Source of the DNA: Elusimicrobiota bacterium
Lineage (GTDB): Bacteria > Elusimicrobiota > Elusimicrobia > Elusimicrobiales > UBA9959
Length of the DNA stretch: 64,000 nt
Assembly: GCA_012517285.1 (NCBI GenBank)
Contig: JAAYVG010000035.1
Location: 7,647 to 71,646 of the forward strand
Direction of reading: 5' to 3'
Position 1 is the stretch's first letter. Each line of letters opens with the position of its first letter. Under the pieces are notes generated by a model, which did not search any database, had not been told where the DNA came from, and saw only the letters and a program-made list of their open reading frames with translations. The translations under genes were made by a program, and so were the position numbers. This document shows positions 1 to 64,000 of the stretch, piece by piece.

Positions 1-4
1 GGTC

Positions 5-32
5 TTGAAAACACAAGCAGTTGTGTTATAAT
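5..32 (+). promoter_or_regulatory. sigma70-type promoter upstream of flp
   Basis: -35 TTGAAA at 5-10, a 16-nt spacer, and an extended -10 TGtTATAAT at 24-32. It lies about 25 nt upstream of the flp start. Sequence match only. Confidence 0.5.
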
Positions 33-56
33 ATAGGTATATTTAAGGGAGGAGAG

Positions 57-248
57 ATGAATAAGTATTTTAAGATGAGAAAAGGTCAGAATACTGTTGA
101 ATACCTTTTGATGCTTGCGGTTGTTGTTGGAGTTGTTTTGATTGCTGGTATGGCAATAAAGAAGTATATGCCTTCGCTATGGAGTCAGATACAGGGAATG
201 ATAAGCAGCGCTGCAGGTTCACTCGGTGCTGGAGCTGGCAATCAATAG
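57..248 (+). CDS. flp: Flp-family type IVb pilin (prepilin)
   Basis: SD GGGAGGAG at 47-54 supports the ATG at 57 rather than the ORF-track start at 21. The N-terminus MNKYFKMRKG/QNTVEYLLMLAVVVGVVLIAG shows the Flp G/XXXXEY processing motif plus a hydrophobic helix. It is the first gene of the tad cluster. Confidence 0.85.
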   Translation: MNKYFKMRKGQNTVEYLLMLAVVVGVVLIAGMAIKKYMPSLWSQIQGMISSAAGSLGAGAGNQ

Positions 249-294
249 AAATCTGTTGGTAAAAGGTATTGTAAAAAATTGATATAGATCTGAG

Positions 295-828
295 ATGATG
301 TGGTGTGGTCGTATTTATAAAAAGAGTGTGGCTGTGAAATTAGAAAAAAAGTTTAGAAAAGGACAGTCAACTGTTGAATTGTTATTGGTATTGCCTGTTT
401 TTTTTCTCTTGTTGTTCACTATAATGGAGTTTGGCTTTATAGCACACAAGGTGATAGTTGCAAACCATGCAGCTTATGAGATAGCAAGGATAGGTTCTCT
501 TCTTGCAGGACCGCAGGGTGGAAGCAAGAGCTCTGCTTCGGTTATCGAAAGTGGCAAGCTTGAGGACGTCAAGTGCCAGATATTTGGGTCTGCCTGCGGC
601 GAGGTGCAGATATATCCTGAGGTTGAGGTAACAGGCTATGATCCTCAGGTTGGGCCTCAGCATGTAAATGAGGATTTTGTCGTTACCCTTGTTTATCCTG
701 TTCATCTGATATTTCCTGGCCCTAACTATTTTTTATCTGATGTACCGAGAAGCAGTCATATCAGAAAGATAACTGTTAAGGTAAGGATGCCAATTGAAAA
801 ACCTATTTTTCAGAGCTCAAGTTTTTAG
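295..828 (+). CDS. tadE: TadE-like pseudopilin
   Basis: KKFRKGQSTVELLLVLPVFFLLLFTIMEFG matches the TadE N-terminal prepilin-like motif, and the gene sits in tad context. The exact start is uncertain because in-frame GTG alternatives lie downstream. Confidence 0.75.
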   Translation: MMWCGRIYKKSVAVKLEKKFRKGQSTVELLLVLPVFFLLLFTIMEFGFIAHKVIVANHAAYEIARIGSLLAGPQGGSKSSASVIESGKLEDVKCQIFGSACGEVQIYPEVEVTGYDPQVGPQHVNEDFVVTLVYPVHLIFPGPNYFLSDVPRSSHIRKITVKVRMPIEKPIFQSSSF

Positions 829-869
829 ATTTTTAAAGTTGATTACGCATTAATTAATAAGGAGTAAAT

Positions 870-1622
870 ATGGGAAAAAAACAAACTCTTATACCATTTC
901 TGTTAGCTTTTATTGCTGCTTCGCTTTATCTCTGGATACTTTCAAGTAAGGAGAAAGAACTATCAAAGGCATATGAGACGACACAGGTCCTTGTCGCAAA
1001 GTATGATCTGCCAGCAAGAACAATTCTTAAACCTGACCTTGTGGAGGTTGTTGATATGCCGAGGAAGTTTATAGAAAAGGATTCATATGAGATAAGAAAT
1101 CCAAGTGACATAAAGCTTATAACAAACCTTGTTACAGCCATAAGAATACCAAAAGGCAATCAGATTGTTCAATCATCACTTCTAACACTTACACCTGAGG
1201 CCGGTTTGAGCGTTAAGGTTCCACCAAGCTACAGAGGCGCAACACTTCAGGTTGATAATGAGTTGACAAAGCTTATAAAACCAGGTGATAGAATAGATAT
1301 ACTTGTTACATTTGATGCTGTTGTTAACGAAAAAAAGCAGAAGGTTACTGCTACCATACTTCAGAATGTTCTTGTGCTTGGCGTGGGTGGAAACTTGGGT
1401 CAGGGAATAACATCCGATCTTGCCAAAAAACAATCATCGCAGGAAGCAACACTTCAATCGTTTTCAGATAAGGGTGTTTTGAGTTTAGCATTGAATCCTA
1501 TAGAGGCCCAGTATCTCTCTCTTTCTCAGGAGGTTGGTAAGGTAAATGTTGTTGTGAGAGCACTCGGAGATGTCGAAGTCCATTATTTAGAGATTGCAAA
1601 CTTTAACAAGCTTATTAAGTAA
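870..1622 (+). CDS. cpaB: Flp pilus assembly protein CpaB/RcpC
   Basis: AAGGAG SD at 861-866. It has one N-terminal TM helix followed by a SAF-like/RcpC-like body, in the position typical of tad loci. Confidence 0.8.
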   Translation: MGKKQTLIPFLLAFIAASLYLWILSSKEKELSKAYETTQVLVAKYDLPARTILKPDLVEVVDMPRKFIEKDSYEIRNPSDIKLITNLVTAIRIPKGNQIVQSSLLTLTPEAGLSVKVPPSYRGATLQVDNELTKLIKPGDRIDILVTFDAVVNEKKQKVTATILQNVLVLGVGGNLGQGITSDLAKKQSSQEATLQSFSDKGVLSLALNPIEAQYLSLSQEVGKVNVVVRALGDVEVHYLEIANFNKLIK

Positions 1623-1631
1623 GGAGTAATT

Positions 1632-2366
1632 ATGTTTAAAAGTTTTAACAGAATATGTCTTCTGCTCATCGGATCTGTTTTTATATCATCATACTCATAT
1701 GCTGATGATCCGATGATTGCTGTAAGCGCTGATGTTGTTGAGATAAGCGGATCGTTACAGAAAACAAATGGCTTTGGCTGGAACGAAACATTTGATTTTG
1801 CTGAGAAAGAGATACCCGGTATATTAAAGGTTGGAGATTTTGAGAGAAAGACACAGATTGCAACATCGCTTAAACTTCTTGAAACTGAGGGAAAGGCTCA
1901 GCTTTTATCAAATCCAAAGATAATTGTAAAAAATGCCCAGCAAGCTAATTTTACGGTTGGTGGAGAAATCCCTATACCGTATTCCAATAACCAAGGTGTT
2001 GGTGCAGATTTTAAAAAGTTTGGTGTTATACTTCAGGTACTCCCTACGGTTAATCCAAACAAAAAGGACAATGTTGATATACAGATAGCCTTGGAGGTTT
2101 CAAACCCTGATTATTCAAAACCAGTTGTTGTTTCTAACACAACAATACCGTCAATGGTAACAAGGCAGATTCAGACTGAGGTTGAGATAAAAACTGGTGA
2201 AACAATAGTCATAGGTGGTCTTAAGAAAAGTTCAAGGAATGTTTCAATAAAAAGGGTCCCGGTGCTTGGTAGCATCCCGCTGATAGGGGCACTCTTTACA
2301 TCAAAGGATGTTGTGGAGGATCAGAGCTCATTGTTTTTGTTCATAACATTTGAGATTATTAAATAG
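1632..2366 (+). CDS. cpaC: Secretin (CpaC/RcpA family), unusually short at 244 aa
   Basis: It has a signal peptide. Secretin-domain motifs are present: GGEIPIPY, FKKFGVILQVLPTV, VPVLGSIPLIGALFTS and SSLFLFITFEII. No room is left for N-terminal ring domains. Confidence 0.8.
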   Translation: MFKSFNRICLLLIGSVFISSYSYADDPMIAVSADVVEISGSLQKTNGFGWNETFDFAEKEIPGILKVGDFERKTQIATSLKLLETEGKAQLLSNPKIIVKNAQQANFTVGGEIPIPYSNNQGVGADFKKFGVILQVLPTVNPNKKDNVDIQIALEVSNPDYSKPVVVSNTTIPSMVTRQIQTEVEIKTGETIVIGGLKKSSRNVSIKRVPVLGSIPLIGALFTSKDVVEDQSSLFLFITFEIIK

Positions 2367-2671
2367 GGGCACTGAAAAAAGTCTAACGGTGGAGATTTTA
2401 TAAATGAGAAACTGTATAAAAAGTTTAAAAATTTATATCAAAACTGCAAGGTTTTTGACATTTAATGTTAAAAAAGCATGCAGTTTTTACCACCTTTTGG
2501 CTTTAAATTGCCAATTTTTGGCTACGACTTCGTCGCTCGTCGTTTACAGACCTTATTCAGGTATGCTCACTCCTCGCTCCTCGTCTCGCCCGCCTGCCTA
2601 CGCCCAAGCGGCTTCGGCAGGCTTAAAAAATTGGCTAATTTATAGCACAAATAGACTTTTTCAGTGCCCCC
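2366..2671. repeat. TIR-bounded intergenic element, copy A (MITE-like)
   Basis: GGGGCACTGAAAAAAGTCT at 2366-2384 is the inverted repeat of AGACTTTTTCAGTGCCCC at 2653-2670. TAAATA direct repeats sit at 2360-2365 and 2672-2677. The internal sequence is homologous to the elements at 9.9 and 20.5 kb. Confidence 0.8.
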
Positions 2672-2686
2672 TAAATAAATTTTAAT

Positions 2687-4882
2687 ATGGCTAATAAAAT
2701 AATTACATTTACAGGACCGAAGGAGGGTGTTGGCAAAACATCCATAGCCTTGAATGCTGCTGTGGCATATGCTCACCTTGAAAATAAAAATGTAATAATT
2801 ATTCCTATGGATCATCTGATAAGATACGAACATGATAAAATGCTTGCCATACAGAACACCCCATCCGTGGTTGATATACTTAGGGTTTTAGGAAGAGATT
2901 CAATATCAAGTGCGGGTATGCTTTTAAAGGGTAAAATTCCATTTTCTCAGTGGGGTGTTGGAGTTCTTCCTCTTGCCAAAAAGAGACAGGATCTTTTAAA
3001 GCTTTCACCTGATATAATAAATGGGCTTCTTTCAAGGTTGTCACAGAACTTTGATATATTTATAGATGTTGATCCATACTATCCTATGCAGTTTTTTTCA
3101 TTTGATATATCGGACCTTATTTTCTGGGTGACAAATGCTAATGCAAACTCTCTCAACGCAACTGCAAATGTTTTTAGGGATATAAACGAGATGCATTTTC
3201 CTCTATCAAGATTTGAGGCTGTGGTAAATCTCTATGATATGCCAGGTTCACTTCCACCGAGGGATGTAGAAAAATTTTTCAAACAGCTTGGTAAGGAAAT
3301 TCTTGCTTTTATGCCGTGGGAGGATGAACTGCCTGCGCTATTTAATCAAAACAGAATACTGATAACAGAAAATCCAGACTGTCAGTGGATAAAAATTTTA
3401 AAGATAATTTTAACAAGGATTATTGAACTTCAACCTCTTGAAAAAAGCTGGTCAAGCTCTATGTCACAGGTGGAGTTCACGCATGGTAGTGATCTGCTCT
3501 GGAAGCAGGTGGAGAGATCGTCTGATTTTTTTGTTGATACACCAAATCAGCCTCAGGCAAAGAAGGTTAATGTGGAGCTTCCTCCATGGTGGGAGGAGCT
3601 TAAGATGAAGGTTCACTCTGATGTTGTTTCTCTTCTTGAAACTGAAAGGATAAAGGTGAGTGATGATCCCACGCAGAATCAAGAAGTAAGAAAGAGGGTG
3701 GACTCAATAATAAATTCACTCCTACAGAAGGAGAATCAGTATCCCTTGACGAGGGATCAGCGAACAAGATTTATCTCTGAGCTCATTGATGAAATACTTG
3801 GACTCGGTCCTCTCGAAGAGCTTATGAGGGATGCTGCTGTCACAGAAATAATGGTTAATTCACCGGATAAGATTTATATAGAAAGAGCTGGCAAACTTGT
3901 GAAAACAAAGTACAGGTTTAGGGATGATGATCAGATAATTCAGGTTATAAAAAGAATTGTTGCACCACTCGGCAGAAGAATAGATGAGTCGGTTCCACTT
4001 GTTGACGCAAGGTTAAAGGATGGCTCACGTGTCAATGCTATTATTCCTCCGCTCGCAGTGAGTGGTCCAACCCTCACAATAAGAAGATTTTCTCAAAAGC
4101 CATTTACAGATAAAGACCTTGTTTCAAAGGGTAGTCTTTCAACGGATATGGTTGATTTCATAAAACTCTGTGTTCTTTTAAGGAAGGATGTCATAATATC
4201 AGGTGGAACCGGCACAGGTAAAACTACATTTTTGAATATGTGTTCATCATACATACCTGAGGATGAGAGAATAATAACTGTTGAGGATACTGCAGAATTG
4301 AAGCTTCAACAGGATCATTGGGTTCGTCTCGAGTCCCGTCCTCCAAACATAGAAGGAAAGGGAGAGGTTACCATAAGGGATCTTGTAAAAAACTGTTTGA
4401 GAATGAGGCCAGATAGAATAATAGTTGGAGAGGTAAGAGGATCAGAAGCCCTCGATATGTTACAGGCCATGAACACAGGTCATGAAGGATCTCTTGCAAC
4501 AATACACGCCAACTCTGCAAGGGATGCCCTAACCCGTCTTGAAACAATGTGCTTAATGGCTGGTGCTGAGCTTCCTATATGGGCTCTTAGAGAGATGATT
4601 GCAAGTGCTGTTCACGTGATAGTTCAGCTTACAAGATTTTCTGATGGAACAAGAAAGGTTACATCAATAACGGAGATAACAGGAAGGGATGAAAATAAAA
4701 TACTGACGCATGAGATTTATAAATATGTTCAGACATCTGTTGATGAAAATGGTGTCGTTCATGGATATTTCACAGCAACTGGTGAGCCTCCTAAGTTCTA
4801 TCCTGACTTTAAAACTCATGGTATGGATGTTCCTATAGAGATGTTTTGGACTGAGGAGCAGAAGAAGCAGCGGTCACAGTAA
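2687..4882 (+). CDS. cpaF: Fusion of a TadZ/CpaE-like ParA/MinD domain with the CpaF/TadA secretion ATPase
   Basis: The N-terminus [20 protein letters not shown] is a deviant Walker A of the MinD/ParA type. The C-terminal half carries [24 protein letters not shown] and [12 protein letters not shown], which are the CpaF/VirB11-type motifs. Confidence 0.85.
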
Positions 4883-4902
4883 ATGTAAGCAAGAGCTGAT
4901 AT

Positions 4903-6474
4903 ATGAAACTAAAAATGTTAAAATCAAAATTTTTAAAGAAAAGTTTAATGTTGTTTTTTGCTGTGTTGTTTGTTGATAGCCTTTCCTATGCAGCTATTTT
5001 TTCAAAACCTCAGATGGAGGAGATAAAGTGTGCTTCAACAAAAACGCAGCTTTTTTATTTTTATCTCAATCCTCAGCGGGCAAATGATATAAAGGATTTT
5101 TCGTTTAAGTGCAAGGGCAATGATGTAAGATATGTGATGCCCGCGTGGATAGATCCAACACTTGCTGATATGGCTCAGAGAAAGGTCTGGAGGGACCCTG
5201 AGGAGGGAGAGATATCTGAGGCTGATCTGTGGAGAACAGCTGTTTCATTAATATATGAGTTTTTAGAGATAACGAAAAAAACATTTCCACCTGAAAATGG
5301 TGGACCGGGTATCCAACCTGCACTTCTTGTAAAAGAATATGCTGATGTAAAGATAAGATTTCAGATGTCGCTTGACAGGCTTTACAGAGCAAGGCTTTTT
5401 GGTTCGTTTGATGGAAGGGGAAGGACGATACTTGCTATTATGGATTTAATACTCAAAGAAATGGATGCCATACTTGAATCAATAGCTACCTCAAACCCAA
5501 ATAAATACAATCAGGCTGTTATAGCAATAAGCGTTCTTTCTCAGGATGCTTTCAGCATTATGTTAAAGCCACCAAGAGAGTATAAGGCACCAGAACCACC
5601 CAATAAATTTAGAGAGCTTATCATCAATATATTTGGAGTGTTGGGATGTGTGCTTATATTTTTCAGTGTTGTTATGTTCTTTATGCTCAATGAGGATAAA
5701 ACTCAAAAATGGATGGATGATTATAAAAAGAAAATAGATGTCTGGAGACAGGATTTTTCAAGACAGTTCTTAAACATAAATATAAATTATCTTGTTGCTA
5801 TTCCTATAGCTGTTTTTGGTATTATTGGAATAATTACAATGAATATTATTGCGTTTATGCTATGCTTGGTTATTGGTACAATTATAGGATTTAAATTGCC
5901 AAAGATGGTTTTAAACACTATGAAAGCAACAAGGGGAAAGAAGATTGATGGGCAGCTTATGGATGCAATAATACTTATGTCAAACTCACTCAAATCAGGT
6001 CTTGATATAATACAGGGTTTTGAGATGGTTTCAAAGGATCTTCTTCCACCGATATCAGATGAATTTGCCCTTGTTATCAAAAATTATCAGTTGGGAACGC
6101 CTTTTGAGAAGGCGCTTGGTGTTATGGAGGATAGAGTCTCAAGCAAGATGCTTTCTTATATGATAAGGGCTATAGTTTTACAGAGGCAGATTGGTGGTAA
6201 CCTTACAAGGGTTTTTGAGAGGATAGTCGTTGATATAAGAGAGGAATCAAAGCTTGATGAAAAAACTAAGGCTCTTACAGCCCAGCAAAGGATACAGTCA
6301 ATAGTTGTTGCAATAATGCCGTGGATCATGGTTTCTGTTATGTTTGTTTTTCAGCCTGATGTTATGATAAGATTCTATTCCACGCCGCTTGGTGTCTTCA
6401 CCGGAGTCTTCTGTATCATATGGATGAGCATAGGGATAAAGGTTGTATCATCGCTCGGTAAGATAAGGGTATGA
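4903..6474 (+). CDS. tadB: TadB-like T2SS-F platform protein with a ~250-aa N-terminal extension
   Basis: The C-terminal half has a T2SSF domain (LMSNSLKSGLDIIQGFEMVS..., ...NYQLGTPFEKALGVMEDRV) flanked by TM helices. The N-terminus has a signal-like sequence plus an unrecognised soluble region. Confidence 0.75.
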   Translation: MKLKMLKSKFLKKSLMLFFAVLFVDSLSYAAIFSKPQMEEIKCASTKTQLFYFYLNPQRANDIKDFSFKCKGNDVRYVMPAWIDPTLADMAQRKVWRDPEEGEISEADLWRTAVSLIYEFLEITKKTFPPENGGPGIQPALLVKEYADVKIRFQMSLDRLYRARLFGSFDGRGRTILAIMDLILKEMDAILESIATSNPNKYNQAVIAISVLSQDAFSIMLKPPREYKAPEPPNKFRELIINIFGVLGCVLIFFSVVMFFMLNEDKTQKWMDDYKKKIDVWRQDFSRQFLNININYLVAIPIAVFGIIGIITMNIIAFMLCLVIGTIIGFKLPKMVLNTMKATRGKKIDGQLMDAIILMSNSLKSGLDIIQGFEMVSKDLLPPISDEFALVIKNYQLGTPFEKALGVMEDRVSSKMLSYMIRAIVLQRQIGGNLTRVFERIVVDIREESKLDEKTKALTAQQRIQSIVVAIMPWIMVSVMFVFQPDVMIRFYSTPLGVFTGVFCIIWMSIGIKVVSSLGKIRV

Positions 6475-6480
6475 GGTATT

Positions 6481-7380
6481 ATGAATTTTGATATTTACAG
6501 CATAGTGCTTATACTTCTTGGAATACTTGGTGCTTTTTCTTTCTTTGTTTTTATTCAGAGGTTTTTTTCTCCGGCAAAGGTTGAGGAAACGGCTGTTGCA
6601 AGTGTGGCTGATATGACTCAGAAGGAGATATCTCCTTTTGATAGACTTGATCCATCAAAAAGTTTTCTTGATAAGATAGACTATGTGCTGGCCAAAAATA
6701 TGGGATTTGGCAAAAGGATTGAAAGGCTCTATCTACTTCTTGGAAAACCTGATAAGACTGATCCACTTAAACTCCTTCATATAAAAGAAGGACTTGCCGC
6801 GGGCTTACCTGTTTTTATATTTTTGCTCTCAGGATCATTTATAATAGCATTTCTTTTCATACCTATAGGTTTTGTTCTTCCTGATGTTCTGCTTGACTTA
6901 AGGATCAAAAAAAGACAGGATGATATATTGAGAAATTTTCCTCAGTTTGTTGATTTAGCAGCTCTGATGATAGAATCAGGTCTTGATTACATAACGGCAT
7001 TTGATAGAATTGTTAAGGTTTCACCTGTTCAGACAGAGTTAGAAAAAGAGGTTGGCAAGATGATAGGGGAGATACAGTTTGGATATGCAAGAACAGATGC
7101 CTTAAGAAGGTTGGCTGACAGAACAGGGCTTCAGGAGGTCAGATCATTTGCTGGGCTTGTTATACAGAGTGATGAGCTCGGAACAAGCCTTGTTGATCTT
7201 TTAAGGAATTTCAGTGCTGATATGAGGTTCAGGAGATTGAATCGTGCTGAAAAGCTTGCCGCTCAGGCATCAACAAAGATGTTGATACCACTGTTCATCT
7301 TCATATTCCCTGTTGTCTTTATACTGATGCTTGCTCCTATGATAACTGATCTGATACGCGGTGGCGGGGCTCCTTTTTAG
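6481..7380 (+). CDS. tadC: TadC-like T2SS-F platform protein
   Basis: TM helices flank a T2SSF-type cytoplasmic domain (FPQFVDLAALMIESGLDYITAF..., GEIQFGYARTDALRRLADR). It is adjacent to tadB. Confidence 0.8.
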   Translation: MNFDIYSIVLILLGILGAFSFFVFIQRFFSPAKVEETAVASVADMTQKEISPFDRLDPSKSFLDKIDYVLAKNMGFGKRIERLYLLLGKPDKTDPLKLLHIKEGLAAGLPVFIFLLSGSFIIAFLFIPIGFVLPDVLLDLRIKKRQDDILRNFPQFVDLAALMIESGLDYITAFDRIVKVSPVQTELEKEVGKMIGEIQFGYARTDALRRLADRTGLQEVRSFAGLVIQSDELGTSLVDLLRNFSADMRFRRLNRAEKLAAQASTKMLIPLFIFIFPVVFILMLAPMITDLIRGGGAPF

Positions 7381-7409
7381 AATGCTGATAAATATAGTAT
7401 GAGGTAAAT

Positions 7410-8708
7410 ATGAAAATTTTGTTTTTTGTCTTTTTTTTATCGTTTAACATATTTGCACAGAAAGCAAAGGATGAATCCTCTGCTCTTTTGAGCCTTGGCA
7501 ATGAAGGGCTTGATAAGATAAATGATCTTGAAGAAAAGAAAAAATTTTTAGGCACAATAGATATAGAAAAACAAAAGATACAGGATTATGTTTTGAAATC
7601 CATCATAGACAATGCATATGAACTATATCAGAATGGAGACTATAATGGAGCAAGTAATCTGGCTAAAAAGGTTCTTTCAATAGACCCAAGTTCTGAGGAA
7701 GCAAAGATCATATCTGAGGCATCAAAGGATTCTGATGGTAAAGCAGGTGCAAATGTGGGCAAAATATCTATGGAGGATCAGCTTCAAAAAGCACTTTCAT
7801 TGTATCAGCAGGGGGAGGTTCTTGATGCATACAGACAGATGGGAGCTATTACAAGGCTTTCTCCAAACAATGTTAAGGCCAAGTACTGGTATAAAAAAAT
7901 AGAGGCAGATCTGAAGGATTACTATCTGATAAAGGGGGATGAAGCTTATTCAGCAAACGACAAAAAAACTGCTTTGACTATGTATTATAAGGCTATGCAA
8001 TATTCACCAAATGATTCATCAGTACTGACAAAGATTTCTCAGCTTGAGGCTGAGATAAGGAATGACAGAGTCAATGAGAAACTTAAAAGAGCTCTTGATA
8101 TCTATGCCTCTGGAAATCTTGAAGAATCATATAAAGTATTAAAGGAAGCGATAAGCATCAACCCTGCTGATGAAAGGACCAATAAGCTTTTTTATGAGAT
8201 GAGATCAGAGATAGTAAATAAGTATTTGGCTGAGGGGAATGAGCTTTATAAGAAAAAACAGTACAATTCATCAATTAAATCATTTACAAAGGCTCTTGCC
8301 TATGCAGATAGTTCTACAAAGATAGAGAGAATGATAAATAATGTTAAAAGCACAATGAAAAAGGAAGAGGAGAGGAAGAAGCGTATAGCTGAAGAAAAGA
8401 AGAAGAGGGAGGAGGAAAGAAAAAAGAAAAAGGAAGAAGAAGCCAAGCAGAAGGCAGCAGGTCAGTCTTCTGCTTCTAATGAAACGACATCGTCTTCAAC
8501 TTCCGCTCTAAACCAGCAGAGCATCATTACAGAACAGAATAGAATCGCAGCACAGCAACACTGGCAAAACGGTGTAAAATATCTTCAGAGTGGTGATTAT
8601 CAAAAAGCAAAGGATGAACTTTTGATAGCAAAAAAGCTTGATCCATCTAACTCTGATGTTGATGCCGCTCTTAAAAGAATAGATCAGATTTTAAGTGGTG
8701 GACAGTGA
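7410..8708 (+). CDS. Secreted TPR-repeat protein (TadD-like position) with a Lys/Glu-rich coiled segment
   Basis: A signal peptide is followed by several TPR-like units (YQNGDYNGA, YQQGEVLDA, LQSGDYQKAKDELLIAKKLDPSN). It sits in tad context. Confidence 0.6.
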   Translation: MKILFFVFFLSFNIFAQKAKDESSALLSLGNEGLDKINDLEEKKKFLGTIDIEKQKIQDYVLKSIIDNAYELYQNGDYNGASNLAKKVLSIDPSSEEAKIISEASKDSDGKAGANVGKISMEDQLQKALSLYQQGEVLDAYRQMGAITRLSPNNVKAKYWYKKIEADLKDYYLIKGDEAYSANDKKTALTMYYKAMQYSPNDSSVLTKISQLEAEIRNDRVNEKLKRALDIYASGNLEESYKVLKEAISINPADERTNKLFYEMRSEIVNKYLAEGNELYKKKQYNSSIKSFTKALAYADSSTKIERMINNVKSTMKKEEERKKRIAEEKKKREEERKKKKEEEAKQKAAGQSSASNETTSSSTSALNQQSIITEQNRIAAQQHWQNGVKYLQSGDYQKAKDELLIAKKLDPSNSDVDAALKRIDQILSGGQ

Positions 8709-8772
8709 AGTGTCTGATATTTGTAAATCTATTGTAATATTTATTTAATATTATAATTGTAAAATATATATT

Positions 8773-9882
8773 ATGAAAATAGCTACTAAATGGACATTAT
8801 GGTTTGTTGTCATAGGTGTTTATGTTATGACACTCGGTGGTGTGTTTTTCTTTAATCTGTTCAAATGGACATTTGATGAAAAACTCAAGATGGATGTCAT
8901 AGATATGGTTAAGAACTATGCCCCTATAATGAGGGATGGGCTTCTAAAAAACTCAAGTGCTATAACATTTGAAGAGTTTACTCTTATGAATGATACTCTT
9001 TCAAAGGATGAAAGAATAGCATCAGTAATATATTTGAACAGAACAGGTGTTATAAGATGGCATAGAGAAGCAAGATTTATAGGTATGAGCTGGGATCAGT
9101 ATATCTCTCAAGTTCCACCATTTACTGATGCAATAGCTCAGGCTATACACTTTAAGAAGCCTGTTGTTAAGCCTGTTCCAAAGCAGAGCTATTATGAGAT
9201 AGCTATTCCTCTTACTGTCAACAATGAGATAGTTGGAAGTCTCCTTCTTATGGTTTCAAAGGCTACATCAGATACTCTTGTATCATCGGCAATGAAGAAG
9301 TATGTGATAGGAGCAATAGGTGTTCTATTTTTGTTAGGAATTCCTTTTTACTTTTTTTTCTATCACTATGTTATAAACCCACTTGAAAGCCTTGCTGAGG
9401 CTATTGAGGGTGCCTCGTTTAAAAATTTTGAGCTGAGATTCAATGCAAAAAATGATGAAATAGGTATGGTGGCTGATAGCGTTAATATCCTTCTACAGAA
9501 GGTGAAAAAAGAAATAGAATTATACAGTCAAAAGGATAAAAATTTTAAGGAGCTTGAGGAAAAGTGGTGGAAGACAATGCTTAAAACAATTGTTCCACTA
9601 AATGAATATGTTATAGTTGTTGATGAGGATAACAATGTGCTTTATGCTAATTTTGAGTTAAAAACTATGCCGGGAGGGAACACTCATCTTCTTGATGTGG
9701 TTGATAGCCAACAACAGAATCTTTTAAGATTAATAGGCCAGGCTTTTGATACCCCTGGTGAGGTTGTTGAGGGCGAGACTGTTTTTAAGGATCAGAATCT
9801 TTCTGTTAAGGTCGTTCATATAGGTGATACTGTAGAGTTAAACAGAACCCTTATACACTTCTATCCTAAAAAAGTTTATTGA
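8773..9882 (+). CDS. Membrane sensor-like protein: two TM helices, a periplasmic domain, HAMP, a PAS-like tail and no output domain
   Basis: TM1, a ~150-aa loop and TM2 are followed by INPLESLAEAIEGAS...NDEIGMVADSVNILLQKV, which looks like HAMP. No kinase, MCP or GGDEF motifs were seen. Confidence 0.55.
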   Translation: MKIATKWTLWFVVIGVYVMTLGGVFFFNLFKWTFDEKLKMDVIDMVKNYAPIMRDGLLKNSSAITFEEFTLMNDTLSKDERIASVIYLNRTGVIRWHREARFIGMSWDQYISQVPPFTDAIAQAIHFKKPVVKPVPKQSYYEIAIPLTVNNEIVGSLLLMVSKATSDTLVSSAMKKYVIGAIGVLFLLGIPFYFFFYHYVINPLESLAEAIEGASFKNFELRFNAKNDEIGMVADSVNILLQKVKKEIELYSQKDKNFKELEEKWWKTMLKTIVPLNEYVIVVDEDNNVLYANFELKTMPGGNTHLLDVVDSQQQNLLRLIGQAFDTPGEVVEGETVFKDQNLSVKVVHIGDTVELNRTLIHFYPKKVY

Positions 9883-9883
9883 T

Positions 9884-10232
9884 TTTTTTAGTGGCCCCTA
9901 AATAGGGTTCACTGAAAAAGTCTATTTGAACAATAAAACAAGGATTTTCGTTATGAGGCGAAAAAACGACCGAGCATACTACAAAGTAGTCTGTAAGCAA
10001 GTTCTGACGAAGCCGCAGTAGAAAAGCATTGAGTTTATTGCCAAAAGAAAGATAAGAAAAGTGCAAGGTTTTTGCAACATTACCTCAAAAATCGTGCACT
10101 TTTAAAGCAATAATACACTATAATCAAGACAACTATTCATTTGGAAAATTATCTTTCGTTAGAGTTTTTCAGTGAACCCTAAATAACTAAATGACCAGAT
10201 AACTATATAAGATAAGTCTTTCAGTGGAGTCT
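9884..10232. repeat. TIR-bounded element copy B (9905-10179) plus solo terminus remnants
   Basis: GGGTTCACTGAAAAAGTCT at 9905-9923 is inverted relative to AGAGTTTTTCAGTGAACCC at 10161-10179. TAAATA sits at 9899-9904 and 10180-10185. Solo terminus-like pieces occur at 9889-9898 (TAGTGGCCCC) and 10213-10230 (AGTCTTTCAGTGGAGTCT). Confidence 0.75.
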
Positions 10233-12915
10233 ACTTACTGGTTTGATTTGAGGTGGATTTGTTTTCACCATCATCAACTTTATCCTTGCCACAGCATTTC
10301 TTATACTTTTTGCCACTTCCGCATGGACATGGATCATTCCTTCCAACCTTTAACTTTGCTGGTTTTGATGATGATTGTGTAGTGTTTTGATAGTTTCCAT
10401 TTTTCTGATTAGTATTTTGTTTTATATCTTCTTTTTTTTCTGTTTTTTTATCATCGCTGGTTACAACCGGCCTTATTATCCTTGGTGGGAGCTGTATCCT
10501 GAAGAGGTATTCAACAGTGTTGTTTCTTATTCTGTCAAGCATCTTTTCAAAAAGTGAATATGATTCCTTCTGATACTCTATCAGCGGATCCTTCTGACCG
10601 TATGCTCTCAAGACAACACCCTTTCTTAAGTAATCAAGCTCATAAAGATGGTTTTTCCAGTTGTGATCTATTATCTGTAACAGAAGAATTCTTTCAAGCT
10701 CCTTAAAGTCAACACCTCTTTCAGTAAAATCTTTTTCTCTCTGAGCATAAGCCTGTTTAACCCTTGATATCACATCTTCTCTCAAAGAATCGTAGTTTGT
10801 TTCATCTAAAATATCTACTGTAAATCCAAAGTTTCTTTTAAGCTGAATATTTAGGTTTTCTATCTTCCACGTGGATGGGTGCATTTCCGGATTAATATGC
10901 TCCATAAGCATAGAATCAACCATCTCCTCTATCATCTTAAGCACTCTATCTGATACATCTGTTGCATCAAGAACAGTATCCCTGAGCTCATATATTGCCA
11001 TCCTCTGCTTGTTCATAACATTATCATAGTCAAGAACCTGTTTCCTTATGTCAAAGTTCATTGCTTCAACCCTTTTTTGAGCATTTTCTATCTGTTTTGT
11101 AATTATCTTTGACTCAATGACCTCACCCTCTTTCATACCCAATCTTTCCATTATTGCGGATATTCTATCAGATCCAAAGAGCCTCATCAGCTCATCCTCA
11201 AGCGATACATAAAACACTGATGCTCCTGGATCACCTTGCCTTGCACATCTACCCCTGAGCTGGTTATCTATTCGTCTTGACTCATGCCTTTCAGTTCCTA
11301 TAACGCAAAGCCCACCAACACTGACAACATATTCCTGTTCTTTTTCATCAGGTGGATTTCCGCCTAGCACAATATCCGTTCCTCTTCCTGCCATATTTGT
11401 TGCAATTGTTACAGCTCCTCTTTTTCCTGCCTGAGCTATTATCTGGGCTTCCATCTCATGATATTTAGCATTTAATACTTGATGTGGTATTCCCTTCTTT
11501 CTGAGCATCTGTGATAATGTTTCTGATTTTTCAATAGATCTTGTTCCAACAAGAAGAGGCTGTCCCTTCTTCCATCTTTCCTCTATTTCGTTGACTATAG
11601 AATTAAACTTTTCTTTTTCAGTTCTGTAAATTCTATCTGGAAAATCACGTCTTATACATTTTTTATTTGGTGGTATTTCAACAACATCTAACTTGTATAT
11701 TTCCCAGAACTCACCTGCCTCAGTCATTGCTGTTCCCGTCATACCTGATATCTTATTGTATAGCTTGAAAAAATTCTGAAATGTTATGGTTGCAAGCGTC
11801 TGGTTCTCTTCCTTTATCTGAAGATGTTCCTTTGCCTCTATAGCCTGATGAAGGCCATCGGACCATCTTCTTCCCGGCATGAGTCTTCCAGTGAACTCAT
11901 CAACTATAACAATCTCTCCATCCTTTACAACATAATGAACATCCTTTTTAAAAAGAAAGTGTGCCCTTATAGCCTGAGTTATGTGATGCGACCACTCGGC
12001 GTTGATATCATTATAAATATTATCAACCTTCAAAAGCCTTTCAGCCTTTTCAACCCCTTCTTCCGTGAGAACAACACTGTGATTTTTTTCATCTATAATA
12101 GCATCAAAACCCTTACCCACATCAACCCCTTCTTTTTTTGCTAAAAACTCTTCCTTTTCCGTTATAAACTTACACTTTAAAAATGGTATCACTCTATCAA
12201 CAATATAATATTTGTCAGTGGATTGCTCTGAAGGTCCTGAAATTATAAGCGGAGTCCTTGCCTCATCTATGAGTATTGAATCCACCTCATCAATTATTGC
12301 ATAGTTAAGTCCTCTTAAAACCTTTTCTTCTTTTGACATAACCATGTTATCTCTTAGATAATCAAATCCTATTTCATTGTTTGTTACATAGGTTATATCA
12401 CACTCATACATCTTTTTTCTTTCAGCATTGTCCATATCATGCTGAACATATCCAACAGTCAAACCTAAAAACTCATGAACAGGAGCCATCCAGTTTCTAT
12501 CCCTTTTAGCGAGATAATCGTTAACTGTAACTATATGAACGCCCTTACCTGTCAAAGCATTAAGGTATGCTGGAAGTGTTGCAACAAGTGTTTTTCCTTC
12601 ACCAGTTTTCATCTCAGCAATCTTTCCTGAATTTAGTACTATACCACCTATAAGCTGAACATCATAAGGCCTAAGACCTATAGTCCTTTTTGATGCTTCT
12701 CTCACAGCAGCGTATGCATATGGAAGTATATCTTCAAGCGTTTTTCCGTTGGAAAGCATGTTTTTAAATTCATCTGTCTTTTTTTTGAGTTCTTCATTGC
12801 TAAGGTGAGAATATTCCTCATCAAGAGAATTTATTTGATCAATAAGCGGCATCATCTTTTTAATATCACGCTCGCTTTTGGTCCCAAATATTGAATCTAT
12901 AAAGTTTTTAAGCAT
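10231..12915 (-). CDS. secA: Preprotein translocase ATPase SecA
   Basis: It spans 894 aa. Recognised motifs are MKTGEGKTLVATLPAYLNAL, DEVDSILIDEARTPLIISG, TNMAGRGTDI, and the C-terminal SEC-C zinc motif [19 protein letters not shown]. Confidence 0.97.
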   Translation of the reverse strand: MLKNFIDSIFGTKSERDIKKMMPLIDQINSLDEEYSHLSNEELKKKTDEFKNMLSNGKTLEDILPYAYAAVREASKRTIGLRPYDVQLIGGIVLNSGKIAEMKTGEGKTLVATLPAYLNALTGKGVHIVTVNDYLAKRDRNWMAPVHEFLGLTVGYVQHDMDNAERKKMYECDITYVTNNEIGFDYLRDNMVMSKEEKVLRGLNYAIIDEVDSILIDEARTPLIISGPSEQSTDKYYIVDRVIPFLKCKFITEKEEFLAKKEGVDVGKGFDAIIDEKNHSVVLTEEGVEKAERLLKVDNIYNDINAEWSHHITQAIRAHFLFKKDVHYVVKDGEIVIVDEFTGRLMPGRRWSDGLHQAIEAKEHLQIKEENQTLATITFQNFFKLYNKISGMTGTAMTEAGEFWEIYKLDVVEIPPNKKCIRRDFPDRIYRTEKEKFNSIVNEIEERWKKGQPLLVGTRSIEKSETLSQMLRKKGIPHQVLNAKYHEMEAQIIAQAGKRGAVTIATNMAGRGTDIVLGGNPPDEKEQEYVVSVGGLCVIGTERHESRRIDNQLRGRCARQGDPGASVFYVSLEDELMRLFGSDRISAIMERLGMKEGEVIESKIITKQIENAQKRVEAMNFDIRKQVLDYDNVMNKQRMAIYELRDTVLDATDVSDRVLKMIEEMVDSMLMEHINPEMHPSTWKIENLNIQLKRNFGFTVDILDETNYDSLREDVISRVKQAYAQREKDFTERGVDFKELERILLLQIIDHNWKNHLYELDYLRKGVVLRAYGQKDPLIEYQKESYSLFEKMLDRIRNNTVEYLFRIQLPPRIIRPVVTSDDKKTEKKEDIKQNTNQKNGNYQNTTQSSSKPAKLKVGRNDPCPCGSGKKYKKCCGKDKVDDGENKSTSNQTSK

Positions 12916-13020
12916 ATAACTATATTATAACAATTTATTAAATCATTGGCTGAAAAAGTTTTATTGTTCTCTCTCATTAATTTTTTAAAAAACTCATTAT
13001 AAAATTATATAATTTAATTA

Positions 13021-14553
13021 ATGAATTTTAAGAAAATTAATTTTTTAAACGAAACTGTTAGAAATATAGCCTTAACTATTTTCAGCTCTTTCCTTATATT
13101 CTTATCATATCCAAAGATTTCAATATCATCGCTTGCATTTGTTGCACTGATCCCTTTCATACTTGTGATCTTTAATATCAAAAGTCTTAAAAATGCTTTG
13201 AAATATGGTTTTGTGTTTGGTTTTACAACATATCTTTTTTTGCTCTACTGGATATATATAACCCTTAGAGCAGGGGATGTCAATTTGCTTTTTTCAATTC
13301 TTGGTCTTATCCTTCTCTGTCTTATTCTTTCTGTTGAGTTTATAATAATAACAAGTATAACCTTTTATGCCAAACAGTACGGAACTGTTATGATGATATT
13401 TGTTCTTCCATCGGTTTGGGTGCTTGTGGATTTTTTTAAGGTTGCTATAACAAGATACATTCCATATTTCCCTTGGTTTCAGATATCATATTCCCAGTGG
13501 AACAATCCATATATACTCAATCTGGCATATTTTGGACAGTCATACAGCATCACATTTTTAATAGTTTTTATTAATGCCATGCTTGCATCAATATTTCTGG
13601 AAAGAGAAAAAAAGCAAAAGATTAGAAGATTTATTACAGCATTTATAATTATTCTTATATCAATTATTATTGGCAGGATGAGATATTATGACATAGAAAC
13701 TGCTTTTAAAAACTCAAAAGAAAGCATTAAGATAGCAACGATACAACCTTCAATAGATTTTTATCTTAAATGGGATCTAACATCAATAGATTATATACAG
13801 TCAAGAATTGAGGCTCTTTTAAAGGAAGTGGAAACAAAAAAACCCTCACTTATTATATGGCCTGAGAATGCACTTTATGGCTGGATAGATGATCCTGCGG
13901 TATTTTCATGGCTGTGTTCTTGCATAAACAGTACAAAAACAAATCATATCGTTGGCTCTGTATCAAAAAATGATAACAAGCATGTATCACTTTATTATAT
14001 AGATCAGAAATGTGAAATCAAGAATGAATACAATAAGAGAATGCTTGTTCCATTTGGTGAGTATGTGCCGATGAGAAAATTTCTCGGAAAATATATATCA
14101 GCAATAACCGGGCTTGGCGAGTTCAGCGAAGGCAGTATGTCTCAAAAACCATATGAATTTATAGGATTTAAAATAGGTAACACAATATGCTATGAAACAG
14201 TTTTTAACTACTTGTTTTATCCTGATAGTGATGTGGATTTCTTTGTAAACATAACAAACGATGGCTGGTATCTTGACACATCAGCTCCTTATCAGCATTT
14301 TGCAGCAGCTGTTATGCGATCTGCTGAAACAGCAAGACCACTTGTAAGATCTGCCAACAACGGTATATCAGCTGTCATATATCCAAATGGAAGGATATAT
14401 TCGAAACTTGATCTTAATGAATATGGTTATATAATCAGTGAACTCAAAAAAATTGATTTTCCGCGTCCGAATGATACGGAAAAAAATCTAACAGTTTATA
14501 TCAGCCTTATGATAACAATTGCCTTTGCTATTGCCATGCTTTTTAGAAGATGA
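13021..14553 (+). CDS. lnt: Apolipoprotein N-acyltransferase
   Basis: A polytopic N-terminal half is followed by a CN-hydrolase domain (IIWPENAL, NTICYE, ITNDGWY). Confidence 0.85.
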   Translation: MNFKKINFLNETVRNIALTIFSSFLIFLSYPKISISSLAFVALIPFILVIFNIKSLKNALKYGFVFGFTTYLFLLYWIYITLRAGDVNLLFSILGLILLCLILSVEFIIITSITFYAKQYGTVMMIFVLPSVWVLVDFFKVAITRYIPYFPWFQISYSQWNNPYILNLAYFGQSYSITFLIVFINAMLASIFLEREKKQKIRRFITAFIIILISIIIGRMRYYDIETAFKNSKESIKIATIQPSIDFYLKWDLTSIDYIQSRIEALLKEVETKKPSLIIWPENALYGWIDDPAVFSWLCSCINSTKTNHIVGSVSKNDNKHVSLYYIDQKCEIKNEYNKRMLVPFGEYVPMRKFLGKYISAITGLGEFSEGSMSQKPYEFIGFKIGNTICYETVFNYLFYPDSDVDFFVNITNDGWYLDTSAPYQHFAAAVMRSAETARPLVRSANNGISAVIYPNGRIYSKLDLNEYGYIISELKKIDFPRPNDTEKNLTVYISLMITIAFAIAMLFRR

Positions 14554-14569
14554 AAAAAATTGTGGATAC

Positions 14570-14745
14570 TCGCAAATAGGGGCCACCGAAGAAGTTATCT
14601 GGTCATTTAAAAACCAAAAGTAACCGCGTAGGTTACTTTTGGTTAGCAACAAAATAATATTAAAATATAATCATAAATTTTCTCATATCTGAAGTAACCT
14701 ACGCGGTTACTTCGGGTTTTGAACGGCAATGTATAAAATTGTGGG
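14570..14745. repeat. Twin-hairpin intergenic element, copy 1
   Basis: Hairpins CCAAAAGTAACC-GCGTA-GGTTACTTTTGG (14614-14642) and GAAGTAACC-TACGC-GGTTACTTC (14691-14713). About 100 nt match the inverted copy at 42.06-42.16 kb. The element starts with a TIR-like GGGGCCACCGAAGAAGT. Confidence 0.8.
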
Positions 14746-14773
14746 CAGAATTAGATAATTTAATGAATATAAC

Positions 14774-15214
14774 TTAAAAATTATTTATTTTTTTTGGCGT
14801 TGATTTTTTATTCTGCTTTTTTTGTTTTTCTTTCACCAGTGATATCTTTTCTATCTGTGGAGTTGTATTTATATCACCGGTATATGTTATCTTTAATCTA
14901 TCGCCTATCTTAAGATCTGATATATCAATTTTCTTTTTACCATATTTTATAACCAAACCATCATAAGAAAACGTAAGAGACATTTCTTTTTTCTTTGTTG
15001 ATTCCATTGTAATAGTTTTCTTTTCAGAATCTATTGCCTTTATTATGCCTGTCATAGTATGTTTTTTTTGTTCTTTATCAGATGTATCCTTCTGTGGTGA
15101 TGCTACAAATCCCTTTTTTACCTGTCCTGTGTTATTGATCTCTGTTGCAGAAACGGCATTAAGAGATGCAATTCCAAAAGAAACTATCATAGCAGCCATA
15201 ATGATCTTTTTCAT
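14774..15214 (-). CDS. Small secreted protein of unknown function with a Lys-rich C-terminus
   Basis: SD GGGAGGG, signal peptide MKKIIMAAMIVSFGIASLNA. I recognise no family. Confidence 0.6.
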   Translation of the reverse strand: MKKIIMAAMIVSFGIASLNAVSATEINNTGQVKKGFVASPQKDTSDKEQKKHTMTGIIKAIDSEKKTITMESTKKKEMSLTFSYDGLVIKYGKKKIDISDLKIGDRLKITYTGDINTTPQIEKISLVKEKQKKQNKKSTPKKINNF

Positions 15215-15233
15215 AAACCCTCCCTAAAAAATA

Positions 15234-15320
15234 AGACAGATGGCAGAAAAAGTCAGACAATAGAAAAATCAATTGAAATAAAGAGCTTTATCAAATCTGA
15301 CTTTTATCTCTGCCTAATCT
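15234..15320 (-). repeat. CAGA/TCTG hairpin leader element (degenerate copy) in the 5' leader of the 14774-15214 gene
   Basis: The arms AGACAGATGGCAGAAAAAGTCAGA (15234-15257) and TCTGACTTTTATCTCTGCCTAATCT (15296-15320) are inverted. On the - strand the element ends ...CATCTGTCTTATT just before GGGAGGG and the ATG. Confidence 0.6.
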
Positions 15321-15411
15321 TTCTTATCACATTATATAATATTTAAAAAGCAGTAAGTTTTTTTTAGATTATTACTAACCTTTTAATTTATTAATTTTGT
15401 AAAATTTCATT

Positions 15412-17154
15412 ATGGCAATTAAAGTGCTTGATAGAGAAACCGCTTCAAAGATAGCGGCCGGTGAGGTCATAGAAAGCCCTGTGTCGGTTATAAAGGAGCT
15501 CGTTGAAAACTCCATTGATGCGGGTGCTACATCTATTTCTGTTACCGTTGAAAAAGCTGGGAAAAAGCTCATAGCTGTAAGCGATAATGGCTCGGGGATG
15601 AGCGGTGATGACCTAAAACTTTCAATAGAGAGATATGCTACAAGCAAGATTGGTTCAATAAATGATATCTTAGGACTTTCAAGCTACGGATTTCGTGGGG
15701 AGGCACTATTCTCAATATTTTGTGTCTCAAAAATAAGGATTTCATCTTACAATGGGGTTGGTGAAAATGGATACACACTTGAGGCTCAGGGTGGAGATTT
15801 TAATTCCATAAACATATCACCATCATCGCCTGTTAAAGGAACTACCGTTGAAGTAAGGGAACTTTTTTATAATACACCTGCAAGGTTTAAATTTTTAAAA
15901 AGCGATGCACATTTAAGAGGGCTTATAATAAAACTTTTTGAGGAGTTTGCTCTCATAAGGCCTGAGATAAGGTTCAAGCTTATAATGGATGGCAAGGAGA
16001 TATACAACTTTGGCGAGGAGAAGGGAAAAAGTTTTTTAAAGCGAGCAGCAGAGATCTTGGGGAAGGATATATCAAAGGGGTTGATTGAGTTTGATGAAAG
16101 ATTTGATAACCTTGCCCTTAGTGGTTTTATCTCAAGCACCTCAAATCTTATATCCTCAAAATCTTTTCAGTATGTCTATGTCAACAATAGGATTGTTGAT
16201 TCAAGGACTGTTTCAATGGCGGTTTACAAGGCATATGAGAATGTAAGGCTTTCAAAGCATCCTGTGTTTCTTTTTTCTATTGAGATTGATCCTGCTAAAA
16301 TAGATGTCAATGTTCATCCACAGAAGAAGGAGATAAAGTTTGATGATGAGAGTTTTATATTCAATGCTGTTTTAAGAACAATTGAAAAAAAATTAGAGAT
16401 AAAAGATCAATCACCGAGGATTGAAATCAAGGATAGCAATAATTTTAGCAGCTGGTTTGATCAGAGGGTTGAGGGTGTGTCTGAGAGCAGATCAAAAAAT
16501 TATTTTAGCCAAAATGATTTTATTAAAACGATGTATCAGGGTGAGAAAAAACCACTCTGGTATAACCCGCCGATAAGATTTGTCGGACAGGCATTTTCAA
16601 GCATACTCATATATCAGGCGGAGAAATCCATACTCCTTGTTGACCAGCATGCAGCTGCAGAGAGGATAAGCTTTGAAAGGTATGTGGATGAGTTTAATAG
16701 AAAAAGCATAGTCGTTCAGAAGCTTTTACTACCCGTTGATGTTGCAATTCCTCAGTCAAAGATATCAAATATAGTTGAGATGAAGGAGTGGCTTGGCACC
16801 GCCGGCTTTGAGATAAACCAGAACGGGCCATCGTCAATAGTGGTTTATTCTATGCCTCAGATTTTTGAGCTTTCACAGAATTTGCTTCGCGAGTTGTTCA
16901 TTTATTTATCAGAGGTTATTTTAAAACCTCAAAACATATCAAGCGAGCTTAAGAGGGATACGATAGCTATGGCTGCCTGCAAGAAATCAATAAAGTTTAA
17001 GGAAAAGCTTGATGAAAGATCAGCTATGCATCTTATAGAGGAGCTCAAGGACACAAAGGACTCGCTCCACTGCCCGCACGGAAGGCCTACCATTGTTGAG
17101 ATAACATCAGATGAGCTGGTTAGAAAATTTGGAAGATCTGCTGGCGCTGTATGA
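15412..17154 (+). CDS. mutL: DNA mismatch repair protein MutL
   Basis: The N-terminus IKVLDRETASKIAAGEVIESPVSVIKELVENSIDAGAT is a GHKL ATPase. The C-terminal dimerisation/endonuclease region contains DQHAAAERI. Confidence 0.95.
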   Translation: MAIKVLDRETASKIAAGEVIESPVSVIKELVENSIDAGATSISVTVEKAGKKLIAVSDNGSGMSGDDLKLSIERYATSKIGSINDILGLSSYGFRGEALFSIFCVSKIRISSYNGVGENGYTLEAQGGDFNSINISPSSPVKGTTVEVRELFYNTPARFKFLKSDAHLRGLIIKLFEEFALIRPEIRFKLIMDGKEIYNFGEEKGKSFLKRAAEILGKDISKGLIEFDERFDNLALSGFISSTSNLISSKSFQYVYVNNRIVDSRTVSMAVYKAYENVRLSKHPVFLFSIEIDPAKIDVNVHPQKKEIKFDDESFIFNAVLRTIEKKLEIKDQSPRIEIKDSNNFSSWFDQRVEGVSESRSKNYFSQNDFIKTMYQGEKKPLWYNPPIRFVGQAFSSILIYQAEKSILLVDQHAAAERISFERYVDEFNRKSIVVQKLLLPVDVAIPQSKISNIVEMKEWLGTAGFEINQNGPSSIVVYSMPQIFELSQNLLRELFIYLSEVILKPQNISSELKRDTIAMAACKKSIKFKEKLDERSAMHLIEELKDTKDSLHCPHGRPTIVEITSDELVRKFGRSAGAV

Positions 17155-18134
17155 AGACGAAGGACGTCCTCATAGCCTCGTTGGGAATAATAATAAGCGT
17201 CTTTCTTTTATACATAACATTCAGGGATATTGATTTTTATAAAATCGGCTCGCTGTTGAAGATGACCGATTACCGATTTGTTGCTCTATTCCTCGTTTCA
17301 ACATTCTTTGAGATGTTTTTCAGGGCTTTGAAGTGGTATCTTATATTAAAAATAAATGTTGAGGGAATAAAATTCTGGGATGTGTTTAAGTTTGCAATAG
17401 TTGGTTTGGGGATAAACAATATACTTCCGTTTAGAATTGGTGAGCTCACAAAGATGTTTCTCGTATCAAGTTTTTATTCAGTTTCAAAGACTATGGTCCT
17501 TTCAACAGTTTTTGTTGAACGAACGATTGATACAATAATACTTTTCTCACTTTTTCTGCTTTATTCAGAGTTTGGCAATATAAACATAATTGTAGACCCT
17601 GCCATAATACTCTCAATACTTGTAGTTGCAGTGATTGTTATCTTCATATTCTTTATATATGCTGACAGAATACTCAATTTCAGCTATTTTAAAAAATTAA
17701 AGATTTCTCATCCAAAGCTACATTCCACACTTGTAAAAATAAAAAATGGCGGAAGATGTTTTAAAAATCTAAAGTTTACATTTTTAATACTTTTTTATGG
17801 AATTGTCCAGTGGAATTTTGATGTTTTGAACAACTATTTTATGGCAAAGGCACTTGATATAGATGTCATTGATTACTTTAAGTCTGCAATGACAGTTTTT
17901 GCAGGCTCAATATCTGCAAGCATTCCATCGATGCCGGGCTACTTTGGGAACTATGAGTATGCCATATCAAGGGTCTGTATGACATGGGGGGTTGACAAGG
18001 ATGTGTCAATAGCATTCCCAACGCTTATACACATAATAACATATGTGGTGATAACTGTTGCGGCGATAGTGTTTATCTATTCACTCGGGCTTAACTTTAA
18101 AAAGATAATCAACATATCAAAGGGGAAGAAATAG
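17151..18134 (+). CDS. Flippase-like (lysyl-PG synthase TM-region family) integral membrane protein
   Basis: About 8 TM helices. The N-terminal pattern and ILPFRIGELTK resemble the UPF0104/flippase-like family. There is a 4-nt overlap with mutL. Confidence 0.55.
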   Translation: MKTKDVLIASLGIIISVFLLYITFRDIDFYKIGSLLKMTDYRFVALFLVSTFFEMFFRALKWYLILKINVEGIKFWDVFKFAIVGLGINNILPFRIGELTKMFLVSSFYSVSKTMVLSTVFVERTIDTIILFSLFLLYSEFGNINIIVDPAIILSILVVAVIVIFIFFIYADRILNFSYFKKLKISHPKLHSTLVKIKNGGRCFKNLKFTFLILFYGIVQWNFDVLNNYFMAKALDIDVIDYFKSAMTVFAGSISASIPSMPGYFGNYEYAISRVCMTWGVDKDVSIAFPTLIHIITYVVITVAAIVFIYSLGLNFKKIINISKGKK

Positions 18135-18135
18135 T

Positions 18136-20031
18136 ATGTGCGGTATATGCGGCATAGTTTCATTGAATGGCGAAAGAATAGATTTTAATGATATAAAAAA
18201 GATGAATGATCTTCTTATCCACCGTGGGCCTGATGATGAAGGGTTTTATATAAAAAACAACACAGCAATAGCTATGAGAAGACTTGCAATAATAGATTTA
18301 AAAACTGGGAAACAACCCATATCAAACGAGGACGGAAAAATAAATGTTGTTTTAAACGGTGAGATATACAATTTTAATGAGTTAAGGGATGAGCTTGTCT
18401 TAAAAGGACACAGGTTTAAAACAAAGACTGATACAGAAACGATTGTTCATCTTTATGAAGAATACGGCGAGGATTTTGTCTCGCATTTAAGGGGGATGTT
18501 TGCACTCTGTATCTATGATGAAACCGAGGATAAGATAATAATTGCAAGGGACAGACTTGGAAAAAAGCCGCTTTATTATTACTTTGATAACTCATACTTT
18601 GCGTTTTCATCAGAGTTAAACTCGCTTGCATCGTTTAATAAGTTAAAGCTATCACTTAATCCTACTTCAATAGATTCATATCTTGTTCTCCAATACATCC
18701 CTTCACCGCTTACAGTTTATAAAGAGATAAAAAAGCTGCCTCAGTCAAGCATACTAACACTTCACAGGAAAGAGTTGAAAACAAAAAAATACTGGGAGCT
18801 GCCCACCGATGAGATTGATATAAGTTTTGAGGATGCTAAGTCCGAGATAAGACGGCTTGTTTTAGAAAGTGTAAAGCTAAGGATGATATCTGATGTTCCC
18901 TTAGGTGCTTTTCTATCCGGCGGGATAGACTCATCGGTAGTAGTTGCTGCTATGAGTATGTTTTCCACAAGACCTGTTAAAACATTTTCAATAGGTTTTG
19001 ATGAGAAGAGGTTCAGCGAACTTGCGTATGCAAAAGAGGTTGCAAGGATGTATTCAACAGAGCACAACGAGTTCATAGTAAGGGATGATATGACCAATGT
19101 CATTGAAAAGCTTGTTGTAAACTATGGTGAACCCTATGCTGACCCGAGCGCAGTTCCAAGCTATTTTGTTTCAAAGCTAACATCAGAGCATGTAAAGGTT
19201 GCTTTAAACGGCGATGGCGGTGATGAAAACTTTGCAGGATATTCAAGATATGTCGCAACAAAGTTAGCATACTGGATAAAAAAGTTTTTCCCTCACCAGT
19301 CGTTTATTTCACCGCTTTTTCTTCTATCATTTTTTAATGACAGAAATGCACCATTTGGAACGGTCTGGAAATCAAGAAAATTTTTAAGAGCAGTTTCAAA
19401 AAAAAGCATAAATGAAACATATCTTTCAACAGTTTCGTTCTTTGATGTTGATGAAAAGGACAACATATTGGCAGATGAATTTAAAAATGTCTGCGGTGAA
19501 AGCTATGCAAAAAAACATATTATGGAGCTTTTTAATAATGTTTCAGGAAGGGATATAATCAAACAGATAACATATGTAGATTTCAACTCATATCTTTCTG
19601 ACGGGCTTATGACAAAGATGGACATAGCATCCATGGCAAACTCGATTGAGGCAAGATCACCGCTCCTTGATCAGAAGCTTGTTGAGTTTACATCAAAGAT
19701 TAGCTCATCATACAAGCTGAAAGGATTTACTCAAACAAAATATATATTCAAGGAAGCATTTGCTGATATGCTTCCTCCAGCAATAAAAAATCGTGGTAAG
19801 ATGGGCTTTGGGATACCGCTCGGGCTTTGGTTCAGAAAGGAACTCAAGAAAAAATTTGAGGAATACTGCCTATCAGAAAAGGCACTTAAAAGAGGATATT
19901 TCAAAGAGGAGGAGATAAAAAGACTTTGGTCAGAACATCAAAGCGGTAAAAGGGACCATGGTTATAAATTATGGGCTCTTTTATGGCTTGAGATGTGGCA
20001 TCAAAGATATATGCCCGATTTTAAGATATGA
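18136..20031 (+). CDS. asnB: Asparagine synthase (glutamine-hydrolysing) family amidotransferase
   Basis: MCGICGI is the Ntn Cys2 start, SGGIDSS is the PP-loop, and the length is 631 aa. Confidence 0.9.
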   Translation: MCGICGIVSLNGERIDFNDIKKMNDLLIHRGPDDEGFYIKNNTAIAMRRLAIIDLKTGKQPISNEDGKINVVLNGEIYNFNELRDELVLKGHRFKTKTDTETIVHLYEEYGEDFVSHLRGMFALCIYDETEDKIIIARDRLGKKPLYYYFDNSYFAFSSELNSLASFNKLKLSLNPTSIDSYLVLQYIPSPLTVYKEIKKLPQSSILTLHRKELKTKKYWELPTDEIDISFEDAKSEIRRLVLESVKLRMISDVPLGAFLSGGIDSSVVVAAMSMFSTRPVKTFSIGFDEKRFSELAYAKEVARMYSTEHNEFIVRDDMTNVIEKLVVNYGEPYADPSAVPSYFVSKLTSEHVKVALNGDGGDENFAGYSRYVATKLAYWIKKFFPHQSFISPLFLLSFFNDRNAPFGTVWKSRKFLRAVSKKSINETYLSTVSFFDVDEKDNILADEFKNVCGESYAKKHIMELFNNVSGRDIIKQITYVDFNSYLSDGLMTKMDIASMANSIEARSPLLDQKLVEFTSKISSSYKLKGFTQTKYIFKEAFADMLPPAIKNRGKMGFGIPLGLWFRKELKKKFEEYCLSEKALKRGYFKEEEIKRLWSEHQSGKRDHGYKLWALLWLEMWHQRYMPDFKI

Positions 20032-20486
20032 AGATAGTACTTTTAAACCCTGATATACCTCAGAATACCGGGAACATTGGAAGAACATGTATCGCAAATG
20101 ATATTGAGCTCATACTTGTTGGAAGATTGGGATTTGAGTTATCGGACACGAAGCTTAAAAGGGCAGGCCTTGATTACTGGAAGCATATAAAGCTAAAGGT
20201 TTATAAAAGTTTTGATGAATTTCTTTTTGAGGTCAAAAGCGAAGAACAGTTTCTTTTTTTCTCAACCCACGGAAAAAAACTTTTTTGGGATGTCCCGTTT
20301 AATGAAAACTCCTACCTGATATTTGGTAGCGAGACAAAGGGATATCCACCTGAGTTTTATGAAAGATACATTGATAAAATGTACAGAATACCTATGAAAT
20401 CAGAGAAGGTAAGATCATTAAACCTTGCCACATCATGTGGAATTGTTTTATATCACGCCATATACAGATTAAATATGGATCACTGA
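20028..20486 (+). CDS. trmL: SpoU-family tRNA 2'-O-methyltransferase (TrmL-like)
   Basis: MKIVLLNPDIPQNTGNIGRTC, FGSETKG and LNLATSCGIVLY are SPOUT motifs. The stop codon lies inside the repeat terminus CACTGA. Confidence 0.85.
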   Translation: MKIVLLNPDIPQNTGNIGRTCIANDIELILVGRLGFELSDTKLKRAGLDYWKHIKLKVYKSFDEFLFEVKSEEQFLFFSTHGKKLFWDVPFNENSYLIFGSETKGYPPEFYERYIDKMYRIPMKSEKVRSLNLATSCGIVLYHAIYRLNMDH

Positions 20487-20884
20487 AAGAGTCTAACAGT
20501 GGAGATTTTATAAATCAGAAACTGTATAAAAAGTTTAAAAAATTATATCCAAGCTGCAAGGTTTTTTTTAGTATTGTTAACAAATTCCATTAAGGTTTTT
20601 TACAAAATTGACAAAAAAAAGACGATCGTCTTTTTTTTGTCAATTTTTTTATACACACATTCCCATAGGAGAAAACTTAATTTTAATACTAATTTTAAAC
20701 TAAAAATTTACATTTTTGGGACGATCGTCTTTTTTTTGTCGATTTTTTTATAAGCCCAAAACAACCAAAGCGGTTACTTTTGGTTCTTTCCTAAACAACT
20801 AAATAACAAAATAACCAAATAACTATCCTGTCTGTCTTCATCTCGATGATTACATCTTGATGTTTAAGACTTTTTCAGTGCCCC
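20477..20884. repeat. Composite TIR-bounded element, copy C
   Basis: The left end GGATCACTGAAAGAGTCT (20477-20494) plus ~85 nt is about 90% identical to copy A. The right end is AGACTTTTTCAGTGCCCC (20867-20884). The interior carries a 44-bp palindrome, a partial twin-hairpin module and a CATCTTGATG module. Confidence 0.75.
20604..20653. terminator. Perfect 44-bp palindrome followed by a T-run, a possible bidirectional terminator
   Basis: AAAATTGACAAAAAAAAGACGA|TCGTCTTTTTTTTGTCAATTTT at 20604-20647 was checked base by base, then TTTTTA follows. It lies between convergent trmL and pyrD. Confidence 0.45.
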
Positions 20885-21886
20885 CTGATTTAATATTTTT
20901 TTAACCACTGATGGACCTTCATATATAAACGATGTGTAGATCTCAAAAAGATCAGCCCCGAGATTTTTTCTTTCAGAGACATCCATCGAGTCAAATATCC
21001 CTCCACTTGATATAATTGGTACCTTCTTAGAGGTATCTCTTATTTTTTGAAGCTTATTAACCGAAAGATTTTTTAGTGGTTTTCCACTCAGTCCACCCTC
21101 AATTTTATCAAAATCCCTTCGCTTAATTATATCCCTTCTTTTTGTTGTGTTCGTAGCTACAATTCCACAGTTATATCTTTCACATAAAAGTGTTATATCA
21201 AATACTTCGTTATCAGCTATATCAGGTGATATCTTTATAAACAGCGGTTCTTCACTATCAATTTCTCTAAGCGAGTTTATTATTTTGTGTACATAATCAC
21301 TTAAATTTCCAGCATATGAATTCACATTTGGACAGCTTATATTTATAACAAAAAAATCCCCCACATCTTTTAATATTTTAAAACATTCTGATATGTTTTT
21401 GTGAGCATTGATGAAGTCGCATTTGTTATCCTTTGCTATGTTTATTCCCATCGTAATGCTTGGCTTTCCTTTTTTATCTATATTTTTCCGAACTTTAATA
21501 GCTCCACAGTTGTTAAGTCCCATGTGATTCACTATCCCATACTCATCAACAATCCTGAAGATCCTCGGCTTTGGGTTGCCCTGCTGCGGGTTTAATGTCA
21601 CACTGCCAATTTCCATAAAACCAAATCCAAAGGATTCGATAACGTCATAGATCTCTGCATTCTTATCAAAACCAGCAGCAAATCCAAGACAGTTTTTAAA
21701 TTTAATACCATTCACTAAAACAGGTTCTGAAGAATTACTGTAAATATATGAAATTAATTTTTTTATAATATCAAGCTTTGAAGAGATTTTTAATCCTGAA
21801 AATATCATACCGTGAGCTACCTCAGGATCAATCTTAAAAAGTATTGGCTTAGCAATTTTGTTATATAAAAAATCTACCATTCTCAT
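20864..21886 (-). CDS. pyrD: Dihydroorotate dehydrogenase (class 2-like)
   Basis: LFKIDPEVAHGM, the GFMEIGSVT-like FGFMEIGSVTL, and GLSG/GGI motifs are present. The start was chosen at the M of MRMVDF. The ORF track extends to 21901 and an M at 21880 is also possible. The last 6 codons are repeat-encoded. Confidence 0.88.
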   Translation of the reverse strand: MRMVDFLYNKIAKPILFKIDPEVAHGMIFSGLKISSKLDIIKKLISYIYSNSSEPVLVNGIKFKNCLGFAAGFDKNAEIYDVIESFGFGFMEIGSVTLNPQQGNPKPRIFRIVDEYGIVNHMGLNNCGAIKVRKNIDKKGKPSITMGINIAKDNKCDFINAHKNISECFKILKDVGDFFVINISCPNVNSYAGNLSDYVHKIINSLREIDSEEPLFIKISPDIADNEVFDITLLCERYNCGIVATNTTKRRDIIKRRDFDKIEGGLSGKPLKNLSVNKLQKIRDTSKKVPIISSGGIFDSMDVSERKNLGADLFEIYTSFIYEGPSVVKKILNQGALKKS

Positions 21887-23108
21887 ATACAATCTTCCCA
21901 TTGTTCATTGTAATCATGTTTTTCCCTTTTAATTTCATTGATAAAAATGGAGAGTTAACTGACTTTGAATAAAACTTATCAACCACGTATTCAATTGAGG
22001 GATTAATAATTGAAATATCAGCATAATATCCCTCTTTTAAAGCAGCTCTGTTTTTTATTCCCAATATTCTTGCAGGGTTTAATGTCAATTTTTTTATTAA
22101 GTCTGGTGGATATATCCCATTTTTGTAATAAAGCTCTGTTAATGTTGCTCCTAAAAGGGTTTCAAGACCGATAACCCCTGATGGTGCCTCGCCAAATGAT
22201 TTTGATTTTTCATAAGCTGTGTGTGGGGCATGATCTGTGGCTATTACATCGATTGTTCCATCCTTTATGGCCTTTATCACTGCCCTCCTATCCGACTCTT
22301 TTCTTAGAGGTGGGTTTATCTTGAAGTTCGCATCCCCTCTCTTCAAATAGCTTTCGTTGAAAAAGAAATAATGAGGACAGGTCTCAGCAGTTATGAGTGG
22401 GTTATCCTTTTTCGCAAGTTTTATAATACCAAGTGATTCGCTCAGACTGATATGCTGAAGATGTATCGGAGAATTCAAAATCATAGAAATAAGGCAATCA
22501 CGCCATACAGCTACATATTCAGTATATCGTGGTCTATCAGAACCTGCTGATGTGGATATCATCGGATATTCGCAGTGTGAAAATATTTTTTTGCCATAAC
22601 TGCCTGCTGTTTTTATCGCATTCTCAAGTTTTTTGGGATCGCAAAGCCAGCTTCCATCATCGCTGAATCCGTAAACCAATTTTGATAAATTTTTTATATC
22701 AACAAGTCTCTTGCCCTCTCTTTTTTCAGTTATGGCAGAAAGAAAAAAAAATCTAAGTGGATATTTTTTTGATTTTGTTATAAGTTTGGTTAAAAGTTTT
22801 ACATTATCAGAGCATGGAGTTGTGTTTGGCATAACAGTAATGCTTCCAACACCGGAACTAATAGCTGCTTTTGTTATTGAATCAAAATCCTCAGCGTATT
22901 CCTTGCCAGGTGTCCTTGTATGACAGTGGAGGTCTATTATTGATGGTATAGTCCACATACCGCTGGCATTTATAACCCTGATATTTTTGTTTTTTATTTT
23001 TATGGAATCTGAAATCTTTTTTATTCTTTTATCTTCAATGAGTATATCCCCTTTTTGCATCTGTCTCGTAAGGGGGTCTATAAGAATACTTCCTTTTATA
23101 AGTATCAT
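21861..23108 (-). CDS. pyrC: Dihydroorotase (amidohydrolase superfamily)
   Basis: DLHCHTRTPG and VIATDHAPH are metal-binding motifs. It is adjacent to pyrD. Confidence 0.88.
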   Translation of the reverse strand: MILIKGSILIDPLTRQMQKGDILIEDKRIKKISDSIKIKNKNIRVINASGMWTIPSIIDLHCHTRTPGKEYAEDFDSITKAAISSGVGSITVMPNTTPCSDNVKLLTKLITKSKKYPLRFFFLSAITEKREGKRLVDIKNLSKLVYGFSDDGSWLCDPKKLENAIKTAGSYGKKIFSHCEYPMISTSAGSDRPRYTEYVAVWRDCLISMILNSPIHLQHISLSESLGIIKLAKKDNPLITAETCPHYFFFNESYLKRGDANFKINPPLRKESDRRAVIKAIKDGTIDVIATDHAPHTAYEKSKSFGEAPSGVIGLETLLGATLTELYYKNGIYPPDLIKKLTLNPARILGIKNRAALKEGYYADISIINPSIEYVVDKFYSKSVNSPFLSMKLKGKNMITMNNGKIVYENGRFFI

Positions 23109-23358
23109 CTTTTTTTTCTTTTCTTTTTTTTATCACTGAAATAATAATAGAGTCCTAAAATACCAATCAAAACTATGATAAGAACTGCTGGATTTTCAAA
23201 CCCTTGCTTTGAACTTTCAACCATAGGACTGTTTACTGTTGTTGTAGCTTCTGAAACAGCTGTGGTAGAAGTGTTTAGTGGATTTTCCTGTGATGATAAA
23301 AATAGGTTTGTTGAGAATAACAGAAGTAGTGATAAAAAAAATGTATTAACTTTTAAAT
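23105..23358 (-). CDS. Small secreted Thr/Ser-rich protein with a C-terminal TM helix and a poly-basic tail
   Basis: GTG at 23358 is preceded by GAGGA and yields MNLKVNTFFLSLLLLFSTNLFLSSQ, a signal peptide. The C-terminus is NPAVLIIVLIGILGLYYYFSDKKKKRKKR. The ORF track's longer version (to 23512) overlaps the nitroreductase gene by 167 nt. Confidence 0.5.
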
Positions 23359-23876
23359 TCACAGATATCCTCAAAGCTTTTTCTTTTCCTTTCTTCAGGG
23401 TCTTCATCTTTTTCTCCAATTGCAATAAGAATCTGGACATTTTCATCCTTTTTAAGCTTAAGAACTTCATTTGCCTTATCCCTGTTAAACCATCCGACCC
23501 AAAGACTTCCAAGACCTAATTCTGTTGCTGCAATAACTATGTGCTCTCCTGCTATTCCTATATCAATAAGCGAATAATCATTGTGAGATACAGCGTTACC
23601 AATCTTCATAACAACTGTTGGTTTAAGTTTCACTATGGCAATTATTACAGGAGCCTTTTTAACAAAGCTGCATGGTGAATAAACACCGCTGAATACAGAA
23701 TCTGCAAATCTGTTTTTGAAATCACCGCTCATAACAACGAATCTGTATGGCTGGGCATTTCTTGCTGATGGAGCAAGCCTTGCACACTCTATTATCTGTT
23801 TTATTTTTTCAAGAGGGACATCATCAGACTTAAACTTTCTTATGCTTCTTCTCTTTTTTACAATTTCTTTGATCAT
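23346..23876 (-). CDS. Nitroreductase-family flavoprotein
   Basis: RRSIRKFKSDDVPLEKIKQIIECARLAPSARNAQPYRFVV is the classic nitroreductase N-terminus. Confidence 0.85.
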   Translation of the reverse strand: MIKEIVKKRRSIRKFKSDDVPLEKIKQIIECARLAPSARNAQPYRFVVMSGDFKNRFADSVFSGVYSPCSFVKKAPVIIAIVKLKPTVVMKIGNAVSHNDYSLIDIGIAGEHIVIAATELGLGSLWVGWFNRDKANEVLKLKKDENVQILIAIGEKDEDPEERKRKSFEDICEFKS

Positions 23877-23927
23877 AAATATATTTTAGCTAATTTATTA
23901 TCACAAAAAATATAATATAATATTTTT

Positions 23928-24737
23928 ATGAGATTTAATTTCTTATTATTGGGGATGATGTTTTGCTGTCTGACAACATTAAACTCTAAAAGTCTTTCAG
24001 ATTTTTCTTATACTAGTGGTAGCGATGGCTTTAACAGGTATTCTCTTACATACCAGACCGTATTATCAACCTCAAATTTGTGTGGAATAAATTATTCACT
24101 TTATAACAGCAAACACTATCCGAGCATTAACTCGGTACGTCTTATATACAACCATTACCTTAAAAAAAATTTTTTTATAACAGTAAAACCTTTTTATTAC
24201 TTTGATAAGGATGATACGAGCTCCTTTGGTGCTAAAACAGGTGTTGGATTTATAAAAGCCGGTGATGAGATCTATTCTACATACTCACTTTTTATTTCAT
24301 ATCAGAGTCAGAAGATATTGTCATCAAGATATAACGATTTTTTTATCGAATCAAGCTTTGAAAAGGACTACTACAATCAGTTTTTTATTTTTTTAAAGGC
24401 TGCTTTAAATATTTCATATGATGGACACTCTTATGGATATGCTGATAACAGTGATCTTGTAAACTATAATTATTTAGGGCCTCTTACCTCAACACTTTAT
24501 TCAGATTTTGGAGTTCGTTTTGGCAGGAGCTTCAAACCTGATTTCAATAGCTATTTTTATACAGGTTTTGACAGGTTGAACGCTAAAGGCAGTGATATAA
24601 ACTCATACTCTGCAGGATTTGAGGCCATACTTGATGAGAATGAAAACTATTCTATGGATATAAGCTATAACTATGCAGATTTTAAAAGTAAAAACAATGA
24701 TAGTTTCTGGAAATTTAAATTAGGGGTTAATTTCTGA
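23928..24737 (+). CDS. Putative outer-membrane beta-barrel protein
   Basis: It has a signal peptide, an alternating aromatic/polar pattern rich in Y/S/N/F, and a C-terminal ...KFKLGVNF ending in Phe. Confidence 0.5.
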   Translation: MRFNFLLLGMMFCCLTTLNSKSLSDFSYTSGSDGFNRYSLTYQTVLSTSNLCGINYSLYNSKHYPSINSVRLIYNHYLKKNFFITVKPFYYFDKDDTSSFGAKTGVGFIKAGDEIYSTYSLFISYQSQKILSSRYNDFFIESSFEKDYYNQFFIFLKAALNISYDGHSYGYADNSDLVNYNYLGPLTSTLYSDFGVRFGRSFKPDFNSYFYTGFDRLNAKGSDINSYSAGFEAILDENENYSMDISYNYADFKSKNNDSFWKFKLGVNF

Positions 24738-26260
24738 TGGGCAATACAATAAACAAACTTGAGATGCTGGTAACAGTTTCAAGGCTTCTCTCATCAAAGC
24801 TTGATATTGGAGATCTGCTCACGACTATAATGAGGCTTGCAACAAGGGTTGTTGATTGTGAGAGGGCATCCTTGTATCTGCTTGATGAAAAGACTCAGGA
24901 GCTTTACTTCCATGTCGCTCTGGACCTAGATAATGATTTAAAAAAGATAAGACTTAAACTCGGTGAAGGAATTGCTGGGATCTGTGCAAGGGATGGAAAA
25001 TCAATAATTTCAAATAATATTTCATTTGATGAGAGGCATACCAAAAAGGTGGATGAAAAAAGTGGATACACAACGCGGTCTCTTTTGACATGTCCTATGA
25101 TAATAAAGGGGAAGACCATAGGTGTTGTTCAGGCGATAAACAAGCTTGATGGAGATTTCGATGAGGAGGACAAGAATAGTTTTGAAGCCTTTGCATCTCA
25201 GGCCGCGGTTGCCATAGAAAACTCAAGACTTTTTAACAGTGTTAGGGATGAAAAAAACAAGCTTGAGAACATATTTAAAATAATAGGTGAAGGTGTTGTA
25301 GTAACGGATGAAAATGGAGTTATTAAAACAATAAACGACTCTGCTGTAAATTTTCTGGGGCACAATGAAAAAATTCATAAAGATATAAAGGAGCTTTTAT
25401 CATCCTTTATTACAGATGTTGACATTGATACTGTTATAAAAGATCAGAAGAATCTAAAATTTTTTATAGAAAAAAATGAACCACAAAAACTAATTCTTGA
25501 ATGCAGCTTGATATCAGAAAACTTTTTGCATCAGGAGAATTCAAAGGAGCTCGTGTGGATATTCAGCGATGTTACACAGAGCATAATCCAGTCAAGAATA
25601 TCAAGGGAATTTTTGTCGCTTGTTTCTCACAAGTTTAAAACTCCAATAACATCTATGATCGGATATTCTCAGATACTTGAAAATATTAAATGTATGGATG
25701 ATATGGCACAAAAGGCTGTAAAATCTATAGTCTGTCAGGGCTTTAAATTAAGTGGTCTTGTGGATGAGATGATAGATTTTTCAACGATAGAATCTAAGAA
25801 GAGTTCTGACCTCAAACTTTCCATATTAAGCATTGATAACTTTCTTGATGAAATTATTTCTTTTGAACGCAGCAAATTCTCTGGTGTTGAATTTGAAAAG
25901 AAGGTTTATGATAATTTTGATATAGAGGTGGATAAAGATCTGTTTAAAAAAGCAATTATTGAGCTAATAAAAAATGGTATAAAATTTAACTCAAAGGATA
26001 AGAAGAGGATAGAGCTTATATCAAAACTTGTGGATGATAAAAAATATATTGAGATAGCTGATAATGGTAATGGCATACCATCAAATGAGATCAACAAAAT
26101 ATTTGATAATTTTTATCAGATTGAGCAGAACTTTACCGGCCAGACCGAAGGCTGGGGACTCGGGTTGAGTATAGTAAAAAAGATAGTCGAACTTCATAAT
26201 TCTAATATAACGGTTGAATCAAAGATTTCAGAAGGGACAACAGTTAGGATCACATTATAA
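24737..26260 (+). CDS. GAF-PAS sensor histidine kinase (orphan)
   Basis: An N-terminal GAF-like domain (ERASLYLLDEKTQELYF...GIAG) is followed by a PAS-like middle. The H-box is LVSHKFKTPITSM. The HATPase_c motifs are ADNGNGIP and GWGLGLSIV. Confidence 0.85.
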   Translation: MGNTINKLEMLVTVSRLLSSKLDIGDLLTTIMRLATRVVDCERASLYLLDEKTQELYFHVALDLDNDLKKIRLKLGEGIAGICARDGKSIISNNISFDERHTKKVDEKSGYTTRSLLTCPMIIKGKTIGVVQAINKLDGDFDEEDKNSFEAFASQAAVAIENSRLFNSVRDEKNKLENIFKIIGEGVVVTDENGVIKTINDSAVNFLGHNEKIHKDIKELLSSFITDVDIDTVIKDQKNLKFFIEKNEPQKLILECSLISENFLHQENSKELVWIFSDVTQSIIQSRISREFLSLVSHKFKTPITSMIGYSQILENIKCMDDMAQKAVKSIVCQGFKLSGLVDEMIDFSTIESKKSSDLKLSILSIDNFLDEIISFERSKFSGVEFEKKVYDNFDIEVDKDLFKKAIIELIKNGIKFNSKDKKRIELISKLVDDKKYIEIADNGNGIPSNEINKIFDNFYQIEQNFTGQTEGWGLGLSIVKKIVELHNSNITVESKISEGTTVRITL

Positions 26261-26442
26261 TAATTTAATCAGATGAGTAACCTCTTACTTTCCATTTTTA
26301 GAGCATAAATATTGTATAATTATTTATAGAAACGATGGTGTTTTGTGTTGATAATATTGGCAGATAACTATTGATTTTTTTCAGTTTATCTGCTATGTTA
26401 TCGTATGAACATCTTATCAGGTGATTGAAAATGGAGGAAAAA

Positions 26443-26964
26443 ATGAAAATAAGTATTGTTGGCAGAAAAATAAAGCTTACAGATGCTATAAAGAATTTTA
26501 TAGAGGAAAAGATTGAGAACACGCTCGGATATATAAATAATATTGTGTGGGTTCAGGTTGTTGTTGGTGTTGAAAAAAAACAGCATTTTGCTGAGATCAT
26601 AGCCCATATAGGGCATCAGACTATAAAGGCAACTGCCATATCTGATGATCTTTACTCTGCAATGGATAGGGTGCTTGACAAGATAGAAAAACAAGCAAAA
26701 AAATATAAAGAAAAGATTGTTGATTTCAGAAAGATATCTGATGATAATACGGATTTTACTGCCTTACCACTTGTTGACGATATAAGATTTTCGGTTGTAA
26801 AGAATGTTCCTGTCAAGCCTATGACAAGGGAAGAGGCTGTGGCAGAGATGGAGAAGTTGGGCTATAACTTCTGGCTTTTTGTTGATAAGCAGACAAAGCA
26901 GACTCAGGTTGTTTTTAAGAGATATGATAGTACATACGGGATACTGCTGCCTGAGAAAAGATAA
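26443..26964 (+). CDS. hpf: Ribosome hibernation promoting factor, long form
   Basis: SD GGAGG at 26433-26437 is 5 nt before the ATG at 26443. The sequence starts MKISIVGRKIKLTDAIKNFIEEKI and has a C-terminal dimerisation domain (...FWLFVDKQTKQTQVVFKRYDSTYGIL). Confidence 0.9.
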   Translation: MKISIVGRKIKLTDAIKNFIEEKIENTLGYINNIVWVQVVVGVEKKQHFAEIIAHIGHQTIKATAISDDLYSAMDRVLDKIEKQAKKYKEKIVDFRKISDDNTDFTALPLVDDIRFSVVKNVPVKPMTREEAVAEMEKLGYNFWLFVDKQTKQTQVVFKRYDSTYGILLPEKR

Positions 26965-26972
26965 GCTTTAAA

Positions 26973-27923
26973 ATGGATAATAAGTATATCACTGTTAAAG
27001 AATTTTTAAAAGAAAAGGGTGATGATTTTAAACTGAAGCTGGTAGTTGGTAAAAAATATCTTGATAAAAAAATTACGGTCAGCGAGGTTAACAGACCAGG
27101 CCTTTCTATGGCAGGTTTCCTCGATCAGTTTAGAGCTGAAAGAATACAGATAATAGGCAAGGGTGAGTATTTCTATTGTAACTCCGTTCCATATAAGAAA
27201 ATTCTTAAGAATCTTAATCAGATGTTTAAAAAGGGTGATGTCCCATGTGTGGTTGTTACTGGTGGGTTCAAACCTAACAGGGCGGTATTGGATGCCGTTA
27301 AAAAAAACAATATACCACTTTTTGTTACGCCGTTTGAATCTGCAACATTTGTAAGAGAACTAACGATGTATCTCGATGATAGACTTGCTCCTGCCATAAC
27401 ATTGCATGGGGTGCTCGTTGATGTCTATGGGCTTGGTGTTCTGATACAGGGAGATCCTGGCATAGGAAAGTCTGAGTGTGCAATAGAGCTTTTAAAGAGG
27501 GGTCATATATTGATAAGCGATGATGTGGTAGAAATAAAGAGAAGAATAGGTCATATACTTATAGGGACATCTCCAAAGATTACAAAAAATTTTATGGAGG
27601 TAAGGGGAATAGGGATAGTTGATGTGGAGATGCTTTTTGGTGTTGGTGCGATACTTCCAAGCTCTGCAATAGAGCTTGAGGTTTATCTGCAATCCGCCGT
27701 TGGGCTTGATCTTAGTAAGTATGATAGAACCGGGCTTGTTGAAAAAACAGTAAATATACTTGATATTGACCTGCCGCTTTTAAACATTCCTGTAACACCC
27801 GGAAGAAATCTTGCAGTTTTAATTGAGATAGCAGCACTGAATCAGAGGCTTAAAAACTCAGGATATTTTGCTGCAAAGAAGCTTAATGATATAGTTAACA
27901 GGGAGATAAAGAAACAAAAATGA
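26973..27923 (+). CDS. hprK: HPr kinase/phosphorylase
   Basis: LHGVLVDVYGLGVLIQGDPGIGKSECAIEL and GIGIVDV are the characteristic HprK motifs. Confidence 0.93.
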   Translation: MDNKYITVKEFLKEKGDDFKLKLVVGKKYLDKKITVSEVNRPGLSMAGFLDQFRAERIQIIGKGEYFYCNSVPYKKILKNLNQMFKKGDVPCVVVTGGFKPNRAVLDAVKKNNIPLFVTPFESATFVRELTMYLDDRLAPAITLHGVLVDVYGLGVLIQGDPGIGKSECAIELLKRGHILISDDVVEIKRRIGHILIGTSPKITKNFMEVRGIGIVDVEMLFGVGAILPSSAIELEVYLQSAVGLDLSKYDRTGLVEKTVNILDIDLPLLNIPVTPGRNLAVLIEIAALNQRLKNSGYFAAKKLNDIVNREIKKQK

Positions 27924-28768
27924 AAAACTATATATTCATCATAACAGGAACAAGCGGAGCGGGAAAGAGTCAGGCGCTAAAATGTTTTGAGGACTTTGGA
28001 TTTCACTGTATAGATAATATCCCTGTCAAACTCTTGCCACATCTGGCTGATCTCATAAAAAAGGATGATTATTTAAATAAGGTTGCCCTTGGCATAGACA
28101 TAAGAGAAGCAAAATTTTCAATCAACTTTAATTATTTTTTGAAGTATTTTGATGATTCCAATCTTGATTACAAAATTCTTTTTTTTGATTGCGATGACAG
28201 GGTTCTTTTCCAGAGATTTTCTGAAACGCGGCACAGACACCCTCTTGGTGAGAATCTGACTGAGGCAATAAAAAAGGAAAGGAATATGCTAGAGCCACTT
28301 AAAGAAAAGGCTGATAAGATAATAGATACAACAAAGCTTACGCTTGGAGAGTTAAAGGAAGTCCTTTCCTCATTTGTCAATCTAAAAAATATATCTGATT
28401 TCAAGATTAACATTGTTTCCTTTGGTTATAAGTATGGGATACCACTTGATGCTGATATCGTTATGGATGTGAGGTTTATTCCAAATCCTTATTATGAAAA
28501 AAATCTCAAAGCAAAGACAGGGCTTGATGCTGCAGTTAAAAAATTTCTTAACAGTTCAGCTGTTTACAATAAATTTGTAAATGAATGGACAGAGCAGTTA
28601 AAAAAGCTTATCCCACTTTATATAAAAGAAGGTAAATCATATCTTACAATTGCTATTGGATGTACCGGTGGAAGACATAGAAGTGTTGCTGCTGTGGATG
28701 ATATATCTAAAAGGCTGTCAGATATGAAGTATGATATCAGTGAGTTTCATAGGGATATGAGGAAGTGA
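27920..28768 (+). CDS. rapZ: RNase adapter / nucleotide-binding protein RapZ
   Basis: IIITGTSGAGKSQALKCFEDFGFHCIDNIP, DVRFIPNPYY and IGCTGGRHRSV are present. There is an ATGA overlap with hprK. Confidence 0.92.
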   Translation: MKNYIFIITGTSGAGKSQALKCFEDFGFHCIDNIPVKLLPHLADLIKKDDYLNKVALGIDIREAKFSINFNYFLKYFDDSNLDYKILFFDCDDRVLFQRFSETRHRHPLGENLTEAIKKERNMLEPLKEKADKIIDTTKLTLGELKEVLSSFVNLKNISDFKINIVSFGYKYGIPLDADIVMDVRFIPNPYYEKNLKAKTGLDAAVKKFLNSSAVYNKFVNEWTEQLKKLIPLYIKEGKSYLTIAIGCTGGRHRSVAAVDDISKRLSDMKYDISEFHRDMRK

Positions 28769-29181
28769 TGACAGGTATAATAGTTGTTACACACAGCGAT
28801 TTTGGAGCCTATCTGATAGAGGCCAGTGAGCATGTTGTTGGTGTGAAAGAAAATATTCTTTCCGTTTCAATAAATTCAAGGATGTCAATAGAGGATGTCA
28901 GGGTTAATGTTGAAAAAGTTACCGAGGAGATAAAGAAAAAGTGCTCTGATATTATTTATTTTGTTGATATACCAGGTGGTACACCGATGAATGTTGTCTT
29001 ACCATTTGCTAAGGATATTAATCGTTCAGCTGTTGTCTGTGGTGTGAATATGACCATGCTTATATATGCTTTAAATCTGAAGGATACTATGGATTTTGAT
29101 GCACTTATAGAAAAGATACTGCTTGAGGGCAAGAAAGCAATATGTGAGGTGAAGTCAATTCTTACTGGTGGTAATAAATGA
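28765..29181 (+). CDS. PTS EIIA component, mannose/fructose/sorbose family
   Basis: GIIVVTHSDFG contains the active-site His. The protein is ~138 aa. The start is GTG 28765 or ATG 28768. Confidence 0.85.
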   Translation: MMTGIIVVTHSDFGAYLIEASEHVVGVKENILSVSINSRMSIEDVRVNVEKVTEEIKKKCSDIIYFVDIPGGTPMNVVLPFAKDINRSAVVCGVNMTMLIYALNLKDTMDFDALIEKILLEGKKAICEVKSILTGGNK

Positions 29182-29639
29182 TTATATTCAGGGTTGATGA
29201 CAGGCTTATTCACGGTCAGGTAGTTGAAAATTGGCTCGCTGCTTTTTCAATTAATCATATAGTTGTTTCAAGCAGAGCTGTTGTCAGTGATGATATGAGG
29301 AAAAACATTATGAAATTTTCTGTGCCTGATGGTGTCCTGCTTGATTTTATAGATCCGCCAGATTTAAGTAAATTTATTTTTGATAATAAAAAAAATTATC
29401 TTGTTCTTTTTGAATCACTTGAAGATGTGTTTTTATCTGTGGAAAGTGGTGTTAGGATTGAAAGGCTTAATCTTGGTGGAATACACTATGCTAAGGGAAG
29501 AAACTTTTCTATGGGTAGGGTTGTTTTTTTAAGCGAAGCTGAACGAAATATATTGAAGAAGCTTATTGATGCTGGGATTGATGTGTATATGCAGTCAATA
29601 CCTCAGGAGGCAAGCGTTAAGCTTCGATGTGATATATGA
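29178..29639 (+). CDS. PTS EIIB component, mannose/fructose/sorbose family
   Basis: FRVDDRLIHGQVV contains the phosphorylated His typical of EIIB-Man. There is an ATGA overlap with EIIA. Confidence 0.85.
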   Translation: MIIFRVDDRLIHGQVVENWLAAFSINHIVVSSRAVVSDDMRKNIMKFSVPDGVLLDFIDPPDLSKFIFDNKKNYLVLFESLEDVFLSVESGVRIERLNLGGIHYAKGRNFSMGRVVFLSEAERNILKKLIDAGIDVYMQSIPQEASVKLRCDI

Positions 29640-31603
29640 AAAAATTTATATTTGTTGTTCATAATCATCAGCCAGTTGGCAATTTTGATAATGTGATAAG
29701 GGATGCCTTTGAAAAAAGTTATAGACCTTTTATTGATCTTGTCTATGATTTAAAGTATCCAAAAATATGTTTTCACTTTTCAGGCATACTTTATAATTGG
29801 CTTGAAAAAAATGAACAGGATTACCTTATTAAGCTTAAGGAGATGGTTAGAAGAGATCAGATAGAGATACTCTCGGGCGGATATTATGAGCCTGTGCTTG
29901 GTGTCATACCCGAAAGGGATAGAGAAGCTCAGATAAAAAAGATGAATGACTACATAAGCAGAAGATTTGGAGTTTCGCCAAAGGGATTGTGGCTTACGGA
30001 GAGGGTTTTTAACACGACAATCCCTGAGACATTAAAAAAATCAGGCATAGAATATACCCTCGTTGATGATACTCATCTCCTTACATCAGGTATAAAAGAG
30101 TCAGAGTCAAACAGCTGTTTTACAACGGAATACAACGGTAAAAAAATATATATTTTTACAATCAATCACAATCTCAGATATCTCATACCATACAAAGAGC
30201 CATATAGAGCTGTTGAATATATAAACGGTTTTGATGATGGAATTTTTGTTATGGCTGATGATGGTGAAAAATTTGGTCTGTGGCCTGAGAGTTATAGACT
30301 TGTTTATGAGAATAAATGGCTTTTAAATTTTTTTGAAACCATAAAAAATTCTGGTATAGAGATGTCAAGGCTGTGTGATTGTATTGATGAGAAGCCAAAA
30401 AAGCTTGTTTATATACCAAACACATCATACTTTGAGCTTTCACAGTGGGCGCTTGAGGCTGAGGAGCAGAATAGCATAGAAAACTTCAGAGAGAACACCT
30501 CTCAAGAGCTTAAAAAGTTTGTCAGGGGTGGATTCTTTGAAAATTTCTTTACCAAGTACAGACAATCAAATCTTATGCATAAAAGAACATTTTACGTAAG
30601 CTCGCTTGTTGAGGATTCATATGATCCTGAGGCAGAAAATTATCTTCATATGGCTGAGTGCAACTGTGGCTGGTGGCATGGTGTTTTTGGAGGGGTATAT
30701 CTTCCGCATATAAGAATGGCTGTATATGAAAATCTTTTAAAGGCTCAGGATATAATATTTAAAAAGAAAAAAAAGGGAATAGATATTAAAAATATGGATA
30801 TTGATTTTGATGGTCAGGATGATATTTTAATAGAATCGAAAAATAATTTCTTTATAGTATCACCATCCTACGGTGGTTCACTGACAGAGTTTTCAAGCAA
30901 GAATAAATATGTAAATCTTTCAGCTGTTATGGACAGAAAAAAAGAGGCATATCATTTAAAGCCTCCAAAGGATATAAATGGGAAAAATATGGGTGAGGAG
31001 ATAAAAAGCTCTCTCAGCTATGACTGGCATCACAGGGCAAGCCTGATTGATCACTTTGTGGCACCTGATACAAGTATAAATGATTTTATGACTGTGAAAT
31101 ATTGGGAGGTTGGAGACTTTATACCACAGCCATACTCTTTTTCTACCAGCATAAGCAAGGATGGAGCTGAGATAATGCTTCAAAGAAGCGGTATAAGCTG
31201 GGATGGTGATAAAAAGATTTTTATTGATCTCTCGAAAAAAATAATTATAGACTCAAAAAAAGATGGATTTAGAGCCAAGTACAGTATAAAGAACAGTTCA
31301 AATTTTAAAGCAAATATATTCTATGTTTCAGAGTTGGTGTTCGCTTTTTCATCGCCTGCTGTGGCAGCTCAAAGGGATGTAATGGACATAAGGGAGTATA
31401 TTTTTTATGATAGGGTAAGAGGGAATATAAAGCTTACCTTTTCACTGCCGGTTAGGTTGTGGATCATACCAATAGAAACTGTTTCAAACTCTGAGGGTGG
31501 AATAGAAAAAACATATCAAGGAGCTATAGTTGCATGCGGTATAAAAAGAGAGTATGAAGCTGCTGAGGTCGTTGAGTTTGATATGGGGGTGGAAGTATTG
31601 TGA
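29636..31603 (+). CDS. GH57-family glycoside hydrolase, 4-alpha-glucanotransferase-like, cytoplasmic
   Basis: The GH57 conserved regions are present: HNHQP, LWLTERV (nucleophile Glu region), ADDGEKFG (acid/base Asp region) and AECNCGWWHGVFGG. It has 655 aa and no signal peptide. Confidence 0.85.
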   Translation: MKKFIFVVHNHQPVGNFDNVIRDAFEKSYRPFIDLVYDLKYPKICFHFSGILYNWLEKNEQDYLIKLKEMVRRDQIEILSGGYYEPVLGVIPERDREAQIKKMNDYISRRFGVSPKGLWLTERVFNTTIPETLKKSGIEYTLVDDTHLLTSGIKESESNSCFTTEYNGKKIYIFTINHNLRYLIPYKEPYRAVEYINGFDDGIFVMADDGEKFGLWPESYRLVYENKWLLNFFETIKNSGIEMSRLCDCIDEKPKKLVYIPNTSYFELSQWALEAEEQNSIENFRENTSQELKKFVRGGFFENFFTKYRQSNLMHKRTFYVSSLVEDSYDPEAENYLHMAECNCGWWHGVFGGVYLPHIRMAVYENLLKAQDIIFKKKKKGIDIKNMDIDFDGQDDILIESKNNFFIVSPSYGGSLTEFSSKNKYVNLSAVMDRKKEAYHLKPPKDINGKNMGEEIKSSLSYDWHHRASLIDHFVAPDTSINDFMTVKYWEVGDFIPQPYSFSTSISKDGAEIMLQRSGISWDGDKKIFIDLSKKIIIDSKKDGFRAKYSIKNSSNFKANIFYVSELVFAFSSPAVAAQRDVMDIREYIFYDRVRGNIKLTFSLPVRLWIIPIETVSNSEGGIEKTYQGAIVACGIKREYEAAEVVEFDMGVEVL

Positions 31604-32196
31604 AAACACTTTTTGTCATAGTTTTAGGCTCTCTCATAAATTTAGACAATGTTAGTGCGTTTCAATTTCTGATATCAAGGCCATCCTTTGTTGCAACGAT
31701 TTTAGGCTATATTGCTGGGTATCCTCTTGAAGGGTTTTTGATAGGATTGCTTCTTGAGCTTGTGATACTTGATTTTTCTCCAATAGGTGGTACAACTATT
31801 CCAAACGGTACAGCCTCAGCAGTTGTTTCTGTGTTGTTGCTGGGTAGGATAAATCCTTATCTCTGCTTTATTATTGGGCTTTTTGCCGGAGAGTTGTATT
31901 CTTATATTGAAAAATATTTAAGAATTTTTAGGAATCTGTTTAACAGGTTGGTGGAGAGGCAGATCAGCAGTTATGATTTTAATTTTGGCAAGCTGGTCAT
32001 TCTCTCAATGCTTTGCGATTTTATAGTATTTGCTATCTATTCTTATGTAGTATATTTTGTATTTGTATCTTTTTCAGGGTTTTTAAACAGCAATTATTTG
32101 TTGAATGTATCAAGGGTCGCAACGCTTGGAATTTTGTTTGTTACACTTACCTCGTTGTATTTTAAATTTAAAAATCAGGTGAGAAAAAATGCTTGA
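31600..32196 (+). CDS. PTS EIIC component, mannose family, short (198 aa)
   Basis: A polytopic membrane protein in the IIC position. It starts at GTG within a GTGA overlap with GH57. The family call rests mainly on context plus the hydrophobic pattern. Confidence 0.65.
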   Translation: MKTLFVIVLGSLINLDNVSAFQFLISRPSFVATILGYIAGYPLEGFLIGLLLELVILDFSPIGGTTIPNGTASAVVSVLLLGRINPYLCFIIGLFAGELYSYIEKYLRIFRNLFNRLVERQISSYDFNFGKLVILSMLCDFIVFAIYSYVVYFVFVSFSGFLNSNYLLNVSRVATLGILFVTLTSLYFKFKNQVRKNA

Positions 32197-32974
32197 ATTA
32201 AAGGATAGACTTATATTGTTTTTTAAAAGTTTTTTTTTACAATCGGTTTTTAATTATGAAAAATTCCAGAACATCGGTCTGCTTTTTATAATCAGTGGAT
32301 TTGCTAAAAAAATTCATCCTGATAGGGAAGAGCTGAAAAAATTTATTGAAAGATATAATGAGATCTTTAATACGCAGCCCTATATGGCAGCGTTTGTGAT
32401 AGGAAATATTATAAGAATGGAGTATGATAAAAGAAATGAAAAGGATATAGAAAATATTAAACAATCCCTTGCTTGTGCATATGCCTCAATAGGTGATAGG
32501 ATATTCTGGTCAAGGCTGAGGGTTGTCGTGGCACAGTTCACTTTTATAATTTTTATTATACTTTATTTCTGCTGCTATAATTTTGGGGTAGCGGAGATCA
32601 CATTTGTATCTGTGTTTGTCCCGACACTTTTTTATGCAATATATACGCTGTATATAAGATATGTGGGCTTTTTGTATGGATGGAACTGCGGCGGTGAAAA
32701 AAACTGCGGTCTTGATAAGTTCAACTGGAACAGGATAATAAGGATGTCAAGCCGAGCAGCATTCTTCTTGTCCGTTGTTATGTTTTTGCTTGTAATTTTT
32801 CTTTATGGATTTTATTATATAACATCTGAGAAAATGATTGAAAACTTGATATATATCACCATCCCTTTTATTGGTTTTTTTGCACAGCGTTATTTTAGAA
32901 AGGATAGGAAAAATATTTTTTATCCTGTCATTACTGTTATAGTATTTTCTTTTGTGGTTTGTATTTTTATATGA
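32189..32974 (+). CDS. PTS EIID component, mannose family
   Basis: The N-terminal cytoplasmic segment FFKSFFLQSVFNYEKFQNIG and FNTQPYMAAFVIG resemble IID signatures. TM helices follow. Confidence 0.75.
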   Translation: MLELKDRLILFFKSFFLQSVFNYEKFQNIGLLFIISGFAKKIHPDREELKKFIERYNEIFNTQPYMAAFVIGNIIRMEYDKRNEKDIENIKQSLACAYASIGDRIFWSRLRVVVAQFTFIIFIILYFCCYNFGVAEITFVSVFVPTLFYAIYTLYIRYVGFLYGWNCGGEKNCGLDKFNWNRIIRMSSRAAFFLSVVMFLLVIFLYGFYYITSEKMIENLIYITIPFIGFFAQRYFRKDRKNIFYPVITVIVFSFVVCIFI

Positions 32975-33237
32975 TAAAGAAGGAAATTACAGTCCAAAAT
33001 GCTCAGGGTCTTCATGCAAGACCTTGTGGTATGATTTCAAACACAGCGATGAAGTTCATGAGCGATATAAAACTAATAAAGGATGGCTATGAGGTTAACG
33101 CAAAGAGCATCATGGGACTGCTCACCCTTGCTGCTTCAAAGGGTAGCAAAATAATTGTTGTAGCTGACGGAAAGGATGAGGAAACTGCAGTAAAAGAGCT
33201 TGAGGAGCTTTTTGCAAGCGGTTTCGATGAGGATTAA
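32971..33237 (+). CDS. ptsH: Phosphocarrier protein HPr
   Basis: It has 88 aa from the ATG at 32971 (ATGA overlap with IID). GLHARP holds His15 and NAKSIMGLLTLAA holds Ser46. Confidence 0.93.
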   Translation: MIKKEITVQNAQGLHARPCGMISNTAMKFMSDIKLIKDGYEVNAKSIMGLLTLAASKGSKIIVVADGKDEETAVKELEELFASGFDED

Positions 33238-33239
33238 CT

Positions 33240-34976
33240 ATGATTATTAAAAAAGGCATAGGCATAAATATGGGCATAGCTATAGGCAAGGCTTATATAA
33301 TGGATGAGGATAATGTCGTAGTTGAAAAAAAATTAATACCAAAAGAAAAAATAAAGGATGAAATAAATAGATACAGAATGGCGTTGTTGAAAACCAAGGA
33401 AGATATAGATGTTATAAGAACACATGTCCTTGAATCGCTCGGCAAGGAGCATGCAAAACTAATAGATGCCCATTCAATGATACTCAGGGATCCTCTTATA
33501 ACAAAGGATGTTATAAACCTTATAACAAATGAAAAATACAATGCAGAGTATGCATTGACTGTCAAGATTGAAGAGATACTCAAAAAGTTTGATAATATCA
33601 ATAACAGTTTTTTTGTTGAGAGAAAAAATGAGATAATAGAGATATCAAGGAAGATAATATTTAATCTTACCAACACAAAAAGAAATTTTGTTACGAATAT
33701 TAATGAGCCAGTTATACTTGTTTCAAACAATATATATCCAGCCGATATATTAAATATAAGAAAGCATGCAAACATACTTGCTTTCTGTATAAACCTCGGA
33801 TCAAAAACAAGTCATACAGCACTTTTTGCACAGAACATCGGTATCCCTGCTGTTGTTGGACTTGGTGATATAACCAAAATAATAAAGAATGATGACCTTG
33901 TGATAGTAAACGGTGAGGATGGGCTTGTAATAGTTGATCCAACTCCAAGGATGATTGAGGAATACAACACTAAGAAAGAGCAGCTTCATAAAAATGAGAT
34001 GTATTTATCCAAAATAAAAAAACTTCCGGCTGTTACGAGGGATAACAAAAAGATTAATCTTATGATCAATCTTGATAGTCAGGACAATCTTGATGAATAC
34101 AAAAGCCTGAACTCCGATGGCATAGGGCTTTTTAGAACAGAATTTCTTTACCTTAACAGAAATGGAATACCATCAGAGGATGAACAGGTTGATATATATA
34201 AAAAGGTTTTATCATCCTCAGGCCAGCTCTCAGTGGTGATAAGAACAGCGGATATTGGTGCTGATAAGGTTTCAAACATGGGGATCAAGGAGATGGTTCT
34301 TGAAACAAACCCGTTTATGGGCTTCAGGGGAATAAGGCTCTTTTTAAGATATCCTGATCTTTTAAAAACTCAGCTCAAGGCTATTTACAGAGCTTCTCCC
34401 AGTAGAAATGTAAGGATAATGATACCTATGGTTACATCGGTTGATGAGATACTTCAGGTTAAGAGTATAATGGATGATATAAAAAAGGAGTTAACAGCTA
34501 AAAATATAGATTTTAACCAAAATATTCCTTTCGGTGTTATGATAGAAGTCCCATCAAGTGCCATAATAACTGATCACATACTTGAATATGTTGATTTCTT
34601 ATCTGTTGGAACCAATGACTTGATTCAGTATCTTTTAGCAGTTGATAGGGTCAATCAGTATGTCAGCAGTATGTATGATCCATTTCATCCAGCAGTCCTA
34701 AGGATACTTAATCTTGTATTTCAGACAGCACACAAAAAAGGAAAGAAGGTCTCTGTATGTGGTGAGATGGCCGCCGATCTGTTAGGATCAATGGCTTTGA
34801 TATCACTTGGTGCTGATAGCCTTTCTGTTCCATTGAAAATGTTTTTAAAAATAAAACAGCATATAAGAAATATTAACTACGAAAGGCTTATGTCACTATC
34901 AACAAAGATACTCAACTCTGATTTATCAGCTAAAACTGTGGAACTGCTGCAAAATGAACTTACCAATGGAAACTAA
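33240..34976 (+). CDS. ptsI: PTS enzyme I (PEP-protein phosphotransferase)
   Basis: GSKTSHTALFAQNIGIPAVVG holds the active His. GLFRTEFLY and SVGTNDLIQY are also present. Confidence 0.95.
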   Translation: MIIKKGIGINMGIAIGKAYIMDEDNVVVEKKLIPKEKIKDEINRYRMALLKTKEDIDVIRTHVLESLGKEHAKLIDAHSMILRDPLITKDVINLITNEKYNAEYALTVKIEEILKKFDNINNSFFVERKNEIIEISRKIIFNLTNTKRNFVTNINEPVILVSNNIYPADILNIRKHANILAFCINLGSKTSHTALFAQNIGIPAVVGLGDITKIIKNDDLVIVNGEDGLVIVDPTPRMIEEYNTKKEQLHKNEMYLSKIKKLPAVTRDNKKINLMINLDSQDNLDEYKSLNSDGIGLFRTEFLYLNRNGIPSEDEQVDIYKKVLSSSGQLSVVIRTADIGADKVSNMGIKEMVLETNPFMGFRGIRLFLRYPDLLKTQLKAIYRASPSRNVRIMIPMVTSVDEILQVKSIMDDIKKELTAKNIDFNQNIPFGVMIEVPSSAIITDHILEYVDFLSVGTNDLIQYLLAVDRVNQYVSSMYDPFHPAVLRILNLVFQTAHKKGKKVSVCGEMAADLLGSMALISLGADSLSVPLKMFLKIKQHIRNINYERLMSLSTKILNSDLSAKTVELLQNELTNGN

Positions 34977-36795
34977 ATCAATAAGAAATTTTTCAATCAT
35001 AGCACACATTGATCACGGCAAATCAACGCTTGCTGATAGAGTCATAGAGATAACAAACACTGTGCCTGATAGAATGATGAAGGATCAGTTCCTTGATGGC
35101 ATGGAGTTAGAAAGGGAGAGGGGTATTACAATAAAAGCAAAGGCTGTTAGAATGAACTATAAATCTAAGGATGGCAATGATTATATATTCAATCTGATTG
35201 ATACCCCTGGACATGTAGATTTTTCATATGAGGTTTCAAGAGCACTCTATGCATGTGAGGGAGCATTACTGCTTGTTGATGCCACGCAAGGGGTTGAAGC
35301 ACAGACACTTGCCCACGGGCATTTAGCGGTATCACTCGGACTTAAAATAATACCTGTTATAAACAAAGTGGATCTGGAACACTCTGATGTGGAATCAACG
35401 AGTGAGCAGATATGGGAGATACTCAAAAATCCTGTTGACTGTACCCTTATAAGTGCTAAGACTGGCAAGAATGTAAGAGAGCTTCTTGAGAGGATTGTTA
35501 AAGAGATTCCTCCTCCTAAGGGTAATATTGATTTGAAGCTCAGGGCTCTTGTTTTTGATTCAATATATGATAGTTACAAGGGTGTTATAGTTTATGTAAG
35601 ATTTTTTGATGGCAGCATTAAAAAGGGTGATTTCATAACCTTTCACTCAACAAAAAAAAGCTATAAAGTGGAAGAAATTGGATATCTTACACCAACAATG
35701 CAGCAAGCTGATGTTTTGTATGCTGGTGAGGTTGGATATATAATTGCAGGGATAAAGGATATACATGATATAAAGATAGGCGATACGATTTATCAAAAGG
35801 ATAGAGAGGTTGTGGCTCTTGAAGGCTTTAAAGAAGTAAAGCCGGTTGTTTTTGCTGGACTCTTTCCTGTTAACACAGTTGACTACAACCTTTTAAAAAA
35901 AGCTATAGAAAAACTTAATCTGACTGATTCTTCGTTCTCATATCAGGGAGAAAGCTCAAAGGCATTGGGATTTGGATTTAGAATAGGATTTATGGGGCTT
36001 TTGCATCTGGATATAATAAGGGAAAGGATAGAGAGAGAGTTTAACATACCGCTTATAGTAACAAATCCAAATGTTATATACAGAGTAAAAACAAAACTTA
36101 ACATAAACTCCAGAGAGACAAAGCTTATTGAGGTTAGAAATCCTTCAGAATTTCCACACTACGGTGATGTCATTGAGGTCTATGAGCCATATGTCAATTC
36201 AAGAATAATAACCCCGCTTGAGTTTATGGAAAATGTTATAACGCTTTTGAAGGATAAAAGAGGAATACACAAAAAAATAGATTATATATCATCCAAGAGG
36301 GTTGTTCTTGAGTATGAGCTTCCGCTGAGCGAGATAATAATAGATTTTTATGATAAGCTTAAATCTGTTTCGAAGGGTTATGCATCATTTGATTATGATT
36401 TCAGCGATTACAGGAAGAGTGATATTGTTAAGGTTGAGATTCTGATCCATGGTGAGGTTGTTGATGCACTTTCTTTTATGGTTCATAGATCAAAAGCTAT
36501 ATATGCGTCAAGAGAGATATGTGAAAGACTCAAAGGAATAATCCCGAGGCATCTATTTGAGATAGCTATTCAGTCAAGGGTTGATGGAAAGATAATAGCA
36601 AGAGAAAGCATAAGTGCGTTGAGAAAGGATGTTCTTGCCAAGTGTTATGGAGGAGATATAACGAGGAAGAGAAAACTTCTTGAAAAGCAGAAAGAAGGCA
36701 AGAGAAGGATGAAGATGGTTGGAAATGTGGAAATACCTCAGGAAGCATTCATAAATGTTTTGAGAACACAGAACACTTCAAAAGAAAACAGGTAG
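34966..36795 (+). CDS. lepA: Elongation factor 4 (LepA)
   Basis: IRNFSIIAHIDHGKSTLADR, DTPGHVDF and NKVDL are present, with the C-terminal LepA region. The start is taken at METKS (34966). The ORF-track start at 34954 is also possible. Confidence 0.95.
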   Translation: METKSIRNFSIIAHIDHGKSTLADRVIEITNTVPDRMMKDQFLDGMELERERGITIKAKAVRMNYKSKDGNDYIFNLIDTPGHVDFSYEVSRALYACEGALLLVDATQGVEAQTLAHGHLAVSLGLKIIPVINKVDLEHSDVESTSEQIWEILKNPVDCTLISAKTGKNVRELLERIVKEIPPPKGNIDLKLRALVFDSIYDSYKGVIVYVRFFDGSIKKGDFITFHSTKKSYKVEEIGYLTPTMQQADVLYAGEVGYIIAGIKDIHDIKIGDTIYQKDREVVALEGFKEVKPVVFAGLFPVNTVDYNLLKKAIEKLNLTDSSFSYQGESSKALGFGFRIGFMGLLHLDIIRERIEREFNIPLIVTNPNVIYRVKTKLNINSRETKLIEVRNPSEFPHYGDVIEVYEPYVNSRIITPLEFMENVITLLKDKRGIHKKIDYISSKRVVLEYELPLSEIIIDFYDKLKSVSKGYASFDYDFSDYRKSDIVKVEILIHGEVVDALSFMVHRSKAIYASREICERLKGIIPRHLFEIAIQSRVDGKIIARESISALRKDVLAKCYGGDITRKRKLLEKQKEGKRRMKMVGNVEIPQEAFINVLRTQNTSKENR

Positions 36796-36800
36796 GGCAA

Positions 36801-36841
36801 GTTAGTTGTTTAACGGATAAATCATCAAGATGTAAACAGAT
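36801..36841. repeat. Left copy of the inverted repeat pair bounding the AT-rich island
   Basis: AATCATCAAGATGTAAACAGAT (36820-36841) is identical (22/22) to the reverse complement of 42185-42206. GTTAGTTGTTTA also recurs inverted at 42171-42180 and 42215-42224. Confidence 0.8.
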
Positions 36842-36916
36842 TCAATCAAGATTTAGAGTTTTCTAATATAGGAATGATACTGAAGAGGTGGTTGACGAGG
36901 CAGTTGACAGATAAAA

Positions 36917-37042
36917 ATGACAGAAAAAAAGAAAAAGATACTATTAAGGATAACAGACTGGATACTCAATATTTTAATCATATATTATTTAGGAATAAAT
37001 TTATTAATTGGTATCGTGGTTTTAATACTGATAATAAAATAA
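36917..37042 (+). CDS. Possible 41-aa hydrophobic peptide
   Basis: My own translation gives MTEKKKKILLRITDWILNILIIYYLGINLLIGIVVLILIIK. It competes with the ORF-track frame 36874-37062, which looks less protein-like. No clear SD. Confidence 0.3.
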   Translation: MTEKKKKILLRITDWILNILIIYYLGINLLIGIVVLILIIK

Positions 37043-37051
37043 AAGCAGGCT

Positions 37052-37210
37052 ATGAATATTAAGAAAAAGGTTATAATAAAATTGATTGTATTAATAGTGA
37101 TGTTTCTGATTTATCAGTTATGGACAGTTAAAATGATAAAAGAAATAAAAGATTTTGCACAATCTTTAAATAGTATACCCTATTCATTAGGTCCAGGTCA
37201 AAATAATTGA
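37052..37210 (+). CDS. Possible 52-aa membrane-anchored peptide
   Basis: My own translation gives MNIKKKVIIKLIVLIVMFLIYQLWTVKMIKEIKDFAQSLNSIPYSLGPGQNN. It starts 10 nt after the previous small ORF. Confidence 0.3.
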   Translation: MNIKKKVIIKLIVLIVMFLIYQLWTVKMIKEIKDFAQSLNSIPYSLGPGQNN

Positions 37211-37379
37211 GGATACGGTAACAAAAGATTATGGCGGAATTTTTGGAGATAATCGCTTATGAAAAAAATATTATTTTTTGTTGTGTTGGGTTTTATAGTT
37301 TAGTGAACTGGAGTATCTTTCGTGAGTTTTATAATCATGAGCAATGGTATTGTAATAATAGTTGGTGTCATTAATAGAA

Positions 37380-38744
37380 ATGAATAACCTTAAACTTAAC
37401 CTTAACCTTAACCTCTTATATGTGTGTCTGATATTCTTATGTTTACCCCAATGTATATATTCTTTTGATCCAGCAAGTAATGTAAAAGAATCTCAGCTAA
37501 TAAAGAAAAGGTTTATGGATGATATCTATAAAGTGGAAAAAGCAACATTTAACTATTTATCAAATCCATCATTTTATGACGGCATATCAGATGATATCAA
37601 CAATCTCGGTATTGATGAGAAGATAATAAGTGAGTTAAATGATGATGAGCTGGATAAGGCTTTTAGCAAGATGTTCAGGCTTAACTCCTCAAAGAATTTT
37701 CAATTGACAATTTTTGAGAACCTTTTTAATGAGAAGGATAGAAGAGGGATATTAAAGAAAAGGGATAAGGATCTGATTACAATGGTTCTAATTGGTCAGA
37801 GAGATTTTGATAAACTAAAAACTATCTTAAAGAAATATAACATCAAATCAGATATATCAGATATGGATATAGAGCCGTTTTCGTCAAAGAAGGATATAAA
37901 ATATCTTGTGTATGATATAAAAGATTTAAAAAAGGCAGATCTGATAAACCTTCCAATAGATGAGGGGAGGCATATAGTATTTGTGATGTTGCTTTCCTGT
38001 GGAAATGCAGAAATAGCTCTTGATAGCATAATACGAAATAGCTTATCTTTGAGAATATTTAAAAGATATGGGAAAATTATCACACTTGATTTTTCACCGC
38101 AGTCAATACTTTACACAAAAAAACATTACTATAATTTTAGCAATATCTATTCTGCATACAATCACAATAGTTTTAAGAATTTTAATTTAGATGTATCGCC
38201 GGGAATATATTTTGTTAAAAATGGAAAGATACTTTCATACACTAATGGCTGGGATAGAGATAACGGTATTGATGAGTTCATAAAGAAATCAAAGGAGTTA
38301 GGTTTTGATTCAGCTGATGATATAACAAACTTGGATGATAAGGATATCAAACATAAATTAGTTCCTAAGGTTGGTGATCTTCTTTCAAAGATACCTGACA
38401 AGGAAAAAATAGATTTTTTAAATAACCTAAGACTCATAAATGGAATTGTTTCATATTTTGGTTATGATATTTTGTCAAAATATTATAACAACAGTGAAAT
38501 GATTGATATGTATGATCACTTTATGCCATTTGCTGTTGAGTTGAATAAATATAAGGGGACAGTAAATGAGTATAAGCTGGGTGATGTTATTAAAGATCTG
38601 CCAGACGACGAACGCGAAAAATTTGTTTTATCGCTTCAAATTGATAAGGGGTTTATAGTAGGTTGTGGTTATTTTACACCTATTATAGACTTGAGTGCAG
38701 AAAAGCAGAGAGATTTTAAGTGTAAGGTTTTTGGTTGTAGTTAG
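37380..38744 (+). CDS. Secreted protein of unknown function with two C-terminal repeat modules
   Basis: The ATG at 37380 gives MNNLKLNLNLNLLYVCLIFLCLPQCIYS, a signal peptide. An internal repeat is VGDLLSKIPDKEKIDFLNNLRLINGIVSYFGY versus LGDVIKDLPDDEREKFVLSLQIDKGFIVGCGY. I recognise no family. Confidence 0.6.
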   Translation: MNNLKLNLNLNLLYVCLIFLCLPQCIYSFDPASNVKESQLIKKRFMDDIYKVEKATFNYLSNPSFYDGISDDINNLGIDEKIISELNDDELDKAFSKMFRLNSSKNFQLTIFENLFNEKDRRGILKKRDKDLITMVLIGQRDFDKLKTILKKYNIKSDISDMDIEPFSSKKDIKYLVYDIKDLKKADLINLPIDEGRHIVFVMLLSCGNAEIALDSIIRNSLSLRIFKRYGKIITLDFSPQSILYTKKHYYNFSNIYSAYNHNSFKNFNLDVSPGIYFVKNGKILSYTNGWDRDNGIDEFIKKSKELGFDSADDITNLDDKDIKHKLVPKVGDLLSKIPDKEKIDFLNNLRLINGIVSYFGYDILSKYYNNSEMIDMYDHFMPFAVELNKYKGTVNEYKLGDVIKDLPDDEREKFVLSLQIDKGFIVGCGYFTPIIDLSAEKQRDFKCKVFGCS

Positions 38745-38769
38745 GATTAGCCAACAGATTTATTAATGA

Positions 38770-38946
38770 GGGGATGTTATAACGGAGATTAAAAAACTTT
38801 TGAAGGGAAATAGCAAAGAATCGCAAGCACGACTTGATGAAATATTTCGTTTAGCCGGTGATAATCCGAGAACCTTATGGTATCCAAGTGCAGGTAATGA
38901 CTATAGAGATATTTTAAAGCTGAGCAATACACTTTTTATAACGTAA
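38770..38946 (+). pseudogene. Start-less ORF fragment (gene remnant)
   Basis: The frame is open from a stop at 38767-38769 to TAA at 38944-38946 and encodes ...ITEIKKLLKGNSKESQARLDEIFRLAGDNPRTLWYPSAGNDYRDILKLSNTLFIT. It has no ATG or GTG near its beginning. Confidence 0.3.
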
Positions 38947-38983
38947 AATATACAATAGTTTAATTTTATATAATGATTGTATT

Positions 38984-39916
38984 ATGTTAGAGATAAAAAA
39001 TTTAACAAAACGATATGCTAATCTAAGAGGAGTTTCTGATGTCTCTTTTACTTTGGAAAAGGGAAAGATATTATCATACCTCGGTCATAATGGTGCTGGT
39101 AAGACCACTACATTAAGATGTATTATCGGTCTCCTTAAGGCGGATAGTGGAAGTTTTTATTTTAATGGAAATTCATTTTCTCCTTTCTTGGAAGATTCAA
39201 ATGATATAAAAAAGAAATTTGGAGTTGTATTAGATATTCCAGCATTTTATAATAATCTTTCGGCTATGGAAAATTTATATTTCTTTGGTTCTATTTACGG
39301 ATTAACAAAAAAAGATACTGAAAATAATTCTATTCCATTATTAAAAGCTCTTGAAATATTTGAATATAAGGATGAAAAAGTAAAAAAATATTCTAAAGGT
39401 ATGATGCAAAAGCTTTCGTTAGTAAGAGCGTTGATACATAAACCTGAGTTTTTGATCATGGATGAGCCAATGTCAGGATTAGATCCACAGTCAAGACTAA
39501 CAATTAGAAACTTATTATTAGATTTATCCAAAAATAATAATATCGGTATTTTTATAACCTCACACGATTTGGATGAGATTGAAAAGATTACTGATGAGAT
39601 AATGATACTTGAAAATGGAAGGATTGTTATATCTGGAGATGTCTCAAAATTAAAAAACAATGTTTTTCTTAAGAAAAAGTATATATTGGTTTTTGAAACG
39701 GATAACAAAACTAATATTGATTTAATGTTCAAGGAACTAAACTGTCCATTTAATTTAGAGGGCAGTAAAATAAACTTTGAAACTGACAACAACATAGATT
39801 TGGAAAGCATAAACAATCTATGTGCTAAATATTCTATAAAATTACTTGAATTCTCAAAGAAAGAACATAGTTTAGAGGATATATATTTTAAGATTTTGGA
39901 AAGAAATGAAAAATAG
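38984..39916 (+). CDS. ABC transporter ATP-binding protein (ABC-2/bacitracin-type subfamily)
   Basis: Walker A is GHNGAGKTTTL, the signature-like motif is YSKGMMQKLSLVRAL, and Walker B is FLIMDEPMSGLD. Confidence 0.88.
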   Translation: MLEIKNLTKRYANLRGVSDVSFTLEKGKILSYLGHNGAGKTTTLRCIIGLLKADSGSFYFNGNSFSPFLEDSNDIKKKFGVVLDIPAFYNNLSAMENLYFFGSIYGLTKKDTENNSIPLLKALEIFEYKDEKVKKYSKGMMQKLSLVRALIHKPEFLIMDEPMSGLDPQSRLTIRNLLLDLSKNNNIGIFITSHDLDEIEKITDEIMILENGRIVISGDVSKLKNNVFLKKKYILVFETDNKTNIDLMFKELNCPFNLEGSKINFETDNNIDLESINNLCAKYSIKLLEFSKKEHSLEDIYFKILERNEK

Positions 39917-40562
39917 TTTTTCATTAATTATTTTTGATTTTAAAAAATTGTTTTCATTGAGGAGTATAGTTGAAACATTATTTTTGCAGGCTGTAATGCT
40001 TTATTCTATTTATCCAGTCTTAAAGAATAAATCTTTGGGTTATTTTAATATAACAATTTTCTTAATTGGCATATTTTTTTTGATAATCTTTAATTCTTTT
40101 TACGCTAATAAATTTTTTTTAGAAACAAAACAAAATAAAATAATAGACATTTTATTATCATCAGGTGTTTCAATTTATGAAATATTTTTTAGCAAATTAT
40201 TAATATCCTTTTTTTATCTTTTTATTAATTTATTTTTTTATTTCTTTTTGCTTTTTCTTATATTTAAAAGAGCATTATTTTTGGATTTTTATATGCCATT
40301 TATGATTTTAATCATATTATCACCTATACTAATAGCATGGAATGGTTTTTTTACTATTCAGACAAGATACGGTAATTCCCTATCTTATCTTCTTGTTTTT
40401 TTTCTTATATTATTTTTTGTTTTTTTGTTACCTTATGTAGAAAAATATAAAATAACTATTGAATTATTAAAATCTAATCTTTCTTTAGTTCTGATTTTTT
40501 CTTTAATACTTTCTTCTTTACCTTTTTTTATAATCAACAAGGAGAAAATAGTTTTATTATGA
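39906..40562 (+). CDS. ABC-2-type permease-like membrane protein
   Basis: About 6 TM helices and extremely AT-rich. It overlaps the ATPase gene by 11 nt. Confidence 0.6.
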   Translation: MKNSFSLIIFDFKKLFSLRSIVETLFLQAVMLYSIYPVLKNKSLGYFNITIFLIGIFFLIIFNSFYANKFFLETKQNKIIDILLSSGVSIYEIFFSKLLISFFYLFINLFFYFFLLFLIFKRALFLDFYMPFMILIILSPILIAWNGFFTIQTRYGNSLSYLLVFFLILFFVFLLPYVEKYKITIELLKSNLSLVLIFSLILSSLPFFIINKEKIVLL

Positions 40563-41233
40563 AAATTATATTTTTGTTTCTAAAACATACATCAGAATTA
40601 ATTTTAAGATCTCCAATTTATTATCTGTCAGTTATACTTATTGGTTTTATGGATTTTTTTATGTTGATGAAAGGATTTAATACAATTGATGCAAATAAAG
40701 CAATTTTTTTAAATATCTTTTATGGGATATTAGGATCTCATTCAATTATTTTTATAACTATTTTTGCAAGTGAAATTTTCTTAGTTGAAAAAAGAAATGG
40801 AATAGATAGTTTTTTATTATCCATGCCTGTTAAATTATTTGAGATATTAATAGGTAAGGTTTTAGGATTGAGTTTGATTTCTTTTTTATCTAGCCTTGTT
40901 GTTTTTTATATAGTATCTTTGTTTAAGATTCCTTTGGTAAATATTTTTAATTTTGATATCCTCATAGCCATTTTGATAATTTATTTAATATCATTTTTTT
41001 ACTCTTTAATAATTGGAATGAGTATCTGTGTTTCCAAAAATCCTACTATGGTATATGTAGTGTTTTTCTTTTTACTATCCTTTTTAATGAAATTTTTTAA
41101 GATAGATAAAAATTATAGTCAAGACTTATACTTTCTGCATATAACCAATATTTATAAGATTATAATATTATTTGTGTTTTCACTAATAATCTATAAACTT
41201 TTATTTAACAAAAAGAGGTTTTTAGAATCATAA
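40559..41233 (+). CDS. ABC-2-type permease-like membrane protein (second)
   Basis: About 6 TM helices. It has an ATGA overlap with the previous permease gene. Confidence 0.6.
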   Translation: MKIIFLFLKHTSELILRSPIYYLSVILIGFMDFFMLMKGFNTIDANKAIFLNIFYGILGSHSIIFITIFASEIFLVEKRNGIDSFLLSMPVKLFEILIGKVLGLSLISFLSSLVVFYIVSLFKIPLVNIFNFDILIAILIIYLISFFYSLIIGMSICVSKNPTMVYVVFFFLLSFLMKFFKIDKNYSQDLYFLHITNIYKIIILFVFSLIIYKLLFNKKRFLES

Positions 41234-41369
41234 TATCATAATGTCTTATAATCTATATAAAAACTGAAAGTTAAGACTGCAGATTATATTATCGGATAAT
41301 CATTTCGACTTCTGCTTTTTTTATTATAATATATAATATATGTAAAAATGATTAAGGGGACAAACTTAT

Positions 41370-42017
41370 ATGAACAGTATCAAGGAATGTTTTGAGATTA
41401 TTTTAAATGGGGACAGTGAAAATTGTAGGCTGGCCTCTTTAGCAGTGAAAAAAGTATTATATAGAACCGATAATGATATAAAAAAATACGAGGAAATACG
41501 GGAACAGGTAAATCTTGCGCCAGAAAATTATGAGAGAATTACTGAAGAATGGAGACAGAAAAATTTTGTAAGAGCCATTTCAGTTATATATTTTCTACAT
41601 GATGTGAATAAGAGCCCTGATTTCCTTTTCCCATGGTTTTTTCAATTATTAAAAAATAAAAATGGTATTGTTAGATATTCCGCAGTAAAAATGATTTCAC
41701 ATGAATTATGGCCACTTACTGTTCATATACGCTTCCCCGAGAAAAAGTCAACCATTTTAGGAGTCGTACCACCCCATACTGCTGATAAAATTCTTTTTAG
41801 TTTATTTGTATCACTGCATCAATTCTTACAACATTTATGGAAACCAGAATACAAAAAATATAGATATTTTAAAGATTTGCCAACTAATTCATATAAATCA
41901 GTGTCAATGGTTTTAATAGAATTGGAGGAACTGTGTGGTAAAGAATATATAAAATATCTGGAAGATGAATACAAAAAATTATTATCCAACCCGCCTAATA
42001 TTATAGGAACTGCCTGA
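41370..42017 (+). CDS. Cytoplasmic protein of unknown function (helical-repeat-like)
   Basis: The ORF has an SD-like AAGGGGA upstream. The composition suggests helices. I recognise no motif. Confidence 0.5.
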   Translation: MNSIKECFEIILNGDSENCRLASLAVKKVLYRTDNDIKKYEEIREQVNLAPENYERITEEWRQKNFVRAISVIYFLHDVNKSPDFLFPWFFQLLKNKNGIVRYSAVKMISHELWPLTVHIRFPEKKSTILGVVPPHTADKILFSLFVSLHQFLQHLWKPEYKKYRYFKDLPTNSYKSVSMVLIELEELCGKEYIKYLEDEYKKLLSNPPNIIGTA

Positions 42018-42039
42018 AAATATATACCTGACTTTGTCC

Positions 42040-42245
42040 ACAATTTTATACACTACAACCCGAAGTAACCTCGTAGGTTACTTCGGGTTTGGGTAAATTT
42101 ATGATTATATTTTAATATTATTTTGTTGCTAACCAAAAGTAAGCTACGAGGTTACTTTTGGTTCTTTCCTAAACAACTAATTTTATCTGTTTACATCTTG
42201 ATGATTAAATAACCAAACAACTAAACAACCAGATAACTAACATGC
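42040..42245. repeat. Twin-hairpin element copy 2 (inverted) plus the right copy of the island-bounding repeat
   Basis: Hairpins CCCGAAGTAACC-TCGTA-GGTTACTTCGGG (42059-42087) and AACCAAAAGTAAGC-TACGA-GGTTACTTTTGGTT (42131-42163). ATCTGTTTACATCTTGATGATT lies at 42185-42206. Confidence 0.8.
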
Positions 42246-42275
42246 CACATTCATTGGTAAATTTGGCAATATTTA

Positions 42276-42686
42276 CTAATGCCCCTCTTTTTCTATTGTC
42301 TCTTTGACTTTATTAAAAAGATCCTCAGACATCTCCGAGAGATGAAAACTTCTGTTGACGCTCACCATATCAGTCCTTGCAACTGTTGTCTTTTGACCCT
42401 TTGAGTTATAAATTTCATAGTAAAATCTCATCCTGTAAGGGCTTATCTCATCTACCCTTGTTCTTATCTCTATTGTCTCACCATAGAATACTGGTGCTTT
42501 ATAATCTATCTCCTGTTTTCTTATTGCAAAAAGAAAACCATCATCGGCAAGCTTTTTCAAATTAAAGCCTAAATCCTCAACAAACTTTGTGCGGGCCACT
42601 TCTAAAAATCTCATATAATTACCATAATAAACAACACCCTCAGCATCTGTATCATAGTAATATATCTGTTCCTTTGTGATGTGCAT
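42276..42686 (-). CDS. 4HBT/YbgC-like acyl-CoA thioesterase
   Basis: YYYDTDAEGVVYYGNYMRFLEVAR is the hot-dog fold catalytic Asp region. The protein has 136 aa. Confidence 0.85.
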   Translation of the reverse strand: MHITKEQIYYYDTDAEGVVYYGNYMRFLEVARTKFVEDLGFNLKKLADDGFLFAIRKQEIDYKAPVFYGETIEIRTRVDEISPYRMRFYYEIYNSKGQKTTVARTDMVSVNRSFHLSEMSEDLFNKVKETIEKEGH

Positions 42687-42785
42687 ATAACTCTCCTTGG
42701 TTATATTTTATTAATTTTTTAAATTTATTTATATTAAAATAAATAAAAATAAATTCAAACTATCAAAATTTAGTAAAATTTAAGT

Positions 42786-44156
42786 ATGGAAAAAACATTT
42801 CTGGTTCTTGCAGCAGGGCTTGGAACAAGAATGAAATCAAATTTACCAAAGGTTTTACATTCTTTTGATAACAAACCTATCATTTATAATATTCTTAATA
42901 AACTCAAAGGTATAAGTGGTTTTGATATAAAAGTTGTTGTTGGACATAAAAAAGAACTTGTTATTGATAGCATAAACAGGTGGGGCAATATCAATAATAT
43001 TGAGGTGGAGTTCATTGAGCAGAAGGTTTTAAAAGGGAGTGGTGAGGCTGTTATTGAATCGCTTGATAGCATAAGAAGATATGAGACTGTTGTAATTCTT
43101 TCAGGAGATGTCCCGCTTATCAAAAGAAGTACACTTGTGAAAATGATCAGGGATTTCGAACATAAGAAGGCTGATGTCGTTTTGCTTACAGCATTTCTTG
43201 ATGACCCATCAAACTATGGAAGGATAATAAGGGATAAAAGAGGGCGTATAACAGCAATAACTGAGGAATCAGAGCTGAGTGATGAAGAACATAGTATCAG
43301 AGAGATAAACAGTGGAATATATGTTTTTAATGTAAAAAAATTATCTGCGGCTTTAAAGTGTATAAAACCAAAGGGGCCAAAAAGAGAGATCTTTCTTACG
43401 GATGTTGTTAATGAAGTATATAAAAAAGGTGGAGTTATATCTTCTGTTTCCGTAAAGGATAGCGATGAGGTTTATGGACCAAATTCTAAAGAGGCTCTCG
43501 TTGATCTTGAAAAAAGATATTATGTTAAGAATGCTAAAAAACATCTGGGAAATGGTGTTATAATAAAATCAACGGATTTAACATGGATATCTGAAGATGT
43601 TAAAATTGGCAGGGATAGTGTTATATATCCAAACACATATATATATGGCAAGACTGTGATAGGTGAAAACTGTTTGATAGGTCCTGATGTGATAATAGAG
43701 GACTCTGTTATAAATAATAATTCTAATATAAAGGCCTTCTGTGTAATATCAGATAGTGTAGTAGGGGAGAATGTATCTGTAGGACCGTTCTCACATATTA
43801 GGCCACAGTCAAATATAGGACAGTTTGCTAAGATTGGTAATTTCTGTGAGATAAAAAAATCTAATATTGGTGTGAGATCCAAGGTCCAGCATTTGAGTTA
43901 TATAGGTGATACTGAAATGGGCAGTGATGTAAACATTGGTGCTGGGACAATAACCTGTAATTATGATGGGATCAAAAAAAATAAAACTGTGATTGGTGAT
44001 GGAGCGTTTATAGGCTCTAACACAAACCTTGTAGCACCCGTAAATGTTGGAAAAAATTCTCTTATAGGTGCTGGTTCCACGATAACGGATGATGTTTCTG
44101 ATAATGCTCTTGCCATAGCAAGAGCAAGGCAGATAATCAAAGAAAAAAAGAGGTGA
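42786..44156 (+). CDS. glmU: Bifunctional GlcNAc-1-P uridyltransferase / GlcN-1-P acetyltransferase
   Basis: LAAGLGTRMKSNLPKVLH at the N-terminus and C-terminal left-handed beta-helix hexapeptide repeats. Confidence 0.93.
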   Translation: MEKTFLVLAAGLGTRMKSNLPKVLHSFDNKPIIYNILNKLKGISGFDIKVVVGHKKELVIDSINRWGNINNIEVEFIEQKVLKGSGEAVIESLDSIRRYETVVILSGDVPLIKRSTLVKMIRDFEHKKADVVLLTAFLDDPSNYGRIIRDKRGRITAITEESELSDEEHSIREINSGIYVFNVKKLSAALKCIKPKGPKREIFLTDVVNEVYKKGGVISSVSVKDSDEVYGPNSKEALVDLEKRYYVKNAKKHLGNGVIIKSTDLTWISEDVKIGRDSVIYPNTYIYGKTVIGENCLIGPDVIIEDSVINNNSNIKAFCVISDSVVGENVSVGPFSHIRPQSNIGQFAKIGNFCEIKKSNIGVRSKVQHLSYIGDTEMGSDVNIGAGTITCNYDGIKKNKTVIGDGAFIGSNTNLVAPVNVGKNSLIGAGSTITDDVSDNALAIARARQIIKEKKR

Positions 44157-45109
44157 TTATGAAGAAATACTGGGAGGCTGGAGAGCTGAAATTGTTTTCT
44201 GGCAGTTCAAACCCATCTCTTGCAATCAGGATATCTGAGATGCTTGGAATCCCACTTGGAAAGATAAGGGTTTCAAAGTTTGCTGATGGTGAAACAAATG
44301 TAAAGATACTTGAAAATGTTCGTGGCGTTGATTGTTATGTGGTTCAGTCAACCTGTAATCCTGTCAATGAAAATCTTATGGAACTGCTAATTATGATAGA
44401 TGCATTCAGGAGAGCAAGTGCATCAAAGATTATTGCAGTGATTCCATATTTTGGATATGCAAGGGCTGACAGAAAGGCTGAGCCAAGGGTTCCTATAAGT
44501 GCAAAGCTTGTTGCAAATCTTTTAACTGAAGCAGGAGCTGATAGAGTTATAACAATAGATCTTCATGCCCCTCAGATTCAGGGTTTTTTTGATATACCAG
44601 TGGATAATCTTTATGCGAGACCTGTATTCCTTGATTATATAAAGGATATGAGCCTTGGCAATACTGTTGTTGTTTCTCCTGATATAGGAAGTGTAGATAG
44701 ATCAAGATCATTTGCAAAAAGGCTTGATTTAGGACTTGTCATAGTTGATAAAAGAAGACCAAAACCAAACATGGCTGAGGTTTATAACATAATAGGCTCA
44801 GTTAAGGACATGAACTGTTTGATATTTGATGATATGATTGATACCGCAGGAACAATAGCAGCTGTTGCATCCTCAATCAAGGCAGCGGGAGCAGCAAAGA
44901 TAATAGCATTTGCAACGCATGGTGTGCTTTCAAAGGATGCAGTGATCAAATTGAACAACTCTGATATAGAAGAAATAGTTATCACTGACACGATACCATT
45001 TGATATTTCAAAAAGCAATAAGATCAAGTGCGTTACAGTTGCAAATATACTTGGAGAGGCGATAAGAAGGAATCATTTAAGAGAATCAATAAGTGAACTT
45101 TTTGATTAA
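44153..45109 (+). CDS. prs: Ribose-phosphate pyrophosphokinase
   Basis: LFSGSSNPSLA, YFGYARADRK and the PRPP loop DDMIDTAGT are present. There is an ATGA overlap with glmU. Confidence 0.95.
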   Translation: MIMKKYWEAGELKLFSGSSNPSLAIRISEMLGIPLGKIRVSKFADGETNVKILENVRGVDCYVVQSTCNPVNENLMELLIMIDAFRRASASKIIAVIPYFGYARADRKAEPRVPISAKLVANLLTEAGADRVITIDLHAPQIQGFFDIPVDNLYARPVFLDYIKDMSLGNTVVVSPDIGSVDRSRSFAKRLDLGLVIVDKRRPKPNMAEVYNIIGSVKDMNCLIFDDMIDTAGTIAAVASSIKAAGAAKIIAFATHGVLSKDAVIKLNNSDIEEIVITDTIPFDISKSNKIKCVTVANILGEAIRRNHLRESISELFD

Positions 45110-45224
45110 AAAAATATATTCCTGCTAATTAGCTTCAAAAATTTGGTAAAATCTTATTATAGGCTTGATTTTATTGATAATAAAGTCATAAGATTTGATT
45201 GATTGATTTTTATCGGAGGATTGT

Positions 45225-45914
45225 ATGGATAATATTATTATAAATGCTGCTAAAAGAGCTGATGCAGGAGTCAGAGGTAAGTTAAAGAATTTAAGAGATT
45301 CTAAAATGGTCCCGGGTGTTATATATGGTGGAAAGAAAGAACCTATAACTGTTTCAGTAAGCATTAATGACTTGTTAAAGATTTTAAAGGATTCTAAAAA
45401 TTCAGTCGTAACTTTAAAGTATGATGATACTGAGGAAAAGGTTATAATCAAAAATATTCAAAAGCACGTTGTTACTGATAAAATAATTCATGTTGATTTT
45501 AATAGAGTTCTTATGGATAAGAAGGTTGATATAAGGGTCCCAATAAAATTTACAGGGGAGCCTTATGGGGTAAAAACTCAGGGTGGTCTTATAGAGTATG
45601 ATATGAGGGAGCTTAACATAAGATGTCTTCCTGCTGATATACCTCAGGAGATAACAATAGATATAGCTCCTCTCAAGATAGGAGATATAGTTAGAGTAAA
45701 GGATATAAAAGCAGAAAGATTTGAATTAAGGGATAATCCAGAAAATATTATAATAAGCATCGTTACAGCTAAGGAAGAGGTTGTGGCTCAACCACAGCCA
45801 GCAGAGGCTACTACCCAGCCAGAGGTTATAGAAAAGGGAAAGAAGCCAGCTGAGGGAGAAGAGCCAGCAAAGGAAGCCCCAGCAAAAGAAGCAAAGAAGG
45901 AAGATAAAAAATAA
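45225..45914 (+). CDS. rplY: Ribosomal protein L25 / general stress protein Ctc
   Basis: RGKLKNLRDSKMVPGVIYGG and HVDF are present, with a low-complexity PAKE tail. It sits in the conserved prs-ctc-pth context. Confidence 0.9.
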   Translation: MDNIIINAAKRADAGVRGKLKNLRDSKMVPGVIYGGKKEPITVSVSINDLLKILKDSKNSVVTLKYDDTEEKVIIKNIQKHVVTDKIIHVDFNRVLMDKKVDIRVPIKFTGEPYGVKTQGGLIEYDMRELNIRCLPADIPQEITIDIAPLKIGDIVRVKDIKAERFELRDNPENIIISIVTAKEEVVAQPQPAEATTQPEVIEKGKKPAEGEEPAKEAPAKEAKKEDKK

Positions 45915-45941
45915 GCTTCTGTTTTACTGTAAAGGTTATAA

Positions 45942-46517
45942 ATGGATATCATATGCTTTGTTGGACTTGGCAATCCTGGTGAGAGGTACAAGAATACAAG
46001 GCATAACGCAGGCTTTGATGCTCTGGATTCTATAAGGGATTACTTTAATTTCAAAGATTTCAAAGGCTTTAAATCTGAGGTAGAGTATTCCTCAGGTGAA
46101 ATAGCCGGCAGCAGGTCATATCTTGTAAAACCTCTCACATATATGAACAACTCAGGCATAGCATTAAAAAAGTTTTGTGATTATCATTCCATTGCTCCAA
46201 GAGATCTGATTGTTATATATGATGATATAGATACAGATACTGGTAAGATAAAGATAAGAAAAAAGGGTAGTGCTGGTGGGCATAATGGTATGAAGTCTGT
46301 TATATCAAACTTCCAGACTGAGGATATAGCTCGCATAAGGATTGGAACAGGGCCTAAGAAGGAAGGAGTTGATCTTGTTTCGTATGTTCTTTCAAGATAT
46401 GATGGATATGAAAGAGATGAGATGAAAAAGGTGTTTGCAATGATCCCTGAGATAGCTAAAATAATAGTTTTAAAGGGAATAGATATAGCAATGAATATTT
46501 ATAACCAGAAAAGGTGA
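45942..46517 (+). CDS. pth: Peptidyl-tRNA hydrolase
   Basis: VGLGNPGERYKNTRHNAGF and GGHNGMKS are present. Confidence 0.95.
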   Translation: MDIICFVGLGNPGERYKNTRHNAGFDALDSIRDYFNFKDFKGFKSEVEYSSGEIAGSRSYLVKPLTYMNNSGIALKKFCDYHSIAPRDLIVIYDDIDTDTGKIKIRKKGSAGGHNGMKSVISNFQTEDIARIRIGTGPKKEGVDLVSYVLSRYDGYERDEMKKVFAMIPEIAKIIVLKGIDIAMNIYNQKR

Positions 46518-46518
46518 T

Positions 46519-46932
46519 TCAATCCTTCACCTCATCAATTCTTAACTTCAATCTGTTAGAAATGATATATGTTTTTGATGTCTGAGAAAACATATCCCCG
46601 CTTTTAATATTACCAACCTCGCCGTGTTTGTTTAAAGTTGCGTATACCTTTATTTTAAATGTGGATATATCGGGATATAAAACATTTTTTCTGGTTATCC
46701 TGAAGCTTACAGGAAAGACCGGATTTATGATCTCTGATATAGCAAAGGTTGTATCCTTCTCATTTTGTATTATTATATAAAGCATTGTATCGGGTTTTAT
46801 ATCTTTTTTTAATTCTTCATTTATTTCTATATTCCCTTTTATATAGATGATATTGCTGTATATTAAAAATCTGTATTGTTGAACAATAATAATGATCAAA
46901 ACAATCGCTGATACATATATTATTTTTTTCAT
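46519..46932 (-). CDS. N-terminally membrane-anchored protein of unknown function
   Basis: A single TM helix (IIYVSAIVLIIIIV) is followed by a ~110-aa beta-rich domain. It converges on pth with a 1-nt gap. Confidence 0.5.
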   Translation of the reverse strand: MKKIIYVSAIVLIIIIVQQYRFLIYSNIIYIKGNIEINEELKKDIKPDTMLYIIIQNEKDTTFAISEIINPVFPVSFRITRKNVLYPDISTFKIKVYATLNKHGEVGNIKSGDMFSQTSKTYIISNRLKLRIDEVKD

Positions 46933-47046
46933 AATTACATTTTAGCAAATTATGATCTTTTGCCCTGTAAAGAAAATTTATAAGTTTTTAAATTATAAAA
47001 AAGGTAAAATATTCTTATTGTGTAAAACCCTATTTAGAGGAGATTT

Positions 47047-48123
47047 ATGGAAAGAACAATTGAGATGATGGAGATAGAAAAAAACTGGGATAAGTTTTTA
47101 TCTATGCCTATAGAAACAAAAATATCCCACTTTATGAGGGAAGGCCGCATTTATGATTGCCTTTTTGCACAGCAGTTCAACAGGGAGGTACTGGAGTACA
47201 TATTCAGGATAGCAAACACACTCAGAAGAATAACAAAAACAAAGGAAGGAATGAATTTTGCATCATCGCTATTGAATCATAAAAGAGCTATGCTTTATTT
47301 CATACAGCCATCAACAAGGACTTTTTTATCATTTTTAAACGCCTGTCACATACTCGGTATAAAAACTTCAGAGATAAGAGATGCTTCAATATCATCGGAG
47401 TACAAGGGAGAGAGCCCTGAGGATACCATAAGAACATTTTCAAGCTATGTTGATCTCATAATAATGAGGCATCCTGCTCAAAACTTCGTTGAAAAATCTG
47501 CGTGGCTTATGAACAGAACAAAAAGGCCTGTTCCAATAATAAATGCTGGATCAAGCAAGGATCAGCATCCAACTCAGGCTCTGCTTGATACTTATACACT
47601 TTACAGAAGTTTTGGTGGAGTAATTGATGGAAAGACAATAGCGATGGTTGGTGATTTAAAAAGAGGAAGAACGGTTAGGTCACTGAGTTTTCTCATGGAG
47701 AACTACAAGAATATGAAGCTTGTCTATATCGCTCCTCCCGAGTTTAAAATGGAAAGGGATGTTATAGATTTTTTAAATAAAAAAAACATATCTTACTATG
47801 AGACAGAAAATTTTGAAGAGGGAATAAAAGAGGCTGATGCCATATATATGACAAGGATACAGGATGAGCATGATAAAAGTGGAGAATCAAAAAAGATTGA
47901 TTATTCAAAGTATTCTTTTACCAAAAAACACCTTGATATAATAAAAAAGGACGCAATAATAATGCATCCTCTGCCAAGAAGGGAGGAGATAAGCGTTGAG
48001 GTTGATGATGATCCGAGGGCGATGTATTGGAGGCAGGAGAGAAATGGTATGTGGGCAAGGTCTGCTCTAATATCATATATATTTGGTGTTGATGCAAAAA
48101 TACATATAGAGAACAAAGCGTAG
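47047..48123 (+). CDS. pyrB: Aspartate carbamoyltransferase catalytic subunit (long N-terminus)
   Basis: PSTRTFLSF, HPTQALLD and HPLPR are present. The start is uncertain because several in-frame Met codons lie near the N-terminus. Confidence 0.88.
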   Translation: MERTIEMMEIEKNWDKFLSMPIETKISHFMREGRIYDCLFAQQFNREVLEYIFRIANTLRRITKTKEGMNFASSLLNHKRAMLYFIQPSTRTFLSFLNACHILGIKTSEIRDASISSEYKGESPEDTIRTFSSYVDLIIMRHPAQNFVEKSAWLMNRTKRPVPIINAGSSKDQHPTQALLDTYTLYRSFGGVIDGKTIAMVGDLKRGRTVRSLSFLMENYKNMKLVYIAPPEFKMERDVIDFLNKKNISYYETENFEEGIKEADAIYMTRIQDEHDKSGESKKIDYSKYSFTKKHLDIIKKDAIIMHPLPRREEISVEVDDDPRAMYWRQERNGMWARSALISYIFGVDAKIHIENKA

Positions 48124-48152
48124 AAAAGTGCAAGTTAAGGAGTGAGTTTATT

Positions 48153-49907
48153 ATGTTTAATAAGGACAAAAGAGAGTTTTTGTTTTATTTTCTCGCAGGG
48201 TTTTTGATAAGCCTGCCCATGATTATTTCTACCATATCAAATCCAGATATCGGCTGGCATATTGCAAGCGGAAGATATATTGTTGAAAATTTTACAGTCC
48301 CAAGATTTGATTTTATGAGCTGGACAAAATATGGGACACAGTGGATAGATACTGAATGGTTAACACAGCTTATATACTATTTAGTATATTCCTTAGACGG
48401 TTATAGGTCACTTTATATTTTAAAACTGTTTAATATGTTTTTAATGGGTTTTTCGTTCTCATTGTTAGTAAAATCATTCAAGGTTTCATACTTCAATATA
48501 ATATGGCTTTTGCCGGCATTCTTTTTCTCTGCGATCAATCTTCTTGATCTAAGGCCTGATAACTATTCAGTCATTTTATTTATATTGCTCTTTATATTGC
48601 TGAATAGAATAACTGATGATGATTCCCTTAGTTCAAAAACGCTGATTGAGATAGCTGTTATGTTTATTCTATGGGCAAATATTCATCCGGGATATACATA
48701 TGGTCTGATAATGATTGCTATATACTTTTCTGGTATGCTTTTTAACGAAAATCTTGGATACATATATGGTGATACAAAAAAAATAAAATTTGATAGGAGC
48801 AAAAAGTATTTAACAATACTTATCACAGTTTTTGTATCAACCCTTATAAACCCATATGGATATCAGATATATTCAGTATTTTTCTTCCACTTTTCAAATC
48901 TTGCTGATTGTCAGAGATATATAAATGAGTGGCAAGCACCAGATATAGTTGATTTAAATTTATTTTACTTTTATGTGTTTGCCATTATAACAATTGTTGT
49001 TTATCTTTATAATTTTTTAAAAACTAAAAAAACAGATTTTATTGAAGTATTTCTGCTTCTTTTCTTTATCATCTCAGCAGCTTTATACACAAGGCTTAAT
49101 ATCTATGCAGTTATAATTGTATCGATGATATTCATCAAAGTTTTTCAAAAATATTTTTCAAATATTAAATTTAAAATCTTATGCTCAGTTGTTTTTATTG
49201 CACCTTTTTATTATATTTTTTATAAGGCATCAGTAATAGAAAACTCTGATCTCATAAACAACAAATATTACTCATCTTTTGGCAGTTATTCATCAGTTGA
49301 TTTTATAAAGGATAACATTAAATATTTTAAGAATTTAAAGATATACAATGGCTATAACGTTGGTGGGTTTTTGGATAGTGAACTCTATGGAGTTGTAAAG
49401 ACATTTATGGATGGAAGGTATCTCTTCCTTGATATGCTTCCAGAGCATCTTGAGGCTTATACAACAAAGGATAGTTGGGAGAAATTTTCAAACAAGTATG
49501 GGTTTGATATGGCGGTAATCTCAATCCATCCTCATGCGAAAATTAAAGGCTATCAGACAAAAATAGGAAAAGAAAATTATAACTTTCAAAGGCCTTATTA
49601 TTATGAACTTTTTGACCCTGATAAGTGGGCTTTGATTTATTTTGATAAAAGGAGTATGATCATAATAAAAAGAAGCAGTGCTGGTGCCGATATACTCAAG
49701 GATAACGAATATAACCTTATCAAACCATATGATTTTGATAGGCTTTATATAGATACTCTCATAAACAAAAAAATTGTTAAGGATATCAAGAAAGAGCTTA
49801 TAAATTATATAAGAAAGTATAACGGTAATGATGAATCATTCAGCGATGTTTTTGTTTATATATATAAAGATATGATTGATATAGAGAAGGGTAGGTTTAA
49901 ATATTAA
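48153..49907 (+). CDS. Large polytopic membrane protein with a C-terminal soluble domain (possible GT-C-type glycosyltransferase)
   Basis: At least 12 predicted TM helices are followed by a ~200-aa hydrophilic domain. The functional call comes from architecture only. Confidence 0.4.
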   Translation: MFNKDKREFLFYFLAGFLISLPMIISTISNPDIGWHIASGRYIVENFTVPRFDFMSWTKYGTQWIDTEWLTQLIYYLVYSLDGYRSLYILKLFNMFLMGFSFSLLVKSFKVSYFNIIWLLPAFFFSAINLLDLRPDNYSVILFILLFILLNRITDDDSLSSKTLIEIAVMFILWANIHPGYTYGLIMIAIYFSGMLFNENLGYIYGDTKKIKFDRSKKYLTILITVFVSTLINPYGYQIYSVFFFHFSNLADCQRYINEWQAPDIVDLNLFYFYVFAIITIVVYLYNFLKTKKTDFIEVFLLLFFIISAALYTRLNIYAVIIVSMIFIKVFQKYFSNIKFKILCSVVFIAPFYYIFYKASVIENSDLINNKYYSSFGSYSSVDFIKDNIKYFKNLKIYNGYNVGGFLDSELYGVVKTFMDGRYLFLDMLPEHLEAYTTKDSWEKFSNKYGFDMAVISIHPHAKIKGYQTKIGKENYNFQRPYYYELFDPDKWALIYFDKRSMIIIKRSSAGADILKDNEYNLIKPYDFDRLYIDTLINKKIVKDIKKELINYIRKYNGNDESFSDVFVYIYKDMIDIEKGRFKY

Positions 49908-49910
49908 AAT

Positions 49911-50705
49911 ATGAAAGAGTTTGATACAGCAAAAAAGGCAGCCATTGAAGCTGGTGAGGTAATTAAAAAATATTTTGGAAATACTGATTATAAGCTAAAG
50001 GGAAGAGCAAACCCTGTGACAGCTGCTGATATAAAGTCTCAAGAGATTATAGAAAAAAATATAATGGATAATTTTCCAGATGATTCCATAATAGCAGAGG
50101 AAGGGCTTAAAAATATAAAGGATAGAAACCGAATCTGGATAGTGGATCCGCTTGATGGAACTGTTAACTTCGCTCATTCGTTTCCACACTTTGCTGTGTC
50201 AATAGGATTTCTCTGTGATAACGTTATAAGATTTGGAATAGTCTATGATTGCATAAAGAATGAGATGTTCTGGGCAGTAAAGGATCTGGGAAGTTATCTT
50301 AATGATAAAAGAATTTTTGTTTCAAAGGTTCTTTCAATTTCAGAATCACTTTTGGCCACAGGATTTGCATATGACAGGGCTGAGAGGGCTGAATTTTATT
50401 GTTCTTACTATTCTCATTTTTTAAAAAAATCACATGATATAAGACGATGTGGTGCTGCAAGCCTTGATATGGCATACGTTGCATCAGGGAGACTGGATGG
50501 GTACTGGGAGTACAGTCTTAAACCATGGGATGTTGCAGCTGGAAGGATAATAATTGAGGAAGCTGGTGGTATGGTTTCAGATTTTTCTGGTAATCCATGG
50601 AATTTGGATATGAATTCCGTGCTCAATTGGGGGGAGGAAGTCATTGCAACCAACTCAATCATACACAGTGATATGATATCTGAGATTGGTAAAATAAGGA
50701 AATAA
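49911..50705 (+). CDS. suhB: Inositol monophosphatase family protein (SuhB-like)
   Basis: WIVDPLDGTVNF, ATGFAY and WDVAAG motifs are present. Confidence 0.88.
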   Translation: MKEFDTAKKAAIEAGEVIKKYFGNTDYKLKGRANPVTAADIKSQEIIEKNIMDNFPDDSIIAEEGLKNIKDRNRIWIVDPLDGTVNFAHSFPHFAVSIGFLCDNVIRFGIVYDCIKNEMFWAVKDLGSYLNDKRIFVSKVLSISESLLATGFAYDRAERAEFYCSYYSHFLKKSHDIRRCGAASLDMAYVASGRLDGYWEYSLKPWDVAAGRIIIEEAGGMVSDFSGNPWNLDMNSVLNWGEEVIATNSIIHSDMISEIGKIRK

Positions 50706-50718
50706 CTTGCTGCAGGTT

Positions 50719-52350
50719 TTAATCTTTTATATTGTTCAACAGCTTCTTTGCATGGTTTATTGCTGTATCCTCTGAGTAGCTTGATCCTAACATCCTTGCT
50801 ATTTCTTTCACCCTTTCATCGGATGAATTGAGTTCAACAAGATCAACATATGTCTGCTGATTTTTATAATTCTTAACCACCTTGAAATGTTTATCAGCGT
50901 ATATGGCAACCTGTGGCATATGGGTTATTAAAAGTATTTGTTTGTTCTTTGATATTTTGCTCACTGCTTTGCCAACTGCAAAGGCGGTGTTGCCGCCTAT
51001 GCCAGAGTCAATCTCATCAAAGATAAGGGTTGATGAATCGCTCTTTTCTGAAAAGACTGTTTTAATAGCAAGAACTATTCTTGAAATCTCTCCACCACTT
51101 GCTATATATTTTATAGGTTTTAGAAGTTGGTCAGGATTTGCAGTAAATAGAAACTCAACCGTATTCTTACCGTATTGATTGTATTCATCAGCCTCATCAA
51201 TCATTATCTTAAAACTTGAATGTTCAAACCCAAGCCGCTTAAGCTCTTTAAATATCTCATCTGAAAGACTCTGGGCAGACTTCTTTCTTTTTTTATCAAT
51301 AACCTTTGATAACTTCTCCAAATCATTTGTTATGTTTATAATTTCTTTGTTCAGGTTCTCTTTCTTTTCATCTGTTTGAGAAAGCTCTTCTATCTTTTTT
51401 AAAAGTTCTATCTTTTTTTCATTTATTCCTTTTATATCCGGTGCATATTTCTTTTTAAGTTTTTTTATCAGCTCATCCCTTTCAATGTATTTATCTATAT
51501 CGATATCATTAAAATTATATCTTGAAAGAAGCTGGGTTACTTCCTCGCTCAAAAGTTTTGAGTTTGTTTCTATTGCTTCAGCCTGAGAGTTAAGGTTTGT
51601 GTGTGATGAATCCATTGTGCTGAGTTCTTCAAGATTTTTTATTATATTATAAACAAGGCTCTTGATTCCTCCATCATCATCTATATTCTTTTTTATAGAG
51701 TCCAAGATTTTTTTTATCTTTGCTGAGTTTTTATATATTGATATCATCTCTTCTATTTCTATATCCTCGTTTTCTTTTATATCTGCGGTGTTTATCTCGT
51801 TGTACTGATATGTGTAGAGATCAAGCAGCCTTGCTCTTTCCTCCTCAGAAAGGGAGATGTTTTTTATCCTGTTTTCAATTTCAATTTTTTTATGATAAAG
51901 CTCCTGAAATTTTTTGAGTTCATCTGCTGTATTGCTGTATGAGTCAACAATTTCTATTTGTTTGGATGGTGAAAAAATCAGATCATTTTCCATCTGAGAG
52001 TGAAAATCTATAACAAACTTTGATATGTTTGATATATAAGCAAGGCTCTCAGGTTTTGAGTTTACATAATACTTTGACCTTCCATTTGTTTCAACTACTC
52101 TTTTTATCTCAATACTTCTTTTTGATGAAAGTTTTTCAGCAAGTGGTTCTGAAAGTTTGAACACTCCCCTTATCATAAGGGGTTGCTCTAACTTTGAATA
52201 TATCTTTGAACCAAACAGTGAGGCCACAGACTCAACTATTATTGATTTGCCAGCACCTGTCTCGCCGGTGAAAACATTGAGCCCATCAGAAAATTTTACT
52301 GTGAGTTCCTTTATTATTGCAAAGTTATGTATATCAAGAAGTTCAATCAT
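50719..52350 (-). CDS. recN: DNA repair protein RecN
   Basis: MIELLDIHNFAIIKEL...FTGETGAGKSIIV is followed by a long coiled coil and a C-terminal SGGE/LIFDEIDSGIGG. The start is taken at the fourth codon of the track ORF. Confidence 0.93.
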   Translation of the reverse strand: MIELLDIHNFAIIKELTVKFSDGLNVFTGETGAGKSIIVESVASLFGSKIYSKLEQPLMIRGVFKLSEPLAEKLSSKRSIEIKRVVETNGRSKYYVNSKPESLAYISNISKFVIDFHSQMENDLIFSPSKQIEIVDSYSNTADELKKFQELYHKKIEIENRIKNISLSEEERARLLDLYTYQYNEINTADIKENEDIEIEEMISIYKNSAKIKKILDSIKKNIDDDGGIKSLVYNIIKNLEELSTMDSSHTNLNSQAEAIETNSKLLSEEVTQLLSRYNFNDIDIDKYIERDELIKKLKKKYAPDIKGINEKKIELLKKIEELSQTDEKKENLNKEIINITNDLEKLSKVIDKKRKKSAQSLSDEIFKELKRLGFEHSSFKIMIDEADEYNQYGKNTVEFLFTANPDQLLKPIKYIASGGEISRIVLAIKTVFSEKSDSSTLIFDEIDSGIGGNTAFAVGKAVSKISKNKQILLITHMPQVAIYADKHFKVVKNYKNQQTYVDLVELNSSDERVKEIARMLGSSYSEDTAINHAKKLLNNIKD

Positions 52351-53164
52351 CCCTTTCACCCCAGCTAAGCTTTTTTTTCAACACTTCAAAGTATGAATAA
52401 TTTTTTGAAACTATGGTTTTGAGATTTTTCTCATATATTGATATCTCAAGTTCGCTGTCAGCCAAATCAATGGTAATCTGTCCATCAAGTGATACAACAA
52501 TGTTTGTATTCTTTGGAGAATGTTTTTCATATGCCTTTATTTTGAGGTATGATTTGTCAGGGAGAACCACGGGCCTGTGTGTAAGTGTGTGCGGTGATAT
52601 TGGTGTTATAACCATAACGGCTGAATGTGGATGTATTATTGGTCCACCAGCACTCAGGTTGTATGCTGTTGAGCCTGTTGGAGTTGATATGATTATTCCA
52701 TCTGAGAAGTATGTGCTTATTCTATCATTGAAGAAAAATATCTCTGTATAAAATGTTCTCAGATCCCTTGACTTAATCACGCAATCGTTTAAGGCTACAA
52801 ACTCTTTATCTTTTATTTTTATTTTTAACAGTGTTCTGTTTATTATCTTATAGTTATTACCCAAATAATTGTTTATAAAATTTTCGAGCTCGTTTACTTC
52901 AACACTGCTTAAAAATCCAAGCCCACCAGCTTTTATAGCAATCAGTGGTATGTCCTTATAAGCTAAGTAATGGGATGCATAAAGAACAGTTCCATCACCT
53001 CCAATTGATACTGCAAAATCAACATCAATATTTTCACACTGATCTTTTGATATGCAGAGCTCCTTGACATCTATCCCGCTTTTCTCTAAAATTCTCTTGA
53101 CTCGTTCAAGGATTATTAAGTTTTCACTGTTCTGTGAGTTATAAAATATCAAGCATTTTTTCAT
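52343..53164 (-). CDS. nadK: NAD kinase
   Basis: SIGGDGTVLYA and STPTGSTAYNLSAGGPI are present. It is in the conserved nadK-recN arrangement. Confidence 0.93.
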   Translation of the reverse strand: MKKCLIFYNSQNSENLIILERVKRILEKSGIDVKELCISKDQCENIDVDFAVSIGGDGTVLYASHYLAYKDIPLIAIKAGGLGFLSSVEVNELENFINNYLGNNYKIINRTLLKIKIKDKEFVALNDCVIKSRDLRTFYTEIFFFNDRISTYFSDGIIISTPTGSTAYNLSAGGPIIHPHSAVMVITPISPHTLTHRPVVLPDKSYLKIKAYEKHSPKNTNIVVSLDGQITIDLADSELEISIYEKNLKTIVSKNYSYFEVLKKKLSWGERDD

Positions 53165-53330
53165 ATAAGATTATTCTATAAAAATAAATAAGAACATAAA
53201 AATTTCAGCCCTGATGAATAAAAATTCTTCTCACCTTTAAGACACCCAAAAACACCAATCAAAATAAGAATACACCCAAGAATAAACCGAGATAGGCAAA
53301 AAGTGATTTTTTCGCAAAAGGGTTTTATGA

Positions 53331-53359
53331 TTGACAATCTTAATGTTATATAGTATAAT
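53331..53359 (+). promoter_or_regulatory. Consensus sigma70 promoter driving the IS ORFs
   Basis: TTGACA at 53331-53336, an exact 17-nt spacer, TATAAT at 53354-53359, then AAGGAGG and the ATG at 53388. Confidence 0.7.
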
Positions 53360-53387
53360 AGTATTAAGATAAGAAAAGGAGGCGATT

Positions 53388-53786
53388 ATGGATATAGGCA
53401 AATATCGGCAGGAGTTAAGAGTATTGTTTGATGATGAGAGGGAATTAATAGAGACATTTTTAGTGATAAGGGGATTAGTTAAGGGTGGGATATACAAGAC
53501 GAAACTCAAGTGTGGCAAAAAGGGATGTAAATGTGAAAGAGGGGAATTACATGAAGTATGGATGCATTATCGGAGCGAGGGAGGTAAGGCAAAAACAAGG
53601 ACAATAAGGAAAGAAGAAGTCCAAGAGTATGAGCGATATACAAGGAACTACCAGAGGTACCGACAATCACGAGCGGAGTTAATAAAGCTACATAAGAAGC
53701 AAATAAGATTGATAGACCTTATAGAGGAAGGGTTGAGGAAGGAGAACAGTGGAATAGAGAAGAAACTTTTTAAGAAGAAGAGATAA
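53388..53786 (+). CDS. IS-associated small basic protein with a Cys-cluster (zinc-ribbon-like)
   Basis: A strong SD, KLKCGKKGCKCERGELHEVW, and an Arg/Lys-rich helical tail. It ends 12 nt upstream of the transposase gene. Confidence 0.65.
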   Translation: MDIGKYRQELRVLFDDERELIETFLVIRGLVKGGIYKTKLKCGKKGCKCERGELHEVWMHYRSEGGKAKTRTIRKEEVQEYERYTRNYQRYRQSRAELIKLHKKQIRLIDLIEEGLRKENSGIEKKLFKKKR

Positions 53787-53798
53787 AAAGGAAGAGGA

Positions 53799-55088
53799 AT
53801 GAAACAGATACTATACAAGACAATGCGGCACTTTTTTCCAGAATATCGGCAATGGTTAAGGGATATGAAAGATCCCCGAAAGAAGAATATGACGAGCTAT
53901 GAACTACCAGTGATGATATGGGTAGGGATATTGTTATTTTTATTAAAATTAGGTTCCAAAAGGCAGATTAACTATGAATTAGACACCGAAGCGATGATAA
54001 ATAACATAAAACTATTAAGCAGAGAAAAGTTAGAGCGTATTCCTTATGATGGGACACTGGAATACCTACTTGAACGGCTTGATCCAGTAGAACTCACAAG
54101 AATAAGGGAAAAAATGATAAACAGGTTAATCAGGAATAAAAGTTTTAGTAAGTGTAAGATTAACGGGAGTTACCCGATAGCAATAGATGGGAGTGGATAT
54201 TTAACATTTAAAGGTTATCACTGTCCACATTGTTTAAAAAAGAAGAAGAAAGGTAAGGTTCTATTTTATTACCATTCTATATTGGAAGCGAAAATAATAT
54301 CTAATGGGATGGCATTCAGTGTTGAGACAGAATTCATTGAGAATGAAAGTGAGGGAGTTTTGAAACAAGATTGTGAACTTAAAGCATTTTACAGGTTAAG
54401 TGAGAAACTAAAGAAAAAGTTTCCACAACTTGAGATATGTTTATTATTAGATAGTTTATATGCAAACAAACCAGTTATAGACATATGCAACAAAAACAAA
54501 TGGAAATATATAATAACATTCAAAGAGGGTTCTATGCCAGAGGTTTATAAGGAATATGAAACCCTAAAAAAGATCAATCCTGATAAACATATTGAATACA
54601 ATAACAATGGGATAAAACAAAAGTTTTATTGGGCAGATAATGTATTACAATATATTGGCAGCTTAGATGTAAATGTAATAGAATGTATTGAAATGAAAGG
54701 GAACCAGCAAAAAAGATTTGTATGGCTTACAAACTTTAGTGTTGATAAATATAGTGTTAAAGATATAGCAAAAGGAGGTAGACTACGATGGAAGATTGAG
54801 AATGAAGGATTTAATGCACAAAAAAACTGGGGATACAATCTGGAACACCCTTACAGTAAACACATTGTTGCGTTAAAGAACTTTTACCTTCTTTTGCAAA
54901 TTGCTCACATTATCAATCAACTGATGGAAAATGGCTCCCTGCTCATGGAAGAAATCAAAAAGTCATTTGGCAGTATTAAGAATTTTACAAAAAGACTACT
55001 TGAGTCTTTAAGAACTTCTGTATTTGATATGACAGAAATTCAAATGATGGACACTTTGAAATTCCAAATACGCCTTCGTGGTCCTTAG
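53799..55088 (+). CDS. DDE transposase (IS4/IS5-superfamily-like)
   Basis: Candidate catalytic triad regions are PIAIDGSGY, LLLDSLYAN and GRLRWKIENEGFNAQKN (the RWxIEN block is typical of DDE_Tnp_1-type enzymes). Confidence 0.8.
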   Translation: MKQILYKTMRHFFPEYRQWLRDMKDPRKKNMTSYELPVMIWVGILLFLLKLGSKRQINYELDTEAMINNIKLLSREKLERIPYDGTLEYLLERLDPVELTRIREKMINRLIRNKSFSKCKINGSYPIAIDGSGYLTFKGYHCPHCLKKKKKGKVLFYYHSILEAKIISNGMAFSVETEFIENESEGVLKQDCELKAFYRLSEKLKKKFPQLEICLLLDSLYANKPVIDICNKNKWKYIITFKEGSMPEVYKEYETLKKINPDKHIEYNNNGIKQKFYWADNVLQYIGSLDVNVIECIEMKGNQQKRFVWLTNFSVDKYSVKDIAKGGRLRWKIENEGFNAQKNWGYNLEHPYSKHIVALKNFYLLLQIAHIINQLMENGSLLMEEIKKSFGSIKNFTKRLLESLRTSVFDMTEIQMMDTLKFQIRLRGP

Positions 55089-55354
55089 AAAATGCTATTA
55101 GGGTGTTCCAGAGTATCCCCAAAAACATTTTATTATAGGATATTTTATAAAATCCTGAGGTTTTTTTACATCAAAAATTTAACTGCAAAAATTCTTCCCT
55201 GTTATACAATTTTTCTCCATTTATAAAAAAATTATTCATCACCGCTGTAAAAATTTATAATCAATTTCCAAGTTATAAAAAAAATTGTATAATTAAAAGT
55301 GAAGAGAGACGGTTGTGGTAGCTATAATATTAATATGGCTGATGAATAGTAATT

Positions 55355-55477
55355 ACTGAGGGTCAGGTCAGTGCCCAATACCTGTCTGCAGTAGGAAGTA
55401 GGCAGGGACGGAAATAAGGAATTACCTTAATTCTGTCTTCTGATTTCTGTCCTCTGACCGCTGACTTCTGTCTTATT
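55355..55477 (+). repeat. Heptad-periodic CAGA/TCTG hairpin leader element, copy upstream of buk
   Basis: TCTG or GCTG occurs at 55432, 55439, 55446, 55453, 55460 and 55467, an exact 7-nt phase. The 3' 57 nt differ at only 3 positions from 58302-58360. The element ends directly at GGAGG (55478-55482). Confidence 0.8.
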
Positions 55478-55486
55478 GGAGGCGTT

Positions 55487-56605
55487 ATGAGCAATTATGG
55501 AATACTTGTTATAAACCCCGGTTCTACAAGCGATGAGGTCAGTTTTTTTAAAGGAAGGAAGCTTGTATTTCATAAGGTTGTCAGATATGCTCAGGATGAT
55601 TTAAAGCCATTTGAAAATCAGAAGATAACTGCTCAGTTTGATATGAGAAAGAATATTGTTATGGAATCGCTTAAAGAAAATAATATAGATTTATCTGAAA
55701 TAAATGCAGTTATAGGAAGGGGTGGAATGTTAAAACCAATAGAAAGTGGTACATATGAGGTAACCGATTTAATGTTAGAAGATTTGAAGACTTGTAAATG
55801 GGGAGATCATGCATCAAACTTAGGTGGATTAATAGCAAGGAGCATAGCAGATGAGATAAAGGTTAAGGCATTCATTGCTGATCCTGTTGTGGTTGATGAA
55901 ATGGATTCTATAGCAAGATATTCTGGTATGCCTGAAAATCCGAGGACATCCATATTTCATGCTCTAAACCAAAAAAGAGTTGCAAGGCATGCTGCAAGAC
56001 AGTTGGGAAAACCGTATGAAGAATCAAATTTAATAGTTATGCATGGTGGCGGAGGAGTATCAATAGGTGCTCACAAGAATGGAAGGGTTGTTGATGTTAA
56101 CAATGCTCTTGATGGTGAGGGGCCATTCACTCCGCAGAGAAGTGGTGGAGTTCCTGCAGGTGGACTTGCAAAGATGTGTTTTTCAGGGAAATACACTTAT
56201 GATGAAATCAAGCTTAAGATAAAAGGTAAGGGTGGACTTGTGGCTTATTTAGGAACGAGCGATATTGTTGCTATAAAAAAATATATAAAAACTGGTGAGG
56301 TTTCATCAGGGCTTAAACCAGAATTAGCTACGAGGGAAAAAGCAAAGGAAATACTCCTTGCTATGGCGTACCAGATTTCAAAGGAGATAGCCTCTGCTGC
56401 TGCTGTTTTTGAGGGTAAGGTTGATGCTATAGTTTTAACTGGTGGCATAGTTTATGATGATGAGTATATAGTTCCTGAGATTAAAAAGAGGGTTGGTTGG
56501 ATTGCACCCGTGATAGTTTATCCGGGTGGTGATGAGATGACGGCTTTGATGGTTGCATGTGAAAGTGCTTTAAAAAATCCTAAAAAAATAAAGGTCTATA
56601 ATTAG
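55487..56605 (+). CDS. buk: Butyrate (branched-chain fatty acid) kinase
   Basis: ILVINPGSTSDEV is the ASKHA N-terminal motif. The length is ~372 aa and it is adjacent to ptb. Confidence 0.88.
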   Translation: MSNYGILVINPGSTSDEVSFFKGRKLVFHKVVRYAQDDLKPFENQKITAQFDMRKNIVMESLKENNIDLSEINAVIGRGGMLKPIESGTYEVTDLMLEDLKTCKWGDHASNLGGLIARSIADEIKVKAFIADPVVVDEMDSIARYSGMPENPRTSIFHALNQKRVARHAARQLGKPYEESNLIVMHGGGGVSIGAHKNGRVVDVNNALDGEGPFTPQRSGGVPAGGLAKMCFSGKYTYDEIKLKIKGKGGLVAYLGTSDIVAIKKYIKTGEVSSGLKPELATREKAKEILLAMAYQISKEIASAAAVFEGKVDAIVLTGGIVYDDEYIVPEIKKRVGWIAPVIVYPGGDEMTALMVACESALKNPKKIKVYN

Positions 56606-56610
56606 GAGAT

Positions 56611-56716
56611 GGAAAACAGATGTCAGAAGTCAGAGGCCAGAATGGGGAATAAAAGGAGTTAAACTCTAATTCTTGTTGATTTATGGCTTCTGTTTTCTGA
56701 GATCTGACTTCTCTGA
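56611..56716 (+). repeat. Heptad-periodic CAGA/TCTG hairpin element, diverged copy between buk and ptb
   Basis: CAGA at 56617, 56624, 56631 and 56638. TCTG at 56689, 56696 and 56703, then 56712. It ends ...CTGACTTCTCTGAATGGAGGG. Confidence 0.75.
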
Positions 56717-56728
56717 ATGGAGGGCATT

Positions 56729-57664
56729 ATGATAAAGTTCAAAGATTATGATGAGCTTGTGAATATGGTCAGTGGTATGTCAAACAGGGTTATTGTCCCA
56801 GGGGCAAATAACACAGAAGTTCTTGAAGCTATGAGGATGGGAATAGATAAAAAAATTATTTCTGGTGGAACACTTATAGGACCAGAAGCAGATGTTAAGA
56901 AGTATCTTGATACGGTTGGCATTGACAAAAAATTTTTTGAAATAATAAATGAAAATGATATTCCGAACATGGCAAACATTGCTGTTGAGCTTATAAGGGA
57001 TGGGAAGGGTGATTTCCTTGTAAAGGGACTTATTGATACAAAGTACTATATGAAGGCGATTTTGAGAAAGGATATAGGTGCTGTTAAGGAGGGAGGATTA
57101 ATATCACACTTTGTCCTCTTTAAGCTTGATAATTATAATAAGTTTTTTGCACTTACCGATGCTGCTGTTGTTATTGAACCAACCCTTGAACAGAAGGTTC
57201 AGATCATTAATAATGCAGTTAGTGTATTTAAACTTTTAGGTGTTGATAAGCCAAAAATATCAATCCTATGCCCTGTTGAAAAACCAAATCCAAAGATACC
57301 AAGTACTATGGATGCTGTTGAGCTTATAAAAATGAATAAAGAGGGTAAAATTCAAGACTGTGTAATAGAAGGTCCATACGATGTTTATATAACATTCTCA
57401 AAGAAGCTGGCTATGGAAAAGGGAATAAAGGATGCGGTTGTGCCGGGTGATGTGGATCTCGTTGTTCTTGACGATCTTGATGCAGCAAATGCGATGTATA
57501 AAACTCTTTCATTTTTTGGTGCAGGATGTAGATCGGCAACAATACTTGCAGGTGCAAACTTTCCTGTTATACTTCCTTCAAGGACTGATTCACCTATGAC
57601 AAAGCTTTACTCAATAGCACTTGCTTCATATATGAGAGAGATTAAAAAAGAAAAGGTTAAATGA
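56729..57664 (+). CDS. ptb: Phosphate butyryltransferase / phosphotransacylase
   Basis: The architecture is PTA_PTB-family and the gene is linked to buk. The start at 56729 puts GGAGGG (56719-56724) 4 nt upstream (the other copies have GGAGG at the same 4-nt distance). The ORF-track start is 56717. Confidence 0.85.
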   Translation: MIKFKDYDELVNMVSGMSNRVIVPGANNTEVLEAMRMGIDKKIISGGTLIGPEADVKKYLDTVGIDKKFFEIINENDIPNMANIAVELIRDGKGDFLVKGLIDTKYYMKAILRKDIGAVKEGGLISHFVLFKLDNYNKFFALTDAAVVIEPTLEQKVQIINNAVSVFKLLGVDKPKISILCPVEKPNPKIPSTMDAVELIKMNKEGKIQDCVIEGPYDVYITFSKKLAMEKGIKDAVVPGDVDLVVLDDLDAANAMYKTLSFFGAGCRSATILAGANFPVILPSRTDSPMTKLYSIALASYMREIKKEKVK

Positions 57665-58230
57665 AGAAGATAAAAAGAATAGCTTTTACTGGTGGGCCAT
57701 CAGCTGGAAAGACTTCTATAATTGAAATAATTCAAAGAAAATATCCGTCATATTTTATATCTGTCCCTGAAGCAGCATCGATACTTTACAGCGGAGGATT
57801 TCCGAGGATAAAGGGTGATGATGCTATGAAGCATATTCAAAGAGCTATATACTTTACAATAAAGGAGCTTGAGGATATGTATGAAAAGCTTTATCCTGAC
57901 AAGATTCAGCTCTGTGATAGGGGAACGCTTGACGGGATAGCATACTGGCCAAAGGACTCTGATGTTGATTTTATAAAATCTGTTGGAACGAATATGAATG
58001 ATGAACTTGATAGATATGATATTCTCATTCATCTAAAATCTCCATCATCCCCTGAGTTATATAAGTTGTCATCTACAAGAAATGAGGGACATAAATTAGC
58101 TGTTGAGCTCGATAGAAAAACTCAGGATGCATGGTCATTGCACAAGAGGCGATTTATAATAGATGATGAAAAAGACTTTTTGATAAAGGTTGAAAAGGCT
58201 ATTAAAATAGTTGAAGAACAGCTGAATTAG
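57661..58230 (+). CDS. Small P-loop NTPase (AAA_28 / NadR-kinase-like)
   Basis: IAFTGGPSAGKTS is the Walker A motif. The protein has ~189 aa. There is an ATGA overlap with ptb. Confidence 0.65.
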   Translation: MKKIKRIAFTGGPSAGKTSIIEIIQRKYPSYFISVPEAASILYSGGFPRIKGDDAMKHIQRAIYFTIKELEDMYEKLYPDKIQLCDRGTLDGIAYWPKDSDVDFIKSVGTNMNDELDRYDILIHLKSPSSPELYKLSSTRNEGHKLAVELDRKTQDAWSLHKRRFIIDDEKDFLIKVEKAIKIVEEQLN

Positions 58231-58232
58231 TG

Positions 58233-58352
58233 GTTAGTGATTAGTGATAAGAAAACAGATGACAGAAGTCAGATGTCAGAAATCAGATAAATAGGGAATT
58301 TCCTTAAATTCTGTCTTCTGATTTCTGTCCTCTGACCGCTGACATCTGTCTT
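58233..58352 (+). repeat. Heptad-periodic CAGA/TCTG hairpin leader element, best-preserved copy
   Basis: There are eight heptads at 58234-58289 (TTAGTGA TTAGTGA TAAGAAA ACAGATG ACAGAAG TCAGATG TCAGAAA TCAGATA) and six at 58310-58351 (TCTGTCT TCTGATT TCTGTCC TCTGACC GCTGACA TCTGTCT). GGAGG follows at 58356-58360. Confidence 0.85.
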
Positions 58353-58364
58353 AATGGAGGAAAT

Positions 58365-58823
58365 ATGAATTTTTTAAAAAAAATTATTGGCAAGTTATCA
58401 GGACAGGGCGAGAGTGACAGCTCTGTTAAAACTGTTCAGGAATCATTAAAAAAAGAAGAAGAAAAAAAACAGCCAGAGATTCAAAAGGCTCAAAAGAAAG
58501 AAAAAACAGATGATGAAATAATTGCTGAGCTCAACAGCATTGTTCCCGAAATATTGACTCAGGCAAAAACCCCTGAGATGAGAAAAACTATAATAAGTAT
58601 TTACAGGAAGATGACTGAGGATGGCATTGATATAAACAATGAAAATGAGGTTCGAAAGTGGGCTAATAAAAATGCTCATCTTTTCCAAAATGATGATGCT
58701 CCAAAGATTGAAACATACAAAAGGGAAAAGCCAAAGATTGGTAGAAATGATCCATGCCCTTGTGGTAGCGGGAAAAAATATAAAAAGTGCTGTGGTGCAA
58801 AAGAACAAGCTAATTCTAAATGA
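58365..58823 (+). CDS. SEC-C metal-binding-domain protein
   Basis: The C-terminal [19 protein letters not shown] is identical at protein level to the SecA tail motif in this window. The rest is charged, helical and unrecognised. Confidence 0.75.
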
Positions 58824-60370
58824 ATATCGAAATAAATCCAGAGTTTAAAAAAGCGTTTGACATAATGGAGTATTCAAGCGATAATCTATTTTTGACGGGA
58901 AGGGCAGGCACAGGAAAATCAACGCTGTTAAACTATTTTAAAGCAAAAACATCTAAGAAAATTGTTGTGCTTGCACCAACAGGGGTTGCTGCTTTAAATG
59001 TTGGTGGACAAACCATACACTCATTCTTTCGCTTCAAACCAGACATAACAGAGGATAAGATTGAAAAACTTTCAGAGAGAGCATTGAAGATATATAAACA
59101 GTTGGATACAATAGTTATAGATGAGATATCAATGGTAAGGGCTGATCTGTTGGACTATATAGATATATTCCTAAGAAGGAATTTAGGTAAGAACAGAGCC
59201 TTTGCAGGAATACAGATGATATTTATTGGAGACTTATATCAGCTTCCTCCGGTTGTTAAAAAGGATGAGAAAGGGATATTCAATGAAAGATATAAATCTC
59301 ACTATTTTTTTGATGCCGATGTCTTTAAAAAGTTGAATTTTAGGTTTGTTGAGCTTGAAAAGGTTTACAGACAGAGCGATGAATGTTTTATAAATATACT
59401 CAACAAAATACGAAATAATACCATAGCTGATGATGAACTCTGTCTGTTGAATAAAAGAGCTAATAAGAGACCTGATGATGAAAAATATATGATATATCTT
59501 ACCCCACTTAACAGAACTGCTAAAGAGATAAATGAAAAAAAATTGAATGAGCTTAACACTGATATCCATATCTTTAATGCTATAACTGCTGGTAATTTTA
59601 AAGAAACAGATTTCCCGACAGATGAGGAGTTGAGGTTGGCCTGCGGAGCTCAGGTGATGCTTCTAAACAATGACAGCCGTGGGAGATGGGTTAACGGTAC
59701 GATTGGTATAATAGTAGATTTTGATATTGATGATGATGGAGAAGATGTAGTAGTTATTGAAAAGGAAGACGGCGATATCGTTTCAGTAAAACCACATAAA
59801 TGGGAGATGTTTAGATACACATATGATGAGAAGAAAAAAAAGATAGGAACTGAGGCAACTGGTTCATTTACACAGTTTCCATTAAGGCTTGCGTGGGCAA
59901 TAACAATACATAAAAGTCAGGGTAAAACATTTGATAAGGTTTTAATAGATATCAGCTCGGGGGTATTTGCTCATGGTCAGACATATGTCGCTCTCTCTCG
60001 ATGCAGAAGCCTTGAAGGAATGTATTTAAAGTCTCCTGTGAAAAAACAGCATATAATAATGGACAGAAGAATAATAAATTTTCTTACAGAGTACCAGTAT
60101 GACATATCTGAGAAAGAGACTCCACTTAATATCAAAACAGATATAATCAATAACGCTATAAAGAACGAAACCGAGCTTAAAATAACATATCTTAAAACAA
60201 ACGATGAGAAATCAATAAGGATTATAAGACCGATAGCATTTGAAACCATAAGCTTTGGTGGTAAAAAAATATATGGGCTTAAAGCATTCTGCTATAAAAG
60301 AAATGAGGAAAGGTTTTTTAAAATAGAAAGAATACTTGAAATAAATGAGATAAAGAGTAAAATATTGTGA
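58820..60370 (+). CDS. pif1: PIF1/RecD-type SF1B helicase with a C-terminal WYL-like domain
   Basis: The helicase motifs are [46 protein letters not shown] and YVALSRCRS. The tail ...[10 protein letters not shown]...[24 protein letters not shown] looks like WYL. Confidence 0.85.
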
Positions 60371-60386
60371 TTGTCATCAAATTTTT

Positions 60387-61148
60387 ATGAGAAAATATAG
60401 TCAGGTTTTTTTAAAAAACAAGGAGATAGCTCAAAATATTGTAAAAGAGTTTGAAATCCTTGCACCAAAGGATAAAAAAATAATTGAGATAGGGCCGGGG
60501 AAGGGTATTTTAACAGAATTTCTTTTTAATGATTACAAAGAAAATTATACAGGGATTGAGATAGATCCTTATATGGTTGATATAATAAAAAATAAATTTA
60601 ACGGAATTAAAATAATAAACAAAGATTTCCTTGAAGCAGATATTGATTATGATACATCATATTTCATCGGAAATCTCCCCTATCATATATCAACAGCAAT
60701 AATAGAAAAACTTTTATCATATACACACTTTGACTCTGGAATTTTTATGCTTCAGAGAGAGGTATCAAAAAAATTGACATCATCATATGAAAGCTTTGAA
60801 TATGGCTATATATCAGCACTTGTTAATTTGGTAGCTGATACTGAATATCTCTTTGATGTCTCAAGAAATGATTTTTATCCTATTCCAGCGGTTGACTCAG
60901 GTGTTATATCTGTCAGAATAAAAAAGAATAGAATAACTGCTGATGAGTTTGAAAAATACAAAAGATTTATATCTGCAGCATTCATGCACAAGAGAAAGAC
61001 TTTAGTCAACTCTATTTCTCTAACAAGAAATATTAAAAAAGAAGAAGTTTTAAGTATATTAGAAAAAGAAAACATAAATAAAAATATAAGGGCTGAAGCT
61101 CTTAGCCCGCAGATTTTATACCGACTATCAACAATTATTAATATTTAA
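60387..61148 (+). CDS. rsmA: 16S rRNA (adenine1518/1519-N6)-dimethyltransferase
   Basis: YSQVFLKNKEIAQNIV, EIGPGKGILT and GNLPYHIST are present. Confidence 0.92.
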   Translation: MRKYSQVFLKNKEIAQNIVKEFEILAPKDKKIIEIGPGKGILTEFLFNDYKENYTGIEIDPYMVDIIKNKFNGIKIINKDFLEADIDYDTSYFIGNLPYHISTAIIEKLLSYTHFDSGIFMLQREVSKKLTSSYESFEYGYISALVNLVADTEYLFDVSRNDFYPIPAVDSGVISVRIKKNRITADEFEKYKRFISAAFMHKRKTLVNSISLTRNIKKEEVLSILEKENINKNIRAEALSPQILYRLSTIINI

Positions 61149-61288
61149 AACCATTTAAGGTTTATTTTGTATAATATGGTTAAGAATAGATAGCAATTTA
61201 ACAAGTTTGATGTATAGCAGATTAAAAGATTGGTTAGGTCAAAGATAGTGGATAGTAAAAGTAAAATTACTTACTACTAACCCCTGAC

Positions 61289-61354
61289 CCTGCCTACGCC
61301 AAGGCAGCTTCGGCAGGTTTACCTGCCAGCGCCTAAGTGGCTTCGGCAGGCAGG
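61289..61354 (+). repeat. Two tandem CCTGCC...GGCAGG hairpins in the leader of the M24 peptidase gene
   Basis: CCTGCC at 61289-61294 and 61322-61327. GGCAGG at 61312-61317 and 61345-61350. The same hairpin occurs inside element A at 2592-2622. Confidence 0.7.
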
Positions 61355-61370
61355 TTTAACTGGAGGAAAA

Positions 61371-62414
61371 ATGGAAAACATACATTACGAGAGAACACTT
61401 GGTCTCTGGAAAAAAATGAAGGAAGAAAATATTGATGGGCTATTTGTTAATATCACAAGGGATGTTTATTATGTTACAGGATTCCATCAGGATGGAGCAT
61501 TCTTGTTGGTTACAAAGGATGATGTCATAGCATTTTTACCAAAGATGTTTGTGGATCACTTCAAGGAAATATGTAACTGGGCAAAGATTGTTGTCTATGA
61601 AAACATATTAAATGATGTGAACAACAAGTCAAAGGAGTTGAAGTTAAAAAATGTTTATTTTGATTCAACAACACTTACCTACGATAAAGCAAAGATACTT
61701 GTCGGCTATGGATTTAAGGATAAGGAAAATGTGTTTAAGAATTTTAGAATGATGAAAAAGGGTGAGGAGCTCTCCAGTCTTAAAAAGGCATGTGAGATAG
61801 CTGCTAAGGCTTTTAAAATGTTCAAGCCAAGGATAAAAACTGGCATGAAGGAGATAGAGGTCGCAAGGGAACTGGAGTATATGATGCAGAAGTTGGGAGC
61901 ATCAACAAGGTCATTTGACACAATAGTTGCCTTTGGAGCGAATGCTGCTATGCCACACCACGAAAGCTCTGAAAGAAAGCTCAAAAAAAATGAGTGTGTG
62001 CTTATTGATTTTGGATGCATATACAACAGATACTGCTCTGATATAACAAGGACATTTTTTAATGGAAAACCTGATTCTGAATTTTTAAAGGTTTATTCAA
62101 TTGTTGAGAGAGCTCATGATGCAGGGATAGAGGCTGTGAAAGAAGGCGTTTTAGCCTTTGATGTTGATAAGGCAGCAAGGGATCTGATATCCAGTGAGGG
62201 TTATGGCCAGTATTTTACTCATACAACAGGGCATGGTGTGGGGCTTGAAATCCATGAAGATCCAGCAGTTAGCACACGAGGAAAAGAAATTTTAAAAGAA
62301 GGAATGATAATAACAGTAGAGCCGGGAATATATCTTTATGGTAAGTTTGGAATAAGGATAGAGGACACTGTATGTGTTACAAAAAAGGGTGCTCAGGTCC
62401 TTACAAAAATATAG
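61371..62414 (+). CDS. M24B Xaa-Pro aminopeptidase/dipeptidase
   Basis: DFGCIYNRYCSDITRT, HTTGHGVGLEIHE and VEPGIY are the pita-bread metal ligand motifs. Confidence 0.88.
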   Translation: MENIHYERTLGLWKKMKEENIDGLFVNITRDVYYVTGFHQDGAFLLVTKDDVIAFLPKMFVDHFKEICNWAKIVVYENILNDVNNKSKELKLKNVYFDSTTLTYDKAKILVGYGFKDKENVFKNFRMMKKGEELSSLKKACEIAAKAFKMFKPRIKTGMKEIEVARELEYMMQKLGASTRSFDTIVAFGANAAMPHHESSERKLKKNECVLIDFGCIYNRYCSDITRTFFNGKPDSEFLKVYSIVERAHDAGIEAVKEGVLAFDVDKAARDLISSEGYGQYFTHTTGHGVGLEIHEDPAVSTRGKEILKEGMIITVEPGIYLYGKFGIRIEDTVCVTKKGAQVLTKI

Positions 62415-62516
62415 TATAATTTAAGCAGAGAAGTTTTGATAAAGGCAGAAAGGTTGTCCAAAACATAATTTCTGTTTGTTTCAATACTTAAACATATTAT
62501 AAGAGGAGACAAGACT

Positions 62517-63851
62517 ATGATGGGAAATAACATGCCCGAAAAGCAAACAAAACAGACAACAATGTTTGACACTTATGAGTTTCCATCTTACGAGGAGATA
62601 ATGGAGGCTTATGCTAAGGAATTCGCAAATTATATTCTTCCTAAAGGGGACACTATATTTGGTTTCTGGATGCAAACATTGGCTGATTTGGAATTTTTAG
62701 ATTTGGAATTACAAGGTTTAACTGACGAATATAAAATTGATCCAGTAAATAGAGTGGTTAATTTAAAAGGAAATGAGGACTATATAAGATTAAGAATTGC
62801 CCATCTTGAAAAAGTAAAAGGGAAAACAACCCTTTATACCGAATTAGTGGATAAATTTGGAGATACTAATGCATACGCTTTTCATAATCTTTATCCCTAC
62901 AAAGGCAAATTTTATCCCAGAGTTGTACGGACTTTAATCAATGCCTTCAAATTAAATAATGATTCACTACTTTTTGACCCTTTTAATGGCTCTGGAACTG
63001 CTACGCATGAGGCTTCTCTTATGGGTATTAAAAGCGTAGGGATAGATGTTACTCCAATGGGAATTGTTTTATCAGAATTAAAAAATGATTTACTTTTTAT
63101 TGATGACCAGAAATTGAGTTTTGCACCAAAGGAACTACAAGATATTTTGCAGGCAATAGAAAATAGAAGATGGGAACATTCCGACCCTTTAATTCATAAA
63201 TTAATGTTGGCAGTATATTTTGATACAGTTGACGCCTTTATAAGAACATCAAGGTATAATAGAAAAGGGAAAGTAGGTCTCTTTATTGAAAAGTTAAATT
63301 ACATAAGAGACTGCTATAAAAAGACTATGCAGATTAAAGAAAAATACGGTCTTAAATTTGAACATGCTCGCATCATAGAAGAGGACATCCTCGAACTTAA
63401 AAATATGAGTGAGTTGGAAGGAAAGTTTGATGCATGTATTACGAGTCCACCTTACTATTTTTCTATAGATTATGTGGGGAAAGATAAGATTGCTTATGAT
63501 TATTTAAATGCGGATATGAAAAAGATTGAATCTAAGTATCTGGGAATGAAAAATAGCGGGCATCCAAAAGGCAACTATGGCGGATTACCTCCAAGGGTTG
63601 CAATGTATTATGAAGACTTAAAGGAATCTATAAAAAATATCTTTTGGGCATTAAAGCCTGGCGGCAAACTTGCCATAATAATAGGGGATAGTACCGTTAG
63701 TGGGAAAAAGATACCAACGACCATGACAACCAAAAAGTTTTGTGAAGAAGCAGGATTTAAATTTGAAAAGTTGATATTCAATCCTCTTTTGGGTGCTCGC
63801 AATAGAGCAATAAGAGGAGAAAGTGTAATAATCTGTGAGAAGGGGAAATAA
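62517..63851 (+). CDS. DNA (N6-adenine or N4-cytosine) methyltransferase
   Basis: The SAM motif FDPFNGSGTATHEA lies ~145 aa before the catalytic CITSPPYY, followed by LKPGGKLAIIIGDS. SD AGGAG precedes the start. Confidence 0.8.
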   Translation: MMGNNMPEKQTKQTTMFDTYEFPSYEEIMEAYAKEFANYILPKGDTIFGFWMQTLADLEFLDLELQGLTDEYKIDPVNRVVNLKGNEDYIRLRIAHLEKVKGKTTLYTELVDKFGDTNAYAFHNLYPYKGKFYPRVVRTLINAFKLNNDSLLFDPFNGSGTATHEASLMGIKSVGIDVTPMGIVLSELKNDLLFIDDQKLSFAPKELQDILQAIENRRWEHSDPLIHKLMLAVYFDTVDAFIRTSRYNRKGKVGLFIEKLNYIRDCYKKTMQIKEKYGLKFEHARIIEEDILELKNMSELEGKFDACITSPPYYFSIDYVGKDKIAYDYLNADMKKIESKYLGMKNSGHPKGNYGGLPPRVAMYYEDLKESIKNIFWALKPGGKLAIIIGDSTVSGKKIPTTMTTKKFCEEAGFKFEKLIFNPLLGARNRAIRGESVIICEKGK

Positions 63852-63854
63852 ATA

Positions 63855-64000
63855 TGATTACAAAAAGGAATCTTCTCTGTGTAAAGGCGAAAGAGAAATT
63901 AGACCTTGGCCGTATATTACTCTATGAACCGTATAAAAATATACTGGTAAACTTTAAGAAGTTATGTATTGATGTTAATGCTAAGGATTTTGACCCTGTA
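63855..64000 (+). CDS. Partial ORF downstream of the methyltransferase (candidate restriction endonuclease), truncated by the window end
   Basis: The ATG lies 3 nt after the methyltransferase stop. My own translation gives MITKRNLLCVKAKEKLDLGRILLYEPYKNILVNFKKLCIDVNAKDFDPV... The function is inferred from position only. Confidence 0.35.

Follow-up and report, generated by a model that had tools for sequence, protein, structure and literature searches.

The segment at positions 2366-2671 of the analysed window, a stretch of 64,000 nucleotides, is very probably a non-autonomous transposon (MITE) that a DDE-type transposase, acting in trans, placed into a TAAATA sequence at the TAA stop codon of a secretin gene. 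The host is an uncultured Elusimicrobia bacterium with a genome of 1.96 Mb (97% complete), and the element lies, as a non-coding segment, between the secretin and motor-ATPase genes of its tad pilus operon. It has the size of a MITE, 306 bp, and contains no transposase gene; the sole ORF, of 93 aa, belongs to no Pfam family. Its sense direction, set by an internal Shine-Dalgarno (SD)-ATG frame, is that of the tad genes. A MITE had been proposed at this position in a sequence-only reading, and the termini, copy-specific duplications, dispersed copies and empty sites described below support that interpretation. The features of the locus are as follows.

1632-2366, + strand: Tad secretin gene, 244 aa (PF00263 Secretin, E 1e-41)
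2360-2365, no strand: left TAAATA, target-site duplication copy 1 (as read; the related genome G001 has a single TAAATA)
2366-2671, + strand: 306-bp non-autonomous transposon (MITE), from family copies, empty sites and folding
2366-2385, + strand: left terminal inverted repeat GGGGCACTGAAAAAAGTCTA
2404-2685, + strand: 93-codon open frame from the ORF list (no Pfam match; function putative)
2440-2487, no strand: inner hairpin AAAACTGCA...TGCAGTTTT with a T-run after it (17-nt arms, 88% complementary)
2505-2640, no strand: GC-rich inner module with its own inverted repeat AAATTGCCAATTTTT / AAAAATTGGCTAATT
2593-2622, no strand: 30-nt GC-rich palindrome CCTGCCTACGCCCAAGCGGCTTCGGCAGGC
2652-2671, - strand: right terminal inverted repeat, reverse complement GGGGGCACTGAAAAAGTCTA
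2672-2677, no strand: right TAAATA, target-site duplication copy 2 (as read; 312-bp skip)
2687-4882, + strand: TadZ-like ParA/MinD domain fused to a CpaF-type ATPase, 731 aa (T2SSE, E 2e-67; CbiA, E 1e-7)

The two ends of the element are inverted repeats of ~19 bp of the form GGGG(G)CACTGAAAAAGTCTA. The left end reads GGGGCACTGAAAAAAGTCT at 2366-2384, and the right end reads AGACTTTTTCAGTGCCCC at 2653-2670, followed by one extra C at 2671; both repeats, and the TAAATA on either side of them, had been recognised earlier and are present as described. Complementarity is perfect over 14 nt (2366-2379 with 2657-2670) and extends to ~19-20 nt with one 1-nt offset. The consensus terminus of the family is GGGGGCACTGAAAAAGTCTA, from which the left end of the tad copy differs by having one G fewer and one A more.

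At the upstream junction, the secretin gene ends with TAG at 2364-2366, composed of the last TA of the target copy and the first G of the MITE; the ORF at 1632-2366 thus bears out the earlier suggestion that this stop is formed across the boundary. Removal of 2366-2677 yields ...GAG ATT ATT AAA TAA ATTTTAAT ATG, the same compact junction that had been reconstructed before. The TAAATA target overlaps the TAA stop codon of the secretin gene, and the insertion leaves the secretin protein unaltered, changing only the stop codon from TAA to TAG. The ATPase ORF, which the MITE parts from the secretin gene, starts with ATG at 2687, and the distance between the secretin stop and this start has grown from 8 nt before the insertion to 320 nt now. 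The ATPase start does indeed have no SD sequence, as had been remarked; however, the insertion is not the cause, as the sequence is missing in the empty alleles and in relatives too.

A BLAST search of the genome with the 306 bp, as proposed earlier, returned 61 matches, seven of which are full length besides the query itself (80-94% identity). The family comprises ~13 dispersed copies: ~9 are full length within contigs and at least four lie at contig breaks, where three left ends and four right ends were found whose flanks pair as TAAGTA, TAATTT and TAAATA.

Within the tad copy, the left 41 nt (2366-2406) contain a stop in every frame (TGA 2373-2375, TAA 2384-2386 and TAA 2401-2403), and an open frame begins at ATG 2404, with GGAG at 2391-2394, 9 nt before the ATG. 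This frame spans the rest of the MITE, including the right repeat, and ends with TAA at 2683-2685, 1 nt before the ATPase ATG. The layout of three-frame stops, SD-ATG and an open frame leaving via the right end may be read as a stop-restart cassette that makes the family tolerated at gene ends and inside operons, a reading that is compatible with a MITE and that we consider possible but unlikely. At the tad locus, ribosomes on this frame would finish within 1 nt of the ATPase start, making up for the lost coupling to the secretin. The frame is open over 70-96 codons in eight of the nine copies, and over 184 codons in the copy on contig C35, which carries a 282-bp nested insert; none of 2000 shuffles matched this length. 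Eight of nine family copies also share the direction of the gene whose 3' end they abut. The tad copy alone, however, is marginal, as 216 of 5000 composition-preserving shuffles gave an equally long frame, and the orientation bias is not significant over all terminus-sharing elements (19/30). Moreover, the peptides differ freely between copies, so that their sequence is not under purifying selection, the ATG is lost in two copies and a frameshift is seen in one; the open frame may instead be a relic of the parent transposase gene. If the reading were true, the tad frame would restore the translational coupling broken by the insertion, the frame would stay open even through a nested second MITE, and the folded MITE would accumulate as a stable RNA. 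That the family has been shaped to be harmless in operons, as a mobile stop-restart and RNA-stability module and not as plain junk, we regard as quite doubtful.

The flanks of the copies establish how the MITE inserts. Copy by copy, the duplications of the 306-bp family are TAAATA, TAAGTA, TATTTA, TAGTTA or TAATTT, and TACTTA, AATTTA and three 7-bp cases (AGAAATA, TAACCTA and TATAATA) were seen as well; AATTTA/AATTTA flanks the copy on C10, and TAATTT/TAATTT the one divided between C46 and C21. Over 18 clean duplications, the tally of the target is T17 A18 n n T18 A17, with TAAATA accounting for 9/18. The two inner positions vary, yet they agree between both sides of each copy. The duplication is therefore a real one of 6-7 bp with a target preference of TAnnTA, and not a TA duplication. 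The earlier alternatives of a 6-bp duplication or a specificity for TAAATA both hold, as a genuine duplication and a strong TAnnTA preference, respectively, and the possibility that TAAATA is part of every copy is contradicted by the variable inner positions, by AATTTA and TAATTT, and by the 7-bp duplications. Many copies lie exactly at gene 3' ends because the TAnnTA target contains stop codons.

A MITE of the IS630/Tc1-mariner type, in which TA alone is duplicated and the rest of TAAATA represents either preference or element, has to be weighed against this. TA is nearly invariant directly beside both termini and is self-complementary, so that a 2-bp duplication made by an element ending in TA is a formally valid reading of ‘TA n n TA + element + TA n n TA’. 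However, exact 6-7-bp repeats with a non-TA junction dinucleotide on one side (AATTTA, TAATTT, AGAAATA, TAACCTA and TATAATA) would each require a mutated terminus that by chance matched the far flank. The natural empty site is 312 bp shorter with six ambiguous letters, and the genome has no DDE_3 (IS630) transposase. We thus hold this assignment to be very improbable.

Orthologous tad loci in five related genomes (G001, G002, G010, G014 and G023, two of the same genus and three of the same family) are without the MITE. All five align straight across the joined flanks, with the secretin stop directly meeting the ATPase start; the junction in G001 reads ATAATTAAATAAATTTATG, with a single TAAATA. 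Within the species itself, a 19-kb DNA contig from run X2 and a 21-kb one from run X4, both conspecific, lack 2360-2671. This precise 312-bp skip, at which six letters can be placed on either side, corresponds to the MITE plus one TAAATA, and the two contigs otherwise differ from the window by 1-5 bases per ~700 nt. The filled allele is present in runs X1 and X6, and three further samples supplied JGI and Logan contigs that carry it at 99.7-99.9% identity. The empty sites anticipated by the sequence-only reading thus exist both in relatives and in two metagenomes of the species; the refuting outcome, in which all relatives would carry the sequence, did not occur. The insertion is therefore recent and polymorphic: some wild populations of this Elusimicrobia species have the MITE fixed, and others lack it. 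The nearest paralogue in the genome is only 94% identical, whereas the flanks of filled and empty strains differ by 0.2-0.6%; the assembly therefore does not contain the donor copy.

RNA matching the element is present in natural samples. Two metatranscriptomes each hold a contig identical to the tad copy, 297 nt long in run X5 and 294 nt long in X8, and a third, of 251 nt (X12), shows a single difference from it. The word depths of the MITE contigs in X5, X8 and X12 are 28, 15 and 3, compared with 4.3, 6.6 and 0 for the secretin, where depth is a flat per-contig average, the contigs carry no strand information and DNA carry-over is possible. MITE RNA is hence deeper than its flanks in two of the three metatranscriptomes, by 2-6 times. 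The RNA contigs break at the repeated termini, and co-transcription with the flanks is therefore not directly shown; the MITE is likely to be transcribed together with the operon. Its calculated minimum free energy is -108 kcal/mol, with z = -9.6 (about -9.6 on both strands), and as RNA it is probably a strongly folded segment with a longer life than the mRNA on either side. Coverage of the tad genes is continuous at ~4-6.6 upstream but patchy at 0-3 downstream. The MITE probably lowers downstream tad expression moderately by a polar effect, although the difference could also reflect ordinary operon decay. With regard to the earlier proposal that the insertion could carry a promoter, a terminator or an RNA that rewires pilus expression, RNA of the tad copy is present and the downstream genes are still transcribed, though more weakly. 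Scanning the MITE for consensus promoters revealed no sigma-70-like site and only a weak terminator-like hairpin at 2497-2514. The hairpin at 2440-2487 looks like a terminator on both strands.

The same data bear on the alternative that the segment is not mobile DNA but the gene of a resident non-coding RNA, or else an RNA that regulates the tad operon in cis. The very strong folding and the excess of MITE RNA over flanking mRNA would suit such a gene. This alternative is, however, already largely refuted: the locus is empty in the related genomes and conspecific strains, and the ~13 dispersed copies lie at unrelated loci, each with its own duplication. No Rfam family matches the MITE; a scan of 2200-2850 returned only a chance-level snoRNA match outside the element (E 0.84). 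For a second copy, C44b, these runs yielded no RNA contig, and there is thus no sign of a promoter belonging to the element itself. The chance that the segment is such an RNA is exceedingly small.

Internally, the MITE is a mosaic of a left arm, a GC-rich core common to another MITE family, and the 30-nt palindrome. The core of the module at 2505-2640 recurs in MITEs that have different termini, and the palindrome alone occurs ~85 times in the genome and is found among MITE copies in either orientation or doubled. REP/REPIN elements have a palindromic unit with a conserved 5' tetranucleotide and an associated RAYT gene, and have neither a target duplication nor long terminal inverted repeats. 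The dispersed GC-rich palindrome with its GTAG-like foot might suggest that the whole is of the REP/REPIN type and is mobilised by RAYT, a single-strand transposase resembling IS200/IS605. This can practically be dismissed, as the 306-bp MITE has copy-specific duplications and long terminal repeats; its palindrome, the only REP-like part, is an inner passenger whose orientation and number differ among copies that have constant outer ends.

The 306-bp MITE is one member of a larger set. Identical termini occur on 38 paired elements in the genome, among them a family of 274-277 bp (e.g. window 9905-10179) that shares with the 306-bp MITE its termini, a 6-bp duplication of the TAAATA type and the layout of the 45-nt left end (terminus, AACG, purine-rich block, ATG), but has a different inner sequence and an open frame of only ~55-65 codons. 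The exact terminus pattern has 72 matches in this genome and none in both same-genus genomes; two genomes of other genera have three and two solo matches, and the remaining 36 relatives have none. Among 185,579 species representatives, the left-end pattern gave one match, at chance level. It is found in 35 stretches of the JGI metagenomes, where those resembling MITEs come from contigs of this species (Ga0302250); other samples contributed only a few, all of them solo termini or matches at chance level. On these sequence comparisons, the terminus-sharing group appears confined to one species, and probably represents a species-specific burst of short elements with ~20-bp termini (GGGnnCACTGAAAAAGnCTA) in common and interchangeable inner modules.

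An insertion sequence with the same termini, the partner that the sequence-only reading proposed to look for, was found neither in the genome nor in 40 relatives, the 185,579 species representatives or the JGI metagenomes, in which all paired elements are MITE-sized with no transposase inside. The window itself contains no matching transposase, and its IS at 53388-55088 (DUF6788 and a weak DDE_Tnp_1 match) was rejected as a partner, its ends being unrelated; both statements had been made before and are correct. Profile scans of the genome with DDE_Tnp_1 matched only this IS, those with DDE_3 (PF13358, IS630 family) matched nothing while control genomes respond, and those with rve matched two genes with no such termini nearby. 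A DDE_Tnp_ISL3 match proved to be a decayed stump at C47:98237, with the end GGGTCATTTGTAAA. No multi-copy IS emerged from a self-comparison of the genome, and the ORFs beside every unpaired terminus (138 terminus-like sites listed) are ordinary host genes only, including tgt, glmM, a penicillin-binding protein and a histidine kinase.

An IS256-like ‘Zn-variant’ transposase, partly assembled at C33:1-69, C22:37254-37733 and the end of C26, adjoins a degenerate MITE arm and has 334-aa homologues in the genomes G367 and G386. It was rejected as the partner, as its own inverted repeats (AAAATCGACAAAAAAAAGACGATCGTGGGATAA) are a different repeat family; the 49-nt ends of the homologous IS in G386 are likewise unrelated to the MITE termini. 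One lead remains in a 110-bp mini-element (C44:80726-80835), which joins a MITE terminus to the 5' leader of the IS256-like IS.

An autonomous partner IS is usual for MITEs but not obligatory, and orphan MITE families exist. The present orphan group points to a recently active transposase. Such an enzyme, presumably of the DDE type, would act in trans on the MITE and make a cut staggered by 6 bp, the repair of which would duplicate TAAATA on both sides.

MITEs are well known, and the kind of event described here is ordinary; it is, however, unusually well documented. For an uncultured bacterium, the natural record of this single transposition event is unusually complete: different metagenomes supply both the filled allele and the precisely empty one of the same species, and metatranscriptome contigs cover the insert. 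As the secretin and motor-ATPase genes are parted by the insertion, filled and empty wild strains provide a ready-made comparison for polarity and translational coupling. The group is also a new orphan MITE group with shared termini in Elusimicrobia and a 6-7-bp duplication at TAnnTA; a full-text literature search found no paper describing MITEs in this phylum.

Several known systems share parts of this architecture. Tn3-family elements, from which TIMEs and MICs derive, have ends of ~38 bp and a 5-bp duplication. The Elusimicrobia termini likewise start with GGGG, next to a short AT-rich duplication, but the shared ends of ~20 bp and the 6-7-bp duplication place the group outside the Tn3 definition, and no Tn3-type transposase adjoins any MITE terminus. 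Insertion sequences of the ISNCY/ISDol1 and IS1634 types make duplications of 5-7 bp (ISfinder tables); they are a tentative lead, resembling the MITE in its 6-7-bp duplication and G-rich ends, and no transposase of either type was found. Bacterial MITEs are exemplified by the Correia elements of Neisseria, RUP of Streptococcus pneumoniae and ERIC/IRU of enterobacteria. Like these, the present element is short (~300 bp), combines inverted repeats at its ends with a target duplication, encodes no transposase, exists in dozens of copies that lie mostly at gene borders and are polymorphic between strains, and probably forms a co-transcribed folded RNA. Unlike them, it duplicates 6-7 bp at TAnnTA and not TA, its termini (GGGnnCACTGAAAAAGnCTA) are unrelated to theirs, and its host is an uncultured Elusimicrobia species.

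The 306-bp element at 2366-2671 lies between the tad secretin and ATPase genes. Its terminal inverted repeats and flanking TAAATA copies read as they had been described from the sequence alone, and a secretin stop spanning the element junction is confirmed in the open reading frame. A repeat finder pairs 2366-2379 with 2657-2670 as 14 perfectly complementary nucleotides inside a longer imperfect pairing. The secretin protein is unaltered by the insertion, and only its stop differs, TAA having become TAG. The junctions comprise the following features:

1632-2366, secretin ORF (Pfam Secretin, E 1e-41), with a TAG stop spanning the element junction
2360-2365, left target copy, TAAATA
2366-2384, left terminus, GGGGCACTGAAAAAAGTCT
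2653-2670, right terminus, AGACTTTTTCAGTGCCCC, with one extra C at 2671
2672-2677, right target copy, TAAATA
2687-4882, ATPase ORF of 731 aa (start at 2687), a TadZ-like domain fused to a CpaF-type ATPase

The insertion is a natural presence/absence polymorphism, since both filled and precisely empty contigs occur in the same species. Against the window, DNA contigs of 19 kb from an anaerobic digester (run X2, at depth 111) and of 21 kb from groundwater (run X4, at depth 107) show just 1-5 differing bases per ~700 nt, and both omit exactly 2360-2671, a stretch of 312 bp of which 6 letters fit either side. The insertion is present in runs X1 and X6, and in JGI and Logan contigs of three more samples at an identity of 99.7-99.9%. 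The empty sites that the sequence-only reading had proposed to look for were also found in five relatives: the element's two flanks, joined and run against 40 relatives, align straight across the junction in two genomes of the same genus (G001, G002) and three of the same family (G010, G014, G023). The ATPase start in this alignment lies 0-12 nt past the secretin stop, and the G001 junction, ATAATTAAATAAATTTATG, holds one TAAATA only. The ancestral state of the tad junction is empty, and the same-species empty alleles are more decisive here than the empty sites of relatives. With filled and empty alleles both occurring naturally, documentation of the insertion is exceptionally good.

A copy count, also proposed earlier, gave 61 matches to the 306 bp in the source genome (1.96 Mb, 34% GC), of which seven are other full-length copies with identities of 80-94%. 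Contig breaks hold three left and four right ends of the family, and their flanks pair as TAAGTA/TAAGTA, TAATTT/TAATTT and TAAATA/TAAATA, so that at least three or four further near-identical copies lie where the assembler broke. Around the full copies the duplications read TAAATA, TAAGTA, TATTTA (three times, one mismatched) and TAGTTA. Relative to the consensus terminus, GGGGGCACTGAAAAAG(T/C)CTA, the left end of the window copy is one G short and has an additional A. Dispersed copies, duplications proper to each and natural filled and empty alleles support the interpretation as a MITE.

The termini extend to a wider group. A fuzzy search returned 138 terminus-like sites in the genome, and the core CACTGAAAAAG, used as an anchor, yielded 38 paired elements of 105-591 bp, including an abundant 271-278-bp sister family with different inner sequence. 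Perfect 6-bp duplications flank 15 of these elements and 7-bp duplications another three; over the 18 clean duplications the target tally is T17 A18 n n T18 A17, with TAAATA in 9/18. TA being self-complementary, TAnnTA-element-TAnnTA is formally open to another reading, in which an element with TA at its end duplicates 2 bp. The exceptions AATTTA, TAATTT and, at 7 bp, AGAAATA, TAACCTA and TATAATA are exact direct repeats in which the junction dinucleotide on one side is not TA, and the duplication is therefore truly 6-7 bp long, with a strong target preference. An IS630-type, TA-duplicating reading of the sister family is contradicted by the same 6-7-bp repeats, and a profile scan found no DDE_3 transposase in the genome either. 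The 6-bp duplication and the TAAATA specificity, originally offered as alternatives, thus both apply, the specificity as a strong TAnnTA preference, with sites that vary between copies.

Two further elements lie in the window. A 275-bp sister-family MITE at 9905-10179 (G000:C6:17551-17825, G000 being the source genome and C6 its contig) shares the termini of the window's 306-bp element (GGGTTCACTGAAAAAGTCTA), is flanked by a perfect duplication of TAAATA, and lies in the opposite orientation. A 409-bp composite at 20477-20885 (G000:C6:28123-28531), bounded by termini of the same kind, abuts or overlaps the flanking ORF ends (distances -10 and -22), so that repeat termini contribute gene ends there. 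Elsewhere, a solo MITE left end (G000:C47:91305-91343, minus strand) reads terminus, GGAG and then ATG; the tgt (tRNA-guanine transglycosylase) gene takes both its Shine-Dalgarno sequence and its start codon from it.

Alignment of the copies reveals a mosaic, to which the open frame of the window copy is added here:

left arm, ~140 nt, conserved among copies
2505-2519 with 2626-2640, short inverted repeat of the GC-rich core
2593-2622, 30-nt GC-rich palindrome, GCCTGCC..GGCAGGC
2404 (ATG) to 2683-2685 (TAA), 93-codon frame, spanning the whole element and ending 1 nt before the ATPase ATG

Among MITE copies the orientation of the palindrome varies, and some carry it as a tandem pair, which suggests either inversion of the loop or independent insertions at one position; alone, it has ~85 dispersed occurrences in the genome. 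The GC-rich core differs in the C32 copy and recurs in another MITE family, whose termini are not the same. At the boundary of left arm and core, a 282-bp MITE from another family, with ends ACTGAGGGTCACTAA..., is nested in the C35 copy (G000:C35:29890-30480); the length of this insert is divisible by 3, and the frame stays open over 184 codons.

The open frame raises the low-probability reading that the element is a stop-restart cassette. Its left end holds stops in all three frames, followed by GGAG 9 nt before the ATG at 2404 and a frame that stays open to 1 nt before the ATPase ATG. An ORF of at least 72 codons starts at the equivalent ATG in 6/9 copies, and the frame is stop-free for 70-96 codons in 8/9 and for 184 in the C35 copy, a length that none of 2000 shuffles equalled. 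For the window copy alone, however, 216/5000 shuffles did as well, the peptides differ freely from copy to copy, the ATG is lost in two copies, and the orientation bias, 8/9 in the family, is only 19/30 in the whole terminus-sharing group.

Turning to the tad operon, the absence of a Shine-Dalgarno sequence at the ATPase start, noted earlier for the filled locus, is real, but it holds equally without the element and in all relatives compared. In the ancestral operon, translation of the ATPase was probably coupled to the secretin stop, 8 nt upstream; this shared absence, together with the 0-12-nt spacing, suggests that the coupling was obligatory. The 320-nt separation has probably broken it. 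Folding of the element is very strong for either strand (z ~ -9.6), and no consensus promoter lies within it. Taken as word depths of assembled contigs, which are strandless, flat averages, open to DNA carry-over and broken at repeated termini, the values in two activated-sludge metatranscriptomes (X5, X8) are ~4-6.6 over the almost continuously covered upstream tad genes, 28 (297 nt, X5) and 15 (294 nt, X8) for contigs identical to the window copy, and 0-3 over the patchy downstream genes. Run X12 has an element contig of 251 nt with one difference, its flanks absent. One other copy of the family lacks any RNA contig in X5 and X8, which argues against a strong element-borne promoter and for transcription from the operon. 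We infer that the element is co-transcribed with the tad operon, that its folded segment accumulates as RNA, and that it has a moderate polar effect on the downstream tad genes. Of the promoter, terminator or RNA envisaged earlier as altering pilus expression, the promoter finds no consensus and the RNA is backed by identical contigs; pilus expression may be affected.

The burst of elements is lineage-specific. The terminus pattern GGNNCACTGAAAAAGNCTA has 72 exact matches in the source genome, none in either same-genus genome or in the remaining 36 relatives, and three and two solo matches in two other genera. Among 185,579 species representatives the left-end pattern gave one chance-level match only. 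MITE-like matches in JGI metagenomes sit on same-species contigs, and those from other samples, few in number, are either solo termini or matches at chance level. Solo terminus-like motifs of other genera, mostly GG(G)TTCACTGAAAAAGTCTA, occur at loci L054-L058 (G008, G014) and, in other metagenomes, L065, L076 and L080. Those of G008, where ORFs are listed, sit just beyond gene ends, several are followed by purine-rich, heptad-like repeats, and those of G008 and G014 have no partner end within 0.6-4 kb on each side.

No transposase gene follows any unpaired terminus in the source genome, which has no multi-copy IS. Profile scans yielded four items only: the window's IS, an ISL3 stump, two rve genes and an IS256-like 'Zn-variant' transposase. 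None is an IS with the same termini; the ends of the window's IS are unrelated, as the sequence-only reading stated, and the rve genes are without MITE termini. The IS256-like IS (~1.2 kb, partly assembled at G000:C33:1-170, C22:37170-37735 and C26:7844-8007) has a degenerate MITE arm beside it on C22. The inverted repeats of this IS, AAAATCGACAAAAAAAAGACGATCG..., belong to another repeat family ('ACGATCGT') present elsewhere in the source genome, and unrelated 49-nt ends bound its G386 homologue. The transposase is divergent, with an N-terminal CxxC...CxxC motif, and two other genomes of the Elusimicrobia phylum encode homologues of 334 aa, for which no Pfam family scores above threshold. A 110-bp mini-element (C44:80726-80835) has MITE termini, TAAATA flanking its left, and an interior with 85% identity to the 5' leader of this transposase gene; this joining of a MITE terminus to the IS leader is a lead, not evidence. 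Judging from the termini and the duplication, a DDE-type transposase acting in trans would move the MITE. The 6-7-bp duplication matches none of the transposase families tested, and the 306-bp element represents a MITE family that is new and apparently orphan, though its general kind is known.

Follow-up and report, generated by a model that had tools for sequence, protein, structure and literature searches.

Heptad-repeat hairpins before buk, ptb and a SEC-C-motif gene of an Elusimicrobiota bacterium are members of a dispersed intergenic repeat family

Small palindromic or modular repeats near gene starts are known from several bacteria and phages, as in the case of Correia in Neisseria, ERIC in enterobacteria, BOX in pneumococcus and PeSL in T4-type phages, and these repeats are co-transcribed and cut by RNase III or RNase E, or they are recombination joints between gene modules. 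REP sequences reportedly have a role as mRNA stabilisers, and cyanobacteria are said to carry the repeats termed STRR. As to repeats with 7-nt units, polymerase slippage has been reported to favour the heptad periodicity (Mrazek 2007, as summarised in PMC4679880), and it has been noted that each Csp protein binds a single heptamer (MacGregor 2015, PMC4679880). In H. influenzae, an (ATCTTTC)n hairpin is transcribed in the 5' UTR of hmw1A, where it is processed by RNase III and governs expression as well as repeat-number change (PMC12721329).

In the window, which is the whole stretch of 64,000 nucleotides of Elusimicrobiota DNA that was analysed, three imperfect hairpins of 7-nt units (A, B and C) precede buk, ptb and a SEC-C-motif gene. 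Direct reading of the sequence thus confirms the three hairpin leaders described in the first-pass annotation, and their general form is (NNCAGAN)n - loop - (NTCTGNN)n. The locus is arranged as follows:

55265..55293, + strand: candidate buk promoter upstream of A, sigma-70-like by prediction, TTTCCA-17-TATAAT, 10/12 match
55360..55474, + strand: element A, with outer CAG-type units at 55360-55371 and a nested mini-hairpin at 55381-55406
55412-55431 and 55432-55474, + strand: inner parts of element A, the loop core AAATAAGGAATTACCTTAAT and the CTG-type (Y) arm, respectively
55478..55482, + strand: buk SD GGAGG, 4 nt before the ATG at 55487
55487..56605, + strand: buk, butyrate kinase, 372 aa
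56606..56716, + strand: element B, with the CAG arm at 56606-56642 and the CTG arm at 56677-56716
about 56643-56676, + strand: variant loop of element B, AAGGAGTTAAACTCT
56719..56723, + strand: ptb SD GGAGG, 5 nt before the ATG at 56729
56729..57664, + strand: ptb, phosphate butyryltransferase, 311 aa
57661..58230, + strand: AAA_28 ATPase gene, its stop codon TAG (58228-58230) lying within the first heptad of element C
58227..58352, + strand: element C, with outer TTAGTGR units at 58227-58247 and the CAG arm at 58250-58288
58289-58309 and 58310-58352, + strand: inner parts of element C, the loop AAATAGGGAATTTCCTTAAAT and the CTG arm, respectively
58356..58360, + strand: SD GGAGG of the SEC-C-motif gene, 4 nt before the ATG at 58365
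58365..58823, + strand: SEC-C motif protein gene, 152 aa

The start of ptb is placed at 56729, the first in-frame ATG at 56717 having been rejected. The register that had been considered the same in all three copies is similar but not identical, as 4 nt separate SD and ATG at buk and the SEC-C gene and 5 nt at ptb. The near-identity of the 3' arms of A and C is confirmed, with only three differing positions between 55425-55482 and 58302-58360, namely one 1-nt indel (CCTTAA/CCTTAAA) and two T/A changes. The 5' arm of A is diverged in part because the second small hairpin at 55381-55406 is nested within it. B, the third and more diverged copy (56606-56716), occupies the buk-ptb spacer and ends with CTGACTTCTCTGAATGGAGGG.

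The repeat character of these sites stands out from the rest of the window: TCTGAYNTCTGWC, with at most one mismatch, has 16 matches where 0.93 are expected, and 15 of the 16 are within sites A, B and C. A lag-periodicity scan gave no signal at a strict threshold, since the similarity among units is no higher than about 70%, and when rerun at a threshold of 0.70 it found lag-7 periodicity confined to the three sites across the 64 kb. TRF assigns periods of 7 and 14 at 55431-55457, 56617-56642, 58226-58288 and 58309-58335. Like the heptanucleotide LSSR and STRR, the elements thus consist of head-to-tail 7-nt units in at least 3-4 copies, beyond chance.

A, B and C are not an operon-specific leader, they are members of a dispersed intergenic repeat family. 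There are at least 25 heptad arrays in the 142 kb sampled from the same species, none of them inside an ORF, and they are found in co-directional (++/--, 13), divergent (6) and convergent (4) gaps, with the gene context taken from simple ORF calls and from the sampled parts of the genome only. The loop-plus-arm pattern has 9 exact matches, copy A at buk among them, and these are spread over four large contigs from a single metagenome. The family adjoins a wide range of unrelated housekeeping genes, and co-directional genes are separated by a median of 14 nt, as opposed to 111-433 nt where an element is present. What is conserved throughout the family is the 21-nt loop, AAATAAGGAATTTCCTTAAAT with 0-2 mismatches, the orientation of which is random relative to the gene, whereas the arms vary (median pairwise arm identity 0.40). 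A conservation limited to the SD-proximal arm, as had been noted for the copies of this locus, is therefore not a property of the family.

No enzyme that may mobilise the family was found in the sampled parts of the genome. The sole transposase in the window is of the DDE type with ends unrelated to the elements, and the terminal repeats of the IS at 53206-55247 (CAGCsSTGATGAATAA) are unlike them as well. The element is palindromic as a whole, with the termini AAACAGA...TCTGTTT. A search for target-site duplications at the copies returned none except a candidate ATGGA flanking B, no empty site was found within the species, and a literature search for the unit sequences had no bacterial matches.

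Strains differ strongly in these elements. Element A is identical in five other assemblies apart from one SNP, but site B carries a different, shorter heptad hairpin in L001 and L003, and site C has four architectures in four strains, one of them with an inverted loop. L004 is 100% identical to the window across ptb, the AAA_28 gene and the SEC-C gene (1,950 nt), and yet its element at site C is 39 nt shorter and has other arms and the inverted loop. Sites B and C are thus polymorphic between assemblies with flanking genes of 99-100% identity, as is typical of LSSR/STRR, and the strain differences are wholesale replacements and inversions, beyond changes in the number of units. The C-terminus and the stop position of the AAA_28 protein also vary among strains, which is due to the heptads. 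The SD of ptb is retained in L001 despite the different element there. The 3' arms of A and C agree in 41 of 42 positions in register, as compared to at most 0.81 in other pairs of the family, and neighbouring copies elsewhere also share one arm: in L132, two such copies have an identical 5' arm. The recent spread or gene conversion that had been proposed from the A/C similarity fits these data. In addition, the copy at site C in L002 has 25 nt of its loop in common with A.

The likely explanation is that the elements are REP/MITE-like intergenic repeats that are driven by slippage and recombination and tolerated only between a stop codon and an SD. The arms would change through slipped-strand mispairing of the 7-nt units, copies would swap halves by recombination or gene conversion and thereby generate the nearly identical 3' arms of A and C, and recombination between the inverted arms may flip the loop. 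Copies would persist only where they damage nothing, and with co-directional gaps of about 14 nt they would thus directly adjoin the stop codon upstream and leave 3-10 nt to the downstream SD. Copy A is probably within the buk mRNA, given the predicted promoter at 55265-55293 upstream of it, which is kept in all strains compared. Upon co-transcription, stem-loops of 30-40 bp could form in the buk 5' UTR, in the buk-ptb spacer and in the AAA_28-SEC-C spacer. Effects of these hairpins on mRNA processing or stability are probable, and likeliest would be an effect as in REP or hmw1A, in which the double-stranded RNA is a target of, or a barrier to, RNases. Such an effect would determine the stability of individual mRNA segments and make translational coupling looser, and it would not be a specific switch of the SD. 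That the structured spacer uncouples buk and ptb or allows processing between them, as had been proposed, is plausible.

The first-pass annotation had also supposed that the element delivers or frames the SD, and only the framing stands. Six loci in relatives, the Buk of which is 80-83% identical, have the same operon with junctions of 9-30 nt, and in these six loci the heptad arrays and the loop motif are absent. The element-free junctions already have GGAGG-N4/5-ATG, including the cupin-buk junction with GGAGG-N4-ATG, and GGAGGAAATATG at the SD of the SEC-C gene has the same letters in the element-free relative L131. The SD therefore belongs to the genes. Judged from these orthologous junctions, the SD and its spacing are older than the elements, and the family is lineage-specific, lacking in the related species. 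As to the framing, in 16 of the 25 arrays a distance of 3-10 nt separates the end of the Y arm from the GGAGG that follows, and the arm is nearer to start codons than expected from random placement in the same gaps (combined p = 0.016). Five of six copies still adjoin an SD in roomy divergent gaps, 11 of 15 SDs begin exactly 7 or 14 nt past the last in-phase CTG, and the TCTTAATGGAGG-N4-ATG junction varies less among genes with an element than among the other genes. This adjacency to the SD is tighter than tolerated space alone predicts, which hints at a target preference or at selection.

An unlikely but serious alternative is a contingency-type tuning, in which the number of heptads or their architecture would set downstream expression via an RNase III-sensitive hairpin, so that the strain differences would be adaptive. 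The full restructuring of site C between strains with identical flanking DNA agrees with this, as does the position of the heptad repeats inside a predicted 5' UTR or an operon spacer, and there is an experimental precedent in the heptad-repeat hairpin of H. influenzae hmw1A with its RNase III processing (PMC12721329). However, the differences found are replacements and inversions of whole elements and no simple changes of unit number, and the family has a wide range of unrelated housekeeping genes as neighbours and is present in convergent gaps, too.

Equally doubtful is a wider view, in which fixed-polarity inverted heptad arrays are a widespread functional class of gene boundaries in bacteria and phages that insulates neighbouring cistrons, with the CAG-type arm first and a CTG- or CTGA-type arm beside the SD downstream. 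In genome and viral collections, 82 of 83 heptad hairpins have the CAG arm on the 5' side and the CTG arm on the 3' side, similar fixed-polarity hairpins exist in many other bacteria and phages, and the stop-hairpin-start layout is found in diverse phyla and on phage contigs. The CTG-type arms of the survey include the unit CTGATAA, which equals (TAACTGA)n. Single arrays downstream of stop codons are in excess in the CAG orientation (113 versus 66). The boundary-class reading is compatible with the polarity, this excess and the layout, and the near-universal CAG-first polarity is outside the prediction of a purely neutral model. The hairpin might hide a C-rich, Rho- or RNase-sensitive array once it is transcribed, RNase III or 5'-exonuclease-resistant mRNA ends might be set just upstream of the SD, and the arrays might be recombination joints for module exchange, and the copies of Elusimicrobiota would then be working examples and no junk. 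An origin of the polarity in the avoidance of purine-rich SD-like arms near starts is unsupported by the orientations of single arrays; upstream of starts, the CAG orientation is as frequent or more frequent. The polarity of CAG 5' of CTG is an empirical rule that is not stated in the literature searched. If it is functional, by Rho/RNase protection or by insulation of the RBS, it would explain why heptanucleotides are the commonest long simple repeats of prokaryotes, and it would offer a simple rule by which the junctions of synthetic operons can be designed.

Improbable is a dedicated translational leader, in which the CTG arm is anti-SD-like (CUUCU/CCUCU) towards GGAGG and the CAG arm is an anti-anti-SD, and in which the opening of the hairpin, for example by the terminating upstream ribosome, turns the downstream SD off or on. 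The Y arm is indeed 3-10 nt from the SD and in heptad phase in most copies, and some variants are predicted to form a small local hairpin in the stretch that joins the last heptad to the SD, as in L004, where the unpaired probability of the SD is 0.02, or in L002 with a UGUCUU/GAGGCA pairing. Opening of the SD also costs more with elements (1.5-4.6 kcal/mol) than without (0.7-1.9 kcal/mol). However, when the leaders are folded with SD and AUG included, the + strands of A, B and C form long hairpins (-47.8, -44.6 and -43.7 kcal/mol; z = -2.4, -4.8 and -4.6), outside the main stem of which the SDs remain 25-48% unpaired, and the extra opening cost relative to element-free relatives is modest, about 1-3 kcal/mol only, which is why a sequestration of the SD was rejected. 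The arms differ freely among copies and strains, and covariation of the arms was not found, as the complementarity to the own arm is 0.58 versus 0.64 across copies. The sense fold exceeds the antisense fold in stability in just 9 of 15 cases, the two differing by 1.5 kcal/mol on average, and as there is no consistent difference, RNA-level selection via a G-U asymmetry was rejected. Four copies are in convergent gaps without any SD, the loop orientation is random relative to the gene, and relatives with the same SD have no element. The constraint that had been suggested for the conserved arm, a pairing with the initiation region, is unsupported in view of the missing covariation and strand asymmetry, the low extra cost of SD opening and the convergent copies. 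A known cis-regulatory RNA (riboswitch, leader or T-box) was rejected as well, since a search of Rfam 15 with 54800-59000 at permissive E-values gave only chance matches to miRNA and snoRNA and no family, all of them sub-threshold, with 27.8 bits versus a gathering score of 70 for miRNA precursors.

Quite improbable, too, is a periodic array that binds a single-strand nucleic-acid-binding protein (cold-shock-domain, S1 or other) with a 7-nt footprint and that is masked by the complementary arm. The strict 7-nt period and the pyrimidine-rich CTG arm beside the SD would suit such a protein, and binding of S1, Csp or CsrA has been proposed for the TAACTGA heptads (MacGregor 2015, PMC4679880), but the units show no conservation at their variable positions, and polymerase slippage, too, favours a heptad period (Mrazek 2007, to the extent cited in PMC4679880). 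That the hairpins are terminators or attenuators which make separate units of buk, ptb and the genes downstream is most improbable, for long stable hairpins and some copies between convergent genes are all that speaks for it, while the + strand from 55000 to 58500 has no GC-rich stem followed by a U-tract, a terminator scan of it found none, TTAATGGAGG comes after the stems, SD and ATG follow within 10-15 nt, and promoter matches between the hairpins and the downstream genes are at chance level only.

For the buk/ptb operon, these results do away with the tempting interpretation of a conserved leader that brings the SD, which is wrong. They also document, in an uncultured phylum, a repeat family that is rebuilt faster than the flanking genes gain one substitution, and the copies of which mark a recombination junction and change the C-terminus of a neighbouring protein.

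Of the known systems, the REP/BIME/REPIN sequences of proteobacteria (PMC3116915) are similar in that they are dispersed, strictly extragenic imperfect palindromes in many copies (for the present family, 25 arrays in 142 kb), frequently situated in operons and transcribed along with them, in every type of intergenic gap, with mosaics, nested clusters and local hairpin barriers to RNases. In REP, however, the stem is conserved and the loop varies, whereas here the loop is conserved and the variable stems are arrays of 7-nt simple repeats. The intrastrand-triplex repeats (PMC4666352) are not relevant, and Correia, ERIC, BOX and PeSL have no sequence relation to the family and possess defined terminal inverted repeats or boxes instead of heptad arrays. 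The heptanucleotide LSSR (Mrazek et al. 2007, as far as covered in PMC4679880) share the tandem 7-nt units, the mostly intergenic location, the length polymorphism, the occurrence in many phyla and, together with STRR, related units with CAGT/ACTG and CTGA cores, but in that account they are direct arrays, whereas here inverted arrays with a conserved loop are dispersed as one hairpin unit. The TAACTGA repeats of marine Beggiatoaceae, Cyanobacteria and Bacteroidetes (MacGregor 2015, PMC4679880) are also CTGA-core heptads with CTGA on the sense strand, and their arrays end a few nt before the start codons of unrelated genes. In Beggiatoaceae these are direct repeats, with one inverted case, and mostly stand in place of a recognisable SD (PMC4679880), while here, in spite of the like orientation and proximity, the SD is retained, with a GGAGG that follows the array and precedes the ATG, and the arrays form inverted pairs in which the complementary arm gives a hairpin. 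In hmw1A (PMC12721329), finally, a heptad repeat is one arm of a long hairpin, as is predicted here, but the partner arm is a non-repeat G-rich sequence and the pyrimidine repeat arm is 5', a polarity opposite to the one described here, and it is a single virulence locus, whereas the elements before buk, ptb and the SEC-C gene belong to a dispersed family, known from its sequence, in which both arms are repetitive.

On direct reading of 55200-58500, the spacers before buk, ptb and the SEC-C gene hold three imperfect hairpins with arms built from successive 7-nt units, NNCAGAN (e.g. GTCAGAA, GACAGAT) in the 5' arm and the complementary NTCTGNN (e.g. TTCTGAC, TTCTGTC) in the 3' arm, which confirms the first-pass annotation of a shared leader element at these sites. 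Besides buk and ptb, the operon contains genes for an AAA_28 ATPase, a SEC-C-motif protein and a WYL-domain helicase of the PIF1 type; the nearest Buk homologues are annotated as Elusimicrobiota, and the G+C content of the window is 34%.

Elements of the operon and its upstream region
53206-55247: insertion sequence, flanking repeats 53197-53205 and 55248-55256, directly upstream of the predicted buk -35 box
55265-55293: predicted sigma-70-like promoter (TTTCCA-17-TATAAT), upstream of copy A
55360-55474, + strand: copy A, ahead of GGAGG (55478-55482) and the buk ATG (55487)
56606-56716, + strand: copy B, beginning right behind the buk stop codon and ahead of GGAGG (56719-56723) and the ptb ATG (56729)
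58227-58352, + strand: copy C, with the AAA_28 stop codon within its first heptad, followed by GGAGG (58356-58360) and the SEC-C ATG (58365)

The same register claimed for the three copies is only approximate, because the distances between Shine-Dalgarno sequence (SD) and ATG are similar but not identical (4, 5 and 4 nt for buk, ptb and SEC-C). A degenerate two-heptad pattern matched 16 times in 64 kb where 0.93 matches are expected, 15 of them within copies A-C, and no 7-nt periodicity was found beyond these copies anywhere in the 64 kb. The + strand fold z-scores of copies A, B and C are -2.4, -4.8 and -4.6, and an Rfam search at the hairpins returned no matching family. As the predicted promoter lies upstream of copy A, this copy is predicted to be inside a buk 5' UTR of ~185 nt. 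The neighbouring insertion sequence carries a DUF6788 gene (53388-53786) and a DDE_Tnp_1-type transposase gene (53799-55088), ends in terminal inverted repeats CAGCsSTGATGAATAA, is flanked by a 9-bp target duplication (TAAAAATTT), and is missing from the same site in three strain loci (L001-L003).

Six loci of relatives (L126-L131, Buk 80-83% identical) have the operon cupin-buk-ptb-AAA_28-SEC-C-PIF1 with junctions of 9-30 nt or overlapping genes, and neither heptad arrays nor the loop motif were found across their ~80 kb. Their initiation context is that of the window, for instance AAGGAGGATTTATG ahead of ptb; the SEC-C gene is preceded by AAAGGAGGAAATATG, in which GGAGGAAATATG matches the window exactly. 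The SD and its spacing are thus a property of the genes that is older than the elements, which speaks against the proposal that the element delivers the SD, and the hairpins are lineage-specific additions into formerly compact junctions. The buk-ptb-AAA_28-SEC-C-PIF1/WYL cluster (55487-60370) as such is kept in several relatives within the Elusimicrobiota, with a small cupin gene ahead of buk; in the window's species, which lacks the cupin gene there, buk has its own promoter region.

Between strains, the hairpins turn over rapidly in some places. Buk is 100% identical in five other assemblies, and copy A is the same in all of them save one SNP. At site B of L001 and L003, a shorter hairpin with other heptads (AGTGAGC AGTGGGC ... 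GCTGAAC ACT) substitutes for copy B, and despite this change TGGAGGGCATTATG is retained. Site C has four architectures of 55-256 nt in four strains, every one heptad-based, and all four retain TCTTAATGGAGGxAATATG. The L004 locus is 100% identical to the window across ptb, AAA_28 and SEC-C (1,950 nt), yet its C element is shorter, has different arm units and an inverted loop. Since heptads overlap the AAA_28 3' end (window 58215-58230; L002 12729-12765; L004 2994-3012), strains differ in the stop codon and in the final 1-8 residues (...EEQLN*, ...EEQLNQ* and ...EEQLKTVDSDQK*, with the endings LN*, LNQ* and LKTVDSDQK*). Identity between L002 and the window is 99.5% across the stretch that begins at the buk promoter and ends at ~56770, ~40 nt into ptb, and only ~88% beyond, through ptb, AAA_28, SEC-C and PIF1, which places a recombination breakpoint at ~56770, ~55 nt 3' of copy B.

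The copies belong to a dispersed family. In the metagenome collection, the combined loop and two-heptad pattern GGAATTNCCTTAA[N]TTCTGNYNTCTG matched nine sites, copy A among them, all in one sample and on contigs of 42-364 kb. The window and the metagenome loci together comprise 142 kb, a part of the genome, and contain 25 arrays or hairpins, none of which lies inside an ORF by simple ORF calls; on the same calls the copies occupy 13 co-directional, 6 divergent and 4 convergent gaps. Between co-directional genes the median gap is 14 nt, and such gaps span 111-433 nt when they hold an element. The consensus is (GTCAGAA)n - AAATA[A/G]GGAATTTCCTTAAAT - (TCTGNYN)n, in which the loop is conserved (0-2 mismatches per 21 nt) and the arms differ in unit number and type (median pairwise identity 0.40), with outer units frequently of the TCAGTGR/YCACTGA type. 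In several copies, a GC-rich second mini-hairpin, CCTGCCTGCCGAAGCCGCTTCGGCGCAGGCAGG, is nested within the arms.

Positions of the CCTGCCTGCCGAAGCCGCTTCGGCGCAGGCAGG mini-hairpin in the metagenome loci
L132, ~4960
L133, ~500 and ~6750
L135, ~2090
L136, ~2480
L137, ~6290
L140, ~6250

In copy A, the unusual 5' arm (55381-55406) resembles a decayed, degenerate version of this mini-hairpin, which would explain why it differs from the 5' arm of copy C. A second repeat family with 8-nt units (AAATAACN / TGGTTATN) and ATCATCGAGATG-type modules is found at 20755-20875 and 42145-42250 of the window, and in L001 a copy (12760-12880) is inserted in the AAA_28-SEC-C spacer beside the heptad hairpin.

The 58- and 59-nt stretches before buk and SEC-C are, as had been noted, nearly identical, being one indel and two T/A changes apart, and recent conversion had been proposed. 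In register, the 3' arms of A and C match at 41 of 42 positions, and every other family pair reaches at most 0.81. In L132, a pair of copies separated by 200 nt have identical 5' arms and loops but unlike 3' arms, and the C copy of L002 has 25 nt of loop in common with copy A. It therefore seems that nearby copies of the family typically exchange halves, with the loop as the junction, and the conversion claim holds, such an exchange being the simplest explanation of the A/C near-identity.

The elements really are set against the SD beyond chance expectation, so that the notion of an element framing the SD stands. An SD with a long ORF follows within 30 nt of the CTG arm (the 3' arm) in 16 of the 25 arrays, the distance from the last in-phase CTG to the SD start is exactly 7 or 14 nt in 11 of 15 measured cases, and a comparison with random placement within these gaps yields a combined p = 0.016. 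Even in divergent gaps with spare room, five of six copies adjoin an SD, and the junction TGTYTTAAT-GGAGG-N4-ATG is more uniform in element-associated genes than in others (by crude start calls and with duplicate loci included). The placement may reflect a target preference or a positive role; the preferred reading is that growth or insertion is limited by selection on the ribosome-binding site, leaving a minimal single-stranded spacer of 3-4 nt.

It had also been suggested that the SD-proximal arm is constrained for pairing or occlusion, which three tests at the RNA level do not bear out. RNA-selected hairpins should fold better on the sense strand via G-U pairs, but the sense fold is more stable in only 9 of the 15 copies for which a downstream gene was defined (mean difference 1.5 kcal/mol, no signal). 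Complementarity is not higher between arms of the same copy (0.58) than across copies (0.64); the arms pair through the shared unit core rather than through compensatory change. In folds including SD and AUG, the SD lies outside the main stem, and opening it costs 1.5-4.6 kcal/mol with elements versus 0.7-1.9 in element-free relatives; in some variants a small hairpin is predicted between the last heptad and the SD. A tuned SD-occluding switch is thus not supported by these results, which are compatible with a generic long stem-loop.

Heptad hairpins are not restricted to this genome. The four-heptad pattern (TCTGNYN three times, then TCTG) has at least 120 matches in species-representative genomes, those listed spanning Acidobacteriota, Verrucomicrobiota, Planctomycetota, Bacteroidota, Cyanobacteria, Desulfobacterota, Omnitrophota, Patescibacteria and other phyla, and again at least 120 in viral contigs. 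These scans took only CTG-containing units, with gene context by simple ORF calls. Where complementary CAG- and CTG-phase arrays lie at most 150 nt apart, the CAG arm is 5' in 24/24 genome and 19/19 viral-contig cases among the matches listed, and in 39 of 43 listed cases with a CTG-every-7-nt pattern. Three of the four exceptions arise where the CTG arm of a hairpin precedes the CAG arm of its neighbour, and the single genuine one among the matches listed is (CCTCCTG)n/(CAGGAGG)n (L349, 722-801), so that CAG comes first in 82 of 83 listed cases (82 vs 1) in many phyla and phage contigs. As units that are not purine-rich, e.g. CAGTTGC/GCAACTG, keep the rule as well, polarity follows CAG/CTG rather than purine content. 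Among the listed TCTG-pattern hairpins, a gene start lies at most 40 nt behind the CTG arm in 27 of 43, and 19 show the stop-hairpin-start arrangement seen at copies B and C. In five IMG/VR viral contigs (L288, L313, L330, L337, L352), heptad hairpins such as (CAGTRAT)n...(ACTGRTY)n and (CAGCNNT)n...(AGCTGAN)n stand between many successive genes, have a contig-specific conserved loop (e.g. GTAAAGGCAAAAAC), and are often directly followed by SD and ATG.

Avoidance of purine-rich, SD-like arms beside starts is ruled out as an explanation of the polarity, as unpaired arrays upstream of starts show no CTG preference (52 CTG vs 73 CAG, simple ORF calls, among the matches listed). Just past stop codons, unpaired arrays on the sense strand are CAG in 113 and CTG in 66 listed cases, again by simple ORF calls. 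A candidate kinetic explanation, in which the partner is transcribed first and the C-rich CTG array would never be naked RNA, fits both CAG-first hairpins and CAG-oriented arrays past stops.

Of what had been proposed for the element, framing and recent conversion thus remain, and SD delivery and an arm-specific constraint do not. Most likely the family is a selfish or neutral palindromic repeat driven by slippage and recombination, which would be confined to the stretch between stop codon and SD and co-transcribed as a predicted long stem-loop; a generic influence of the hairpins on mRNA processing, stability and coupling is probable. No paper on the unit sequences or the polarity rule was found in an incomplete coverage of the literature. 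Heptanucleotide units are the commonest long simple repeats of prokaryotes according to the summary of Mrazek 2007 in PMC4679880, and TAACTGA repeats occur in forward orientation just before start codons in Beggiatoaceae, cyanobacteria and Bacteroidetes (PMC4679880); their unit CTGATAA is among the CTG-type units of the collection hairpins. In H. influenzae, transcribed (ATCTTTC)n is one arm of a 5'-UTR hairpin processed by RNase III, a structure required for expression and for repeat-number change (PMC12721329), and REP/REPIN elements are the classic case of extragenic palindromes in dispersed copies (PMC3116915). The Elusimicrobiota family joins these known features, in that two inverted heptad arrays enclose a conserved loop and the whole is dispersed as one unit.

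Follow-up and report, generated by a model that had tools for sequence, protein, structure and literature searches.

A strain-variable heptanucleotide-repeat hairpin between stop codon and ribosome-binding site in an Elusimicrobiota operon

The element and its surroundings

The element lies on the plus strand at positions 58233–58364 of the window (the whole stretch of DNA analysed here, 64,000 nucleotides in length), between a gene encoding an AAA_28 ATPase, which ends with a TAG stop codon at 58228–58230, and a gene encoding a SEC-C-motif protein (58365–58823). Three nucleotides past the stop codon begin the heptads TTAGTGA (58234), TTAGTGA (58241) and TAAGAAA (58248), together spanning 58234–58254, and these are in phase with the 5' arm proper, five NNNCAGA units at 58252–58287 with CAGA at 58256, 58263, 58270, 58277 and 58284. 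A 22-nt loop with a mini-stem AGGGAA/TTCCTT (58288–58309) leads into the 3' arm at 58310–58351, made up of six TCTGNNN units with TCTG at 58310, 58317, 58324, 58331 and 58345 and, in the fifth unit, GCTG at 58338. The element closes with TAAT, a Shine–Dalgarno (SD) sequence GGAGG (58356–58360) and AAAT, followed directly by the ATG at 58365 (the segment 58352–58367 including the start codon). The positions of the CAGA, TCTG/GCTG, GGAGG and ATG motifs had been reported in an earlier sequence-only reading of this DNA and are all confirmed.

The 7-nt periodicity of these arrays is well above chance expectation. Tandem Repeats Finder (TRF) detected periods of both 7 and 14 nt, with period 7 at 58226–58248; the minus strand of this last segment can be read as three WATCACW-like units, which we regard as a coincidence. 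The pattern CAGAN3CAGAN3CAGA, allowing at most one mismatch, occurs 18 times in the window against an expectation of 0.32, and all matches but one fall in three consecutive intergenic gaps of a single plus-strand operon. When the sequence of the source species was searched for four consecutive CTGs, 16 instances were found at 7-nt spacing and none at spacings of 5, 6, 8 or 9. The units are thus arranged head to tail beyond what chance would give, and the strict 7-nt phase is kept in all copies of the element described below.

That reading had also predicted an interrupted hairpin of ~35 bp. Positions 58252–58287 and 58317–58352 form a 36-nt pair with 83% complementarity, the longest inverted repeat of the 64 kb, and the folded RNA has a predicted free energy of −45.6 kcal/mol (z = −4.2, with 0 of 200 shuffled sequences equalling it); the interrupted hairpin stops 4 nt 5' of the GGAGG. 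The prediction stands, and the arrays are reproduced in independent assemblies. The hairpin in the window folds alike on both strands (−42.7 versus −44.3).

Several other identities were tried and rejected. An Rfam search, advised by the earlier reading, was run and returned no family: no covariance model reached its gathering score in the 64 kb, and the sub-threshold matches were to miRNA precursors (that is, to a generic hairpin) only. No terminator-like site is present at any copy, the stem being followed by CUUAAUGGAGG, which argues against an intrinsic terminator; the elements would therefore be read through as part of the mRNA. An internal promoter was rejected since promoter-like sites are no commoner than in shuffled sequence. 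Repeat-binding proteins such as HutP (which recognises UAG every 7 nt), TRAP and the ribbon-helix-helix dimer of the omega heptad (WATCACW, resembling the TTAGTGA units) were considered, and nothing links HutP, TRAP or the omega heptad to the source organism. Chance and assembly artefact are rejected by the shuffles and by the recovery of the element in five independent assemblies, including L001, L122, L123 and L294.

Sister copies in the operon and elsewhere in the species

The element, which we refer to as copy C, has relatives at neighbouring junctions of the same strand. Copy A (55357–55486) occupies the 5' UTR of buk, encoding butyrate kinase, whose ATG is at 55487. Its 5' part has degenerated, and for this reason it folds weakly (z = −2.1), but a loop AAGGAATTACCTT is found at 55416–55428, a 3' arm (TCTGNNN)6 at 55432–55473 and an SD sequence GGAGG at 55478–55482. 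The same copy A sequence is present in L001, L122 and L294. The 3' arms of copies A and C are near-identical over ~50 nt (93% between the arms by blast). Copy B (56606–56728) lies between buk and ptb, the gene for phosphate butyryltransferase, with CAGA at 56617, 56624, 56631 and 56638, TCTG at 56689, 56696 and 56703, and GGAGGG at 56718–56723; its hairpin, as strong as that of copy C, is predicted at −42.7 kcal/mol (z = −5.3). The true ATG of ptb is at 56729; as called, the protein has 311 amino acids. A fourth site, D, in the 5' UTR of pepP (61149–61370), carries in the window a heptad remnant, GATAGTG GATAGTA, together with a GC-rich repeat, and every site D allele terminates in TTAACTGGAGGAAAAATG.

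Further copies emerged when metagenomes were scanned with the 3' end joined to the SD sequence (CTGACNTCTNTCTTANTGGAGG); three contigs only were found, all in one sample. These agree with the source species in G+C content; one represents the same operon and two hold new sites. Site E, before a gene for an MTAP-like phosphorylase, is a full hairpin with the same loop (AAGGAATTTCCTT), and the loop of copy C, AAGGAATTNCCTT, recurs in copies A and E. Sites G, before an M20 peptidase gene, and H both adjoin E at consecutive junctions, whilst site F is a lone 3' arm in a divergent promoter region. At an M48 peptidase gene the array reaches the ATG directly, without an SD sequence.

With sites A–D in the window, and with E–H among the sites on two other contigs of the species, the phenomenon is not a purely local one. 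The copies share a loop, a 3' arm and an ending, and they are a dispersed sequence family tied to ribosome-binding sites. Arm length varies from 2 to 8 units, which argues against copies moved by cut and paste, as in miniature transposable elements (MITEs).

Placement next to ribosome-binding sites

The ending ...CTTAATGGAGG-N4-6-ATG is common to other copies in the same species, and the 3' end ...TCTGACTTCTGTCTTAATGGAGG-N4-6-ATG is conserved across unlinked loci. When A, C (three alleles), E, F and G are aligned on the ATG, all end in ...TCTGAC(T/A)TCT(G/A/C)T(C/T)TTA(A/T/G)TGGAGG-N4-6-ATG. The hexamer TGGAGG precedes 4 of the 56 genes of the window, exactly the four with elements, and by a simple motif search 37 of the 56 have no SD motif before them. 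The SD sequence is at least partly ancestral, since the corresponding junctions in related species (see below) have strong AAGGAGG sites. A fixed position 5' of the SD sequence, another claim of the earlier reading, holds at no fewer than seven sites in the species (at least 7, the arrays ending 4–8 nt before the SD sequence) and extends to other phyla and to phage contigs.

Strain variation and absence from relatives

Contigs from other samples are 98.7–99.8% identical to the window in genes and flanks, but differ at the element sites. Site C measures 134 nt in the window and 95 nt in L001, where there are two 5' units and seven 3' units, the fold is weak (z = −1.6) and the stop codon of the AAA_28 gene has itself been rewritten (AAT CAG TGA). 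In L122 and L123 the site is 256 nt long and is built of other heptad families (GGTCAGT, GGTTATT and TTAGTTA) with a 21-nt repeat, and L294 has a further variant of the L122 type, so that four alleles of one site exist among near-identical strains. Site B is 123 nt long in the window and L001 and 75 nt in L122, where the units are of the CAGT/ACTG type. At site D, both L001 and L122 have a (NNNCAGT)n...(ACTGNNN)5 hairpin. Further strains were sought via the PIF1 helicase, and no record was found.

PTB homologues place the organism in the Elusimicrobiota, order Elusimicrobiales. Five related species, with PTB identities of 71–76%, keep the gene order cupin–buk–ptb–AAA_28–SEC-C, with junctions that are 7–15 nt long or overlapping, for example TAA-AAAGGAGGTTAATT-ATG. 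No CTG-heptad array was detected in 91.5 kb from these five species, versus seven clusters in 88 kb of the source species. Conservation at orthologous positions with compensatory changes, as a structured regulatory RNA might display, is not found at these short or overlapping junctions; alleles vary between strains, and the distribution among lineages is sporadic.

We conclude that the element is an unstable insertion, specific to this lineage, that separates a stop codon from the ribosome-binding site that follows. Being absent in relatives, and swapped between strains whilst the genes remain constant, it is therefore not a conserved regulator of the operon; its absence in the five relatives and the differences between strains argue against a conserved regulatory role at this locus. 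What looks like a striking hairpin next to a ribosome-binding site in a butyrate-pathway operon is here a strain-variable repeat insertion and no conserved regulator of that pathway, a result that guards against over-reading of such structures.

Polarity across phyla and in phage contigs

A scan for (TCTGN3)5 was made with one genome per species, and the counts that follow rest on the matches listed. These come from Planctomycetota, Acidobacteriota, Verrucomicrobiota, Omnitrophota, Desulfobacterota, Bacteroidia, Cyanobacteria and others, and many of the loci read in the same way: stop codon, (NNNCAGA)n, loop, (TCTGNNN)n, SD sequence, ATG. Among the loci listed, inverted pairs run from CAGA to TCTG in 18 cases and in the reverse order in none.

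Viral contigs were searched with two self-complementary patterns that are equally likely by chance. CAGA followed by TCTG was found in 39 stretches (~50 sites), versus two in the reverse order; these two matches (L171 and L172) proved on inspection to belong to a single element, in which two hairpins stand side by side and both keep the permitted order. For the CAGT/ACTG core, the corresponding figures were at least 120 stretches (at least 245 sites) versus 0. The polarity 5'-(NNNCAGW)n-loop-(WCTGNNN)n-3' is, essentially, near-absolute across many phyla and phage contigs.

Some phage contigs have about one hairpin per kb, and the early region of a Mu-like phage has 11 in 11 kb. Crude ORF calls put 211 of 254 viral intergenic sites between co-directional genes; these 211 sites lie a median of 3–8 nt past the stop codon and 16–26 nt before the next start. 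Single arrays, read in the mRNA sense, follow the same rule: those of the CAG type are nearer the stop codon (24:8) and those of the CTG type nearer the start (17:10), a polarity with Fisher p = 0.004, again on crude gene calls. Divergent promoter regions are avoided, with 3 of 78 single arrays found there.

Folding energies add little to this picture. For copies A and B the sense strand gives the better fold, with many G–U pairs, and composition (G>C) explains part of this; across the 211 viral hairpins there is no pairing advantage of the sense strand. With the bias of A and B partly compositional and the viral sets without advantage, selection at the RNA level is unsupported by asymmetry between sense and antisense folding.

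Origin and possible functions

How might such elements arise and persist? In the reading that we favour, with moderate confidence, copy C is an allele of a palindromic heptanucleotide repeat, lineage-specific and hypermutable, of the kind known as short tandemly repeated repetitive (STRR) sequences or long simple sequence repeats and here called a CAG-to-CTG heptad hairpin; such a repeat would be prone to slippage, would spread by recombination or copying between sites and would be tolerated only in the gap from a stop codon to the ribosome-binding site that follows. Arrays would grow and shrink in steps of 7 and 14 nt through slipped-strand mispairing, which the two periods detected by TRF would fit, and intrastrand template switching or gene conversion, acting on the DNA, would keep the arms complementary, including through copying between neighbouring sites, of which the near-identical 3' arms of A and C may be an example. 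Copies would persist only where the upstream reading frame and the downstream ribosome-binding site stay intact, and it is probably because only such non-disruptive copies persist that arrays run from the stop codon to a few nucleotides before the SD sequence. Co-transcribed with the operon, the element would fold in RNA into an interrupted hairpin of ~36 bp that leaves the strong SD sequence TGGAGG free. Any effect of the hairpin is likely to be incidental: it may uncouple the downstream cistron, or act as a substrate for a double-strand-specific RNase or as a stabilising end, without being a conserved switch.

There are features that look like more than neutral filler, namely the exclusivity of TGGAGG, the conserved 3' end, the polarity of the hairpins, that of the single arrays and the better sense-strand folding of copies A and B. 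These run counter to the explanation just given and fit selection or function at the level of mRNA or translation. One form that such a function could take, which we consider rather unlikely whilst taking it seriously, is control of translation, with the pyrimidine-rich 3' arm (UCUGNNN)n beside the SD sequence serving as a putative platform for proteins that bind single-stranded RNA and cover 7 nt each, cold-shock-domain proteins or ribosomal protein S1 being candidates; a bound arm would be kept from pairing with (NNNCAGA)n, and this competition would set access to the ribosome-binding site or the stability of the mRNA. Arrays that end 4–8 nt before a strong SD sequence at seven or more sites, the restriction of TGGAGG to element-bearing genes in the window, the closeness of single CTG-type arrays to start codons and the polarity itself would all fit. 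So would the retention of a 3' arm without a matching 5' arm in L001 and at site F, and the M48 array that abuts the ATG without an SD sequence, as TAACTGA repeats do (PMC4679880). Bacillus subtilis CspB binds one heptanucleotide, GTCTTTG/T (PMC1904285), and GTCTTCT is present in the arms of A and C, although GTCTTCT matches the Csp consensus in part only and the likeness was spotted post hoc. Against such control stand the lack of the element at the same junctions of the five relatives and the swapping of alleles between strains; also, no csp gene was found in the available ~120 kb of sequence of the species, a weak result.

Selection might instead act on mRNA processing or stability, a possibility that we hold to be unlikely: a putative duplex between cistrons would either be a target of RNase III or stand in the way of exonucleases, giving separate half-lives to the cistrons, as RNase III sites of phage T7 and REP stabilisers do. 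Stems of 21–36 bp inside operons without a terminator are what this would call for, as are the phage contigs with a hairpin at almost every co-directional junction (the Mu-like early region, L154 and L163) and the high share of viral intergenic sites (211/254) between co-directional genes, and transcript stability or translational coupling has been proposed in the STRR literature (PMC2670836). Yet the L001 allele keeps little of the hairpin and copy A forms a weak one, pairing has no sense-strand bias, and neither the 7-nt unit nor the polarity would be accounted for. A double-stranded DNA array, with a hypothetical protein dimer on each 7-bp unit and the two arrays converging on the centre, seems quite improbable. 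It draws by analogy on omega/ParB of pSM19035, for which 7-bp heptad arrays need at least four contiguous units (PMC9499535), and on the proposal of integration host factor (IHF) or HU sites for the same motif (Aklujkar 2009, PMC2700814); units in which a 4-nt core is conserved and a 3-nt spacer varies would suit it, as would the strict relative orientation of the arrays, expected of directional binding. The sites are intra-operonic, however, and not promoters, divergent promoter regions being avoided (3 of 78 single arrays), the units vary widely among copies and alleles (GGTCAGT, GGTTATT, TTAGTTA), and the polarity of single arrays follows gene direction, which a pure DNA binder would not predict. 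Least probable of all, in our estimate, is a contingency locus, in which changes in repeat number would constitute a heritable expression switch for the downstream genes (phase variation). Four alleles at one site in near-identical strains would be in keeping with it, and repeats in the 5' UTRs of Moraxella genes tune expression (as cited in PMC4679880), but the downstream genes (buk, ptb, pepP and MTAP) are housekeeping genes and not surface or virulence genes, and the alleles differ by wholesale replacement, beyond unit number.

Beyond the locus, we raise the conjecture, itself doubtful, that CAG-to-CTG heptad hairpins make up one cross-phylum, phage-borne class whose rules (CAG arm 5', CTG arm 3', placement between stop codon and ribosome-binding site, sporadic invasion of single lineages) are imposed by a dedicated putative machinery: mRNA or DNA might be contacted by a protein that covers 7 nt at a time, or a specific activity in replication or repair might be at work. 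Were this so, the abundance of heptanucleotide repeats in certain bacteria, an old question, would become directly testable. Heptanucleotide repeats have been noticed for 35 years, as STRR sequences, long simple sequence repeats, TAACTGA repeats and Geobacter sites, without a mechanism. The polarity, the stop-to-RBS placement, a strong SD sequence in an SD-poor genome, clustering at consecutive junctions, density in phages and presence in one species but not in its relatives all provide handles on mechanism, and, the distribution being all or none, a gene that correlates with it would be worth looking for. Modest as the interest of this one locus is, the general rules, and polarity above all, merit genome-wide study.

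Relationship to described repeats

The sequence-only reading was right to link the element to heptanucleotide repeats of the STRR type. It went further in taking the motif, the inverted architecture and the position next to an SD sequence to be undescribed, a claim that it was ready to drop on a match to a described repeat, and such matches exist (PMC2700814, PMC2670836, PMC4679880).

One close counterpart is the class 3 sites of Geobacter metallireducens, where tandem MTYCTGA heptads, about five per array, are paired across opposite strands at eight places (Aklujkar 2009, PMC2700814, Fig. S5). One pair lies between proB and proA and another between moaA and mosC, and one pair ends at CAAGGAGAGGTTCAT(G); the authors read them, without experiments, as DNA sites for the 'global regulators' IHF/HU (PMC2700814). 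Pairing of heptad arrays on opposite strands, a YCTGA core, CAG-to-CTG order, location within operons and one arm at the SD sequence or start codon are common to both. In Geobacter the centre is longer, with ~70–115 bp between the arrays, and of the six units in the window one fits MTYCTGA in full, whereas the others fit at 5–6 of 7 positions. The architecture, in which each array reads outward from a centre, and the order are identical, and the YCTG(A/T) core is shared; the two are alike in kind, with homology unproven.

Cyanobacterial STRR sequences likewise consist of tandem 7-nt units dispersed between genes, and can form hairpins between co-transcribed genes. The canonical STRR1–3 units are CCCCAGT, TTGGTCA and CAACAGT. 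The element does not belong to STRR1–3 in the strict sense, its units being CAGANNN/TCTGNNN and its host a member of the Elusimicrobiota, and the conserved loop and SD-adjacent ending mark the family described here. The stretch from hupS to hupL in Nostoc, Anabaena and Lyngbya is reported to contain such a hairpin, built of 7-bp repeats, for which a role in transcript stability or translational coupling has been suggested (PMC2670836). A CAGT-type array precedes an ACTG-type array in Nostoc (PMC2408588, Table 3), and the L001 and L122 alleles use CAGT/ACTG units as the Nostoc arrays do. A Nostoc preprint reports that heptamer deletion affects reporters, the partner not being identified there.

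TAACTGA direct repeats are described from marine Beggiatoaceae, Cyanobacteria and Bacteroidetes; in Beggiatoaceae they immediately precede start codons, and the binders proposed for them are S1, Csp or CsrA (MacGregor 2015, PMC4679880). They share with our family heptads with a CTGA core, in forward orientation and a few nucleotides from start codons, and a sporadic phylogeny, and TAACTGA-like units are common in the 3' arms of viral hairpins. They differ in being mostly single direct arrays of 2–6 units that overlap or replace the ribosome-binding site, with one indirect repeat in 170 sets. Long simple sequence repeats, of which, as cited in PMC4679880, Mrazek et al. (2007) found heptanucleotides to be the commonest in many genomes and for which polymerase slippage was proposed, also have heptanucleotide units and a sporadic distribution among lineages; theirs is a statistical category, silent on inverted architecture, polarity and placement at ribosome-binding sites.

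The arms of the element are themselves microsatellites, which sets it apart from dispersed palindromes of other kinds, as do its variable length and the lack of terminal inverted repeats of any set size; in the copies compared here no target-site duplication is apparent, nor is a transposase seen to accompany them. REP/BIME sequences and Correia-type MITEs are, like the element, dispersed intergenic palindromes; they are co-transcribed, tolerated chiefly at 3' ends and inside operons, and can affect mRNA stability. The element adds both a member and a phylum to a repeat kind that is known but mechanistically unexplained.

Polarity and position of the heptad arrays

All inverted heptad arrays, in genomes (loci L002-L121) and in viral contigs (L132-L292) alike, share a single order, 5'-(NNNCAGW)n-loop-(WCTGNNN)n-3'. 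Among the inverted pairs in the genome matches listed, CAG-first order outnumbered the reverse by 18 to 0, whilst counts in the viral contigs gave about 50 to 2, the two apparent exceptions being in reality none, and at least 245 to 0. Single arrays are also polar, with CAG-type arrays lying near stop codons and CTG-type arrays near start codons (p = 0.004, using crude gene calls).

Four of the 56 genes in the window have TGGAGG as their Shine-Dalgarno (SD) sequence (55478-55482, 56718-56722, 58356-58360 and 61359-61363), and these are precisely the genes with a heptad or variable element upstream. A simple motif search found no SD motif before 37 of the 56.

Clustering and possible local spread

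The four window sites, A (before buk), B (between buk and ptb), C (58233-58364) and D (before pepP), lie within 6 kb (55300-61370) at consecutive junctions of one operon; the 55 kb at the start of the window carry none. Similarly, on a further contig of the species (L295), sites G, E and H fall within 3.3 kb (6134-9400), again at consecutive junctions of one operon. Such clustering suggests that heptad elements spread locally. Some viral contigs (L201, L250, L215, L179, L154 and L163) carry around one heptad hairpin per kb, filling nearly every co-directional gene junction. L201 (IMGVR_UViG_3300025506_000008) derives from a transposable, Mu-like phage and covers its early region, with genes for a MuA-like transposase, a MuB-like protein, Gam and an endolysin.

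Neighbouring genes and other repeats

In each of the five related species the operon begins with a cupin gene, which is lacking at this place in the window (55089-55486). The promoter-like TTGTATAAT is retained there, with copy A occupying the gap between it and buk. In the window, pepP is followed by a gene (62517-63851) whose 444-aa product contains a DNA methyltransferase domain (N6_N4_Mtase). Strains L001 and L122 have a LemA gene in its place, a between-strain difference in gene content directly adjoining the variable sites.

In this species a GC-rich hairpin element (CCCTGCCTACGCC..GGCTTCGGCAGGCAGG) is found at several loci, nested within heptad arrays or adjoining them (window 61230-61350; L293, about 6750-6790; L122, about 16590-16625; L294, about 11210-11245). 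At site D this element is present in the window, whereas other strains have a CAGT/ACTG hairpin. A second palindromic family, unrelated to the heptads, has two copies in the window (14607-14723 and 42057-42163) with arms like AAGTAACCTACGCGGTTACTT, every arm being in itself a GTAACC..GGTTAC hairpin.

Comparison with omega heptads

The omega protein of pSM19035 binds WATCACW heptads. The TTAGTGA units at 58226-58248, when read from the minus strand (TATCACT AATCACT AACCACT), are similar to this consensus, a likeness that is probably coincidental.
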